Source: Macrostomum hystrix (taxonomy: Eukaryota; Animalia; Platyhelminthes). From it: DNA of 64,000 bases. Where the stretch lies: NCBI GenBank assembly GCA_950097015.1, contig CATNEN010000001.1, forward strand, positions 310,001 through 374,000, written 5' to 3'. Shown here in pieces: positions 1 through 64,000 of the stretch. The stretch's first letter is position 1. Every line of letters begins with the position of its first letter. The notes under the pieces are model-generated. The model did no database searches. It worked only from the letters and a program-made list of their open reading frames with translations, and was not told the origin of the DNA. A program made the position numbers and the translations under genes.

Positions 1-2157
1 CTTTAGTTTCTGTCAGTTTGGGATCTTTAGTTTCTGTCAGTTTGGGATCTTTAGTTTCTGTCAGTTTGGGATCTTTAGTTTCTGTCAGTTTGGGATCTTT
101 AGTTTCTGTCAGTTTAGGATCTTTAGTTTCTGTCAGTTTGGGATATTTAGTTCCTGTCAGTTTGGAATCTTTAGTTTCTGTCAGATTGGGATCTTAAGCT
201 TATGTCAGTTTAGGATCTTTAGTTTCTGTCAGTTTAGGATCTTTAGTTTCTGTCAGATTGGGATCTTAAGCTTATGTCAGTTTAGGATCTTTAGTTCTTG
301 TCAGTTTGGGATCTTTAGTTTCTGTCAGTTTGGGATCTTTAGTTCCTGTCAGTTTAGGATCTTTAGTTCCTGTCAGTTTGGGATCTTTAGTTCCTGTCAG
401 TTTAGGATCTTTAGTTTCTGTCAGTTTGGGATCTTTAGTTTCTGTCAGTTTGGGATCTTTAGTTTCTGTCAGATTGGGATCTTTAGTTTCTGTCAGTTTA
501 GGATCTTTAGTTTCTGTCAGTTTGGGATCTTTAGTTTCTGTCAGTTTAGGATCTTTAGTTTCTGTCATTTTGGGATCTTTAGTTTCTGTTAGTTTGGGAT
601 CTTTAGTTTCTGTCAGTTTGGGATCTTTAGTTTCTGTCAGTTTAGGATCTTTAGTTTCTGTCAGTTTAGGATCTTTAGTTCCTGTCAGTTTAGGATCTTT
701 TGTTTCTGTCAGATTGGGATCTTTAGTTTCTGTTAGTTTGGGATCTTTAGTTTCTGTCAGTTTGGGATCTTTAGTTTCTGTCAGTTTAGGATCTTTAGTT
801 CCTGTCATTTTGGGATCTTTAGTTTCTGTTAGTTTGGGATCTTTAGTTTCTGTCAGTTTGGGATCTTTAGTTTCTGTCAGTTTAGGATCTTTAGTTCCTG
901 TCATTTTGGGATCTTTAGTTTCTGTCAGTTTGGGATCTTTTGTTTCTGTCAGTTTAGGATCTTTAGTTTCTGTCAGTTTGGGATATTTAGTTCCTGTCAG
1001 TTTGGAATCTTTAATTTCTGTCAGATTGGGATCTTAAGCTTATGTCAGTTTAGGATCTTTAGTTTCTGTCAGTTTAGGATCTTTAGTTTCTGTCAGATTG
1101 GGATCTTAAGCTTATGTCAGTTTAGGATCTTTAGTTTCTGTCAGTTTAGGATCTTTAGTTCCTGTCAGTTTAGGATATTTAGTTCCTGTCAGTTTAGGAT
1201 CTTTAGTTTCTGTCAGTTTAGGATCTTTAGTTCCTGTCAGTTTGGGATCTTTAGTTCCTGTCAGTTTGGGATCTTTAGTTTCTGTCAGTTTGGGATCTTT
1301 TGTTTCTGTCAGATTAGGATCTTTAGTTTCTGTCAGATTGGGATCTTAAGCTTATGTCAGTTTAGGATCTTTAGTTTCTGTCAGTTTAGGATCTTTAGTT
1401 CCTGTCAGTTTAGGATATTTAGTTCCTGTCAGTTTAGGATCTTTAGTTTCTGTCAGTTTAGGATCTTTAGTTCCTGTCAGTTTTTGGATCTTTAGTTCCT
1501 GTCAGTTTGGGATCTTTAGTTTCTGTCAGTTTGGGATCTTTAGTTTCTGTCAGTTTGGGATCTTTAGTTTCTGTCAGTTTGGGATCTTTAGTTTCTGTCA
1601 GTTTGGGATCTTTAGTTTCTGTCAGTTTGGGATCTTTAGTTTCTGTCAGTTTAGGATCTTTAGTTTCTGTCAGTTTGGGATATTTAGTTCCTGTCAGTTT
1701 GGAATCTTTAGTTTCTGTCAGATTGGGATCTTAAGCTTATGTCAGTTTAGGATCTTTAGTTTCTGTCAGTTTAGGATCTTTAGTTTCTGTCAGATTGGGA
1801 TCTTAAGCTTATGTCAGTTTAGGATCTTTAGTTCTTGTCAGTTTGGGATCTTTAGTTTCTGTCAGTTTGGGATCTTTAGTTCCTGTCAGTTTAGGATCTT
1901 TAGTTCCTGTCAGTTTGGGATCTTTAGTTCCTGTCAGTTTAGGATCTTTAGTTTCTGTCAGTTTGGGATCTTTAGTTTCTGTCAGTTTGGGATCTTTAGT
2001 TTCTGTCAGATTGGGATCTTTAGTTTCTGTCAGTTTAGGATCTTTAGTTTCTGTCAGTTTGGGATCTTTAGTTTCTGTCAGTTTAGGATCTTTAGTTTCT
2101 GTCAGTTTGGGATCTTTAGTTTCTGTCAGTTTAGGATCTTTAGTTCCTGTCAGGATC
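1..2157. repeat. Minisatellite, 24-bp unit (GGATCTTTAGTTTCTGTCAGTTTG), runs off the left edge
   Basis: Direct tandem periodicity; recurrent variant units (e.g. GGATCTTAAGCTTATGTCAG) mark internal block duplications. Confidence 0.97.
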
Positions 2158-3584
2158 TAACTTTATTTTAGGTGGTATCTGAAGGCATAGCAGTCATGAA
2201 AATGGAGTCAGCTATTAGTCAAAGTAGCAAGAACAAAGCTTATCAAAGCAGTTACTATCCTGTTTTTTAAATCCCATTTACCCGTACCTCGGCGGTAGGT
2301 ACGGGAGAGACAAAAAAAGCGACAGTCAGAGTTAAATGAGCAAACATGGAACACTTTGGCCCGCCCGCCGTTTAAAAAAAACCTGCTGCGATGGTAAATC
2401 TGGCTGGGATATTTTAGTATTCCGAGTCGTTTTCGCATAGGTTTCAAGTAAGGTGCTTCTATATGGGGGAGAAAGTATTACATTGTCGGGTAGATTCTCA
2501 TGGATTCTATTTTTTTTAAATGGGGTTAGAAGACAAAGACAACAGATGACAGAGAATTAATGGGATCGCGAAGGAGGTTCTGGGAACAAACACAGCCTGG
2601 ATACCTAAACCCCTACCTTATCCCTAAAATGCAAGCATTCCATTCCATGCTTTGAGCACACAAATAACATTACTTTCTGTGCTCAACTGTCTTCTCCCAT
2701 TCTTGCAATTTTTTTTCTCCAACATCTTCTATCGGCCCGTGTGCCAACCATTATATTATATCCCTGCCTATACCTGCTGAGTAGACGGGCATTTTAAACA
2801 TACTGAAAAAAAACATATTAGCTTAAGAGGGCATGAATGAGTTCACTCAAGCATCCGACACAAAGGAGAGAAGCATCGACTAATATACTGTTGATATGCT
2901 AATCCAATACAACATTTTCTAGGCTAAAATGGAATTTATTTATTGAGTCCGCGTTAATGATGCAGATCGATATTTAGATAAAACTTTTCCAATAAAACAC
3001 TCAATATCTCATACATTGAGTTTAAATTCTCTTTGTCTATCAATGGTTTAATAATGACTTTTTGCTTAGAAAAGTAGAGAAATTTCCTTGTGTTTATTGA
3101 TTGAAGGTCGGAGGTTCGATTCCAATCACACTATAATTAGTAGATGTCATTTTAGCGAGGCAATTTTCGCTGGTGTAATTAAGGGTGGGTGAGGCGTCCC
3201 AACAGTCCATGGACTGATTCTGTCATATTTCGTTGTTTAATTTTCTTTTGCAAAATAAATTTGTTATAACTGATTAATCAAGCAAAAATGACGTCATCGA
3301 ATCGATTGGATTGATTTTTTTGTAGATTTCCTACTCAAGCATTTACTCAAAGCCACACAGATTTTTGTTGAATATATTCAAGTATATGCTTTTATCTAGA
3401 TTTTTTCAGTTAAATTTCTAAGCTCTACTTGAAAGCAAGATTTGTGAAAGCGGCTTTTAAAGCCAGGGTGAAGAGAGTTACTTAAAGGTAGCGGTAACTC
3501 GAAACCAACTCTTAACTTTCGATTGTAAAGCTTTTAAGTAATTTGCCGTTCAGCTTAATCTCATATACATGTGCATATAGGCGT

Positions 3585-3655
3585 CAGGCAGACAGGCAGA
3601 CAGACAGACAGGCAGGCAGGCAGCCAGACAGACAGACAGGCAGGCAGGCAGACAG
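3585..3655. repeat. (CAGG/CAGA)n microsatellite
   Basis: caggcagacaggcagacagacagacaggcaggcagg... Confidence 0.85.
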
Positions 3656-4370
3656 TATACTTGTTCTAATGAAACATCAGCCTCACTAGGTCTAGAAAAG
3701 CAGATTATCATTATTAACTAGGAAAAGAAACTAGAAAAAATGAATTTCAGATAAATGCCATTTTATGTGATCAAAAAGTAACAGTAATTACTACGTTGGA
3801 GCCTGATAACCTGCGTTAATTAATAAGTAACGATATTCTCCCAGTCATTAAATCGTTAATCGTTAAAAATCGTTTGACGAAAAAAAGCTAGATAAATTCA
3901 TGCTTATAAATTCGAAGTTAACGTTAAAATTATTCCAAAGACTCAAAAAATGCGGTTCCATAGAAAAATTTACTTTGTGTCCACAAACTGAACAATTTTA
4001 TTTAGTTTTTACACAACAAAATTATATAACTGCTCAAAGATTCTTAATTGATAATCTGTTTGCATAATCTCTGATTGTTCCTTTTGATCAGCAATTCTAA
4101 TCGGAAAGAATTAATTAGTCAGCACCAGCTGTGCCCTAAGGCTTGCTAAGTGGGTAGAAAAAATTTACGACAATAAATCTTTCACTGCACAGGGAAGGCC
4201 AATTAGAAGATCACGTATAATAGTATTTTTTCTGCAGTTGGGCTAAAAAAGGATTTCGAGGATATTTTGCCTAATACCTTCGTCCAGCCCACGCTGTGGC
4301 CCCTCACGTCAGCGCTGCTAAAGAGCTGGTGCACAAGCTAATAGAATATTCACAACAGAACAAAGCAGAA

Positions 4371-4393
4371 ATGCTTTCGCTGCTCATGTCTGG
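4371..4393 (+). CDS. Putative first coding micro-exon of the protocadherin (MLSLLMSG)
   Basis: ATG CTT TCG CTG CTC ATG TCT GG|GTGAGC is a phase-2 donor that matches the phase-2 acceptor ctccag|C at 7997, in frame with the 8016 ORF. It could be coincidence, since ATG 8016 alone also gives a signal-peptide-like N-terminus. Confidence 0.4.
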
Positions 4394-4619
4394 GTGAGCA
4401 TGCAAAAGCATTCAACAATTTGGAGGCGGCGGCAAGGGACAGGGGAGCTACTGGGATGGGATTAGGGAAGCGGAGAGATCAGACAGATTGGCGCCACTAG
4501 TCTTTGCTCTCAACTGGAGCTGCATGAGGTCGGCAAAAGCCGACCCGCGGGATACGGCCCCCCAATGCTCCTGAATCCTGTCCCTTGGCACATTACAATC
4601 GCTCTTCCCAAGTATCGTC

Positions 4620-6970
4620 ATCTCCCCGTGTCTCATCTCTCCCCTTTTTGTTTCTTCCGTGTCTCATCTCTCCCGTGTCTCTCATATCTCCCGTGTCTCA
4701 TCTCTCCCGTGTCTCTCATCTCTCCCTTGTCTCATCTCTCCCCTTTTTGTTTCTCCCGTGTCTCATCTCTCCCCTTTTTGTTTCTTCCGTGTCTCATCTC
4801 TCCCGTGTCTCTCATATCTCCCGTGTCTCATCTCTCCCGTGTCTCTCATATCTCCCGTGTCTCATCTCTCCCGTGTCTCTCATCTCTCCCGTGTCTCATC
4901 TCTCCCGTGTCTCATCTCTCCCGTGTCTCATCTCTCCCGTGTCTCATCTCTCCATTGTCTCATCTCTCCCATGTCTCTCATCTCTTCCGTGTCTCTCATC
5001 TCTCCCGTGTCTCATCTCTCCCGTGTCTCATCTCTCCATTGTCTCATCTCTCCATTGTCTCATCTCTCCCGTGTCTCATCTCTCCATTGTCTCATCTCTC
5101 CCATGTCTCTCATCTCTTCCGTGTCTCTCATCTCTCCCGTGTCTCATCTCTCCCGTGTCTCATCTCTCCATTGTCTCATCTCTCCATTGTCTCATCTCTC
5201 CCGTGTCTCATCTCTACCGTGTCTCATCTCTCCAGTGTCTCATCTCTCCCGTGTCTCATCTCTCCCGTGTCTCATCTCTCCCGTGTCTCATCTCTCCCGT
5301 GTCTCATCTCTCCCGTGTCTCATCTCTCCATTGTCTCATCTCTCCATTGTCTCATCTCTCCCGTGTCTCATCTCTACCGTGTCTCATCTCTCCAGTGTCT
5401 CATCTCTCCCGTGTCTCATCTCTCCCGTGTCTCATCTCTCCCGTGTCTCATCTCTCCCGTGTCTCATCTCTCCCGTGTCTCATCTCTCCCGTGTCTCATC
5501 TCTCCCGTGTCTCATCTCTCCCGTGTCTCATCTCTCCCGTGTCTCATCTCTCCCGTGTCTCATCTCTCCCGTGTCTCATCTCTCCCGTGTCTCATCTCTC
5601 CCGTGTCTCATCTCTCCCCTTTTTGTTTCTTCCGTGTCTCATCTCTCCCGTGTCTCTCATATCTCCCGTGTCTCATCTCTCCCGTGTCTCTCATCTCTCC
5701 CTTGTCTCATCTCTCCCCTTTTTGTTTCTCCCGTGTCTCATCTCTCCCCTTTTTGTTTCTTCCGTGTCTCATCTCTCCCGTGTCTCTCATCTCTCCCGTG
5801 TCTCATCTCTCCCGTGTCTCATCTCTCCCGTGTCTCTCATCTCTCCCGTGTCTCATCTCTCCCGTGTCTCATCTCTCCCGTGTCTCATCTCTCCCGTGTC
5901 TCATCTCTCCCGTGTCTCATCTCTCCCGTGTCCCATCTCTCCCGTGTCTCATCTCTCCCGTGTCTCATCTCTCCCGTGTCTCATCTCTCCCGTGTCTCAT
6001 CTCTCCCGTGTCTCATCTCTCCCGTGTCTCTCATCTCTCCCGTGTCTCATCTCTCCCGTGTCTCATCTCTCCCGTGTCTCATCTCTCCCGTGTCTCATCT
6101 CTCCCGTGTCTCATCTCTCCCGTGTCTCATCTCTACCGTGTCTCATCTCTCCCGTGTCTCATCTCTACCGTGTCTCATCTCTCCAGTGTCTCATCTCTCC
6201 CGTGTCTCATCTCTCCCGTGTCTCATCTCTCCCGTGTCTCATCTCTCCCGTGTCTCATCTCTCCCATGTCTCATCTCTCCCGTGTCTCATCTCTCCCGTG
6301 TCTCATCTCTCCCTTGTCTCATCTCTCCCGTGTCTCATCTCTCCCGTGTCTCATCTCTCCCGTGTCTCATCTCTCCCGTGTCTCATCTCTCCCGTGTCTC
6401 ATCTCTCCCGTGTCTCATCTCTCCCGTGTCTCATCTCTCCCGTGTCTCATCTCTCCCGTGTCTCATCTCTCCCGTGTCTCATCTCTCCCGTGTCTCATCT
6501 CTCCCGTGTCTCATCTCTCCCGTGTCCCATCTCTCCCGTGTCTCATCTCTCCCGTGTCTCATCTCTCCCGTGTCTCATCTCTCCCGTGTCTCATCTCTCC
6601 CGTGTCTCATCTCTCCCGTGTCTCATCTCTCCCGTGTCTCATCTCTCCCGTGTCTCAGCTCTCCCGTGTCTCATCTCTCCCGTGTCTCATCTCTCCCGTG
6701 TCTCTCATCTCTCCCGTGTCTCATCTCTCCCGTGTCTCATCTCTCCCGTGTCTCATCTCTCCCGTGTCTCATCTCTCCCGTGTCTCATCTCTCCCGTGTC
6801 TCATCTCTCCCGTGTCTCATCTCTCCCGTGTCTCATCTCTCCCGTGTCCCATCTCTCCCGTGTCTCATCTCTCCCGTGTCTCATCTCTCCCGTGTCTCAT
6901 CTCTCCCGTGTCTCATCTCTCCCGTGTCTCATCTCTCCCGTGTCTCATCTCTCCCGTGTCCCGTGTCTCT
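4620..6970. repeat. Minisatellite, 16-bp unit (GTGTCTCATCTCTCCC)
   Basis: Tandem periodicity; the 16-aa repeat in all three + frames equals 3 units. Confidence 0.97.
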
Positions 6971-7502
6971 CAAAAACGGACTCTTTGTCAAACCCAACTA
7001 TACAAGATAAGGATGACCAAACGATGCTTGCCTGCGTGTTGCATTGTAAAATAAAAATAAATAGACCAGTATTGCTTTTCTATCAATTTTTCTTCAACTA
7101 TTTTGTAGTCATTTCTCTCTAGTTAAGCAGGGTCCCCATATATGATGCGGGCAAAGTGTGTGTAAGCATCCCACTCGGCACTGAACAATGCATTAAACTC
7201 ATGCCAGCATGTTTCGCCTGCTGCTGAATGTCAAGTCAATTCAGAATTCACTACACGTGAGCTTTGTCAATGTAAAACATTGCTACACTAAGCCAACCAA
7301 GCTGCGGGTCATTGGCTATGCGTTTAGGTTTCACTTCAATAATTATTTTATTTCCGAATGAACAGGTGTGGCTGATGTTTAAGAGTTGAAAAAAAATGGG
7401 AGAATAGTTGAGTCACCCAAAATGAGTCAATGTGGGCAGCTACGGATAACCCCATTTTGAGATTCAACATTGCCACTCCCACCTTCACTCTCAAATAGCT
7501 TT

Positions 7503-7937
7503 GTGTCACCCTGATTGTCACTCCGATAGTCACTCTGAGCTACTCTTATCTGATTGGTCACTCCGACTGTCACTCTCACCCACTCTTATCGGATTTGTCA
7601 CTCCAACTGTCACTCTCAGCAACTCTTATCTGATTGGTCACTCCGACTGTCACTCTCAGCAACTCTTATCTGATTGGTCACTTCGATAGTCACTCTCAGC
7701 AACTCTTATCTGATTGGTCACTTCGATAGTCACTCTCAGCAACTCTTATCTGATTGGTCACTCCGACTGTCACTCTCAGCAACTCTTATCTGATTTGTCA
7801 CTCCGATAGTCACTCTCAGCAACTCTTATCTGATTGGTCACTTCGATAGTCACTCTCAGCAACTCTTATCTGATTGGTCACTCCGACTGTCACTCTCAGC
7901 AACTCTTATCTGATTTGTCACTCCGACTGTCACTCTG
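7503..7937. repeat. Minisatellite, 40-bp unit (CACTCTCAGCAACTCTTATCTGATTGGTCACTCCGACTGT)
   Basis: About 10 tandem copies. Confidence 0.95.
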
Positions 7938-8015
7938 AAAAATCTGTAGTGTTTTTACACTCGATTTTCACTCGATTTTCACTCCATTCACTCCAGCCAA
8001 ACGCCAATCGCCAGA

Positions 8016-11000
8016 ATGTGGTCAAGCATACTCAGCGCATTGATGGCAGCCATGTTGCCGAATCTATTTAGTGTGGCATCTGCCGCTGTGGTCTCAGCAA
8101 TCGACAGCGTCATCGAGTTGGACGACAACACGCCGTCTGGCGCGGTCCTAGACAATCTGGCGCGTCGCCTGCATCTTATCTCCGTCAACCGGGCCGCGTG
8201 GTCCAGCCTGAAGATCATGAACCCGCCCAACGGTCCGGAATCTCCCATTGTTGACGGCCTGGCAATCAATTCCAGCAGCGGGGAACTGTACGCCATTCGA
8301 AATCTGGACCGTGACGACCTCTGCCGGCTAGCCGACTCTCCTAGCTACGGCCAGAGACGTCAAAGACGTCAGCGACATCTTTGCTGTGATTCAGAAGAGC
8401 CGTGCGAGCTCAACTTGGCCATCTCTCGACCGGACGCAGAAAATTTGGCTTCAAAATCGATCGTCAATCTTCACCTAAGACTGCGAGATGTCAACGACAA
8501 CGCGCCATCGTTCCAGACACAATCGGCGACTTTGCACGTCGCCGAAGGTGAACCATCGGGTACCAGACTGTCTCTGACTGGCGTCGGTTCGACTCTAACC
8601 GCGTCGGACCCGGATCAGGGATTGAATCGACGAATCGACTATCGATTAGTGCCAGCCGTGACGGGATCTGATCTACCGTTCCGATTGGAGAGAGACAGCG
8701 ACGGCGGCTTCAAGAGAATGTCGCTGCTGACGACTAGGGCATTGGACCGGGAGGACAAGGACAGGTGAGGGAGGAGGACTGATGCTTTTGTTCAGGGGCG
8801 GATTTTAAATAGATAGGGGCGGATTTCTAAAATATAGGGGTGTATGTCTATGCCTAAAAGATAGGGGCGGATTTCTAAAAGATATGGGCGGATTTCTAAA
8901 AGATAGGGGTGAATTTTTCAAAGATAGGGGCGGATTTCTTAAAGATAGGGGCGGATTTCTAAAAGAAAGGGGCGGATTTCTAAAAGATAGGGGCGGATTT
9001 CTAAAAGATAGGGGCGGATTTCATAAAGATAGGGGCAGATTTCTAAAAGATAGGGGCGGATTTCTAGAAGATAGGGGCGGATTTCTAGAAGATAGGGGCG
9101 GATTTCTAGAAGATAGGGGCGGATTTCTAAAAGAAAGGGGCGGATTTTAAATAGATAGGGGCGGATTTCTAAAAGATAGGGGCGGATTTCTAAAAGATAG
9201 GGGCGGATTTCTAAAAGAATGGGGCGGATTTCATAAAGATAGGGGCGGATTTCTAAAAGATAGCGGCGGATTTCTAAAAGATAGGGGTGAATTTCTCAAA
9301 GATAGGGGCGGATTTCTAAAAGAATGGGGCGGATTTCATAAAGATAGGGGCGGATTTCTAAAATATAGGGGTGTATGTCTATGCCTAAAAGATAGGGGCG
9401 GATTTCTAAAAGATAGGGGCGGATTTCTAAAAAAATGGGGCGGATTTCATAAAGATAGGGGCGGATTTCTAAAATATAGGGGTGTATGTCTATGCCTAAA
9501 AGATAGGGGCGGATTTCTAAAAGATAGGGGCGGATTTCTAAAAGATAGGGGTGAATTTTTCAAAGATAGGGGCGGATTTCTAAAAGATAGGGGCGGATTT
9601 CTAAAAAAATGGGGCGGATTTCATAAAGATAGGGGCGGATTTCTAAAATATAGGGGCGGATTTCTAAAAGATAGGGGTGAATTTTTCAAAGATAGGGGCG
9701 GATTTCTAAAAGATAGGGGCGGATTTCTAAAAGAATGGGGCGGATTTCATAAAGATAGGGGCGGATTTCTAAAAGATAGCGGCGGATTTCTAAAAGATAG
9801 GGGTGAATTTCTCAAAGATAGGGGCGGATTTCTAAAAGAATGGGGCGGATTTCATAAAGATAGGGGCGGATTTCTAAAATATAGGGGTGTATGTCTATGC
9901 CTAAAAGATAGGGGCGGATTTCTAAAAGATAGGGGCGGATTTCTAAAAGATAGGGGTGAATTTTTCAAAGATAGGGGCGGATTTCTAAAAGATAGGGGCG
10001 GATTTCTAAAAAAATGGGGCGGATTTCATAAAGATAGGGGCGGATTTCTAAAATATAGGGGCGGATTTCTAAAAGATAGGGGTGAATTTTTCAAAGATAG
10101 GGGCGGATTTCTAAAAGATAGGGGCGGATTTCTAAAAGAATGGGGCGGATTTCATAAAGATAGGGGCGGATTTCTAAAAGATAGCGGCGGATTTCTAAAA
10201 GATAGGGGTGAATTTCTCAAAGATAGGGGCGGATTTCTAAAAGAATGGGGCGGATTTCATAAAGATAGGGGCGGATTTCTAAAAGATAGGGGCGGATTTC
10301 TAAAAGATAGCGGCGGATTTCTAAAAGATAGGGGCGGATTTCTAAAAGAAAGGGGCGGATTTCATAAAGATAGGAGCGGATTTCTAAAAGAAAGGGGCGG
10401 ATTTCTAGAAGATAGGGGCGGATTTAAAAAATAAGGTTAGATTTAAAAAAATAGGGGCAGGTTTCGAAGCCAATAGTGCTAGGGATTATTGAAGAATTTT
10501 TTGACATGATTTTTAAAACTAAATGACAGCGGATTTTAAGATTTATAAGGCATCAAGACCGCTGTTAAAAATCAGGTACACAATGCACCTGCTGGCAATG
10601 GACTCTGGACAGCCACAGCTGACTGGCACTCTCTCTCTGACTGTCCTCATCAACGATGTCAATGACGAGAGACCAGAATTCGATCAGAGGACCTACCGAG
10701 CCAAACTTGCCGAGGACGCGCCCATCGGCAGCGAGGTTGTGTCGGTTCTGGCCATAGACAGGGACGCGGGGCAGAACGGAGCGGTGGATTACACTCTAGC
10801 CGGTGGTTCCCACTCCGCCCTGTTTCATGTCACCCGCAATGCGGAAGGTCGAGGAGTTGTCTCGCTACTGAGGCACCTTGATGCGGAGTCGGTGAAACTG
10901 GACTCGGTCACTGGCGAAGCTATCATGGAGCTCATTCTAGTAGCCAGGGACAGGGGCAGTCCGTCGAAGAGCTCGGAGGCTCAACTATTTGTCACCGTTA

Positions 11001-14000
11001 TTGACGTCAATGATGAAAAGCCTGAGGTTTGTAGTTCAACGATTGCTAATAATTGGTCTGCTCTGTCCATGGACTGGGGGGCACCACGCCCACCCTCAAT
11101 CAACTGAAGCAATGCAGAGTTAAGTGCCTTGCTGAAGGACACAAATTATTTGAGTGTAGTTGGGAATCGAACCCCTGACCTTAAAGTCGTGAGTTCACTA
11201 TATGTTCCGGTGAAGTCGGGAATTGAACCTCGGATCTTCAATTCTTGAGCTTACAAATGTTTCCTGTGAAGTCGGTGAGTTCAGAAATTACACCGGTGTA
11301 GTCGGGAATCGAACCCCCAACCTTCAAGTCGCGAGTCCGACGCTCTAACCACTAGTCTAGAACCCATGTAGCCTATATATACTTGTTTTCTAATAAATAT
11401 TTATAACTAAAAGAAGCCTGTAGACTTCTAGACTTCGAAGTTTGGACTTCAGTCCACGGACTTTACAACTGTACATAGCCTTTATCAGTTAATCTGGCCA
11501 AAATAGTCTTTGTGTTTTCCTAAATCTCTAAATATGAGTAATAAAAATAATTGCAGGAGGGATGCGGGCAATGGCACATCATTTGGTGACACTAGACCCG
11601 CAGCCAGCTGGGAGGCAATTCTGCCCCATTTCGCTGACTCCTGAGCACACACGCACACAGATACTGTACACAGACCCACGCTCACACAGGTGTGTACATC
11701 TGCCCTGACTTTCTCATCGTCAGGCAGTGTACACTCTAACTGTGCCTTGGAGGTTGGCCCTCAAGGACGTAAATTTCACGACAAGTCCCCAAGCCTTCTC
11801 TCCGTGGCTGCGCCCCAATTTAATGCGGCCTCGCCGCGCAATCGAGCTCAGGGACCCCCTCCCGTTTCTCTTACTCAAACAGAAAATTCACTATCCATAA
11901 CATGTTCCCGTATCCGCAGGTAACAGTCGTGTACATGAGCAGTGACCCTCAGCGTCAAGGTCGCGGCCTCATCTTGGAGAACTCGCCGCCAGTTGACGTC
12001 GCCCGGGTTCATTGTCGCGACGGCGATTCCGGAGCTGGCGGCGAAGTCGACTGTCAGCTGCGCGAGATCGCCGGCAGCTCGGAGGATTCCATATCAGCTG
12101 GAGGTTTCATCCTGCAGTCCAGTTTATCGGCCAATAATCGGGAACGCGTCTTCAATCTGCGATCGACGCGGCCTCTCGATCGCGAGCAACGCTCCGTCGT
12201 CGAGCTAGCCGTGGTCTGCGCCGACCGAGGCCGCCCGACCTCTCTAACTGGCAGCGCCGCTATTCGCCTTCGAGTCATCGATCAGAACGACAATGCTCCG
12301 AGATTTCTGGTGCCATCTGGCGGCGCTTTTCGATTTCGTCTGCCTGAGAATGAGCCGCAGCCGACGGACAACGGTCAACAACACCGGCGCTCTCTGGGAC
12401 ATGTCAGGGCCAAGGACGCCGATTCGGAGTCCGCAGACAAGCTGGTCTACTCTCTGGTGCCGGGAGCTCCGACATCAGTGGGCGAAGGGGCCTTCCAGAT
12501 CGACTCCAGCACGGGAGAGTTGTTCGCCGTGAGACCGTTCGATCGAGAGGATTCGAGACTGCTGCTGACCTCGCAAATTGGGCGCGTGGAAGCCCAGGTC
12601 TGTGTGGGATAGACGGATGGGCGTGTGGGGATAGACAGATGGGAGTGTGGGATAGAGAAAGTAGTACGGTAAATTACCGTGGCAACAAAACAATCATATC
12701 AAACAACTCCCCAACTATCAGGTGACTCTACAGGTGTTTGTTCGCGACTCGAATCCGGCCCACAATGACACAGCCAATGTGGTTGTGACCATAGAAGACA
12801 GGAATGACAATGCTCCGCGATTCGACCGATCTGAGTACACATTTCGCGTGGCGGAAAATGCCAAAGATTATCGACAGGTTGGCACCGTGACGGCCACTGA
12901 CGCTGACGAATCAGATGCCGGACAAATCGAGTATCGCATCGATAAGGAGGCCGAACACGAGGTGCGAAGACATTTCGGATTGGACCAGAACACCGGGATC
13001 CTGAGCCTGCGCGACAGTCTGGACAGGGAGGCCAGGGGATCCTACGTGTTCCGGGTCCTGGCTATTGACGGAAAGAATTCTGTTGGACAATTGTCTGGTA
13101 ACCGCGGCGCCGCTTTGCCTAGCAACAGTATCAGAAACACCGGCACGGCGACTGTAACAGTGGAGGTCACGGATGTCAACGACTGCGAGCCGAGGATTCT
13201 GCAGGTGCGGCTTCTGGTTGGACAGAGACAGGAATGGGTTGTAGCATGTAGACTTGAAGGTCGGGGGTTCGATTCCGGTTTCGGTAAAATTAATTCGTGT
13301 CTTTCCAGAACTAGCCAAAACATTGAGCACGATATATTAAACCATACATTGACCCAGCGATTGAACCACCCATTGACCCAGACATTGTCCCATTAACATC
13401 GCCGCCTTTATCTCGCAGCCAACCGAAGGTCAGGTGCTGGAACTCGCTGTCGGCACGACCGCAGGACACCCGCTAATAGAAGCCAGAGCCATAGACAATG
13501 ATCTAAATGAGAATGGCACCATCTCCTATTCGCTAGTTGATTGCGCTGGTTGCGGCCTGGACATCGACAAGACCAGTGGCACCCTGTTCGCCACGAAGGC
13601 CGTTGCCAGGCGACCGCAGGGCCAATCGGAGCAGTTCTCGCTGACCATCGAGGCAAGCGACCTCGGCAGTCCCAAGCTCAGAGCCACAGTTCGGGTCTGG
13701 ATTCGCATTGTCGACTCGACTAACGTGGCCCTGCCTCAGGATATTAGCCGTGGCGACAGTGTCGAAGACGGGCACGGCGGCAACGGCGGCATGTCGGCCA
13801 GTCAGCGAATGCGGGCAGTCATTGTCATTGGCCTCATCGCCTTCTTCTTTCTGCTACTCGTCCTGGCAGCCGCGGCCGCACTAGTCCTGCTACGACCGTG
13901 TCGACAGCGTCAAAGTCGACGACAAACAGCTCTACCGGCGTCGAATCGCCAGGTTGACAAAATTGGCGACCTGCCAGACGACGAGAACGACGAGGAGGCT

Positions 14001-17000
14001 TTGAAAGAAGCCAGGCTGATGACAGCACACGGCGGAACTGCAGCCAGACAATTGGCAGGTTGGTTCTTTGACTTGAACTGCTCTCTCCCACTCGCATCCC
14101 ACTCGCTCCCACTCGCTCCCACTCGCTCCCACTCGCTCCCACTCGCTCCCACTCGCTCCCACTCGCATCCCACTCGCTCCCACTCGCTCCCACTCGCTCC
14201 CACTCGCTCCCACTCGCATCCCACTCGCTCCCACTCGCTCCCACTCTCTCCCACTCTCTCTCAGTCTCTCCCACTCTCTCCCACTCGCTCCCACTCTCTC
14301 CCAATCTCTCTCTCAGTCTCTCCCAGTCTCTCTTAGTCTCTCCCACTCTCTCCCACTCTCTCCCACTCTCTCCCACTCGTTCCCACTCTCTCCCACTCGT
14401 TCCCACTCTCTCCCACTTTCTCCCACTCTCTCCCACTCTCTCCCACTCGTTCCCACTCTCTCTCACTTTCTCCCACTCTCTCCCACTTTCTCCCACTCTC
14501 TTCCACTCTCTCCCACTCTCTCCCACTTTCTCCCACTCTCTCCCACTCGCTCCCACTCGCTCCCACTCTCTCCCACTTTCTCCCACTCTCTCCCACTCTC
14601 TCCCACTTTCTCCCACTCTCTCCCACTTTCTCCCACTCTCTTCCACTCTCTCCCACTCTCTCCCACTTTCTCCCACTCGCTCCCACTCTCTCCCACTCTC
14701 TCTCAGTCTCTCCCACTCTCTCCCACTCGCTCCCACTCTCTCCCAATCTCTCTCTCAGTCTCTCCCAGTCTCTCTTAGTCTCTCCCACTCTCTCCCACTC
14801 TCTCCCACTCGTTCCCACTCTCTCCCACTTTCTCCCACTCTCTTCCACTCTCTCCCACTTTCTCCCACTCTCTCCCACTTTCTCCCACTCTCTTCCACTC
14901 TCTCCCACTTTCTCCCACTCTCTCCCACTCTCTCCCACTCTCTCCCACTCACTCCCACTTTCTCCCACTCTCTCCCACTCGCTCCCACTCTCTCCCACTT
15001 TCTCCCACTCTCTCCCACTTTCTCCCACTCTCTCCCACTTTCTCCCACTCTCTCCCACTTTCTCCCACTCTCTCCCACTCTCTCCCACTCTCTCCACTCT
15101 CTTTAACTCTCTCCCACTCTCTCCCACTCTCTCCCACTCTCTCCCACTCGTTCCCACTCTCTCCCACTTTCTCCCACTCTCTCCCACTTTCTCCCACTCT
15201 CTCCCACTTTCTCCCACTCTCTCCCACTTTCTCCCACTCTCTCCCACTCTCTCCCACTCTCTCCCACTCTCTTTAACTCTCTCCCACTCGCTCCCACTCT
15301 CTCCCACTCGCTCCCACTCTCTCCCACTCTCTCCCACTTTCTCCCACTCTCTCCCACTCTCTCCCACTCTCTCCCACTCTCTCCCACTCTCTCCCACTTT
15401 CTCCCACTCGCTCCCACTCTCTCCCACTCTCTCCCACTCGCTCCCACTCTCTCCCACTCGCTCCCACTCTCTCCCACTCGCTCCCACTCTCTCCCACTCG
15501 CTCCCACTCTCTCCCACTCTCTCCCACTTTCTCCCACTCTCTCCCACTCTCTCCCACTTTCTCCCACTCGCTCCCACTCTCTCCCACTCTCTCCCACTCG
15601 CTCCCACTCTCTCCCACTCGCTCCCACTCTCTCCCACTCGCTCCCACTCTCTCCCACTCGCTCCAAGTCTCTCCCTCTATCTATCACTGTTTGTCGACCA
15701 TGCATCTTAACTCATTAGGCTTAGCACGTTTATTTTTTAAATATAGTACTTTACGCAAACCCAAACTTAATAATCCACCAACATAAAAATCACCTCACGC
15801 AAACAGTCCCGCTGGCGCGATTAAGAAAAAAGACTGTGGCAATAAAAATAAACAGGTTGGGATCATTGCCCGTAAATTAATCGTACCGTCAGCAAATGGC
15901 CAGCAGGCCTACTATCTTAAACTTTTTATATGGCGATTTCGCGTCTAAAGTTCAAACCGTCTTAATCCTCCTGGTCCCAATATTACTCTTTCTCGTATTT
16001 TTTCGACATCTTTCGACCCTAATGATCAATGATCTTTTTTATTTTTGTCATGCGAAAGGCAAAATTTTTAGTCAAAACTGGTTTTTTAAGTATAAGCTAA
16101 ATGGACGTTGTGTAAAAGGTAAGGAGTAGGGTAGATAGGCTGGCAGAGGCAGAGAGTAGGGTAGATAGGCTGGCAGAGGCAGAGAGTAGGGTAGATAGGC
16201 TGGCAGAGGCAGAGAGTAGGGTAGAGACTGGCAGAGGCAGAGAGTAGGGTAGATAGGCTGGCAGAGGCAGAGAGTAGGGTAGATAGGCTGGCAGAGGCAG
16301 AGAGTAGGGTAGATAGGCTGGCAGAGGCAGAGAGTAGGGTAGATAGGCTGGCAGAGGCAGAGAGTAGGGTAGATAGGCTGGCAGAGGCAGAGAGTAGGGT
16401 AGATAGGCTGGCAGAGGCAGAGAGTAGGGTAGAGACTGGCAGAGGCAGAGAGTAGGGTAGATAGGCTGGCAGAGGCAGAGAGTAGGGTAGATAGGCTGGC
16501 AGAGGTAGAGAGTAGGGTAGATAGACTGGCAGAGGTAGAGAGTAGGGTAGATAGGCTGGCAGTGGCAGAAAGTAGGGTAGATAGGCTGGCAGAGGTAGAG
16601 AGTAGGGTAGCTAGACTGGCAGAGGTAGAGAGTAGGGTAGATAGGCTGGCAGAGGCAGAAAGTAGGGTAGATAGGCTGGCAGAGGCAGAGAGTAGGGTAG
16701 ATAGGCTGGCAGAGGCAGAGAGTAGGGTAGAGGCTGGCAGAGGCAGAGAGTAGGGTAGATAGGCTGGCAGAGGCAGAGAGTAGGGTAGATAGGCTGGTAG
16801 AGGCAGAGAGTAGGGTAGATAGGCTGGCAGAGGCAGAGAGTAGGGTAGATAGGCTGGCAGAGGCAGAGAGTAGGGTAGATAGACTGGCAGAGGCAGAGAG
16901 TAGGGTAGATAGACTGGCAGAGGCAGAAAGTAGGGTAGATAGGCTGGTAGAGGCAGAGAGTAGGGTAGATAGGCTGGTAGAGGCAGAGAGTAGGGTAGAT

Positions 17001-20000
17001 AGGCTGGCAGAGGCAGAGAGTAGGGTAGATAGACTGGCAGAGGCAGAGAGTAGGGTAGATAGGCTGGCAGAGGCAGAGAGTAGGGTAGATAGGCTGGCAG
17101 AGGCAGAGAGTAGGGTAGATAGGCTGGCAGAGGCAGAGAGTAGGGTAGATAGGCTGGCAGAGGCAGAGAGTAGGGTAGATAGGCTGGCAGAGGCAGAGAG
17201 TAGGGTAGATAGGCTGGCAGAGGCAGAGAGTAGGGTAGATAGGCTGGCAGAGGCAGAGAGTAGGGTAGATAGGCTGGCAGAGGCAGAGAGTAGGGTAGAT
17301 AGGCTGGCAGAGGCAGAGAGTAGGGTAGAGACTGGGAGAGGCAGAGAGTAGGGTAGATAGGCTGGCAGAGGCAGAGAGTAGGGCATAAGTCCCCGGGAAG
17401 GACAAGTTACAGTGAGTTTTAGAAGCAGATCGCATGTATTCTAGTGGTTACACTCGCTGCCTAATAGAAAAATGACGGACAAAGTTAAGTGGAGTAAGTA
17501 AATCAGAAACCGAATTTCGAGAAGTGTTATAAACGAAAAAAGACAGTCAGAAATCTCCACTAAACAGGATGGGAAAGTCAGCCAGATCTCAGGATTCACA
17601 AGTAAAGTCATCGATCCTTCAAGGACCTGAGTCCCTTCGGGAGGCTGAACCAACCACACAGTTCACAACAGGAGGGATTTCATGCATTCGAATCTTTCTA
17701 AATCGAAGGAACGCCGGGTTGGTGCTATCGGACGAGTCAAATCAATAATATTCGACTTCTCATACAGTTCGATTCGATTATTTAGAAACTTTGGTGCTTT
17801 TTAACAGTTTCGGTATGGCCAGAAAAGATGAAGATGAGAAGCTGGGTAAAAGAGGTTCCCTACCCCAACCCCAGATCGATGATTTTGTGTCTACTAGATT
17901 CGGGTGAGCTGGGGAAGTGGCCCCCTTCATAGCAGGTTATATAATATAGTGAGATGCTTTCCTGCTTATAGTTTGCAGAACACAGCAATCGATGGATACG
18001 AGTTTCAAGTGCGCGTATTCGGTCAGCACATTGTCACTCAGAAACTCAACGCCATGGTACAAGCCAAGGCATGTCCTTTCACACTTCGTATCGCTACTTC
18101 TACCTGACTGTATCTGCGTTTGCCTAGTCTTTGCCGAGTTTAGAACCGCATTTAAACTATTAATTTGTCACTCTCTACTCCACTCTCTCTAACCCACTTT
18201 CTACTCCACTCTCTACTCCACTCTCTACTCCGCTCTCTCTATCCCACTTTCTACTCCACTCTCTACTCCACTCTCTACTCCACTCTCTCTATCCCACTCT
18301 CTACTCCACTATCTCTATCCCACTTTCTACTCCACTCTCTCTACCTTACACTGTCTACCCCACTCTCTCTGCTCCACTCTCTACTCCACTCTCTCTATCC
18401 CACTTTCTACTCCACTGTCTCTATCCCACTCTCTACTCCACTATCTCTATCCCACTTTCTACTCCACTCTCTACTCCACTCTCTCTATCCCACTCTCTAC
18501 TCCACTCTCTCTATCCCACTTTCTACTCCACTATCTCTATCCCACTCTCTACTCCACTCTCTCTATCCCACTCTCTACTCCACTCTCTCTATCCCACTTT
18601 CTACTCCACTCTCTCTATCCCACTCTCTACTCCACTATCTCTACCTTACACAGTCTACCCCACTCTCTCTGCTCCACTCTCTACTCCACTCTCTCTATCC
18701 CACTTTCTACTCCACTGTCTCTATCCCACTCTCTACTCCACTCTCTCTATCCCACTTTCTACTCCACTCTCTCTATCCCACTTTCTACTCCACTCTCTCT
18801 CTATCCCACTTTCTACTCCACTCTCTCTATTCCACTCTCTACTCCACTCTCTCTATCCCACTCACTACTCCACTCTCTCTATCCCACTTTCTACTCCACT
18901 CTCTCTATCCCACTCTCTACTCCACTCTCTCTATCCCACTCTCTACTCCACTCTCTCTATCCCACTTTCTACTCCACTCTCTCTATCCCACTCTCTACTC
19001 CACTATCTCTACCTTACACAGTCTACCCCACTCTCTCTGCTCCACTCTCTACTCCACTCTCTCTATCCCACTTTCTACTCCACTGTCTCTATCCCACTCT
19101 CTACTCCACTCTCTCTATCCCACTTTCTACTCCACTCTCTCTATCCCACTTTCTACTCCACTCTCTCTCTATCCCACTTTCTACTCCACTCTCTCTATTC
19201 CACTCTCTACTCCACTCTCTCTATCCCACTCACTACTCCACTCTCTCTATCCCACTTTCTACTCCACTCTCTCTATCCCACTCTCTACTCCACTATCTCT
19301 ATCCCACTCTCTACTCCACTCTCTCTATCCCACTCTCTACTCCACTCTCTATCCCACTTTCTACTCCACTATCTCTATCCCACTATCTACTCCACTCTCT
19401 CTATCCCACTTTCTACTCCACTCTCTCTATCCCACTTTCTACTCCACTCTCTCTATCCCACTTTCTACTCCACTCTCTCTATCCCACTCTCTACTCCACT
19501 CTCTCTATCCCGCTCTCTACTCCACTCTCTCTATCCCACTCTCTACTCCACTCTCTCTATCCCACTCTCTACTCCACTCTCTCTATCCCACTTTCTACTC
19601 CACTCTCTACTCCACTCTCTCTATCCCACTCTCTACCCCACTCTCTCTATCCCACTTTCTACTCCACTCTCTCTATCCCACTTTCTACTCCACTCTCTCT
19701 ATCCCACTTTCTACTCCACTCTCTCTACCTTACACTCTCTACCCCACTCTCTCTCTTTACTCTACGCTCTTTACCCCACTCGCTCTACTCCACTCTCACT
19801 CTCTTTCTACCCAATACTCTGCACATCATTCCCGACCTCCCATCCGGGATCGTCCAAAACTCAAAGCAATGGACTCCAAAAAATGCCAAACTATTTTATA
19901 CGCAAATTTCAGTTGGTTCGTTGCACAGCCAAGGGACCACAGGCGAGGTAAGAGCCAGTTAATTTTTTTTTCAAGTAACATTTTTTTCTAAGAAACAAGA

Positions 20001-20912
20001 ACCAGACAGAAACTTCTCTATATTTCCAGCACTACAATCTAATGCCGAGCTTTGCGCACTCAATAGATGGCGGGTCGCCTTTGCCTCATCACAATTTTGC
20101 CACCGCTGGCAAAGGTAAGGTCTCGAAAAATATCTATTCGAAAATATGGTCTCTTTCTAAGTTAATTCTGAATATTTTTTGACTGCATTGTTTTTATAAA
20201 TGAAAGCTAGTATCAGTGAGTGTTTATCTCACAGACTGATCTACTCGACGATCTACTCGTACCTTCCCTACCTGGTTCAGTGGAGTAAATTTAGCTAAAT
20301 TAATGACTCTGATGTATCTGCTTGATAACGGGCTTATTTATCATATTTTTCTATTTTTTCCAAACCCCACTTTTTTCTGTTCGATCAAGTGTGGGATAAA
20401 GCATTCAAATTTGGATAGCATTGAATGGCGCAATAGGCAATTAAATGAGGATCAGTATTTGTGTCTGCTTGGGTGAGTGTGGCGTGTCCATGTACTGAAG
20501 TTTCGGATGCAGTGTAAAAAAAGCAACTTATATCAATTTCTTAAAATAAAAAAACTGAAATGAAGAGTAGATTTGAATTTATCTCGTATATCCTATTTAC
20601 ACTACTTACAAATTCAGTCTGCTAAGTAGTTTACTCGCATAATTTTACCATGGGATTTTTCTAAATTCAATTTACTCTAGGTAGTAGCAGGGCCGGCAAG
20701 GCTTCGAATGCAAACTCGGCAGCTGGTAATTATCAAGTCCTACGACCGCAGGGTGGCCGAGACCTGGCACAGCAGCAGCAGCAGCAGCAGCAGCCAGCCT
20801 ACTATCAGATAGCCGCGGCTGCAACTTTGAGACGCGGTGAAGCCGACGGAGGTCTGGCCAGCGATGTCGATGGCGATTTCGAAGCTACCACAATGGGTCT
20901 GCGGCAATTCAG

Positions 20913-20952
<40 letters not shown>

Positions 20953-21009
20953 AGATCTAGGCCTCAGAATCCGTCTTACGACCCTCGAGCTGGAGCCAGC
21001 TTTGTTTAA
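8016..21009 (+). CDS. Protocadherin (delta-like: 7 cadherin repeats, single TM, cytoplasmic tail ending -ASFV), multi-exon
   Basis: Exons 7997/8016-8764, 10576-11026, 11920-12597, 12734-13204, 13419-14058, 19913-19947, 20030-20114, 20681-21009; all GT-AG with consistent phases (1159 aa if the 4371 micro-exon is included). Ca-binding linkers DVNDNAP, DVNDERP, DVNDEKP, DQNDNAP, DRNDNAP, DVNDCEP; LDRE motifs; Cys motif in EC1 (DRDDLC...CCDSEEPC); TM VIVIGLIAFFFLLLVLAAAAALVLL. Confidence 0.93.
8795..10425. repeat. Intronic minisatellite, 21-bp unit (AAAGATAGGGGCGGATTTCTA)
   Basis: Tandem periodicity inside the protocadherin intron 8765-10575. Confidence 0.96.
11085..11356 (-). mobile_element. 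tRNA-derived SINE with reiterated head
   Basis: The minus strand reads CTAGTGGTTAGAGCGTCGGAC...GGGGTTCGATTCCCGAC (A and B boxes), followed by TGTGTCCTTCAGCAAGGCACTTAAC (CORE-like SINE body). A related copy lies at 54240-54420 and head fragments lie near 3100 and 13250. Confidence 0.65.
11615..11781 (+). mobile_element. Dispersed repeat with internal hairpin, copy 1
   Basis: Near-identical to 33987-34124 and, inverted, to 38450-38518; hairpin GTGTACA-TCTGCCCTGAC...GTCAGGCAG-TGTACAC. Confidence 0.75.
14082..15670. repeat. Intronic minisatellite, 10-bp unit (TCTCCCACTC / GCTCCCACTC)
   Basis: Tandem periodicity, pyrimidine-rich + strand. Confidence 0.96.
16122..17382. repeat. Intronic minisatellite, 30-bp unit (AGAGTAGGGTAGATAGGCTGGCAGAGGCAG)
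   Basis: Tandem periodicity. Confidence 0.96.
18168..19800. repeat. Intronic composite minisatellite (CCACTCTCTACT / CCACTCTCTCTATC, 12-14-bp subunits)
   Basis: Alternating related subunits in tandem. Confidence 0.93.
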
Positions 21010-21569
21010 TTTTTAAATAAGAAACATTCTCAACGATTATAACAAAAAAGCATAGCAACAGAGATTGTTTAGCTTAGATACAGGTTTTTTATACTTCTCT
21101 TGGCACTGAATCTCAACAACAAACTGGAAAAAAAAAGATATTTAAAATGCACTTTCCTTTCTTAAAAACTTGAATATACAAAGCGCCCTCGAAGCTTAGG
21201 CTTTTGTGTAAACTAGAACTCATTTAAAAATCTGCTTACACGTCATTCTTATTGTAAAAACAACACTATCATTTCCCTTTTTCTATTGCTCAAAATCAGC
21301 TTCGGCATGTTTCTAAACAAGCTGAGAACTGTTTTTAAACATACATAAGTTTCAAATAAGTGCTTATAGTTCTGTTAAGCATTATTCTGTTCAACTTTAG
21401 TTAATCTAGAATTAAAAGGGGAATTACATATCTCAACAATAACTGCTAAATAGTCTGCTTTTTTAAAGAACATAAATTGACAGAACCGACATTTACAAAA
21501 ACGAATTGACAGACGTTGACAGTTGATTAGGGAACTTACAGCCACATCTGAATGGAATTGACAGATAGA

Positions 21570-22660
21570 CCTGACAGGCACTTACAGACAGGTCTGACAG
21601 AAAATAGTACAGACACCTTCAGACAGGCCTGTAAGACAGTAGCACAGACACTTACAAACAGGTCTGACAGACAAGAGTACAGACACTTACAGACAGGTCT
21701 GACAGACAAGAGTACAGACACTTACAGACAGCTCTGACAGACAAGAGTACAGACACTTGCAAACAGGTCTGACAGACAAGAGTACAGACACTTACAGACA
21801 GGTCTGACAGACAAGAGTACAGACACTTGCAAACAGGTCTGACAGACAAGAGTACAGACACTTACAGACAGGTCTGACAGACAAGAGTACAGACACTTGC
21901 AAACAGGTCTGACAGACAAGAGTACAGACACTTACAGACAGGTCTGACAGACAAGAGTACAGACACTTACAGACAGGTCTGACAGACAAGAGTACAGAAA
22001 CTTGCAAACAGGTCTGACAGACAAGAGTACAGACACTTACAGACAGGTCTGACAGACAAGAGTACAGACACTTACAGACAGGTCTGACAGACAAGAGTAC
22101 AGACACTTGCAAACAGGTCTGACAGACAAGAGTACAGACACTTACAGACAGGTCTGACAGACAAGAGTACAGACACTTACAGACAGGTCTGACAGACAAG
22201 AGTACAGAAACTTGCAAACAGGTCTGACAGACAAGAGTACAGACACTTACAGACAGGTCTGACAGACAAGAGTACAGACACTTGCAAACAGGTCTGACAG
22301 ACAAGAGTACAGACACTTACAGACAGGTCTGACAGACAAGAGTACAGACACTTACAGACAGGTCTGACAGACAAGAGTACAGACACTTACAGACAGGTCT
22401 GACAGACAAGAGTACAGAAACTTGCAAACAGGTCTGACAGACAAGAGTACAGACACTTACAGACAGGTCTGACAGACAAGAGTACAGACACTTACAGACA
22501 GCTCTGACAGACAAGAGTACAGACACATACAGACAGGTCTGACAGACAAGAGTACAGACACTTACAGACAGCTCTGACAGACAAGAGTACAGACACTTAC
22601 AGACAGCTCTGACAGACAAGAGTACAGACACTTACAGACAGGTCTGACAGACAAGAGTAC
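21570..22660. repeat. Minisatellite, 35-bp unit (AGACACTTACAGACAGGTCTGACAGACAAGAGTAC)
   Basis: Tandem periodicity. Confidence 0.96.
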
Positions 22661-23356
22661 AAAATTAAACAGACAGAAAAGAAAATTGCAAAGATATTTC
22701 AGACGTCCAGTTGGTTAGCTTTTCTTTCCAAAAAGACACGAAGCGCAACATGTTTAGCTTCGCACATTTTTTAATATATTTATCTATTTACAAGAACTTG
22801 TACTCGAAACAAATCTCATATACAAATAGTTGCTACTATAATTATTGAATCAGGATAAATAATTAAGATAACTTCTTCGTAGTTTGAAAAAGCTTCAAAA
22901 ATACAATTTCTAAAGAAAATTGCTCTGCTCTTTGAGTCTGGAAAAATCATACGATAAAATTATAAGAAAACACACTTACTATATACTACTGGCCATATAC
23001 ATAAGTAGTATTGATTATTAGAAAAACAGTGGCTAATTTGATAAGGAAAAAATCTTTTACTGGCTCTGAGAATTACAAATTAAAATATACAAAAATATTT
23101 AAAGATTTCAAATTACGCTATTGAAATGCACATTTATGTTACAGTAATTGAAAGGAGAACAATTTTACATAATTTATCATTCATCAAGTTTATTGTTTCA
23201 CAAACGGGTGAATATGGTAAAACAAATACATAATGATCGAATTTTACATAGCGAATTTAGATAGAAAAAATTACTTTACTAGTCAATCACTTGTCTTTCA
23301 ATTTAAGGTTAATTTCATTAAGCTACTGTCACAATAAGTCAGGAAACAAATCATTC

Positions 23357-23960
23357 TATTAGTCATTTGATTAACCTCTTAATTAGTCATTTGATTAGCT
23401 TCTTAATTAGTCATTTGATTAGCTTCTTAATAGTCATTTGATTAGCCTCTTAATTAGTCATTTGATTAGCTTCTTAATTAGTCATATGATTAGCCTCTTA
23501 ATTAGTCATTTTATTAGCATCTAAACTAGTCATTTGATTAGCTTCTTAATAGTCATTTGATTAGCCTCTCAATTAGTCATTTGATTAGCCTATCAATTAG
23601 TCATTTGATTAGCCTCTTAATTAGTCATTTGATTAGCTTCTTAATTAGTCATTTGATTAGCCTCTTAATTAGTCATTTGATTAGCCTCTCAATTAGTCAT
23701 TTGATTAGCCTCTCAATTAGTCATTTGATTAGCCTCTCAATTAGTCATTTGATTAGCCTCTTAATTAGTCATTTGATTAGCCTATCAATTAGTCATTTGA
23801 TTAGCCTATCAATTAGTCATTTGATTAGCCTCTCAATTAGTCATTTGATTAGCCTATCAATTAGTCATTTGATTAGCATCTCAATTAGTGATTTTATTAG
23901 CCTCTCAATTAATCATTTGACTTGCCTCTCAATTAATCATTTGAATTGCCTCTTAATTAG
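23357..23960. repeat. Minisatellite, 24-bp unit (ATTAGTCATTTGATTAGCCTCTCA)
   Basis: Tandem periodicity. Confidence 0.94.
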
Positions 23961-24388
23961 TCCCTACATCAGTCCATTATATAAAAAATTAGTATTTCAG
24001 TTAAGCATTTTTATCATTCAAATCTTTATAACAACAGACTGTTAAAAAATAGAACTAAAAGTGCAAATCTCACAAGTTGAAATACTCAAAGCTAGATATC
24101 CACAGTCGATTATGTACTAGTAGCTAGCGAACCAATTGGAAGACTATAGCCAACTATTAACCAATGTGTTTGTGCATGTGGCAGTTGATAATTAATGAAA
24201 AACAATTACAATAGCTTAAACAAAAAGCTGCAAAGACAAAAACACAAAAAACGAGTGACGAGATTCTATTAGTCAGTTACTCAATAAAAACAAACAATTG
24301 GCTTCCCGAGGTTTTTCGTGAATAATTTCTGAGACTAATATTAATAAAATAGTCTCATAGAAGAAGAATTGAAATTTAAAAGAAATTG

Positions 24389-27300
24389 TCACACAGCGAC
24401 CTGAGGTGCACCGAATTGTACTAGCAGATCTTCTGGCGGTTTCACATTGAAAGTAAAGATAGCATGGGCAACAGCTTGAGCAGCCCCGGCAACTAATTGC
24501 AGATCGGACAATTGCTGCGAACCTGAACCTGCGGTGGACAATACATTGACAATCGAGGCGCCGCTAGTATTATTGGCAACTAATGGTAGAGCTCTTCTTG
24601 GCTGTTGTTGACCGCGAAGCTCATCGTTGCCAGCCTTCAGCAGGGCGCGGGAGCGTTGTAGATACTCCTGCTGTTCCAGGACTGGCTGAGCACCGGCATG
24701 CCCGGCTGATGCCACATCGATCACCTGGACGGCGACGGACTCGAGAATTTGAGACACTGCCGCCTGTAAGTCAGGCTGTTGGCGTTGCTGCAATAGACGC
24801 TGCTGCTGCTGCTGTTGCATATTACCGCCCATTGCACCCGAGACACCGTTTAGACCGTCGAGAGTACCATAGCCAGAGTGCTGATTGCTAGATTTGAGTT
24901 TGAAAAAGTAAGATTAGGAATACAATTAAACAATCAGTATCCGTAGATTCTGCAGTAAGTCAAAGATTCTTTGCACTGGATCAAAAATATCTTATACCCA
25001 AGGAGAAATGCGAAATAAAGGGAGAGATATGGGACAAGGGTGAGACATGGAAGAGATAAGACCTGAGGAGAGATAAGAAATGGCAGAGATGAGGCAGAGG
25101 AGAGATGAGACATGGTTGAGATAAGAAATGGCAGAGATGAGGCAGAGGAGAGATGAGACATGGTAGAGATAAGAAATGGCAGAGATGAGGCAGAGGAGAG
25201 ATGAGACATGGAAGAGATAAGACCTGAGGAGAGATAAGAAATGGCTGAGATGAGGCAGTGGAGAGATGAGACATGGTAGAGATAAGAAATGGCAGAGATG
25301 AGGCAGAGGAGAGATGAGACATGGTAGAGATAAGAAATGGCAGAGATGAGACGGTAGAGATAAGAAATGGCAGAGATGAGGCAGAGGAGAGATGAGACAT
25401 GGTAGAGATAAGAAATGGCAGAGATGAGGCAGAGGAGAGATAAGACATGGTAGAGATAAGAATTGGCAGAGATGAGGCAGAAGAGAGATGAGACATGGTA
25501 GAGATAAGAAATGGCAGAGATGAGGCAGAGGAGAGATGAGACATGGTAGAGATAAGAAATGGCAGAGATGAGGCAGAGGAGAGATAAGACATGGTAGAGA
25601 TAAGAAATGGAAGAGATGAGGCAGAGGAGAGATGAGACATGGTAGAGATAAGAAATGGCAGAGATGAGGCAGAGGAGAGATGAGACATGGTAGAGATAAG
25701 AAATGGCAGAGATGAGGCAGAGGAGAGATGAGACATGGTAGAGATAAGAAATGGCAGAGATGAGGCAGAGGAGAGATGAGACATGGTAGAGATGAGGCAG
25801 AGGAGAGATGAGACATGGTAGAGATAAGAAATGGCAGAGATGAGGCAGAGGAGAGATGAGACATGGTAGAGATAAGAAATGGCAGAGATGAGGCAGAGGA
25901 GAGATAAGACATGGTAGAGATAAGAAATGGCAGAGATGAGGCAGAGGAGAGATGAGACATGGTAGAGATAAGAAATGGCAGAGATGAGGCAGAGGAGAGA
26001 TGAGACATGGTAGAGATAAGAAATGGCAGAGATGAGGCAGAGGAGAGATGAGACATGGTAGAGATAAGAAATGGCAGAGATGAGGCAGAGGAGAGATGAG
26101 ACATGGTAGAGATAAGAAATGGCAGAGATGAGGCAGAGGAGAGATGAGACATGGTAGAGATAAGAAATGGCAGAGATGAGGCAGAGGAGAGATGAGACAT
26201 GGAAGAGATAAGACCTGAGGAGAGATAAGAAATGGCTGAGATGAGGCAGTGGAGAGATGAGACATGGTAGAGATAAGAAATGGCAGAGATGAGGCAGAGG
26301 AGAGATGAGACATGGAAGAGATAAGACCTGAGGAGAGATAAGAAATGGCTGAGATGAGGCAGTGGAGAGATGAGACATGGTAGAGATAAGAAATGGCAGA
26401 GATGAGGCAGTGGAGAGATGAGACATGGTAGAGATAAGAAATGGCAGAGATGAGGCAGAGGAGAGATGAGACATGGTAGAGATAAGAAATGGCAGAGATG
26501 AGGCAGTGGAGAGATGAGACATGGTAGAGATAAGAAATGGCAGAGATGAGGCAGAGGAGAGATGAGACATGGTAGAGATAAGAAATGGCAGAGATGAGAC
26601 GGTAGAGATAAGAAATGGCACAGATGAGGCAGAGGAGAGATAAGAAATGGCAGAGATGAGGCAGAGGAGAGATAAGAAATGGCAGAGATGAGGCAGAGGA
26701 GAGATGAGACATGGTACAGATGAGGCAGAGGAGAGATGAGACATGGTAGAGATAAGAAATCGCAGAGATGAGGCAGAGGAGAGATGAGACATGGTAGAGA
26801 TAAGAAATGGCAGAGATGAGGCAGAGGAGAGATGAGACATGGTAGAGATAAGAAATGGCAGAGATGAGGCAGAGGAGAGATGAGACATGGTAGAGATAAG
26901 AAATGGCAGAGATGAGGCAGAGGAGAGATAAGACATGGTAGAGATAAGAAATGGCAGAGATGAGGCAGAAGAGAGATGAGGCAGAAGAGAGATGAGACAT
27001 GGTAGAGATAAGAAATGGCAGAGATGAGGCAGAGGAGAGATGAGACATGGTAGAGATAAGAAATGGCAGAGATGAGACGGTAGAGATAAGAAATGGCAGA
27101 GATGAGGCAGAGGAGAGATAAGAAATGGCAGAGATGAGGCAGAGTAGAGATGAGACATGGTAGAGATAAGAAATGGCAGAGATGAGGCAGAGGAGAGATA
27201 AGACATGGTAGAGATAAGAAATGGCAGAGATGAGGCAGAAGAGAGATGAGACATGGTAGAGATAAGAAATGGCAGAGATGAGACGGTAGAGATAAGAAAT

Positions 27301-28677
27301 GGCAGAGATGAGGCAGAGGAGAGATGAGACATGGTAGAGATAAGAAATGGCAGAGATGAGGCAGAGGAGAGATGAGACATGGAAGAGATAAGAAATGGCA
27401 GAGATGAGGCAGAGGAGAGATGAGACATGGTAGAGATGAGGCAGAGGAGAGATGAGACATGGTAGAGATAAGAAATGGCAGAGATGAGGCAGAGGAGAGA
27501 TGAGACATGGTAGAGATAAGAAATGGCAGAGATGAGGCAGAGGAGAGATGAGACATGGTAGAGATAAGAAATGGCAGAGATGAGGCAGAGGAGAGATGAG
27601 ACATGGTAGAGATAAGAAATGGCAGAGATGAGGCAGAGGAGAGATGAGACATGGTAGAGATAAGAAATGGCAGAGATGAGGCAGAGGAGAGATGAGACAT
27701 GGTAGAGATAAGAAATGGCAGAGATGAGGCAGAAGAGAGATGAGACATGGTAGAGATAAGAAATGGCAGAGATGAGGCAGAGGAGAGATGAGACATGGTA
27801 GAGATAAGAAATGGCAGAGATGAGGCAGAGGAGAGATGAGACATGGTAGAGATAAGAAATCGCAGAGATGAGGCAGAGGAGAGATGAGACATGGTAGAGA
27901 TAAGAAATGGCAGAGATGAGGCAGAGGAGAGATGAGACATGGTAGAGATAAGAAATGGCAGAGATGAGGCAGAGGAGAGATGAGACATGGTAGAGATAAG
28001 AAATGGCAGAGATGAGGCAGAGGAGAGATGAGACATGGTAGAGATAAGAAATGGCAGAGATGAGGCAGAGGAGAGATGAGACATGGTAGAGATAAGAAAT
28101 CGCAGAGATGAGGCAGGGGAGAGATGAGACATGGTAGAGATAAGAAATGGCAGAGATGAGGCAGAGGAGAGATAAGACATGGTAGAGATAAGAAATGGCA
28201 GAGATGAGGCAGAGGAGAGATGAGACATGGTAGAGATAAGAAATCGCAGAGATGAGGCAGAGGAGAGATGAGACATGGTAGAGATAAGAAATCGCAGAGA
28301 TGAGGCAGGGGAGAGATGAGACATGGGAGAGAAAGATGAGAGACATGGGAGAGATAAGGCAGAGTTCAGCCTGCAGTGAAACAGGTAGGCCTACCAAGAT
28401 CAGCTTGGTTAACAATTTTGGAATACAAAAAAGCCTTTAAAGTCCAGACTGAACAGCTGTATATAGCAATTGCCCCTAATTTTTTCAGATTCTTTATAAT
28501 TAATGCTTGTTGAAGCCTAAAGAAGACTATGTTTATAGTACTGAAGAAATTCCATTAATTATCTTTCAATAAATTTACTTACAATCTCAAGTCTTCATCA
28601 TCAGAAACAGGGTTTACTAGCAACCTGTCACTTTCACCAAGTTCTGAAGAAGTGTCCTTGCAGCAACAATTGCCCAT
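24389..28677 (-). CDS. LAMTOR1: Ragulator complex scaffold LAMTOR1 (p18), 2 coding exons, 197 aa
   Basis: Exon 28677-28583 gives MGNCCCKDTSSELGESDRLLVNP... (myristoyl/palmitoyl N-terminus and ExxxLL dileucine motif). It joins by a phase-2 GT-AG intron to exon 24887-24389, which has ILESVAVQVIDV, LEQQEYLQRSR, SDLQLV and EDLLVQFG. These match LAMTOR1 motifs IIDV, MEQHEYMDRAR, SDLQQV, EELVVQFG. Confidence 0.92.
25040..28355. repeat. Intronic minisatellite, 48-bp unit (trimer of 16-bp monomers)
   Basis: Unit GAGATGAGACATGGTA/GAGATAAGAAATGGCA/GAGATGAGGCAGAGGA, filling the LAMTOR1 intron. Confidence 0.96.
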
Positions 28678-28985
28678 TATTGTTAATTAGCTTATGTAAG
28701 TAAAACAATTGAATCTGAAAAATATCAGTAGGTGGAAATATAGATACTAAGAATACTATGAGTTAATACACTAATCTAAACAACAGGTTACCAAATAAAT
28801 AAAATGTACTAACTTATTTTCATATTAACTAATCAAGATACAAAATATAAAATTTTGTGTTTTAAATGAAGAAAAATTGTACTTAAAAATCGTGTGGTCC
28901 ATTTTGGTGTTTAAAAAGACCCAACATATACAATATATAATATCACTATATGAAAAAAACACTAAAGAGCCTAAGCTCTGTCCTC

Positions 28986-29577
28986 GGCAATAGTGCACTT
29001 TTGTTCGCGAAATTATTTTTCGTTTAAATTTGAAAGTTTGAAACCAGAAAACAAAAACAATGATAAAAATTGATGTTTTAAACAATTCTAGTGACTGTGC
29101 CAGAGCTCATTGGTCACAGAACTTGTCACCAAGCCACGGAACATAATACTAGTCGCTGTTTGTGCCACATAAACTCATAAGTTTAAGCAACACTCACCAA
29201 CACAATCAAGGGAATGTGGGCGCATTGCAAGGCCAAATTCAGGGCCATGCATGGAACAAGCAATGCCCTCTTCGAGGGCCACATCCAGGAGTTTATATGG
29301 TGCCGACTGTTCAGAGCAAACAGGGCTTTCGGAAACATGCTTTTCTGGATTCGCCACTACTACAGTGCCCAGTGACAAGCTCTGTGTCCACCACTAGAAC
29401 ACAATGATGAGTTGGCAAGTTCAGCAACCAGGAAGCTAAAAAGAGAGACTGTGCTCTGCCACAATCGTTAGAATTGTTTAAGACATCAAGTTTTTTATGT
29501 TATTGTTTCCTGGTTTCGAACTCTTAAATTTAAACAAAAAATTATTTTGCAAATGAAAGTGCACTAGGCCTATTGCC
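28986..29577 (+). mobile_element. Non-autonomous Merlin (IS1595-like) DNA transposon
   Basis: About 120-bp imperfect TIRs (GGCAATAG...CTATTGCC) and an 8-bp TSD CTGTCCTC (28978-28985 and 29578-29585). Internal transposase C-terminal remnant TNTIKGMWAHCKAKFRAMHGTSNALFEGHIQEFIWCR at 29196-29375. Confidence 0.85.
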
Positions 29578-29729
29578 CTGTCCTCTAGCTATTGTTAGGC
29601 CCCTATTGTTATTAAACTTATTAGGCCTAGGTGCTAAGTAAATTCAAGTAAATTCAAGCTTATGAGGAATAGATGGAAAACGATGAGCTAATAAAGAATA
29701 AAAGCAGGACAACACTTTCAGGGTTGTAG

Positions 29730-30382
29730 GGTAATGTATCATCAACCAAACAGTGTATCTTCAAAACCGAACAAGAATTTTGACTTCTTCCTTGCTCTTA
29801 TGCAAGACAGAAACAAGCTATTGTGTTTTACAGAACAACTAATTTGAAAGTTGAAGAAATTATCTACAAGCTGAGGCATGATGTGCAATGAAGCATTAAG
29901 AGGAAAGAAAGATATTGATGTTTCAGTAGAAATTTTTATTGCAAAAGCATACTTTTTAACAACATTTTTTCAGTATGTACTTTAGACTAAGATTGTATGT
30001 GGTTGCTTGCCAATTAAATGACCATAAATGTAGTTATTTATAGAGCATGAAAAATGCCTTCAAATGACATAATTCATGATAGTTAACTCCTTAAAATAAG
30101 ATTAAACCACTCACTCAAATTTTAAAACCAAACATCAAATTCTCTGTTTGGTTTGAAGATACATGAAAATCATTGTTCGGTTTTAGAAAAAAAAGCAGGA
30201 ATAACTTTTTTCTATTTGATAAAATAGCAAAAGCAGATACTTTTTAGAAAGATGTAACTGTTTTCTATAACTTGGCTTTTGATTTATCATCATATCTTAA
30301 ATAGAAAATCTGTAGATTATGTTTGAAGTTAAAAAAATACACATTCTTGTTTGGTTGATAATACATTAGGCCTAGGCCTACC
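29730..30382. mobile_element. MITE-like TIR element (GGTAATGTATCATCAACCAAACA...) flanked by 42-bp direct repeats
   Basis: The left TIR at 29730 matches the reverse complement of 30348-30382 once a GGCCTAGGCCTA insertion is removed; identical 42-mers lie at 29688-29729 and 30383-30424. Confidence 0.7.
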
Positions 30383-33300
30383 CTAATAAAGAATAAAAGC
30401 AGGACAACACTTTCAGGGTTGTAGCTTGTAGGCCTAGTAATGCAACCAGTCTTTTAGTTATAGGCCTAATATAAAAAAGTATCCAAAAACTACTGCTTAC
30501 AAATCAAGTCATTAAAATATTTAATGGTCCAATTTAGAGTTTTAAAATAGTCCAATTTAGAGCCTATTAAATTTTACACTTTTTTCTTTAAATTGTTTAC
30601 AATTTTTTGTGTGTAGGCATATAAAAATTTGACTTTAGCAAGGCCTAGCCTAGCATTAGTAGCCAATAGTACTCTTACTAGTTAACCATCAGAAGTCAAC
30701 TTTCTATATACTGTAGGTTATGGTTGTGTGTTATCTGCAACTGCAACCGAAGACTGAAGATGAATATATGGTTGTAAGCTAACGAATCAATAAAGGCTCT
30801 ATAATTAATTAGCAAAATATTCTGTCACTCAGTGACTCAGTCAGTCTCCCTTTAGGCCTAGTTGAGGAGAATTCGTTTTTTGAAGTCATTCTAGAAAATG
30901 GAAAAACTAGAAATAACAAAAATGCGTAGTCCCCGTTTCTTAGTTCCTTAAAGAACTATATTCCTTAGTATCCGAAAATGATAGAAAATTTTTGAAAACA
31001 TAGGAAAACTAAAAACTTGATTTAAATCAATTGGCTCTCGTTAAAAAGATAAAAAAATAATTTCGCATGCAAAAGAGTACATTAGAAGAAATCGGCGACT
31101 CCAACTATAAAAGCGGTAATACAACTTCATTTTGAAACTTTATGTAAGTCTGAGTAGGGCCTAACCTAGATTGACTGTAAAATACTAGCCTGTGTGTACT
31201 AGATACAAGCTTCTGTTGTCTTTTTTTTAGAATACTTTAAGCTGCGCAAACCAAGCGCGCACAGGATGTTTCCCAGAGCTTGCTACTTAAAGTAAGATAG
31301 AAATGTAGTAATTGAACTCAGGTTAAAAACCGTAGCTTGCTTGTTAGTATGTGTCGATTTAATCAATCATTAAATTATAAATTAATATACTAAATAAACA
31401 TCATTTCTGCATATCATTAAATTATAAATTTACGCAAGTAAACGATAAATAAAGTGGTAGAAAAAAGTTTGCTCAAAACCTTTCCGAATTGATGAGCATT
31501 GATTCCACAATGTTTTCCCCCAATGAAACATAAAGCCTGACTGATTGATCAAAATTCATTTGATGAAACCACTGAATTATACAGTTTCGAACGATCAATT
31601 TTAGTCTCGACATGACGTGCTGCGAGAATATAACTATATATATAAAGCGCGTAACGTTGGTACCTGTACGTGTATACTTCTAAATACTCCCTGATACTTT
31701 TATACTTCCTGAAGCATCATAGAAATTTAGTATATTATAGTTTGTTTCATTGAACAGCCTTTTACTGCAAAAAAGTTACTGCAAACTGCTCGCAGTGAAA
31801 TTTTTGTGAATGAAAGTGTAATAGTTAGCCTCTTGTATATACGTTATTCTATTATAAAAATTATAAAAATAAATAAAATTAAAAATGCGCCAAAAAAATA
31901 ATAATTTGTTTATCTTTGTACCGTATCAAAAGTAATACTGTATGTAAATAATTTTGTTTTAAATCGCATATTATAAATAATATTATGTAAAATGCTCCCG
32001 TTTAAACAAAAGTTAATTTTTCTCACTATAAATAGCCGCACATTTTGTCTGGAAAAATAACCTGTGTGTGAGTTCGAGAGAGTTCGAAAGTGTTCAAAGT
32101 GTTTCAGTGAGTTTGTAAGAGTGTTTCGAAGTGTGTGTTTTTAGAGTTGAAGTTGAAATTGTTGAGTTGAGTTAAAAGCTGAAAGCCTTTGCACAAGAGT
32201 ATTAAAGTGTTTCAGGAGAGTGTTTAAAGAGTTTAAAAGTTGAAGTAGTTTTTCAAGAGGTGTTTGTAAATATAGTTTTAAGTGTGTTTAAAAAATAAAT
32301 TTCCGACAGCTTTGCATTGTGTTATTCATTTTAAAGGAAGATAGCAGTGAGAAGTATAATTAGAATTATACTCAGAAGTTATACTAAGAATATTATCGAA
32401 GGGAACTGCTAAACTCTAATCTCGGGGACGCCTAATCGGCTGGAAAAGTATACAGTTGCCTAATTACCGCTCGTGCATATATAAACGCTACCATTTGAGA
32501 AGTTAAAACGGCCCTTTTAAGGTCCACCAGTTAATGTGAGTCAACTGTAGTAGAAATATTAAAATAGCCCAGTACAACTTTGATAACAACGGTGAGATAA
32601 TTAATTTCCACCTGTACAACTTTGGTGGCATTCAGTAGAAATAAGTAAAAAGAAGTAAGCCCTGGTACAAAAGGAAAGGCTAAAAAAGTTTACAGAAACT
32701 GCTACAAAAAGAGGCCCACCGCGCCAACTTGCAAAAGACAATGATGGTGTGTTCTGCTTCCTTTTCACTTTGGTCGTTTGCAGGTCCTGCTAATTGTTTT
32801 TATCTGCCAGACAGTCCCTATTCCATAGAAACATATTTTAGCTTGCCTAAACAACAATGCCTAAGAAACAATAGACTTGAAAAAGAAAGAACTGTTTTCG
32901 AAAGTATATTTTTTAACTTTGTGACATTTGGTTACCGAGTTACTAATAAAGTACAAAAAATAAACAAATTATTTAAATTTAAAAGTCTTTATCAATTAAA
33001 AAACAATTGAAATTGATAAAAAAAAGTCAGCATCACAAAAAAGTCTCCCAAGTCACTCGTCTCCTAAGTCACGATCGTATTCTGTGATATTAATTTTAAT
33101 CACTTTTTGCCATGTGCATGCACACTCGATTTTTTTGGTCAAGTCTATTAATTATTACTAGATATATCTTTCATAACATCTTAATACAGTTTCTAATGGC
33201 GATCCTACAAAGTATGAATTTTTATTGGTTAATAAGAGAGTAAAATACATTGCGATAATGGATTTCTCCTACTTACAAGCGTAGAAGTACTTTTATTATT

Positions 33301-33986
33301 ATTATTATATCATGATACACGATTAAGATTCTAACAAAGTCTGAAACGGTGAAGAGAAAACATAAGTCACGTGCTTTTCTTAGAAAAACATAACTCCACG
33401 TGTCTCGATGACTATTTATATGGTTATATTTTGCTGTTTTAAAACAAGAAATAAGAGAATAATAATAGACAAAATAATATTTAGTACTTTTATAGCAGCT
33501 GGTTGAAAATCACGAAAAGCGAGTCATAGCCGGCTTATTGTCATGTGATGATTTACTTTTTTCTCCGGAGCACAATAATTCTGTCAGTCACATGAGAAGC
33601 CCTATATGGGGTGTGTCGGTATAGAAACAAATGGCTTCGAGGCTAAATTACAGAACCATATTAAAGTTGTTATTTTACTTTGAAGAGGCAGCCTAACACA
33701 AACAGCAACAGGAGTTTTATGTATCAAATGATTCGTAAATACACTAAAACGTCCTATAGCTTAGTCAAAGAGGTACATGTATATCAAAGCAGGTTAATAT
33801 TCAAACCAAGGCGTTTTACTTTTGAAGTGTTCTTTGTTAAAGCGACAAATAAAGTTAAAAGTTGAATTCACATTAATACGAGTTATTTGAGCTAAACAAC
33901 AGTTTGAAAAAAAGGAATTCTTTTGTTTGTATTCTCTTTACTAAAATGTTTATCTTAGTTGAAGGAGGCTTGAGAACAGCGAGGAG

Positions 33987-34124
33987 ACAATTCTGCCCCA
34001 TTCCGCTGACTTCTGAGCACACGCTCACACAGGTGTGTACATCTGCCCTGACTTTCTCTTTGTCAGGCAGTGTACACTTTTACTGCGCCTTGGAGGTTGG
34101 CCCTCAATGGCGTAAATTGCACGA
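33987..34124 (+). mobile_element. Dispersed repeat with internal hairpin, copy 2
   Basis: Matches 11615-11781. Confidence 0.75.
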
Positions 34125-34193
34125 CCGTTGCAAATGTGTGGACCCTGCGCCGGTGAATTGGGACCATGAAAGTCATGTGACTTAGGGACCATC

Positions 34194-35530
34194 CTAAGTC
34201 ACTCGTCTCTTAAGTCACTCGTCTCTAAGTCACTCGTCTCTTATGTCACTCGTCTCTTAAGTCACTCGTCTCTTAAGTCACTCGTCTCTTATGTCACTCG
34301 TCTCCTAAGTCACTCATCTTTTATGTCACTCGTCTCTTATGTCACTCGTCTCTAAGTCACTCGTCTCTTAAGTCACTCGTCTTTTATGTCACTCGTCTCT
34401 TAAGTCACTCGTCTCTTAAGTCACTCATCTCTTATGTCACTCGTCTCTTAAGTCACTCGTCTCTTAAGTCACTCGTCTCTTAAGTCACTCATCTCTTAAG
34501 TCACTCGTCTCTTAAGTCACTCGTCTCATAAGTCACTCGTCTCTTATGTCACTCGTCTCTTAAGTCACTCGTCTCTAAGTCACTCGTCTCTTAAATCACT
34601 CGTCTCTTATGTCACTCGTCTCTTAAGTCACTCGTCTCTTATGTCACTCGTCTCTTAAGTCACTCGTCTCTTATGTCACTCGTCTCTTAAGTCACTCGTC
34701 TCTTATGTCACTCGTCTCTTATGTCACTCGTCTCTTATGTCACTCGTCTCTTATGTCACTCGTCTCTTAAGTCACTCGTCTCTTATGTCACTCGTCTCTT
34801 AAGTCACTCGTCTCTTATGTCACTCGTCTCTTATGTCACTCGTCTCTTAAGTCACTCGTCTCTTATGTCACTCGTCTCTTAAGTCACTCGTCTCTTATGT
34901 CACTCGTCTCTTAAGTCACTCGTCTCTTATGTCACTCGTCTCTTATGTCACTCGTCTCTTATGTCACTCGTCTCTTATGTCACTCGTCTCTTAAGTCACT
35001 CGTCTCTTAAGTCACTCGTCTCTTATGTCACTCGTCTCTTATGTCACTCGTCTCTTATGTCACTCGTCTCTTATGTCACTCGTCTCTTATGTCACTCGTC
35101 TCTTAAGTCACTCGTCTCTTATGTCACTCGTCTCTTAAGTCACTTGTCTCTTATGTCACTCGTCTCTTATGTCACTCATCTCTTATGTCACTCGTCTCTT
35201 ATGTCACTCGTCTCTTAAGTCACTCGTCTCTTATGTCACTCGTCTCTTAAGTCACTCGTCTCTTATGTCACTCGTCTCTTAAGTCACTCGTCTCTTAAGT
35301 CACTCGTCTCTTAAGTCACTCGTCACTCAAATCACTCGTCTTTTAAGTCACTCGTCTCTTAAGTCGCTCGTCTCTTAAGTCACTCGTCTCTTAAGTCACT
35401 CGTCTCTTAAGTCACTCGTCTCTTAAGTCACTCGTCTCTTAAGTCACTCGTCACTCAAATCACTCGTCTTTTAAGTCACTCGTCTCTTAAGTCACTCGTC
35501 TCTTAAGTCACTCGTCTCTTAAATCACTCG
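34194..35530. repeat. Minisatellite, 16-bp unit (TA[A/T]GTCACTCGTCTCT)
   Basis: Tandem periodicity with two interspersed variants. Confidence 0.96.
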
Positions 35531-35937
35531 TTTTATAAGTCTTTTTATTGGTCACTAGAAGAAATTAAATTTATTAACACGCTGTTTTTAAATGAACATC
35601 TAAAGAAACGAATATTATAAACAACAATTCGTGATTTAACCGTTGAAAGTATTTTCAAAATAAACAACAATCATGAGAAAAATGAGAAATAGAAACGATT
35701 GGGTTTTGAATAAATTAATGGTGAAAGGCAAAAAAACACGGCGGTACTACTAGTCCTTTTTCGCATTCCACATTTGGAATGGGGAGGAAATATTGTTGTT
35801 GTGCAGCTGTCCAACGGACGCAATTCGTATACCAAGTGCTTCATTTCACCCCGCTGTAAAATTTGTCACCAGCAACAGCTGGGTAGAGATTACACTCCCA
35901 AGTCCACGGACTAAACAGCTTACACAGCCCGAAAATG

Positions 35938-37239
35938 TCAAGCAGCGCCATTGTCGTCGAGTTGCTTCAATGCAATGTCTTCTTGCTTGTGCTGCTGCTG
36001 CTGCTGCTGCTGCTGGGTTGTGCCTATCTCCCGCAGCTCGATACGCTCGGTCTGAACCTGTACAGCGGTGTACTTGTGCTCCAGAAAACGTCGACAGGCA
36101 GAGTTTTTGTGCGCCACCAGTAGATAGGCAACGAAAACGAATTGAGCTACCGCGCTCAGAATGTTTTTAATAGGCTGCAGAATGTAGTAGAGAATCGGAT
36201 AGAGACTCTGCGAGAGTTCAGACCTGCTGTGAACCGTCTGCGCTTTGAAGAGGCCAGTGACGGCCAGCGGTGGATAGCACAGCACCACCAGAGCTAGGAA
36301 CAGAGCCCGGGCGCTGATGTTGACCAGCTCGGCGTTCTGAAATGTGGCCGCAGAATGACTGGACAGAGTGGCAGCTCCAGTCAGACTGCTGCCGGGACCG
36401 CCGCGTTCGCGCTGCTGAAGCTGCTGACGCTGCTGCTGACAGTCGAGGCCCGATCCGCCGAAGCTGCTGCCGCCCTGTCCGTTCTGATTGAGTCGATCGG
36501 CGCGACCGCAGAGCCAGCAGATCAGAACTGTCAGTGTGCTGCCAGTGCAAATTAGGATCGGAGCGTAGATGTTGCAGAGAACGTCTAGGACCACAGACAC
36601 GCTGTAGACCGAGTGAAACTCGGGCAGGATGCTGCAGATCAGTTCGCTAGACGAGTCCTGCTGCGAATCTCTAGCCTGGCCGCTTTGATTGTCGCCAGTC
36701 CGATGACCGACGCTGCCGCCGCCAACGATGCTGAACATCCACAGGTAGTTGAGGTGTGCAGCAGCGACTACAGCTCCAGCCACCGCGACGCCAATTTTCA
36801 ATCGGAACGTGCTGAAATGCTTCAACGCGAACTTTAAGCGGAGACACATGGCCGCGCGCTCCATAGCGAATAGAGTCAGGACCCAGACTTGCATGGTGAG
36901 GGTGGCATTGTCGCTGAAGTGATAGACCTTGCATATCCAAGCAGTCACGTGTCTGCTTGCTCCAGTCCATAGTTCTGGCCTATCCAGCATGGCGAAGCAG
37001 GTCTTGTTAAGCAGGCAAGCAAAGTCGGCGATGCAGTTCCAGCGAATTAGAAGCAAACAGCTGAGACCGTAGCTCGAGAATGGGCGTCTATTGAGTAGCC
37101 ACAGACAGACAATGAGCAGGGCCATAGAAACGTAGCAATGACCAAGGATGACCTGGACATGCAGCGCACTAAGATATGTGCCTGAGTCATTGTGCCCATC
37201 GTCAGTGCTGGGCATGGACGTATTCGGATCTAAATACAT
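35938..37239 (-). CDS. Intronless orphan class A (rhodopsin-like) GPCR, 433 aa
   Basis: Seven hydrophobic segments; WICK (Cys at the top of TM3), LTLFAMERA (DRY-equivalent), ECL2 Cys (ELICSIL), TM5 Pro (NIYAPILI), TM6 CYPP; N-terminal NxS sequons. Confidence 0.85.
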   Translation of the reverse strand: MYLDPNTSMPSTDDGHNDSGTYLSALHVQVILGHCYVSMALLIVCLWLLNRRPFSSYGLSCLLLIRWNCIADFACLLNKTCFAMLDRPELWTGASRHVTAWICKVYHFSDNATLTMQVWVLTLFAMERAAMCLRLKFALKHFSTFRLKIGVAVAGAVVAAAHLNYLWMFSIVGGGSVGHRTGDNQSGQARDSQQDSSSELICSILPEFHSVYSVSVVLDVLCNIYAPILICTGSTLTVLICWLCGRADRLNQNGQGGSSFGGSGLDCQQQRQQLQQRERGGPGSSLTGAATLSSHSAATFQNAELVNISARALFLALVVLCYPPLAVTGLFKAQTVHSRSELSQSLYPILYYILQPIKNILSAVAQFVFVAYLLVAHKNSACRRFLEHKYTAVQVQTERIELREIGTTQQQQQQQQHKQEDIALKQLDDNGAA

Positions 37240-38030
37240 ATTCAGTCTAACAAATTTCGTTTATCCAGTCAAAGCAAATTTAAATTGTCTAGCTTTGTCA
37301 ACAGCTTTTTGTGCCTGATCCAGTGCGTATAGAAAAAAACGTGCCTTTTTGCTTCCCAAGCAGAAACGTCTGCCATTGGGCCACGATTTACAGCAGCCAA
37401 TCAGCGTGGTTTTCTGTCGATTTGCGTCACAATATTCTCAAGTGTCGGAATGTCGTCAAACCGAAAATACTACTGAGGCTTAATTTAGTTACTTGAAGTT
37501 TCTATGGGACCTAACCGGCCTTCACTCGGCTTGTAAACACAAATTAAAGGTAAATAGGTCATGGCAGAGACAGGATCATAGGTAGATGGAATGGGACAAT
37601 GGTGATGAATTGTGACAGTTAAACTGCGCATCGGACTTCTTAGAGATTAGCTTGACTTCGACTTAAACCTTCAACAAATCAACATAGGCCTATTTCCTGT
37701 ACTAAGCATGCTACGAGCGTAATTACAATATTCCTTCTTGTCAATAGTGATTAGTCGAATCCTTGATTAAAAAAAAGATTTCCCAACGACTATAGCTTTG
37801 TTTACTTAGCAACTGACAATGATTTTGCATAAATTTATAAATGGCTTATCACACAATTGTCTCACTGGATGAAATTGGCCTCTAAATGTCACATGAATGT
37901 AGCTTAAAATGATGTCATCTAATTTCAATTATGGCTATGAAGACAGCTATTTGTAAACATTTTGACATAAAGTCAGTCTGTTATAATCAATAGGAATATT
38001 CCACATTTAGTATTGAACAGACAAAGGCCG

Positions 38031-38418
38031 AGTCATACATTGGGGTCATACATTGGAGTCATACATTGGGGTCATACATTGGGGTCATACATTGGGGTCA
38101 TACATTGGGGTCATAATATGGGGTCATACATTGGGGTCATACATTGGGTCATACATTGGGGTCATAGATTGGGGTCATAGATTGGGGTCATAATATGGGG
38201 TCATACATTGGGGTCATACATTGGGGTCATACATTGGGGTCATACATTGGGGTCATACATTGGGGTCATACATTGGGGTCATACATTGGGGTCATACATT
38301 GGGTCATACATTGGGGTCATAGATTGGGGTCATACATTGGGGTCATACATTGGGGTCATACATTGGGGTCATACATTGGGGTCATACATTGGGGGTCATA
38401 CATTGGGGTCATACATTG
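38031..38418. repeat. Minisatellite, 13-bp unit (CATTGGGGTCATA)
   Basis: Tandem periodicity. Confidence 0.95.
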
Positions 38419-38449
38419 CGGAGAGAAGACGTTTATAGCTTGTCGTGCA

Positions 38450-38518
38450 ATTTACACTGCCTGACAATGAGAAAGTCAGGGCAGATGTACACACATGTTA
38501 GAGCTTGTGCTGAAGGTC
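38450..38518 (-). mobile_element. Dispersed repeat with internal hairpin, partial inverted copy 3
   Basis: TACACTGCCTGACAATGAGAAAGTCAGGGCAGATGTACAC is the reverse complement of the core of copies 1 and 2. Confidence 0.7.
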
Positions 38519-39174
38519 CACTGCAAATCTTTTATTGGAGACGGCTGAGAGCAAGTTAAATTTCACAAACTCTCGTACAAAAAAATAAAACGTGTTTTAT
38601 GACGCAAAAACTGCAGACAAAACTAAATGAGCAATAATTTGAAAACATCAAAACAAAATTACAAAAACTGGATTCGCGAAATAAACAAGAAATAATTAAT
38701 TTTCGTTCGGCTTAATTTAATTTCCGGTATCAAGTATTTTAGACTTTTAGTACAACTGAACTCATGTAATTTTTTAAAACCCATTTGTTATACTACATCA
38801 AACATTTTAAGAGCGCGTAATAGCATGATTACCTATAGGCTTAATTGTCTAATTAGCCAAAGATAACCGGTGACAAATTATTGCATTGGAATGGGCAAAA
38901 TGAAGCGAAAAATTATCGGCTTTAAATGCTGGGCTATGAACACAGTAATTTTCCAATAATTCAACACTTGCTAATGAAACAAGAAGCTTCAACTGTACAT
39001 GCCTTTCTTTTGAAGCAACATTTTTTTGAAACTATTATCTCTTCGCCAAAGGATGCCTGCTCAATTGAGGATTGTAATTTCACTAGCTTTGTCGCTAGGA
39101 GGTCAACTGATTTTTAATTGCTGTTTTCGCATCAATGCTTCGTGTTTACAGGAAATACAGTGCACTTCAAGCTG

Positions 39175-39965
39175 ACTCACTCCCACTCCCTGTCACCCCC
39201 TTTCACTCCCTCTCACTCCCTCTCACTGCCTCTCACTACCTCTCACTGCCTCTCACTCCCTCTCACTCCCTCTCACTCCCTCTCACTCCCTCCAACTCCC
39301 TCTCACTCCCTCTCACTGCTTCTCACTACCTCTCACTCCCTCTCACTCCCTCCAACTCCCTCTCACTCCCTCTCACTCCCTCTCACTCCCTCTCACTCCC
39401 TCTCACCCCCTTTCACTCCCTCTCACTCCCTCTCACTCCCTCTCGCTACCTCTCACTCCCTCTCACTCCCTCTCACTCCCTCTCACTACCCTCTCACTCC
39501 CTCCCACTACCTCTCACTCCCTCCAACTCCCTCTCACTCCCTCTCACTCCCTCTCACTCCCTCTCACTACCTCACACTCTTCTCACTCCCTCTCACTCCC
39601 TCTCACTGCCTCTCACTACCTCTCACTCCCTCTCACTCCCTCCAACTCCCTCTCACTCCCTCTCGCTACCTCTCACTCCCTCTCACTCCCTCCAACTCCC
39701 TCTCACTCCCTCTCGCTACCTCTCACTCCCTCTCACTCCCTCTCACCCCCTTTCACTCCCTCTCACTCCCTCTCACTCCCTCTCGCTACCTCTCACTCCC
39801 TCTCACTCCCTCTCACTCCCTCTCACTACCCTCTCACTCCCTCCCACTACCTCTCACTCCCTCCAACTCCCTCTCACTCCCTCTCACTCCCTCTCACTCC
39901 CTCTCACTACCTCACACTCTTCTCACTCCCTCTCACTAACGCTCACTCCCTCTCACTCCCTCCCT
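39175..39965. repeat. Minisatellite, 10-bp unit (TCTCACTCCC)
   Basis: Tandem periodicity. Confidence 0.95.
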
Positions 39966-40732
39966 CCCACGCACAACCTTATGCTGGGTACTTGGCATTT
40001 GGCAATGTCTACCTTATTTGTAAATCCTTTTGAACCCAAAACAGGTCAATACAGAGTTCATAGTTACTTTGTTTTTTTCAAATATTCATCAAAGAAGTCA
40101 AATACTCTTACGTTTTTCTGATGATCTTGCTAAAAGGCTTTAAATAATTATAAAAATCTCTTTGAGAAGGCATATCGATACTGACAATATATAATCTACT
40201 TTAATTCCTTTTTCCTCGCCTTTGTCGAGAATTATTTCGACATCTCAAATGACATATTCCAAAAAAATTCTACAATTTCTAATCAAAAAGGATTAGGAAC
40301 ACTAAACCTACTATTCGCACTCGATATCTCGCCGTAAAAACAAAGGTACGTGAGCCATTGGGGTGAGAATTTCCAACGCTGTGACCTTAACAAATAAACT
40401 GAATGGCAAAGTGCGAACACCAAGTATGCTACTTTTTTTAACTGAGCTTTGACAAAATACTATTTCCTAATACTGATTAAGCAGGGACACTTAAGGTGCT
40501 TCAATTTGTAAATATGAGGATTTGCAATCTAATGTGAGAATTTTCTTAGAAACCCTAGCAATACACAGCCATTGATTAGGTGATTGAAAAAAAACAGATT
40601 TTTTCCTTCAACCGAAGCCCTGCAGCCTAATTTTTCTCTGTTTGGTTGCTTGAGGTTGTCGAACTTGAGGAGTCTCGGAAAGGATTTTAAATCGGAAAGA
40701 TTTTTGTATTAAACATGAGCATGAGTTGTTGA

Positions 40733-43700
40733 AAGAATTCTAGTTGTAGATAAGCGATCCTAAATGATCTGAAGAATTCTAGTAGTAGATAAGCGATCCT
40801 AAATGATCTGAAGAATTCTAGTTGTAGATAAGCGATCCTAATTGATCTGAAGAATTCTAGTTGTAGATAAGCGATCCTAATTGATCTGAAGAATTCTAGT
40901 TGTAGATAAGCGATCCTAAATGATCTGAAGAATTCTAGTAGTAGATAAGCGATCCTAATTGATCTGAAGAATTCTAGTTGTAGATAAGCGATCCTAATTG
41001 ATCTGAAGAATTCTAGTTGTAGATAAGCGATCCTAATTGATCTGAAGAATTCTAGTTGTAGATAAGCGATCCTAATTGATCTGAAGAATTCTAGTTGTAG
41101 ATAAGCGATCCTAATTGATCTGAAGAATTCTAGTAGTAGACTAGCGATCCTAATTGATCTGAAGAATTCTAGTTGTAGATAAGCGATCCTAATTGATCTG
41201 AAGAATTCTAGTTGTAGATAAGCGATCCTAATTGATCTGAAGAATTCTAGTAGTAGACTAGCGATCCTAATTGATCTGAAGAATTCTAGTAGTAGACTAG
41301 CGATCCTAATTGATCTGAAGAATTCTAGTTGTAGATAAGCGATCCTAATTGATCTGAAGAATTCTAGTTGTAGATAAGCGATCCTAATTGATCTGAAGAA
41401 TTCTAGTTGTAGATAAGCGATCCCAATTGATCTGAAGAATTCTAGTTGTAGATAAGCGATCCTAATTGATCTGAAGAATTCTAGTTGTAGATAAGCGATC
41501 CTAATTGATCTGAAGAATTCTAGTTGTAGATAAGCGACCCCAATTGATCTGAAGAATTCTAGTAGTAGATAAGCGATCCTAATTGATCTGAAGAATTCTA
41601 GTTGTAGATAAGCGATCCTAATTGATCTGAAGAATTCTAGTTGTAGATAAGCGATCCTAATTGATCTGAAGAATTCTAGTTGTAGATAAGCGATCCTAAT
41701 TGATCTGAAGAATTCTAGTTGTAGATAAGCGATCCTAATTGATCTGAAGAATTCTAGTTGTAGATAAGCGATCCTAATTGATCTGAAGAATTCTAGTTGT
41801 AGATAAGCGATCCTAATTGATCTGAAGAATTCTAGTTGTAGATAAGCGATCCTAATTGATCTGAAGAATTCTAGTTGTAGATAAGCGACCCTAATTGATC
41901 TGAAGAATTCTAGTAGTAGATAAGCGATCCTAATTGATCTGAAGAATTCTAGTTGTAGATAAGCGATCCTAATTGATCTGAAGAATTCTAGTTGTAGATA
42001 AGCGATCCTAATTGATCTGAAGAATTCTAGTTGTAGATAAGCGATCCTAAATGATCTGAAGAATTCTAGTAGTAGATAAGCGATCCTAATTGATCTGAAG
42101 AATTCTAGTTGTAGACTAGCGATCCTAATTGATCTGAAGAATTCTAGTAGTAGATAAGCGATCCTAATTGATCTGAAGAATTCTAGTTGTAGATAAGCGA
42201 TCCTAATTGATCTGAAGAATTCTAGTTGTAGATAAGCGATCCTAATTGATCTGAAGAATTCTAGTTGTAGATAAGCGATCCTAATTGATCTGAAGAATTC
42301 TAGTTGTAGATAAGCGACCCTAATTGATCTGAAGAATTCTAGTTGTAGATAAGCGATCCTAATTGATCTGAAGAATTCTAGTTGTAGATAAGCGATCCTA
42401 ATTGATCTGAAGAATTCTAGTAGTAGATAAGCGATCCTAATTGATCTGAAGAATTCTAGTTGTAGATAAGCGACCCTAATTGATCTGAAGAATTCTAGTA
42501 GTAGATAAGCGATCCTAATTGATCTGAAGAATTCTAGTTGTAGATAAGCGATCCTAATTGAGCTGAAGAATTCTAGTTGTAGATAAGCGATCCCAATTGA
42601 TCTGAAGAATTCTAGTAGTAGATAACCGATCCTAAATGATCTGAAGAATTCTATTTGTAGATAAGCGATCCTAATTGATCTGAAGAATTCTAGTTGTAGA
42701 TAAGCGATCCTAATTGATCTGAAGAATTCTAGTTGTAGATAAGCGATCCTAATTGATCTGAAGAATTCTAGTTGTAGATAAGCGACCCTAATTGATCTGA
42801 AGAATTCTAGTAGTAGATAAGCGATCCTAATTGATCTGAAGAATTCTAGTTGTAGATAAGCGATCCTAATTGATCTGAAGAATTCTAGTTGTAGATAAGC
42901 GATCCTAATTGATCTGAAGAATTCTAGTTGTAGATAAGCGATCCTAAATGATCTGAAGAATTCTAGTAGTAGATAAGCGATCCTAATTGATCTGAAGAAT
43001 TCTAGTTGTAGATAAGCGATCCTAAATGATCTGAAGAATTCTAGTAGTAGATAAGCGATCCTAATTGAGCTGAAGAATTCTAGTTGTAGATAAGCGATCC
43101 TATTTGAGCTGAAGAATTCTAGTTGTAGACAAGCGATCCTAAATGATCTGAAGAATTCTAGTTGTAGACAAGCGATCCTAATTGAGCTGAAGAATTCTAG
43201 TTGTAGACAAGCGATCCTAATTGATCTGAAGAATTCTAGTAGTAGATAAGCGATCCTAATTGATCTGAAGAATTCTAGTAGTAGATAAGCGATCCTAATT
43301 GATCTGAAGAATTCTAGTAGTAGACAAGCGATCCTAAATGATCTGAAGAATTCTAGTAGTAGACAAGCGATCCTAAATGATCTGAAGAATTCTAGTAGTA
43401 GATAAGCGATCCTAAATGATCTGAAGAATTCTAGTAGTAGATAAGCGATCCTAATTGATCTGAAGAATTCTAGTAGTAGACAAGCGATCCTAATTGACCT
43501 GAAGAATTCTAGTTGTAGACAAGCGATCCTAATTGATCTGAAGAATTCTAGTAGTAGATAAGCGATCCTAATTGATCTGAAGAATTCTAGTAGTAGATAA
43601 GCGATCCTAATTGATCTGAAGAATTCTAGTTGTAGATAAGCGATCCTAATTGATCTGAAGAATTCTAGTTGTAGATAAGCGATCCTAATTGATCTGAAGA

Positions 43701-46700
43701 ATTCTAGTAGTAGACAAGCGATCCTAATTGATCTGAAGAATTCTAGTTGTAGATAAGCGATCCTAAATGATCTGAAGAATTCTAGTTGTAGATAAGCGAT
43801 CCTAATTGATCTGAAGAATTCTAGTTGTAGATAAGCGATCCTAATTGATCTGAAGAATTCTAGTTGTAGATAAGCGATCCTAATTGATCTGAAGAATTCT
43901 AGTTGTAGATAAGCGATCCTAATTGACCTGAAGAATTCTAGTTGTAGATAAGCGATCCTAAATGATCTGAAGAATTCTAGTAGTAGATAAGCGATCCTAA
44001 TTGATCTGAAGAATTCTAGTTGTAGATAAGCGATCCTAATTGATCTGAAGAATTCTAGTTGTAGATAAGCGATCCTAATTGATCTGAAGAATTCTAGTTG
44101 TAGATAAGCGATCCTAAATGATCTGAAGAATTCTAGTAGTAGATAAGCGATCCTAATTGATCTGAAGAATTCTAGTTGTAGACTAGCGATCCTAATTGAT
44201 CTGAAGAATTCTAGTAGTAGATAAGCGATCCTAATTGATCTGAAGAATTCTAGTTGTAGATAAGCGATCCTAATTGATCTGAAGAATTCTAGTTGTAGAT
44301 AAGCGATCCTAATTGATCTGAAGAATTCTAGTTGTAGATAAGCGATCCTAATTGATCTGAAGAATTCTAGTTGTAGATAAGCGACCCTAATTGATCTGAA
44401 GAATTCTAGTTGTAGATAAGCGATCCTAATTGATCTGAAGAATTCTAGTTGTAGATAAGCGATCCTAATTGATCTGAAGAATTCTAGTAGTAGATAAGCG
44501 ATCCTAATTGATCTGAAGAATTCTAGTTGTAGATAAGCGACCCTAATTGATCTGAAGAATTCTAGTAGTAGATAAGCGATCCTAATTGATCTGAAGAATT
44601 CTAGTTGTAGATAAGCGATCCTAATTGAGCTGAAGAATTCTAGTTGTAGATAAGCGATCCCAATTGATCTGAAGAATTCTAGTAGTAGATAACCGATCCT
44701 AAATGATCTGAAGAATTCTATTTGTAGATAAGCGATCCTAATTGATCTGAAGAATTCTAGTTGTAGATAAGCGATCCTAATTGATCTGAAGAATTCTAGT
44801 TGTAGATAAGCGATCCTAATTGATCTGAAGAATTCTAGTAGTAGACTAGCGATCCTAATTGATCTGAAGAATTCTAGTAGTAGACTAGCGATCCTAATTG
44901 ATCTGAAGAATTCTAGTTGTAGATAAGCGATCCTAATTGATCTGAAGAATTCTAGTTGTAGATAAGCGATCCTAATTGATCTGAAGAATTCTAGTTGTAG
45001 ATAAGCGATCCTAATTGATCTGAAGAATTCTAGTTGTAGATAAGCGATCCTAAATGATCTGAAGAATTCTAGTAGTAGATAAGCGATCCTAATTGATCTG
45101 AAGAATTCTAGTTGTAGATAAGCGATCCTAAATGATCTGAAGAATTCTAGTAGTAGATAAGCGATCCTAATTGAGCTGAAGAATTCTAGTTGTAGATAAG
45201 CGATCCTATTTGAGCTGAAGAATTCTAGTTGTAGACAAGCGATCCTAAATGATCTGAAGAATTCTAGTTGTAGACAAGCGATCCTAATTGAGCTGAAGAA
45301 TTCTAGTTGTAGACAAGCGATCCTAATTGATCTGAAGAATTCTAGTAGTAGATAAGCGATCCTAATTGATCTGAAGAATTCTAGTAGTAGATAAGCGATC
45401 CTAATTGATCTGAAGAATTCTAGTAGTAGACAAGCGATCCTAAATGATCTGAAGAATTCTAGTAGTAGACAAGCGATCCTAAATGATCTGAAGAATTCTA
45501 GTAGTAGATAAGCGATCCTAAATGATCTGAAGAATTCTAGTAGTAGATAAGCGATCCTAATTGATCTGAAGAATTCTAGTAGTAGACAAGCGATCCTAAT
45601 TGACCTGAAGAATTCTAGTTGTAGACAAGCGATCCTAATTGATCTGAAGAATTCTAGTAGTAGATAAGCGATCCTAATTGATCTGAAGAATTCTAGTAGT
45701 AGATAAGCGATCCTAATTGATCTGAAGAATTCTAGTTGTAGATAAGCGATCCTAATTGATCTGAAGAATTCTAGTTGTAGATAAGCGATCCTAATTGATC
45801 TGAAGAATTCTAGTAGTAGACAAGCGATCCTAATTGATCTGAAGAATTCTAGTTGTAGATAAGCGATCCTAAATGATCTGAAGAATTCTAGTTGTAGATA
45901 AGCGATCCTAATTGATCTGAAGAATTCTAGTTGTAGATAAGCGATCCTAATTGATCTGAAGAATTCTAGTTGTAGATAAGCGATCCTAATTGATCTGAAG
46001 AATTCTAGTTGTAGATAAGCGATCCTAATTGACCTGAAGAATTCTAGTTGTAGATAAGCGATCCTAAATGATCTGAAGAATTCTAGTAGTAGATAAGCGA
46101 TCCTAATTGATCTGAAGAATTCTAGTTGTAGATAAGCGATCCTAATTGATCTGAAGAATTCTAGTTGTAGATAAGCGATCCTAATTGATCTGAAGAATTC
46201 TAGTTGTAGATAAGCGATCCTAATTGATCTGAAGAATTCTAGTAGTAGACAAGCGATCCTAATTGATCTGAAGAATTCTAGTAGTAGATAAGCGATCCTA
46301 ATTGATCTGAAGAATTCTAGTTGTAGACAAGCGATCCTAATTGATCTGAAGAATTCTAGTAGTAGACTATCGATCCTAATTGACCTGAAGAACTCTAGTA
46401 GTAGATAAGCGATCCTAATTGATCTGAAGAATTCTAGTTGTAGATAAGCGATCCTAATTGATCTGAAGAATTCTAGTTGTAGACAAGCGATCCTAATTGA
46501 TCTGAAGAATTCTAGTTGTAGATAAGCGATCCTAATTGATCTGAAGAATTCTAGTTGTAGATAAGCGATCCTAATTGATCTGAAGAATTCTAGTTGTAGA
46601 TAAGCGATCCTAATTGATCTGAAGAATTCTAGTAGTAGATAAGCGATCCTAATTGATCTGAAGAATTCTAGTTGTAGATAAGCGATCCTAATTGATCTGA

Positions 46701-46767
46701 AGAATTCTAGTTGTAGATAAGCGATCCTAATTGATCTGAAGAATTCTAGTTGTAGATAAGCGATCCT
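40733..46767. repeat. Minisatellite, 39-bp unit (GATCTGAAGAATTCTAGTTGTAGATAAGCGATCCTAATT), ~155 copies
   Basis: Strict periodicity, substitution variants only. Confidence 0.98.
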
Positions 46768-47425
46768 GAAAGACTGGAAGGTTCCTGAAACTGAAAATGG
46801 ACAGACCTTCTTTCGGCCTATAAGGTGAGACAAACTTATTTATAAGCTAATTCTGTAATCCTGCCTTAGTACACCAGGTAAGTGTGCTGGCATGGCATCT
46901 TTAATCATATTTTATATTAGGTGTTGGCGGGAGCTGTAGGTTGCTGTAGATTTTGCCTGTTCTATAAATAGCAGACTTAGCATTGCCCCCTGCGAAGGGG
47001 GCATACACACGATTCTAAGCAACACTTTGAGAGGCACGTTTGTTTTTTTGTGGAGTTCACAGTCCTCTTGCTGTCTGTGGAGAAATAACTGCCCTCGGGG
47101 GGAGGGTGTTATTCGTTGCTAAGCGGATCTGTTTTCTCTGGTATATTAAATAATATTGTGCATATCGAATCATTGATTCGCCAGACAAAAAAGATCCGAC
47201 GATGCCGATGTTTTTTGTGATTCTAGAGGTTATTTAATCGGATAGAGCGAATTGGTCGAATATTTTAGGAGATGTAAAAAAATAATATATGGCTATTAGA
47301 AATGCCCGGATTCGCCAGCCAGAAGTTTGCCAGCTGCTGGACAGTTTGCTATGACGTTGTCCAGGATGTCTCTCACCAGCAACAATTTGATCTCACTAGC
47401 TCGTACAATCAGTGATTCAGAACGG

Positions 47426-47507
47426 CTGGCAAACTTCTCGGCTGGCAAACTTCTGACTGGCAACCTTCCGGCTGGCAACCTTCCGGCTGGCAACCTTCCG
47501 GCTGGAA
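47426..47507. repeat. Short 15-bp tandem repeat (CTGGCAACCTTCCGG)
   Basis: About 5 degenerate copies. Confidence 0.8.
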
Positions 47508-47845
47508 AACCTCGTAGACCCTCTACAGTTAATCTGATTTTGCAGAAAAAAAACGTTTCGTAAGCTTTTTTTAGAAACATACTTTATATATAAGCAAAGG
47601 TAACAACAAAAGGTACTCATATTGTTCAATTGCATTTGTTTTTCAACTTTCTTGCTTTTCCTAGAGGCACTGAAAATTCTACTAATTCAAAGCAATCGAT
47701 ACAATGCATCGGCAGCTTCAATGAAACTGAACCAGGACTTGGCGATTGTGAAATGCTAAACTATTTTCTCTTTCAGAAAAAGCAGTAAATGCGACAAAAA
47801 TGAAAGGCACTAAAGTACTATAAAAGCTTCGAAAAAACGGAGTCA

Positions 47846-50800
47846 CAATCTCATCTGTAAACGGTTCCTCAATCTCATCTCTAAACTGATCCTCAATCTC
47901 ATCTCTTAACTGTTCCTCAATCTCATCTCTAAACTGATCCTCAATCTCACCTGTAAACTGATCCTCAATCTCATCTCTAAACTGATCCTCAATCTCACCT
48001 GTAAACTGATCCTCAATCTCATCTCTAAACTGATCCTCAATCTCATCTCTAAACGGATCCTCAATCTCATCTCTTAACTGTTCCTCAATCTCATCTCTAA
48101 ACGGATCCTCAATCTCATCTGTAAACGGATCCTCAATCTCATCTCTAAACTGATCCTCAATCTCATCTGTAAACTGATCCTCAATCTCATCTCTAAACTG
48201 ATCCTCAATCTCATCTGTAAACTGATCCTCAATCTCATCTCTAAACTGATCCTCAATCTCATCTCTAAACTGATCCTCAATCTCATCTGTAAACTGATCC
48301 TCAATCTCACCTGCAAACTGATCCTCAATCTCATCTCTAAACTGATCCTCAATCTCATCTGTAAACTGATCCTCAATCTCATCTGTAAACTGATCCTCAA
48401 TCTCATCTGTAAACTGATCCTCAATCTCATCTGTAAACTGATCCTCAATCTCATCTGTAAACTGATCCTCAATCTCATCTCTAAACTGATCCTCAATCTC
48501 ATCTCTAAACTGATCCTCAATCTCATCTGTAAACTGATCCTCAATCTCATCTCTAAACTGATCCTCAATCTCATCTGTAAACTGATCCTCAATCTCATCT
48601 GTAAACTGATCCTCAATCTCATCTGTAAACTGATCCTCAATCTCATCTGTAAACTGTTCCTCAATCTCATCTCTAAACGGATCCTCAATCTCATCTGTAA
48701 ACGGATCCTCAATCTCATCTCTAAACTGATCCTCAATCTCATCTGTAAACTGATCCTCAATCTCATCTCTAAACTGATCCTCAATCTCATCTGTAAACTG
48801 ATCCTCAATCTCATCTCTAAACTGATCCTCAATCTCATCTCTAAACTGATCCTCAATCTCATCTGTAAACTGATCCTCAATCTCACCTGCAAACTGATCC
48901 TCAATCTCATCTCTAAACTGATCCTCAATCTCATCTGTAAACTGATCCTCAATCTCATCTGTAAACTGATCCTCAATCTCATCTGTAAACTGATCCTCAA
49001 TCTCATCTGTAAACTGATCCTCAATCTCATCTGTAAACTGATCCTCAATCTCATCTGTAAACTGATCCTCAATCTCACCTGCAAACTGATCCTCAATCTC
49101 ATCTCTAAACTGATCCTCAATCTCATCTCTAAACTGATCCTCAATCTCATCTCTAAACTGATCCTCAATCTCATCTCTAAACTGATCCTCAATCTCATCT
49201 CTAAACTGATCCTCAATCTCATCTCTAAACTGATCCTCAATCTCATCTCTAAACTGATCCTCAATCTCATCTGTAAACTGATCCTCAATCTCATCTCTTA
49301 ACTGTTCCTCAATCTCATCTGTAAACTGATCCTCAATCTCATCTGTAAACTGATCCTCAATCTCATCTGTAAACTGATCCTCAATCTCATCTCTAAACTG
49401 ATCCTCAATCTCATCTGTAAACTGATCCTCAATCTCATCTGTAAACTGATCCTCAATCTCATCTCTAAACTGATCCTCAATCTCATCTGTAAACTGATCC
49501 TCAATCTCATCTGTAAACTGATCCTCAATCTCATCTCTAAACTGATCCTCAATCTCATCTCTAAACTGATCCTCAATCTCATCTGTAAACTGATCCTCAA
49601 TCTCATCTGTAAACTGATCCTCAATCTCATCTGTAAACTGATCCTCAATCTCATCTGTAAACTGATCCTCAATCTCATCTCTAAACTGATCCTCAATCTC
49701 ATCTGTAAACTGATCCTCAATCTCATCTGTAAACTGATCCTCAATCTCATCTCTAAACTGATCCTCAATCTCATCTCTAAACTGATCCTCAATCTCATCT
49801 GTAAACTGATCCTCAATCTCATCTGTAAACTGATCCTCAATCTCATCTCTAAACTGATCCTCAATCTCATCTGTAAACTGATCCTCAATCTCACCTGCAA
49901 ACTGATCCTCAATCTCATCTCTAAACTGATCCTCAATCTCAACTGTAAACTGATCCTCAATCTCATCTGTAAACTGATCCTCAATCTCATCTGTAAACTG
50001 ATCCTCAATCTCATCTCTAAACTGATCCTCAATCTCATCTGTAAACTGATCCTCAATCTCACCTGCAAACTGATCCTCAATCTCATCTCTAAACTGATCC
50101 TCAATCTCACCTGCAAACTGATCCTCAATCTCATCTCTAAACTGATCCTCAATCTCATCTGTAAACTGATCCTCAATCTCATCTGTAAACTGATCCTCAA
50201 TCTCATCTCTAAACGGATCCTCAATCTCATCTCTAAACTGATCTTCAATCTCATCTGTAAACTGATCCTCAATCTCATCTCTAAACTGATCCTCAATCTC
50301 ATCTCTAAACTGATCCTCAATCTCATCTCTAAACTGATCCTCAATCTCATCTCTTAACTGTTCCTCAATCTCATCTCTAAACTGATCCTCAATCTCATCT
50401 CTTAACTGTTCCTCAATCTCATCTCTAAACGGATCCTCAATCTCAACTGTAAACGGATCCTCAATCTCATCTGTAAACTGATCCTCAATCTCATCTCTAA
50501 ACGGATCCTCAATCTCAACTGTAAACTGATCCTCAATCTCATCTGTAAACTGATCCTCAATCTCATCTCTAAACTGATCCTCAATCTCATCTGTAAACTG
50601 ATCCTCAATCTCATCTGTAAACTGATCCTCAATCTCACCTGCAAACTGATCCTCAATCTCATCTCTAAACTGATCCTCAATCTCATCTCTAAACTGATCC
50701 TCAATCTCATCTGTAAACTGATCCTCAATCTCATCTGTAAACTGATCCTCAATCTCATCTGTAAACTGATCCTCAATCTCATCTGTAAACTGATCCTCAA

Positions 50801-53656
50801 TCTCATCTCTAAACTGATCCTCAATCTCATCTGTAAACTGATCCTCAATCTCATCTGTAAACTGATCCTCAATCTCATCTCTAAACTGATCCTCAATCTC
50901 ATCTCTAAACTGATCCTCAATCTCATCTCTAAACTGATCCTCAATCTCATCTGTAAACTGATCCTCAATCTCATCTGTAAACTGATCCTCAATCTCATCT
51001 GTAAACTGATCCTCAATCTCATCTGTAAACTGATCCTCAATCTCATCTCTAAACTGATCCTCAATCTCATCTGTAAACTGATCCTCAATCTCATCTGTAA
51101 ACTGATCCTCAATCTCATCTGTAAACTGATCCTCAATCTCATCTCTAAACTGATCCTCAATCTCATCTGTAAACTGATCCTCAATCTCATCTGTAAACTG
51201 ATCCTCAATCTCATCTCTAAACTGATCCTCAATCTCATCTGTAAACTGATCCTCAATCTCATCTGTAAACTGATCCTCAATCTCATCTCTAAACGGATCC
51301 TCAATCTCATCTCTAAACTGATCCTCAATCTCATCTCTAAACTGATCCTCAATCTCATCTGTAAACTGATCCTCAATCTCATCTGTAAACTGATCCTCAA
51401 TCTCATCTGTAAACTGATCCTCAATCTCATATCTTAACTGATCCTCAATCTCATCTCTAAACTGATCCTCAATCTCATCTGTAAACTGATCCTCAATCTC
51501 ATCTCTAAACTGATCCTCAATCTCATCTGTAAACTGATCCTCAATCTCATCTGTAAACTGATCCTCAATCTCATCTCTAAACTGATCCTCAATCTCATCT
51601 GTAAACTGATCCTCAATCTTATCTGTAAACTGATCCTCAATCTCATCTCTAAACTGATCCTCAATCTCATCTGTAAACTGATCCTCAATCTCATCTGTAA
51701 ACTGATCCTCAATCTCATCTGTAAACTGATCCTCAATCTCATCTGTAAACTGATCCTCAATCTCATCTGTAAACTGATCCTCAATCTCATCTCTAAACGG
51801 ATCCTCAATCTCATCTCTAAACTGATCTTCAATCTCATCTGTAAACTGATCCTCAATCTCATCTCTAAACTGATCCTCAATCTCATCTCTAAACTGATCC
51901 TCAATCTCATCTGTAAACTGATCCTCAATCTCATCTGTAAACTGATCCTCAATCTCATCTCTTAACTGTTCCTCAATCTCATCTCTAAACTGATCCTCAA
52001 TCTCATCTCTTAACTGTTCCTCAATCTCATCTCTAAACGGATCCTCAATCTCAACTGTAAACGGATCCTCAATCTCATCTGTAAACTGATCCTCAATCTC
52101 AACTGTAAACGGATCCTCAATCTCAACTGTAAACGGATCCTCAATCTCAACTGTAAACGGATCCTCAATCTCATCTGTAAACGGATCCTCAATCTCATCT
52201 CTAAACGGATCCTCAATCTCAACTGTAAACGGATCCTCAATCTCAACTGTAAACGGATCCTCAATCTCATCTGTAAACTGATCCTCAATCTCAACTGTAA
52301 ACGGATCCTCAATCTCAACTGTAAACGGATCCTCAATCTCAACTGTAAACGGATCCTCAATCTCATCTGTAAACGGATCCTCAATCTCATCTGTAAACGG
52401 ATCCTCAATCTCATCTCTAAACGGATCCTCAATCTCAACTGTAAACGGATCCTCAATCTCAACTGTAAACTGATCCTCAATCTCATCTGTAAACTGATCC
52501 TCAATCTCATCTCTAAACTGATCCTCAATCTCATCTCTAAACTGATCCTCAATCTCATCTGTAAACTGATCCTCAATCTCATCTCTAAACTGATCCTCAA
52601 TCTCATCTCTTAACTGTTCCTCAATCTCATCTCTAAACTGATCCTCAATCTCATCTCTTAACTGTTCCTCAATCTCATCTCTAAACTGATCCTCAATCTC
52701 ATCTCTTAACTGTTCCTCAATCTCATCTCTAAACGGATCCTCAATCTCAACTGTAAACGGATCCTCAATCTCAACTGTAAACTGATCCTCAATCTCATCT
52801 GTAAACTGATCCTCAATCTCATCTGTAAACTGATCCTCAATCTCATCTCTAAACTGATCCTCAATCTCATCTCTAAACTGATCCTCAATCTCATCTCTTA
52901 ACTGTTCCTCAATCTCATCTCTAAACTGATCCTCAATCTCATCTCTTAACTGTTCCTCAATCTCATCTCTAAACTGATCCTCAATCTCATCTCTTAACTG
53001 TTCCTCAATCTCATCTCTAAACGGATCCTCAATCTCAACTGTAAACGGATCCTCAATCTCAACTGTAAACTGATCCTCAATCTCATCTGTAAACTGATCC
53101 TCAATCTCATCTGTAAACTGATCCTCAATCTCATCTGTAAACTGATCCTCAATCTCATCTCTAAACTGATCCTCAATCTCATCTCTAAACTGATCCTCAA
53201 TCTCATCTGTAAACTGATCCTCAATCTCATCTGTAAACTGATCCTCAATCTCATCTGTAAACTGATCCTCAATCTCATCTCTAAACTGATCCTCAATCTC
53301 ATCTCTAAACTGATCCTCAATCTCATCTGTAAACTGATCCTCAATCTCATCTGTAAACTGATCCTCAATCTCATCTCTAAACTGATCCTCAATCTCATCT
53401 GTAAACTGATCCTCAATCTCATATCTTAACTGATCCTCAATCTCAACTGTAAACTGATCCTCAATCTCATCTCTTAACTGATCCTCAATCTCATCTGTAA
53501 ACTGATCCTCAATCTCATCTGTAAACTGATCCTCAATCTCATCTGTAAACTGATCCTCAATCTCAACTGTAAACTGTTCCTCAATCTCATCTCTAAACTG
53601 ATCCTCAATCTCACCTTTAAACTGATCCTCAATCTCAGCTGTAAACTGTTCCTCAA
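47846..53656. repeat. Minisatellite, 24-bp unit (AAACTGATCCTCAATCTCATCT[G/C]T), ~240 copies
   Basis: Strict periodicity with no visible indels. Confidence 0.98.
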
Positions 53657-54239
53657 GACCGCCCACACTCAACTGACTTCCTCAAGGCAATGCGGATCCT
53701 ATGAGCTAAAATGTTTTCTAAAAGGAATCTTATTTACTGCTTTCCGGCCCCGATTAGTCCTTTTAAGTAGCTTTCGGTAGTCGTGTGCTTCGCCCCTGCA
53801 TCCTTTGCAGCAACTCATCCACAAAATAATTTAACGTGTTGCCTTGAAAGCAGCCACTAAAGGTTGATATGGTTGTTCCAAGTATCAAATTACGTAAGAA
53901 GTACGTATGTTGCATGCTAAATGTTTGAAGGCCGATTGCAATATTGAATTATTCAATTAACTTTCAGTCAAACGACACGCAATATTGCACCCGGCATAAC
54001 TATTCGTGTCAGTATAGTTAGCATAGTTTCATTATATTTTTCTGTCTTGATTTTATTCTATTTAATCTAGGTTATATCTGTTTACTCATTTGCAGTCTTA
54101 AAAGTACATGAATATTTATTTACAGCTAGATTGCTACGCTTTTGAAGATCATAATTGACAAAATATATTATCATTGTAGTAACTGATAACACCTGCCAAA
54201 TCGGACCAGATGTGCTGTCGACAGCACAGCCGCAGCTGG

Positions 54240-54420
54240 GACGCCACACTCACCCTCAATTACCCCAGCTGATGCTGGAACCCGTTTAACAGCTGGGTGA
54301 ACTGAAGCAATTTACAGAGTTAAGTGCTAAAAAACACTGTTAGTTCCAGTGGAGTCGGGAACCGAACCACCGACCTTAAAAAAGTTGGCCCGACGCGACT
54401 AGTCTTCAACCTCTACTAGG
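54240..54420 (-). mobile_element. Decayed tRNA-derived SINE (same family as 11085-11356)
   Basis: Shares CACCCTCAAT...AACTGAAGCAAT...CAGAGTTAAGTGC...GTCGGGAA.CGAACC with the 11 kb copy. Confidence 0.6.
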
Positions 54421-54879
54421 AGTGATGAAAACTTTTTATGCTCAACACTTGATAATAATGAAAATTAAACAAAAATCCATTCTTACACTCTTATAATGAA
54501 GCAATAGACCACTCAAGTTACTACTAAATAGTTGGTAAAGCAGTAGCGTATTGAGAGAAATTGGCAGACTATCAAACCGTTCCGTATTTAATTTAAAAAT
54601 GTCCCGAGCCAAATTGTCATACTGTGTTGCATATGACTGCATGCTATGCTGATTTATTCAATCCCCAAATTCTCTGTATCTATTATTTAATTGGCCTAAG
54701 CCTAGGCCTAGGCCGATTAAAAGAATATTGTATGGTCAAACAATACATTAAAAAATAAACAACTTAACGAAGTTATCACTCAGTGAGTTAGTGAAAAAGC
54801 AGATGCTTTATGACAATCTATTCGAAGCTAATAACTACCTTGCTGGTGTCTCCCCACGCCGAAATTCTCATTTTCGTGG

Positions 54880-55430
54880 ATCTCAGCACGCCGAAGACCA
54901 ATTTCAGACGTGTAAATTTTCCACTTTCGTTGGGAGCGACTTCCTTGCGCAAGTCCTTCAGCATGCTGGCCAGTGCATGGCGACCAATTGGAATTTTACG
55001 AAACCATGGCGACGACAGGTCACTTGTGACTTGTCCGATTCTGGTTACGCGCTAGAAACAGTGACGAACAATTTTGAGAGCACGACGCAGTCCGATCAGA
55101 CCACCTTGATTGTTTTTGGTCACACTATTCTCGACGTACTTAATAGTCGCCTCTCCACCAACCGTTTTCAGTCGAAGCTGACGATCATACTCGAGATTCA
55201 GTTGACGCGACGAACTATCTCCTAGAACTTGAACTTATCTCCGGCACCTTTTCCATCCTTGGTTGAAAGCTTCATTGCAGCGTCGAATATGCGAGTCGCA
55301 TAGCAAACAGGAAACTGCGGACTCCAAAGTGAGGTCAGACTTCCCGAACTTTGGGGCAGACGCAATGTCCGTTAGCAGCAAGCTGTTAAACACAATCAAT
55401 TGGTGCTGTTCTGTTACCTGGGATCGAAGC
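54880..55430 (-). pseudogene. Decayed Crypton/DUF3504-type tyrosine recombinase fragment
   Basis: Manual minus-strand translation gives DAAMKLSTKDGKG, KYVENSVTKNNQGGL and PWFRKIPIGRHALASMLKDL..GKFT, in the order found in Crypton/ZMYM DUF3504 domains; interrupted by stops and deletions. Confidence 0.6.
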
Positions 55431-56445
55431 TGTTTTAAAAATATTTGAGAGAACTTTTAAAACTGCGAACCAATATAAAAAGTAGGTCAGAGTACAAGAA
55501 AGTAACGGCGCCCAATCAGAATTATAGGGAAGCTCGTTTACTACATTCAAAATAGATGCCAATTCAGTCTGCGAGCTTTTCTACCAAATCGGTCAGATTT
55601 CATAATCTCCAAATATGACGAAAATGGACATAATTGAACATAATTTTACTTTTATTAATAAAATTGTCTGTTCTTGTGCATCTTTCGTTTTGCATATAAT
55701 GCTTGTCTCCATTCTTCTCCTCGTCTGCTAATTTATTTGAGCTCTCTGTTCTTCACTGTAATTAAAATTTTCATAGCTCATATAGAATTGAAGGCTGAAA
55801 TTTACGCTGCAGAAATAGGAGTTAAGATCAAGCTTATCTTGCGAATGCTGTATAGTACGAGTATGACCTCTGAGTCATTACTTCAACTTTAAAAGATTTT
55901 ACTCGCCGGTGAGTATTTTACGTCCAAAAACCAACAGTTGTTATGAGTTGAAAGAACTTAACTCTCATACGGAAACAAAATATGCAAAAAGTGCAGAACT
56001 GTGGCGGTCACGCAACAATCGCGTGCGCGCTCCGGCAGCCACCCCAACCCCGACCAGGAAGGTCGGTGCTATGTACATGAACGCTGTGCGTTGACTGGCT
56101 GCCCAGTGTACACCGCTGGCCGATATAACTTAAGAACTTTGCTTCTTTCAAATAAACCTTAGTTGACTCAACTCAACTAGCCTCAGAACATTACTTTGTT
56201 TTTTAGTAAAACAATAGTGTAGTAAAACTCAGCAGCAGCATTAGATAAGGCCTGCCGTATTTTACCGTCGTAGCATAGTAACGAGATAAAATGCGAACAC
56301 GCACTACACTAATTAAATTCCAGCTCACCCAACCAGCGACCAAATTTCAGAAAAAAACTTTCAGAATAGAGAAATCCACAAAAACGATTGTCCGTTGTGC
56401 GTTTGTAACTTCAAACGTTTGGTTTGAAGTTTTAAAATTTTAGTA

Positions 56446-59400
56446 ATGGAGCCTGATGCTTGCCCGCCAAAGCCAGAGGCTGTTGAACAACTCGTGTCAG
56501 CAGTGACACGACGTGACTTTGGCAAGCTCGCCGACTCCGGCATCAAGCCAGAATGGTTACTTAGCAACAATTTGTTGCTAGACTTTCTCGCTCACTGTTC
56601 CATATCAGCGTGTGACGATGCCTGTGAGAAAAAAATCCTGGAGAAATCCTTGTCTTTAATACAATGCATGGAGGAGCAACAGCGATCTGAAATTCTGCAC
56701 CGCTGCTTAGAGGTTGGGCACATCGATTTAGCAGCAACGCTGCTTCAAAGGGTGCAAATTAATTTGGACTTCAGAGATAGCTCTGGATCTACCGCTCTCA
56801 TGTTGGCAGCTGATGGCGGAGACAAAGAAATGATCGACCAATTACTAGATAGAGGTGCGTCGCTGCACGCCGTTGACAACCAAGCTTGTACAGCTCTGGC
56901 CCGAGCATGTCAGGCGGGTCACGTGAGAGCAGCGCATACCCTGGCCGACAAGGGCGCCGATGCGGCGCATCGAGATATACAGGGTTACACTTGCCTGCAG
57001 CTGGCTGAGCAGTTTGGAAGGAAGCAGATTTTGCGCCTGTTTGGTCAGCTAAGACTTCCGGCCGATAGGTGAGACTTTTTTAACACAATTTATTAATCCA
57101 ATCAAGCTTAAGTTTTCAATCTTCTCAAAATTGCGAAATCGAATTACAGCCAACCAGGTATCAGGCCCTTCTCTAGCGTCGAGCTAAATGGAGAACAGTT
57201 GCACTTCATCCTCCGCGATGCTGGCTTCACGGATCAGAGGGCTCGATGCCAACAGCAGTTGGCAGACCTGCTGCAGGCAGTCGCTCAAGCGGTTACTGGT
57301 GAAAACAGGCACATGACAGGAAGCTTTTCCGATGGCTGGGGAAACAATCTACGACAGGTAAGCGGCAAAACCGAAGAAAACTCGGACATCGACTGGACGA
57401 TATTTATCAATGGAGAGCCATTTCATCTGGAAGACGGCTGCGAGTGCCAAGGTTCCGTAACAAAGAAGCAGGTGGACGACGGACATGTCTCATTGACAGT
57501 AGCAACAGGTAAGTCGTTTTCTGAAATGTTTTAAAAAAATTAATCTGGCAGATTTTCTTCAAAAAACCCACCTTTTGAATGAAACTAAAATAAATTAGTG
57601 ATTCTTTTTTACTCAATCTAATTTAGGTGGGCAGCCAGCGAAAACGGCCTACCCCTGTGGAGTTCGGCCTACAATCGATACTTGCCACGCTTTCGTTTGT
57701 TGCAGCTCCCTGCCGCTCTCTGCTCGCAAGTTACTTGATCGTGATCCAAAGCAGAGCAGTGCGTGCGTGCATCTAGTCAGAGCTAGTAGACCGAATGGAA
57801 AGAACGAGTTAAGAGTGAGCTTTAGCCTGCAAGAGAAGCAGCTAATGAGGCTGCTGAGCACTATCCAAGGGCAGTTGTTTATACTAATCAAATTCGCATT
57901 CAAGGAATACCTGCCAACTGTTCGGAATGCGTCAGGTCTGAAGTCTTATCACGCGAAGACTCTTATGTTCCACATTTTAGAAGATATTCCACTAACGTCA
58001 GAGAAGTGGACCCCGAACAATCTGATAACTATATTGAAACTTGCTCTGGAGAAGATGATCGAATTTTTAGAGTTAAAGAGCACAAATGAGCAGTGCATGC
58101 CGCACTTTTTCCTGCCCAACGCATGGCTCTACTGGCAGAGTGCCGGAATCGGTGGTGATTTCGATAGCACAAAGCACACAATTCGACAACAAATCAAAGA
58201 GCTAACGCGCGACATCAGCCAGCTGACGGATCACGTGAAGAAATTTGTGCGACCTCTGGAGTCGGACAGCCTCTACTTCCACCCATTCACACTGCTGCCA
58301 CTCACTTCGCAGCCCGCAGTTTCTGAAGTTCGCGAAGACAGAGTCCATCAGCTCGCTGACGTATACAGCATCGTGCACGAAATCATGGTCGAGCTGCAGT
58401 CACACTCGTGCGACCAACAAAATGTCAGACAGCAACTCGCTTTGCTGCGTGACTTGAGCTGGTGCAGGTGCACTGCACGCTGCTTGACTGCCATGGCTCA
58501 TTTGAAGTTCGGTGAGACAGACAAGGCTAAGCAAGCCATCAAGGATCTCGAGGGTCACGTTGTGCAGCGAGGTTGGAGCCCGACGGATTTCAACGATGCC
58601 TCGGTAACGCTGAGTGGCGATTGGAACTGGCCGAAAGACAAGGACTGGGCGTGGCGGTTCTGTGTGCCAACCAATGCGCAGCCGCGATTCGAGTTCCTGC
58701 CTGAGTTCACGCAGACTCTGTTCACGGCGAGGCTTTCGCAGCCGCAGTCGGCACATCTCTACGCAAACTTCTGCTGCGTGAGCTGGAGTCTGCAGGCCGA
58801 GCTGCTTGGCGTCTGCGAGGTAGCCAGCTGGCATCGACAGTTAAGCGAGGATCCGGACTTCGAGGAGCTGCTGACTCTGGCTCACTACAGTCCAGTTGGT
58901 TATCAAACGGACTTATTAAGTGCACTCCTGTTTGACTCCATTCTGTCAAGATGTTTGAATAAGAGAAATTTAGAATGTTCAAACTGGACCTCCGTCTCTG
59001 TAGACGGCTCGAAGGACGCAATCTATTCACAGGCTGCGAATTTTGCCGCCATGAATGGCTACTGGAGCGCTGTCTACTTTCATCTTGATAAAATTAGCGA
59101 GGCTGAAGTGAAAGACAGTTTGTGTATCCGATTCGTTCAATTCGTTTCCTTTGGTGACATTGAGCAGGTTCTTTGTGTCTTGCTGAAATTAGTTTCCAAC
59201 GCAAAAATGTTTCAGTACCGAAAGCATGCGGCAATACGAGCCGCTAGCACGGGTCACACCGAGGTCGCATGCGGCCTACTAAAACCATTGGAAGATTCGA
59301 AGCTCAAAAGAATTTTCTGCTGTGAAGCTGCAAGATGCGCAGCGGCGGGGGGCCACTCTGCCACCACAGAAGCTCTGTCTCGTCTAAATGATGACGAAGA

Positions 59401-62400
59401 AGAATGCCTTCGACGCGGACTTTCAGGTGCGATAGCCAGCAGTCGACTGGATGTTGTGAAATCAATTGGCATTCGACCTTGCTGGCTGCTGCGAGAAAAA
59501 TTTCTTTTGGACTTTCTCGCAAGCAGCTCGCTTTCTGGAAGCAAAATTTCTAAGCAAATCTTGGGTAAAACAGTTTCTCAAATATCAGACATGGATCCTG
59601 AAGAGCGCTGTCAGCTTCTGTGTCGTTGCATCACTATGGGTCACGTTACCTTGGTGATAGAAACGCTTCGAAGCTTAGATTCAGCAAATATTGATTGTTC
59701 CGACGTCTCGGGAACGACTGCTCTCATGCTGGCTGCTGACATCGGAGATGAGTATATAGTAACAAAGCTGCTCGATGCTGGGTCATCTCTGTGCGCAGTG
59801 GATAAGCGATGTCGCACTGCTTTGTCGCGAGCGTGTCAGGCGGGTCACGTGACGGTGGCGAAGGTTCTGGTAGACCGAGGTGCCGATCTGATGCATCGCG
59901 ACTCAAACAGTCAAACTTGTCTTGATATTGCTTGCAAATATGGACGACTCAACATTCTGGAAATCTTCGGTGGGGGTCCTTTGATGTGAGTTGCTTCGAT
60001 TTATTTAACTTATACCATTATTCGACATTGCAAGGTCACTGTTCTATATCAGATTTTTCTATCGGATTTCATTTCAGATCAAAGAACAACCAGTCGGACA
60101 GTGCTGTCGTCCCGTATGTTTCAATTCGTTTTCTTGAACATATTAATATGAACTAATAGCATGCATACATACATGTAGCTAGTAGCAAAACATTTACAGA
60201 CACCTACAGGAAAATTTTTCTTAATTTTTTTTAAGTCTAAGAACGACAGTTTTTTTATAGAATGAATGTTCGTTCGAACTATCTACGAGTAGCATAAATT
60301 CGTTTAAGAAGTTGCGGCTTCTACTATTATACATATATTTTTGTGACAGCTAGCTGTATCGCAGGTGAAAAAAACTACAGTGTGAAATGACAACTCCTGT
60401 CTTATTTTAGAGATTCACCGCTAAATGGCCAAGTCCTCTCGGATGAAGAACTGAGTTCCGAGATTTCACGATTGTTTAATTTAGCTGGCTTCTCCCAACA
60501 GAGAGCTCAATGTGTGCAGAAGCTTTCTGACCTTCTTCAAGATGTTTCGTCCATTGTGACAGGCGTCGATGTGCGAATAACGGGCAGCTTTTCCGAGGGT
60601 TTCGCCAGCAACATGTCGCAATTGACAGGCAGAATTTCGTCTGATTCCGACATCGACTGGTGCGTCTTTGTGACCCGCGAATTGTTTCATTTGAAAGATG
60701 GGTGCAAATGTTCTTCTGTGAAAGATGCGCAAAAGGTGATCATCAAGGATGGTTTTGCATCGTTTCCGACTTCAGTAGGTGAGTCCGTCTGGCTAGGAGC
60801 TGACTGGCTCCAGAAAAGCGCAATTCAGCAACCAGTTTGCTATTAACCTTTTTTGTCATTCTATTGATTTTCTTTAAGTACGAGTACAGGAACAATAAAA
60901 TGTTTAGATTTTACATGCAAACTTATTCTAAACTCCAGCTTTGTGTCCCATTTTGGGCTTTGAACAAACCGGCTTTGAAAAAACCGGGTGTGCTTGAAGT
61001 TCGCGAATATTATACGTCATTTATACGACATTATAGGCTACTACATATAAGATGCGTATGTAAGAATTATCTACGTCATTTTGGCTTGATTTGCATACGA
61101 ACCATGTGATTTAAAGTTCTATATAACTTTCGGGCCTAAAATTAAATAATAAATGACATCAGCTCATTTGCCAATTTTTAATGAACTTTCTCATAATCCT
61201 CATCATTGCAGGCCTGATGCGTCGGTACGAAGAGACTCAGTTTGCCTCTGGAGTGCGACCGAAGATGGATACAAAGAATGTAGTCGCCTGCTGCCGCCGG
61301 TTCTGTGAAGATAGGGTCGAAAAGCTTCTGCCTAACAGTTTCGAGAAAGTGGTGCTGATGCCGTCTCCGCGACTTTCGCTATCTAGTCAAGCTATCGTCA
61401 GTTTCGCTTTCCAAGAAAAACAAATAATGAGGCAACTCAGCACCCCGGAGATTCATCTATTTATGCTAATCAAAACTGCAATGACAAAACTGCCAAGCAA
61501 GAATCCAGCCCAGTCGCTTACCAGTACAAATGCCAAGATTCTGTTTTTCTACATTATTGAAACAATTCGTCGCCAGAATAAGGCGCTAGAAGAAAAGATG
61601 CTCATCAAATATGTTAGGGACAGTATTGATCAATTGCTGGGTTTTTTTCAAATCAGCAACTTAGTTCACGAGTGCTTGCCACACTTCATTATGCCCGAGA
61701 TCGCCCTGAGCTTCAGCGATTCTGTTCCTGGTCGGGACATAACTGCAACCAAAGCCTTCGTCAAAGATCGTCTGATCGAACTAAAGCGCAACATCAGCCA
61801 GCTGACGGATCACGTGAAGAAATTTGTGCGACCTCTGGAGTCGGACAGCCTCTACTTCCACCCATTCACACTGCTGCCACTCACTTCGCAGCCCGCAGTC
61901 TCTGAAGTTCGAGAAGACAGAGTCCATCAGCTCGCTGACGTATACAGCATCGTGCACGAAATCATGGTCGAGCTGCAGTCACACTTGTGCGACCAACAAA
62001 ATGTCAGACAGCAACTCGCTTTGCTGCGTGACTTGAGCTGGTGCAGGTGCACTGCACGCTGCTTGACTGCCATGGCTCATCTGAAGTTCGGGGAGACAGA
62101 CAAGGCTAAGCAAGCCATCAAGGATCTCGAGGGTCACGTTGTGCAGCGAGGTTGGAGCCCGACGGATTTCAACGATGCCTCGGTAACGCTGAGTGGCGAT
62201 TGGAACTGGCCGAAAGACAAGGACTGGGCGTGGCGGTTCTGTGTGCCAACCAATGCGCAGCCGCGATTCGAGTTCCTGCCTGAGTTCACGCAGACTCTGT
62301 TCACGGCGAAGCTTTCGCAGCCGCAGTCGGCACATCTCTACGCAAACTTCCGCTGCGTGAGCTGGAGTCTGCAGGCCGAGCTGCTTGGCGTCTGCGAGGT

Positions 62401-62602
62401 AGCCAGCTGGCATCGACAGTTGAGCGAGGATCCGGACTTCGAGGAGCTGCTGACTCTGGCTCACTACAGCGGCAACCTCCAGGATCTCATATTCTGCAAG
62501 GAGCAGATGCAGAAAATCAAGGAGGAGCGACGCATCGCAATGGATGAACAGGGGGAGAACATAATAGATTCTGTTTTAGCGAAAATCGCCAGCCTTTACT
62601 GA
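56446..62602 (+). CDS. Tandem ankyrin-repeat + cGAS/Mab-21-like (cGLR) nucleotidyltransferase protein, 6 exons, ~1711 aa
   Basis: Exons 56446-57068, 57150-57508, 57627-59985, 60078-60113, 60411-60778, 61212-62602 (5136 nt, GT-AG, phases consistent). ANK motifs GSTALMLAA / CTALARACQAGH occur twice. NTase motifs TGSFSDG..SDIDW and TGSFSEG..SDIDW. Mab-21 C-lobe motifs VSFSLQEKQLM, LKSYHAKTLMF, CMPHFFLPN. Confidence 0.85.
58212..58890 (+). repeat. 679-bp near-identical intragenic duplicate, copy A (copy B at 61791-62469)
   Basis: Constant offset of 3579, no indels, about 8 substitutions counted by eye. Confidence 0.95.
61791..62469 (+). repeat. 679-bp near-identical intragenic duplicate, copy B
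   Basis: Matches 58212-58890. Confidence 0.95.
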
Positions 62603-63237
62603 TAAAAGCACTTCAAAGCAGTTCAAAGCGCTATAGATAATTACTACTAAATACTCCTTCTGAAGTATTTGTAAGATATTTTAGTAGCTCCTCGTGGTCT
62701 TGTTTGCTGCTATGCTGAAGCTATCTTTTTTTAATCAGATTTTGAATCAAACTTCACTGACTTTATGTATGATTTTTGCTGTTTAATACAAATTTGTAAG
62801 CAGCCAACACTATGTAGTCAACTCTATTCTACTCAAACTTTCTGAGCAGGAAAGACCATTACAAATCTACATCATAAAATAAAAATTAGATGTATAATGA
62901 AAATTTTTGCCATAATGTAAGCATGATTCATTGAAAATCAATTTTCGAGTTACGTGATTTTTTATTAATAGCAATTTCCAAAGCCCACTACTTGCAGTAA
63001 GCGGATATGTCATCAGATTCATTTAAAAAACTAATTCTGCGAAAAATCAGAGTATTAAATAAATTCTCGCTTTTTTGCGTAAATCTGTTTATAGTGCACT
63101 TTCTACAGATTTTGTCCATTGCGAGATATTATTTAGTAACAATTCTTTGAAGCATCGATTTACCTTTAACTAAAACTGAAATCAAAATAATTAAATTTGC
63201 GAGTTCGTTTGAGCCTGGGTCATTGTCAGTTTCGTAT

Positions 63238-63642
63238 TCAAGCTGCTGGACCACCTCCTTGACTAGATACTAAACTCAGAAGTCGCTCCTCCAGCTCTTG
63301 AAGCTTCTCAGAGAACTCGCGCTTCGTTTCTCGAATCTCCGCTTTGAGATTGGCATTCTCCGATTGCACGCGATTCAGAGTCTCGTCCATAGACACTACT
63401 CTCTTCTCCATTGTGCCCAGTCGCTCCTTGATATGACAAACTTCCTCTATCGCCAGACGAGAGTGTCTCTCAGCACCGTCAGAGTGATGCTGCCGCATTT
63501 TCACACCGTCGAGTGACTGGTATGTGCAGCCGAGAGGCGCAAACGCACAATGAGTCTCAAAGTTGGGCACAAACCCTTGATGATCTGTAGATCCAACGCT
63601 GCTTGTTGAACCACCAGGGTAGCTCTCGGCTGACATCTCGGT
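63238..63642 (-). CDS. Terminal exon of a TRAF-type zinc finger + coiled-coil protein (no MATH domain)
   Basis: Acceptor aaatttag|ACC GAG ATG in frame. CAFAPLGC...HHSDGAERH matches the CxFxxxGC..H..H last TRAF finger, followed by a heptad-rich coil and a stop. Any upstream exons lie outside the window. Confidence 0.6.
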   Translation of the reverse strand, partial: TEMSAESYPGGSTSSVGSTDHQGFVPNFETHCAFAPLGCTYQSLDGVKMRQHHSDGAERHSRLAIEEVCHIKERLGTMEKRVVSMDETLNRVQSENANLKAEIRETKREFSEKLQELEERLLSLVSSQGGGPAA

Positions 63643-63684
63643 CTAAATTTGTGCTTTATTGATATTTTCCTGTTAGACGGGATA

Positions 63685-64000
63685 CTGATAGATATGGGAT
63701 AGTGTCCTGATAGATATGGGATATTTTCCTGATAGATATGGGATAGTGTCCTGATAGATATGGGATAGTGTCCTGATAGATATGGGATAGTGTCCTGATA
63801 GATGTGGGATAGTGTCCTGATAGATATGGGATAGTGTCCTGATAGATATGGGATTGTGTCCTGATAGATATGGGATAGTGTCCTGATAGATATGGGATAG
63901 TGTCCTGATAGATATGGGATAGTGTCCTGATAGATATGGGATAGTGTCCTGATAGATATGGGATAGTGCCCTGATAGATATGTGATAGTGTCCTGATAGA
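63685..64000. repeat. Minisatellite, 22-bp unit (GATAGATATGGGATAGTGTCCT), runs off the right edge
   Basis: Tandem periodicity. Confidence 0.95.

Follow-up and report, generated by a model that had tools for sequence, protein, structure and literature searches.

Does the segment between positions 56446 and 62602 of the window (the 64,000-nucleotide stretch of Macrostomum hystrix DNA analysed here) hold one gene or two, and what might its product do? An earlier note on this DNA had proposed a single six-exon frame of about 1,711 amino acids, with the apparent stop codons at 57070 and 59987 falling inside donor sites. Three-frame translation and the raw sequence bore this out: six exons with GT..AG introns of phases 2, 1, 2, 2 and 1 join into a single in-frame ORF of 5,136 nt, that is 1,711 codons plus the stop (Table 1). 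An in-frame TGA is present at 56425-27, 7 codons 5' of the ATG. Because exon 1 ends AG/GTGAGA and exon 3 ends AT/GTGAGT (slash, exon end), the TGA codons at 57070-72 and 59987-89 sit inside the donor sites. Between the 2 units there is no stop codon and the frame is unbroken through exon 3, and exon 5 cannot begin a protein alone because its frame has no Met 5' of the GS motif. A neighbouring ORF at 63238-63636 on the minus strand returned only coiled-coil noise in a Pfam search.

Expression of this gene was analysed in spliced RNA contigs from 4 public runs of one study. All 5 introns were removed at exactly the predicted GT..AG junctions in every run, including the junctions 57068/57150 and 57508/57627, so that both apparent stops are spliced out, and RNA depth was zero within the introns at 60160-60339 and 60880-61059. 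The contigs cover the ATG, beginning at 56380 or earlier, and one contig of 1,304 nt runs from the unit 2 ankyrin (ANK) repeats through the 36-nt micro-exon and the second nucleotidyltransferase (NTase) exon into the second C-lobe. The gene is thus real and expressed, and its 2 ankyrin-repeat/cGAS-like units form one predicted protein of approximately 1,711 residues.

Table 1. Exons of the two-unit gene and the parts of the predicted protein that they encode (positions in the window).
Feature	Position	Strand	Content
Exon 1	56446..57068	+	Start codon and unit 1 ankyrin repeats, 207 complete codons; Pfam Ank_2 5.5e-16
Exon 2	57150..57508	+	Unit 1 NTase N-lobe; GS 57319-24, DID 57385-93; aligned to family consensus TGSYAEGW...SDIDW
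Exon 3, first part	57627..58198	+	Unit 1 third-Asp strand (IDTCHAF, putative third Asp 57677-79) and Mab-21 C-lobe (RVSFS, SYHAKT)
Exon 3, middle part	58199..58890	+	Unit 1 C-terminal TPR-like helical domain; copy 1 of 692-bp tract
Exon 3, last part	58891..59985	+	Fusion junction, then degenerate ANK-like repeats, then unit 2 ankyrin repeats; Pfam Ank_2 4.1e-16
Exon 4	60078..60113	+	36-nt micro-exon; no counterpart in the first half; both flanking junctions in 4 of 4 RNA runs
Exon 5	60411..60778	+	Unit 2 NTase N-lobe; GS 60583-88, DID 60649-57; 45% identical to exon 2
Exon 6, first part	61212..61777	+	Diverged unit 2 C-lobe; putative third Asp in MDTKNV (61268-70)
Exon 6, middle part	61778..62469	+	Unit 2 C-terminal TPR-like domain; copy 2 of 692-bp tract
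Exon 6, end	62470..62602	+	43-residue family-typical tail and stop codon; no tail in unit 1

In each unit, ankyrin repeats are followed by a cGAS-like nucleotidyltransferase and then by a TPR-like helical domain. Pfam and the other searches were run exon by exon. Exon 1 and the C-terminal end of exon 3 have Pfam Ank matches, which confirm the ankyrin repeats previously noticed in both halves (Table 1), and the last part of exon 3 also has BLAST matches to ANK arrays of Macrostomum lignano. Introns sit at mirrored positions in the 2 halves, as the earlier note had it, except that the second half has the extra micro-exon. Raw sequence and alignment showed that the coordinates given there for the GS, DxD and third-Asp motifs are correct in both units (TGSF, SDIDW and IDTCHAF in unit 1; TGSF, SDIDW and MDTKNV in unit 2). 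From the alignment and its strand position, the third Asp would be the equivalent of cGAS D319. The acidic triad is kept in both units, neither of which has lost it in the manner of a catalytically dead domain.

To what fold do these units belong? Because the catalytic core of the window protein is split across exons, a homologue, P0022, was modelled in its place, which shares approximately 53% identity with exon 3 across the C-lobe and the helical domain. The AF2 model of P0022 (pLDDT 83.8, pTM 0.83) matched cGAS (6cta_A; Foldseek E 7.5e-8; VIA Z 14.7, 263 residues aligned, rmsd 3.4) and Cv-cGLR1 (8gjw; Z 14.2). A first family profile (A1) searched against the PDB was swamped by ankyrin proteins, and rerunning it with the ANK rows removed (A3) gave matches to cGAS, Mab21L1 and cGLR1 only. 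This modelling of a family member supports a cGAS-like fold, a bilobal Pol-beta NTase, in agreement with the cGAS/Mab-21 fold first suggested for the locus. Like human and mouse cGAS and Cv-cGLR1 of Crassostrea virginica (6cta, 8gjw), the window family has a bilobal NTase fold of approximately 260 residues (Z 14-15) with the GS / [DE]x[DE] / D triad layout. However, identity to these proteins is 15-21%, the loop from GS to DxD has about 21 residues compared with about 12 in cGAS, and the family has no recognisable zinc-thumb or DNA-binding features and carries the ANK and TPR-like domains in addition. The C-terminal helical domain was modelled with a pLDDT of 87.9 and its structure matched generic TPR-like/alpha-solenoid proteins only (RopB Z 8.5, BtubC Z 8.4); since such matches are within the noise for helical models, we claim no specific relative.

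The 220-Mb genome of M. hystrix contains at least 93 loci of this family, mostly intact and in tandem arrays, among which the window gene is the only pair at 3.5 kb spacing. Another long open frame of the family, C2:3317332-3320877 (1,181 aa), holds no second unit; its tail is a low-complexity 'HPSKLRASSVN' repeat. Outside this genome the family was found almost only in M. lignano, to which all named public relatives belong. The ANK-cGLRs of that species (e.g., PAA68676.1 / BOX15_Mlig016402g1, which is P0003; samples 89-93 of Table S3 in Li et al. 2023) have the same domain order as here (ANK, NTase, Mab-21 C-lobe, helical domain, tail), show 45-55% identity to unit 1 when compared exon by exon, and share the motifs TGS[YF]..GW, SDIDW, RP..DTC, RVSFS and YHAKT with the window family. 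The end of exon 6 matches their C-termini (exon 6 translation aligned to residue 461). They are mostly single-unit proteins of 650-1,270 residues that end in the tail, whereas the window protein has 2 units and its unit 1 is tail-less. No close orthologue of the window gene was found, the best identity being 47-55%.

The earlier note knew of no characterised example of this architecture, which is not without precedent: ANK-cGLR fusions have been catalogued, as have proteins with several cGLR domains, 'similar to OAS2 and OAS3' (Li et al. 2023, bioRxiv 10.1101/2023.02.22.529553). In addition, the M. lignano models P0061 (A0A1I8GXZ3, 1,346 aa), P0100 (A0A1I8GXH6) and P0017 show the order cGLR-ANK-cGLR of the window protein, and unit A of P0061 also ends at the 'HYS'-equivalent point with the tail missing, like unit 1. 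These 3 are automatic gene models (2 of them truncated). Their identity with the window units is only 25-50%, and their junctions differ from the window's, P0017 retaining the tail. As in OAS2/OAS3 and the multi-cGLR fusions (Li et al. 2023, Fig. 1C/S2A), 2 NTases of the cGAS/OAS fold lie in one polypeptide and one of them is more diverged; in the window protein, in contrast, both modules come with an ANK array and a TPR-like domain of their own. The C-terminal module is the diverged one and keeps the acidic triad, whereas the inactive domains of OAS2 and OAS3 are N-terminal and lack it. The flatworm family of candidate immune sensors to which the gene belongs is very large and has been catalogued before; within it the gene is unusual, but it does not represent a system of a new type.

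The 2 halves do not appear to be equivalent: judged from their residues, the core of unit 2 is strongly diverged and its conserved nucleotide-pocket residues are gone. Of 84 family-conserved core positions, unit 1 keeps 72 and unit 2 (exon 5 and the first part of exon 6) keeps 47. In the alignment, unit 1 has the cGAS nucleotide-pocket motifs RVSFS and SYHAK (the profile matches cGAS at SYHVKT), and in unit 2 these have changed to IVSFA and STNAK; the cGAS residues concerned are presumably R376/S380 (RxSFS) and Y436/H437 (SYH). The earlier note had seen Mab-21 C-lobe motifs in both halves. With Pfam Mab-21_C (PF20266), unit 1 reached 30.9 bits, above the cut-off of 24.1, and unit 2 gave no match at E<=1 although its C-lobe is 32% identical to that of unit 1. 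Identity between the units is a mosaic, with 49% in the ANK repeats, 45% in the NTase exon, 32% in the C-lobe and 98% in the C-terminal domain. The last value reflects a 692-bp tract, 58199-58890 versus 61778-62469, which is 98.4% identical by blastn and repeat search and stops exactly at the fusion point.

We consider it likely that the locus is one expressed gene that arose by in-frame fusion of 2 old, neighbouring macrostomid ANK-cGLRs, with a standard unit 1, an altered unit 2 and a putative role in immunity through a nucleotide messenger. In this process unit 1 would have lost the 43-residue tail and its stop codon and would now read directly into the ANK array of unit 2, and a recent gene conversion would be the best explanation for the near-identity of both C-terminal domains. 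Unit 1 resembles a standard enzyme of the family. Unit 2 combines a retained metal-binding triad with a strongly diverged core, and may therefore be a module of altered specificity or a regulatory one, loosely as in OAS2/OAS3. The likely function would be to make, under the control of a ligand, a nucleotide second messenger for innate immunity, and the variable ANK arrays may be the recognition or the autoinhibitory part.

Alternatively, the family could serve as a Mab21-like scaffold, in a role that is non-catalytic or non-immune, rather than as a cyclic-nucleotide immune sensor, which we regard as unlikely. In its favour, the Pfam Mab-21 profile (PF03281) matches neither unit, both NTase exons being without a significant Pfam match, so that the Pfam assignment comes from Mab-21_C only; and some paralogues (P0037, P0039 and P0041) have no DxD motif. 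Five M. lignano members of this family were cloned for a screen, and none of the 5 carries an 'active' note in Table S3 or belongs to the 15 enzymes with an active annotation (Li et al. 2023, bioRxiv 10.1101/2023.02.22.529553). The one candidate STING locus in the genome (G000:C2:9104529-9104996, minus strand) matches PF15009 at 25 bits, below the cut-off of 27 (E 1.4e-5); it covers profile positions 3-145 of 182 and contains 'LRLILPKL'. For this candidate, phmmer against the PDB and a word-based homologue search returned nothing, and the ESM Atlas returned low-score Roc/Ras clusters only, which we take as noise. Against the scaffold, most members of the family retain the triad and GS motifs, as do both window units, and the best structural matches of the family model are active cGAS and cGLR enzymes. 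The repertoire also fits immunity, with its mostly intact copies in tandem arrays, its variable ANK arrays and the fusion of some members to caspase, kinase and B-box domains.

Starting from the fusion gene that we prefer, 2 further readings concern what unit 2 is for. The two-unit state could be an evolutionary accident, in which a deletion joined 2 tandem paralogues whose fused product is transcribed during the decay of unit 2, with no selected two-unit function. The loss of conserved core positions and of the residues that match the 2 cGAS pocket motifs would fit decay, and the solitary spacing of this pair among the family loci would fit an accident. But the 2 exons of unit 2 (122 and 462 codons) contain no stop and are correctly spliced, the micro-exon included, the 3 catalytic acidic residues and the GS motif are kept, and similar concatenations occur in the 3 M. 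lignano models; we find an accident quite improbable. The same low probability is given to a bolder reading, a two-module intramolecular cGLR in which the diverged, triad-retaining module and the 2 ANK arrays gate or change the product of the canonical module, the ligand is a protein and not a nucleic acid, and the receptor is one of more than 90 that signal to a divergent STING, in a phylum from which cGLR-STING signalling has reportedly disappeared for the most part. The covalent pseudo-dimer of the earlier note is purely conjectural.

No RNA contig from the 4 short-read runs joins sequence specific to unit 1 with sequence specific to unit 2, since short-read contigs break at the 692-bp repeat. 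An assembly mis-join at the repeat was rejected, as the RNA contig 58861-59168 crosses 58890/58891 with zero mismatches (only 30 nt lie on its left side) and the sequence 3' of copy 1 is in frame and ANK-homologous. Transcripts ending at the 59989 stop would make 2 separate genes, as had been pointed out; this stop is removed by splicing in all 4 runs, while the contigs do not cross the whole repeat. Macrostomum uses spliced-leader trans-splicing, and the locus might make 2 proteins, with unit 2 produced from an internal promoter or a spliced-leader acceptor in exon 3 and an internal Met start and the long frame partly incidental; the linker carries internal Met codons and RNA contigs cannot reveal RNA starts, yet we hold this to be very unlikely, because the frame of unit 1 stays open up to the stop at 59987, which splicing removes, so any unit 1 mRNA continues into the second ANK array and beyond, no loose ends (foreign 5' sequence) were reported in the RNA contigs between 58891 and 59985, and contig depth is similar over both halves, a weak measure.

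Considered as a single gene, the fused locus contributes little beyond the existing catalogue. If its two-unit product proves active, it would offer a natural system for studying 3 things: the cooperation of tandem cGAS-like modules, a possible sensing or autoinhibitory role of ANK arrays in cGLRs, and the ways in which a fast-evolving receptor array is reshaped by gene conversion and fusion. The at least 93 mostly intact ANK-cGLR loci, together with the candidate STING, qualify the published claim that most flatworms lack cGLR signalling.

The region 56446-62602 (+) appears as five long ORFs in the ORF track, and three-frame translation of the gaps together with the raw sequence resolved it into six exons (table below), with intron phases of 2, 1, 2, 2 and 1. 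The summed exons (5,136 nt) give 1,711 codons and a stop, and an in-frame TGA at 56425-27 shuts the reading frame 5' of the ATG. Two apparent stops lie within donor sites (57070-72 in AG/GTGAGA and 59987-89 in AT/GTGAGT), and the single spliced frame proposed in the earlier note is borne out by the translations, the raw sequence and the RNA junctions.

The RNA data were four runs from one organism and one 2020 study, used as Logan contigs; because these contigs are without introns, they are RNA-derived. They were mapped onto 56380-61770, which leaves out the second copy of a 692-bp repeat. The five predicted junctions were found in all four runs, and the intron interiors had zero depth. No joint from 59985 to 60411 skipping exon 4 was reported in the contigs of the four runs, so the 36-nt micro-exon is apparently constitutive. 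One contig of the X3 set (record 12) links exons 1, 2 and 3, and another (record 15, 1,304 nt) aligns with zero mismatches to 59488-59985, 60078-60113, 60411-60776 and 61210-61613. Because the RNA of all four runs joins exon 3 to later exons, transcripts continue past the stop at 59987; termination there was the outcome that the earlier note had named as pointing to two separate genes. These data show how the gene is built and spliced, and that it is expressed. Short-read contigs are interrupted because of the internal repeat: the contig over 58890 (58861-59168, X1 record 4) extends to the left of that position by just k-1 = 30 nt, and among the contigs of the four runs no single one joined unit 1-specific to unit 2-specific sequence. 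From the unbroken coverage, the lack of a stop codon in unit 1 and the lack of a Met 5' of the GS motif in the NTase2 exon, we infer that the 2 units are continuous in the mRNA. Contigs of other paralogues also align partly to unit 1, with loose ends at 58111 and 57380, which shows that further family members are expressed in the same samples; one of them reads on as '..ATGGACGATGCGCCGCTCTACTTCAAGAAC', a match to the family consensus MPDAPLYFKN.

Features of the gene and of the rest of the window
Feature	Position	Strand	Remark
Exon 1	56446-57068	+	GT..AG intron boundaries
Exon 2	57150-57508	+	GT..AG intron boundaries
Exon 3	57627-59985	+	GT..AG intron boundaries
Exon 4	60078-60113	+	GT..AG intron boundaries; 36-nt micro-exon
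Exon 5	60411-60778	+	GT..AG intron boundaries
Exon 6	61212-62602	+	GT..AG intron boundaries
Minisatellite array	272-1037		
Minisatellite array	4565-7122		
Minisatellite array	13834-15705		
Minisatellite array	16097-17435		
Minisatellite array	18165-19991		
Minisatellite array	24934-28415		
Minisatellite array	39118-40121		
Minisatellite array	40687-46833		
Minisatellite array	47718-53672		
Minisatellite	50000-53656		24-bp unit x152
Minisatellite array	63685-64000		22-bp unit x14
ORF run	8016-14336	+	Probable protocadherin-like gene
433-aa ORF	35938-37239	-	Possible GPCR-like membrane protein
132-aa ORF	63238-63636	-	Convergent to the gene

Identity between units 1 and 2 is 49% in the ANK repeats, 45% in the NTase exon, 32% in the C-lobe and 98% in the C-terminal domain. 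The two copies of the 692-bp repeat, 58199-58890 and 61778-62469, share 98.4% of their DNA sequence and have abrupt edges; most of their flanking sequence has diverged beyond what blastn aligns, apart from one 147-bp ANK-region stretch at 69%. The mosaic identity and the sharp-edged tract show that the units are old paralogues whose C-terminal domains a recent gene conversion has made alike. The fusion point coincides exactly with the 3' edge of this tract: past ..LAHYS, unit 2 has the 43-residue family tail and then a stop codon, and unit 1 runs in frame through degenerate ANK-like repeats into the ANK2 array.

Exon 1 and the 3' end of exon 3 carry ankyrin repeats recognised by Pfam, and the alignment showed the family motifs TGSF..GW, SDIDW and RP..D in both units. 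Mab-21_C (PF20266) exceeded its cut-off only in unit 1 (30.9 bits against 24.1, exon by exon), and RVSFS and SYHAKT occur only there. These 2 motifs are the family consensus and match cGAS (..RLSFS.., ..SYHVKT..), whereas unit 2 has IVSFA and STNAK. Among columns conserved in at least 85% of M. lignano homologues, unit 1 keeps 72 and unit 2 47 of 84 in the cGAS-like core, against 56 and 58 of 61 in the C-terminal domain. The acidic triads are kept in both units, and the core is asymmetric.

Because the catalytic core is divided between exons, the fold was tested on a full-length homologue, P0022 (659 aa, no ANK; approximately 54% identity with exon 3 across C-lobe and helical domain). Its AlphaFold2 model, built from a 31-row family alignment (pLDDT 83.8, pTM 0.83), had best Foldseek matches that were all cGAS (from E 7.5e-8). 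VIA-align gave Z 14.7 with cGAS 6cta_A (263 residues, rmsd 3.4) and Z 14.2 with oyster Cv-cGLR1 8gjw, the matches covering model residues 21-335. The sole matches of an ANK-free family profile in the whole PDB were cGAS (E 6.5e-5), Mab21L1 and cGLR1. The modelling thereby shows, in a homologue, the predicted cGAS-like fold of the family that the earlier note expected. The C-terminal domain (approximately 270 residues, modelled from 61796-62599, pLDDT 87.9) is predicted to be helical with a small beta insert, with only a generic TPR-like solenoid likeness to solved structures (Z ≤ 8.5).

Searching the 220-Mb genome (42 contigs; window at C1:310001-374000) with exon 6 returned at least 93 loci (177 candidates), the majority without stops and many in tandem arrays on C1, a large family expansion in which only the window pair has a 3.5-kb spacing. 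The one other long open frame of the family, in the member at C2:3317332-3320877 (-) (L002:3332-6877; 1,181 aa), was rejected as a second unit: its last exon continues into a low-complexity tail of approximately 60 tandem copies of the 11-residue 'HPSKLRASSVN'. HMMER, run exhaustively over 1.84 billion representatives, returned no more than 62 matches; all public relatives with a source name are from Macrostomum lignano (≤55% identity), and P0034, from a JGI contig, is the one further clear member. The window thus derives from a related macrostomid absent from those protein sets. ANK arrays vary among M. lignano members, and precomputed Pfam annotations record fusions of cGLR-core relatives to caspase p20 (P0031), a protein kinase (P0010) and B-box/Tudor (P0040), which suggests domain shuffling. 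Three M. lignano protein models (P0061, P0100 and P0017) have the order cGLR-ANK-cGLR. The sole candidate STING ligand-binding domain in the genome, C2:9104529-9104996 (-) (L001:1000-2010), contains an 'LRLILPKL' stretch and scores 25 bits against PF15009 (cut-off 27; E 1.4e-5); phmmer against the PDB, a word-based homologue search and the ESM Atlas gave no other support, and we regard this domain as no more than a lead.

Long minisatellite arrays fill most of the window, where they create very large spurious ORFs and skew the strands strongly; because it is 310 kb from the C1 start, the region may be of subtelomeric type. Judged by eye, the plus-strand ORF run encodes motifs resembling those of cadherin repeats (..DVNDNAP.., ..DxNDExP..) as well as a predicted transmembrane segment, and the 433-aa ORF has several hydrophobic segments. 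The 132-aa ORF, starting approximately 640 bp past the stop codon of the gene, combines an N-terminus rich in Cys and His with a coiled coil; Pfam returned only coiled-coil noise.

Li et al. 2023 (bioRxiv 10.1101/2023.02.22.529553; PMC9980059) describe TPR or ankyrin modules in some cGLRs and, in others, the fusion of several cGLRs, 'similar to OAS2 and OAS3'. Table S3 of that study includes 5 M. lignano proteins of the family (samples 89-93, among them PAA68676.1, our P0003), cloned minus the ANK region; 15 active enzymes bear a marking note there, and none of these 5 does. Their Ank_2 domains are recorded in Table S2, and the flatworms that Table S5 lists have neither cGLR nor STING. No description of a two-unit ANK-cGLR turned up in our literature search; ANK-cGLRs and multi-cGLR fusions are already catalogued. 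What is new is two complete ANK-cGLR units in one transcript-supported chain; the kind itself is known. The observation in the earlier note is confirmed, and its interpretation is partly supported; a pseudo-dimer formed by the two units is hypothetical. The protein would make a nucleotide second messenger upon ligand binding, the ANK arrays may be its recognition or autoinhibitory part, and unit 2 could act as an altered-specificity or regulatory module.
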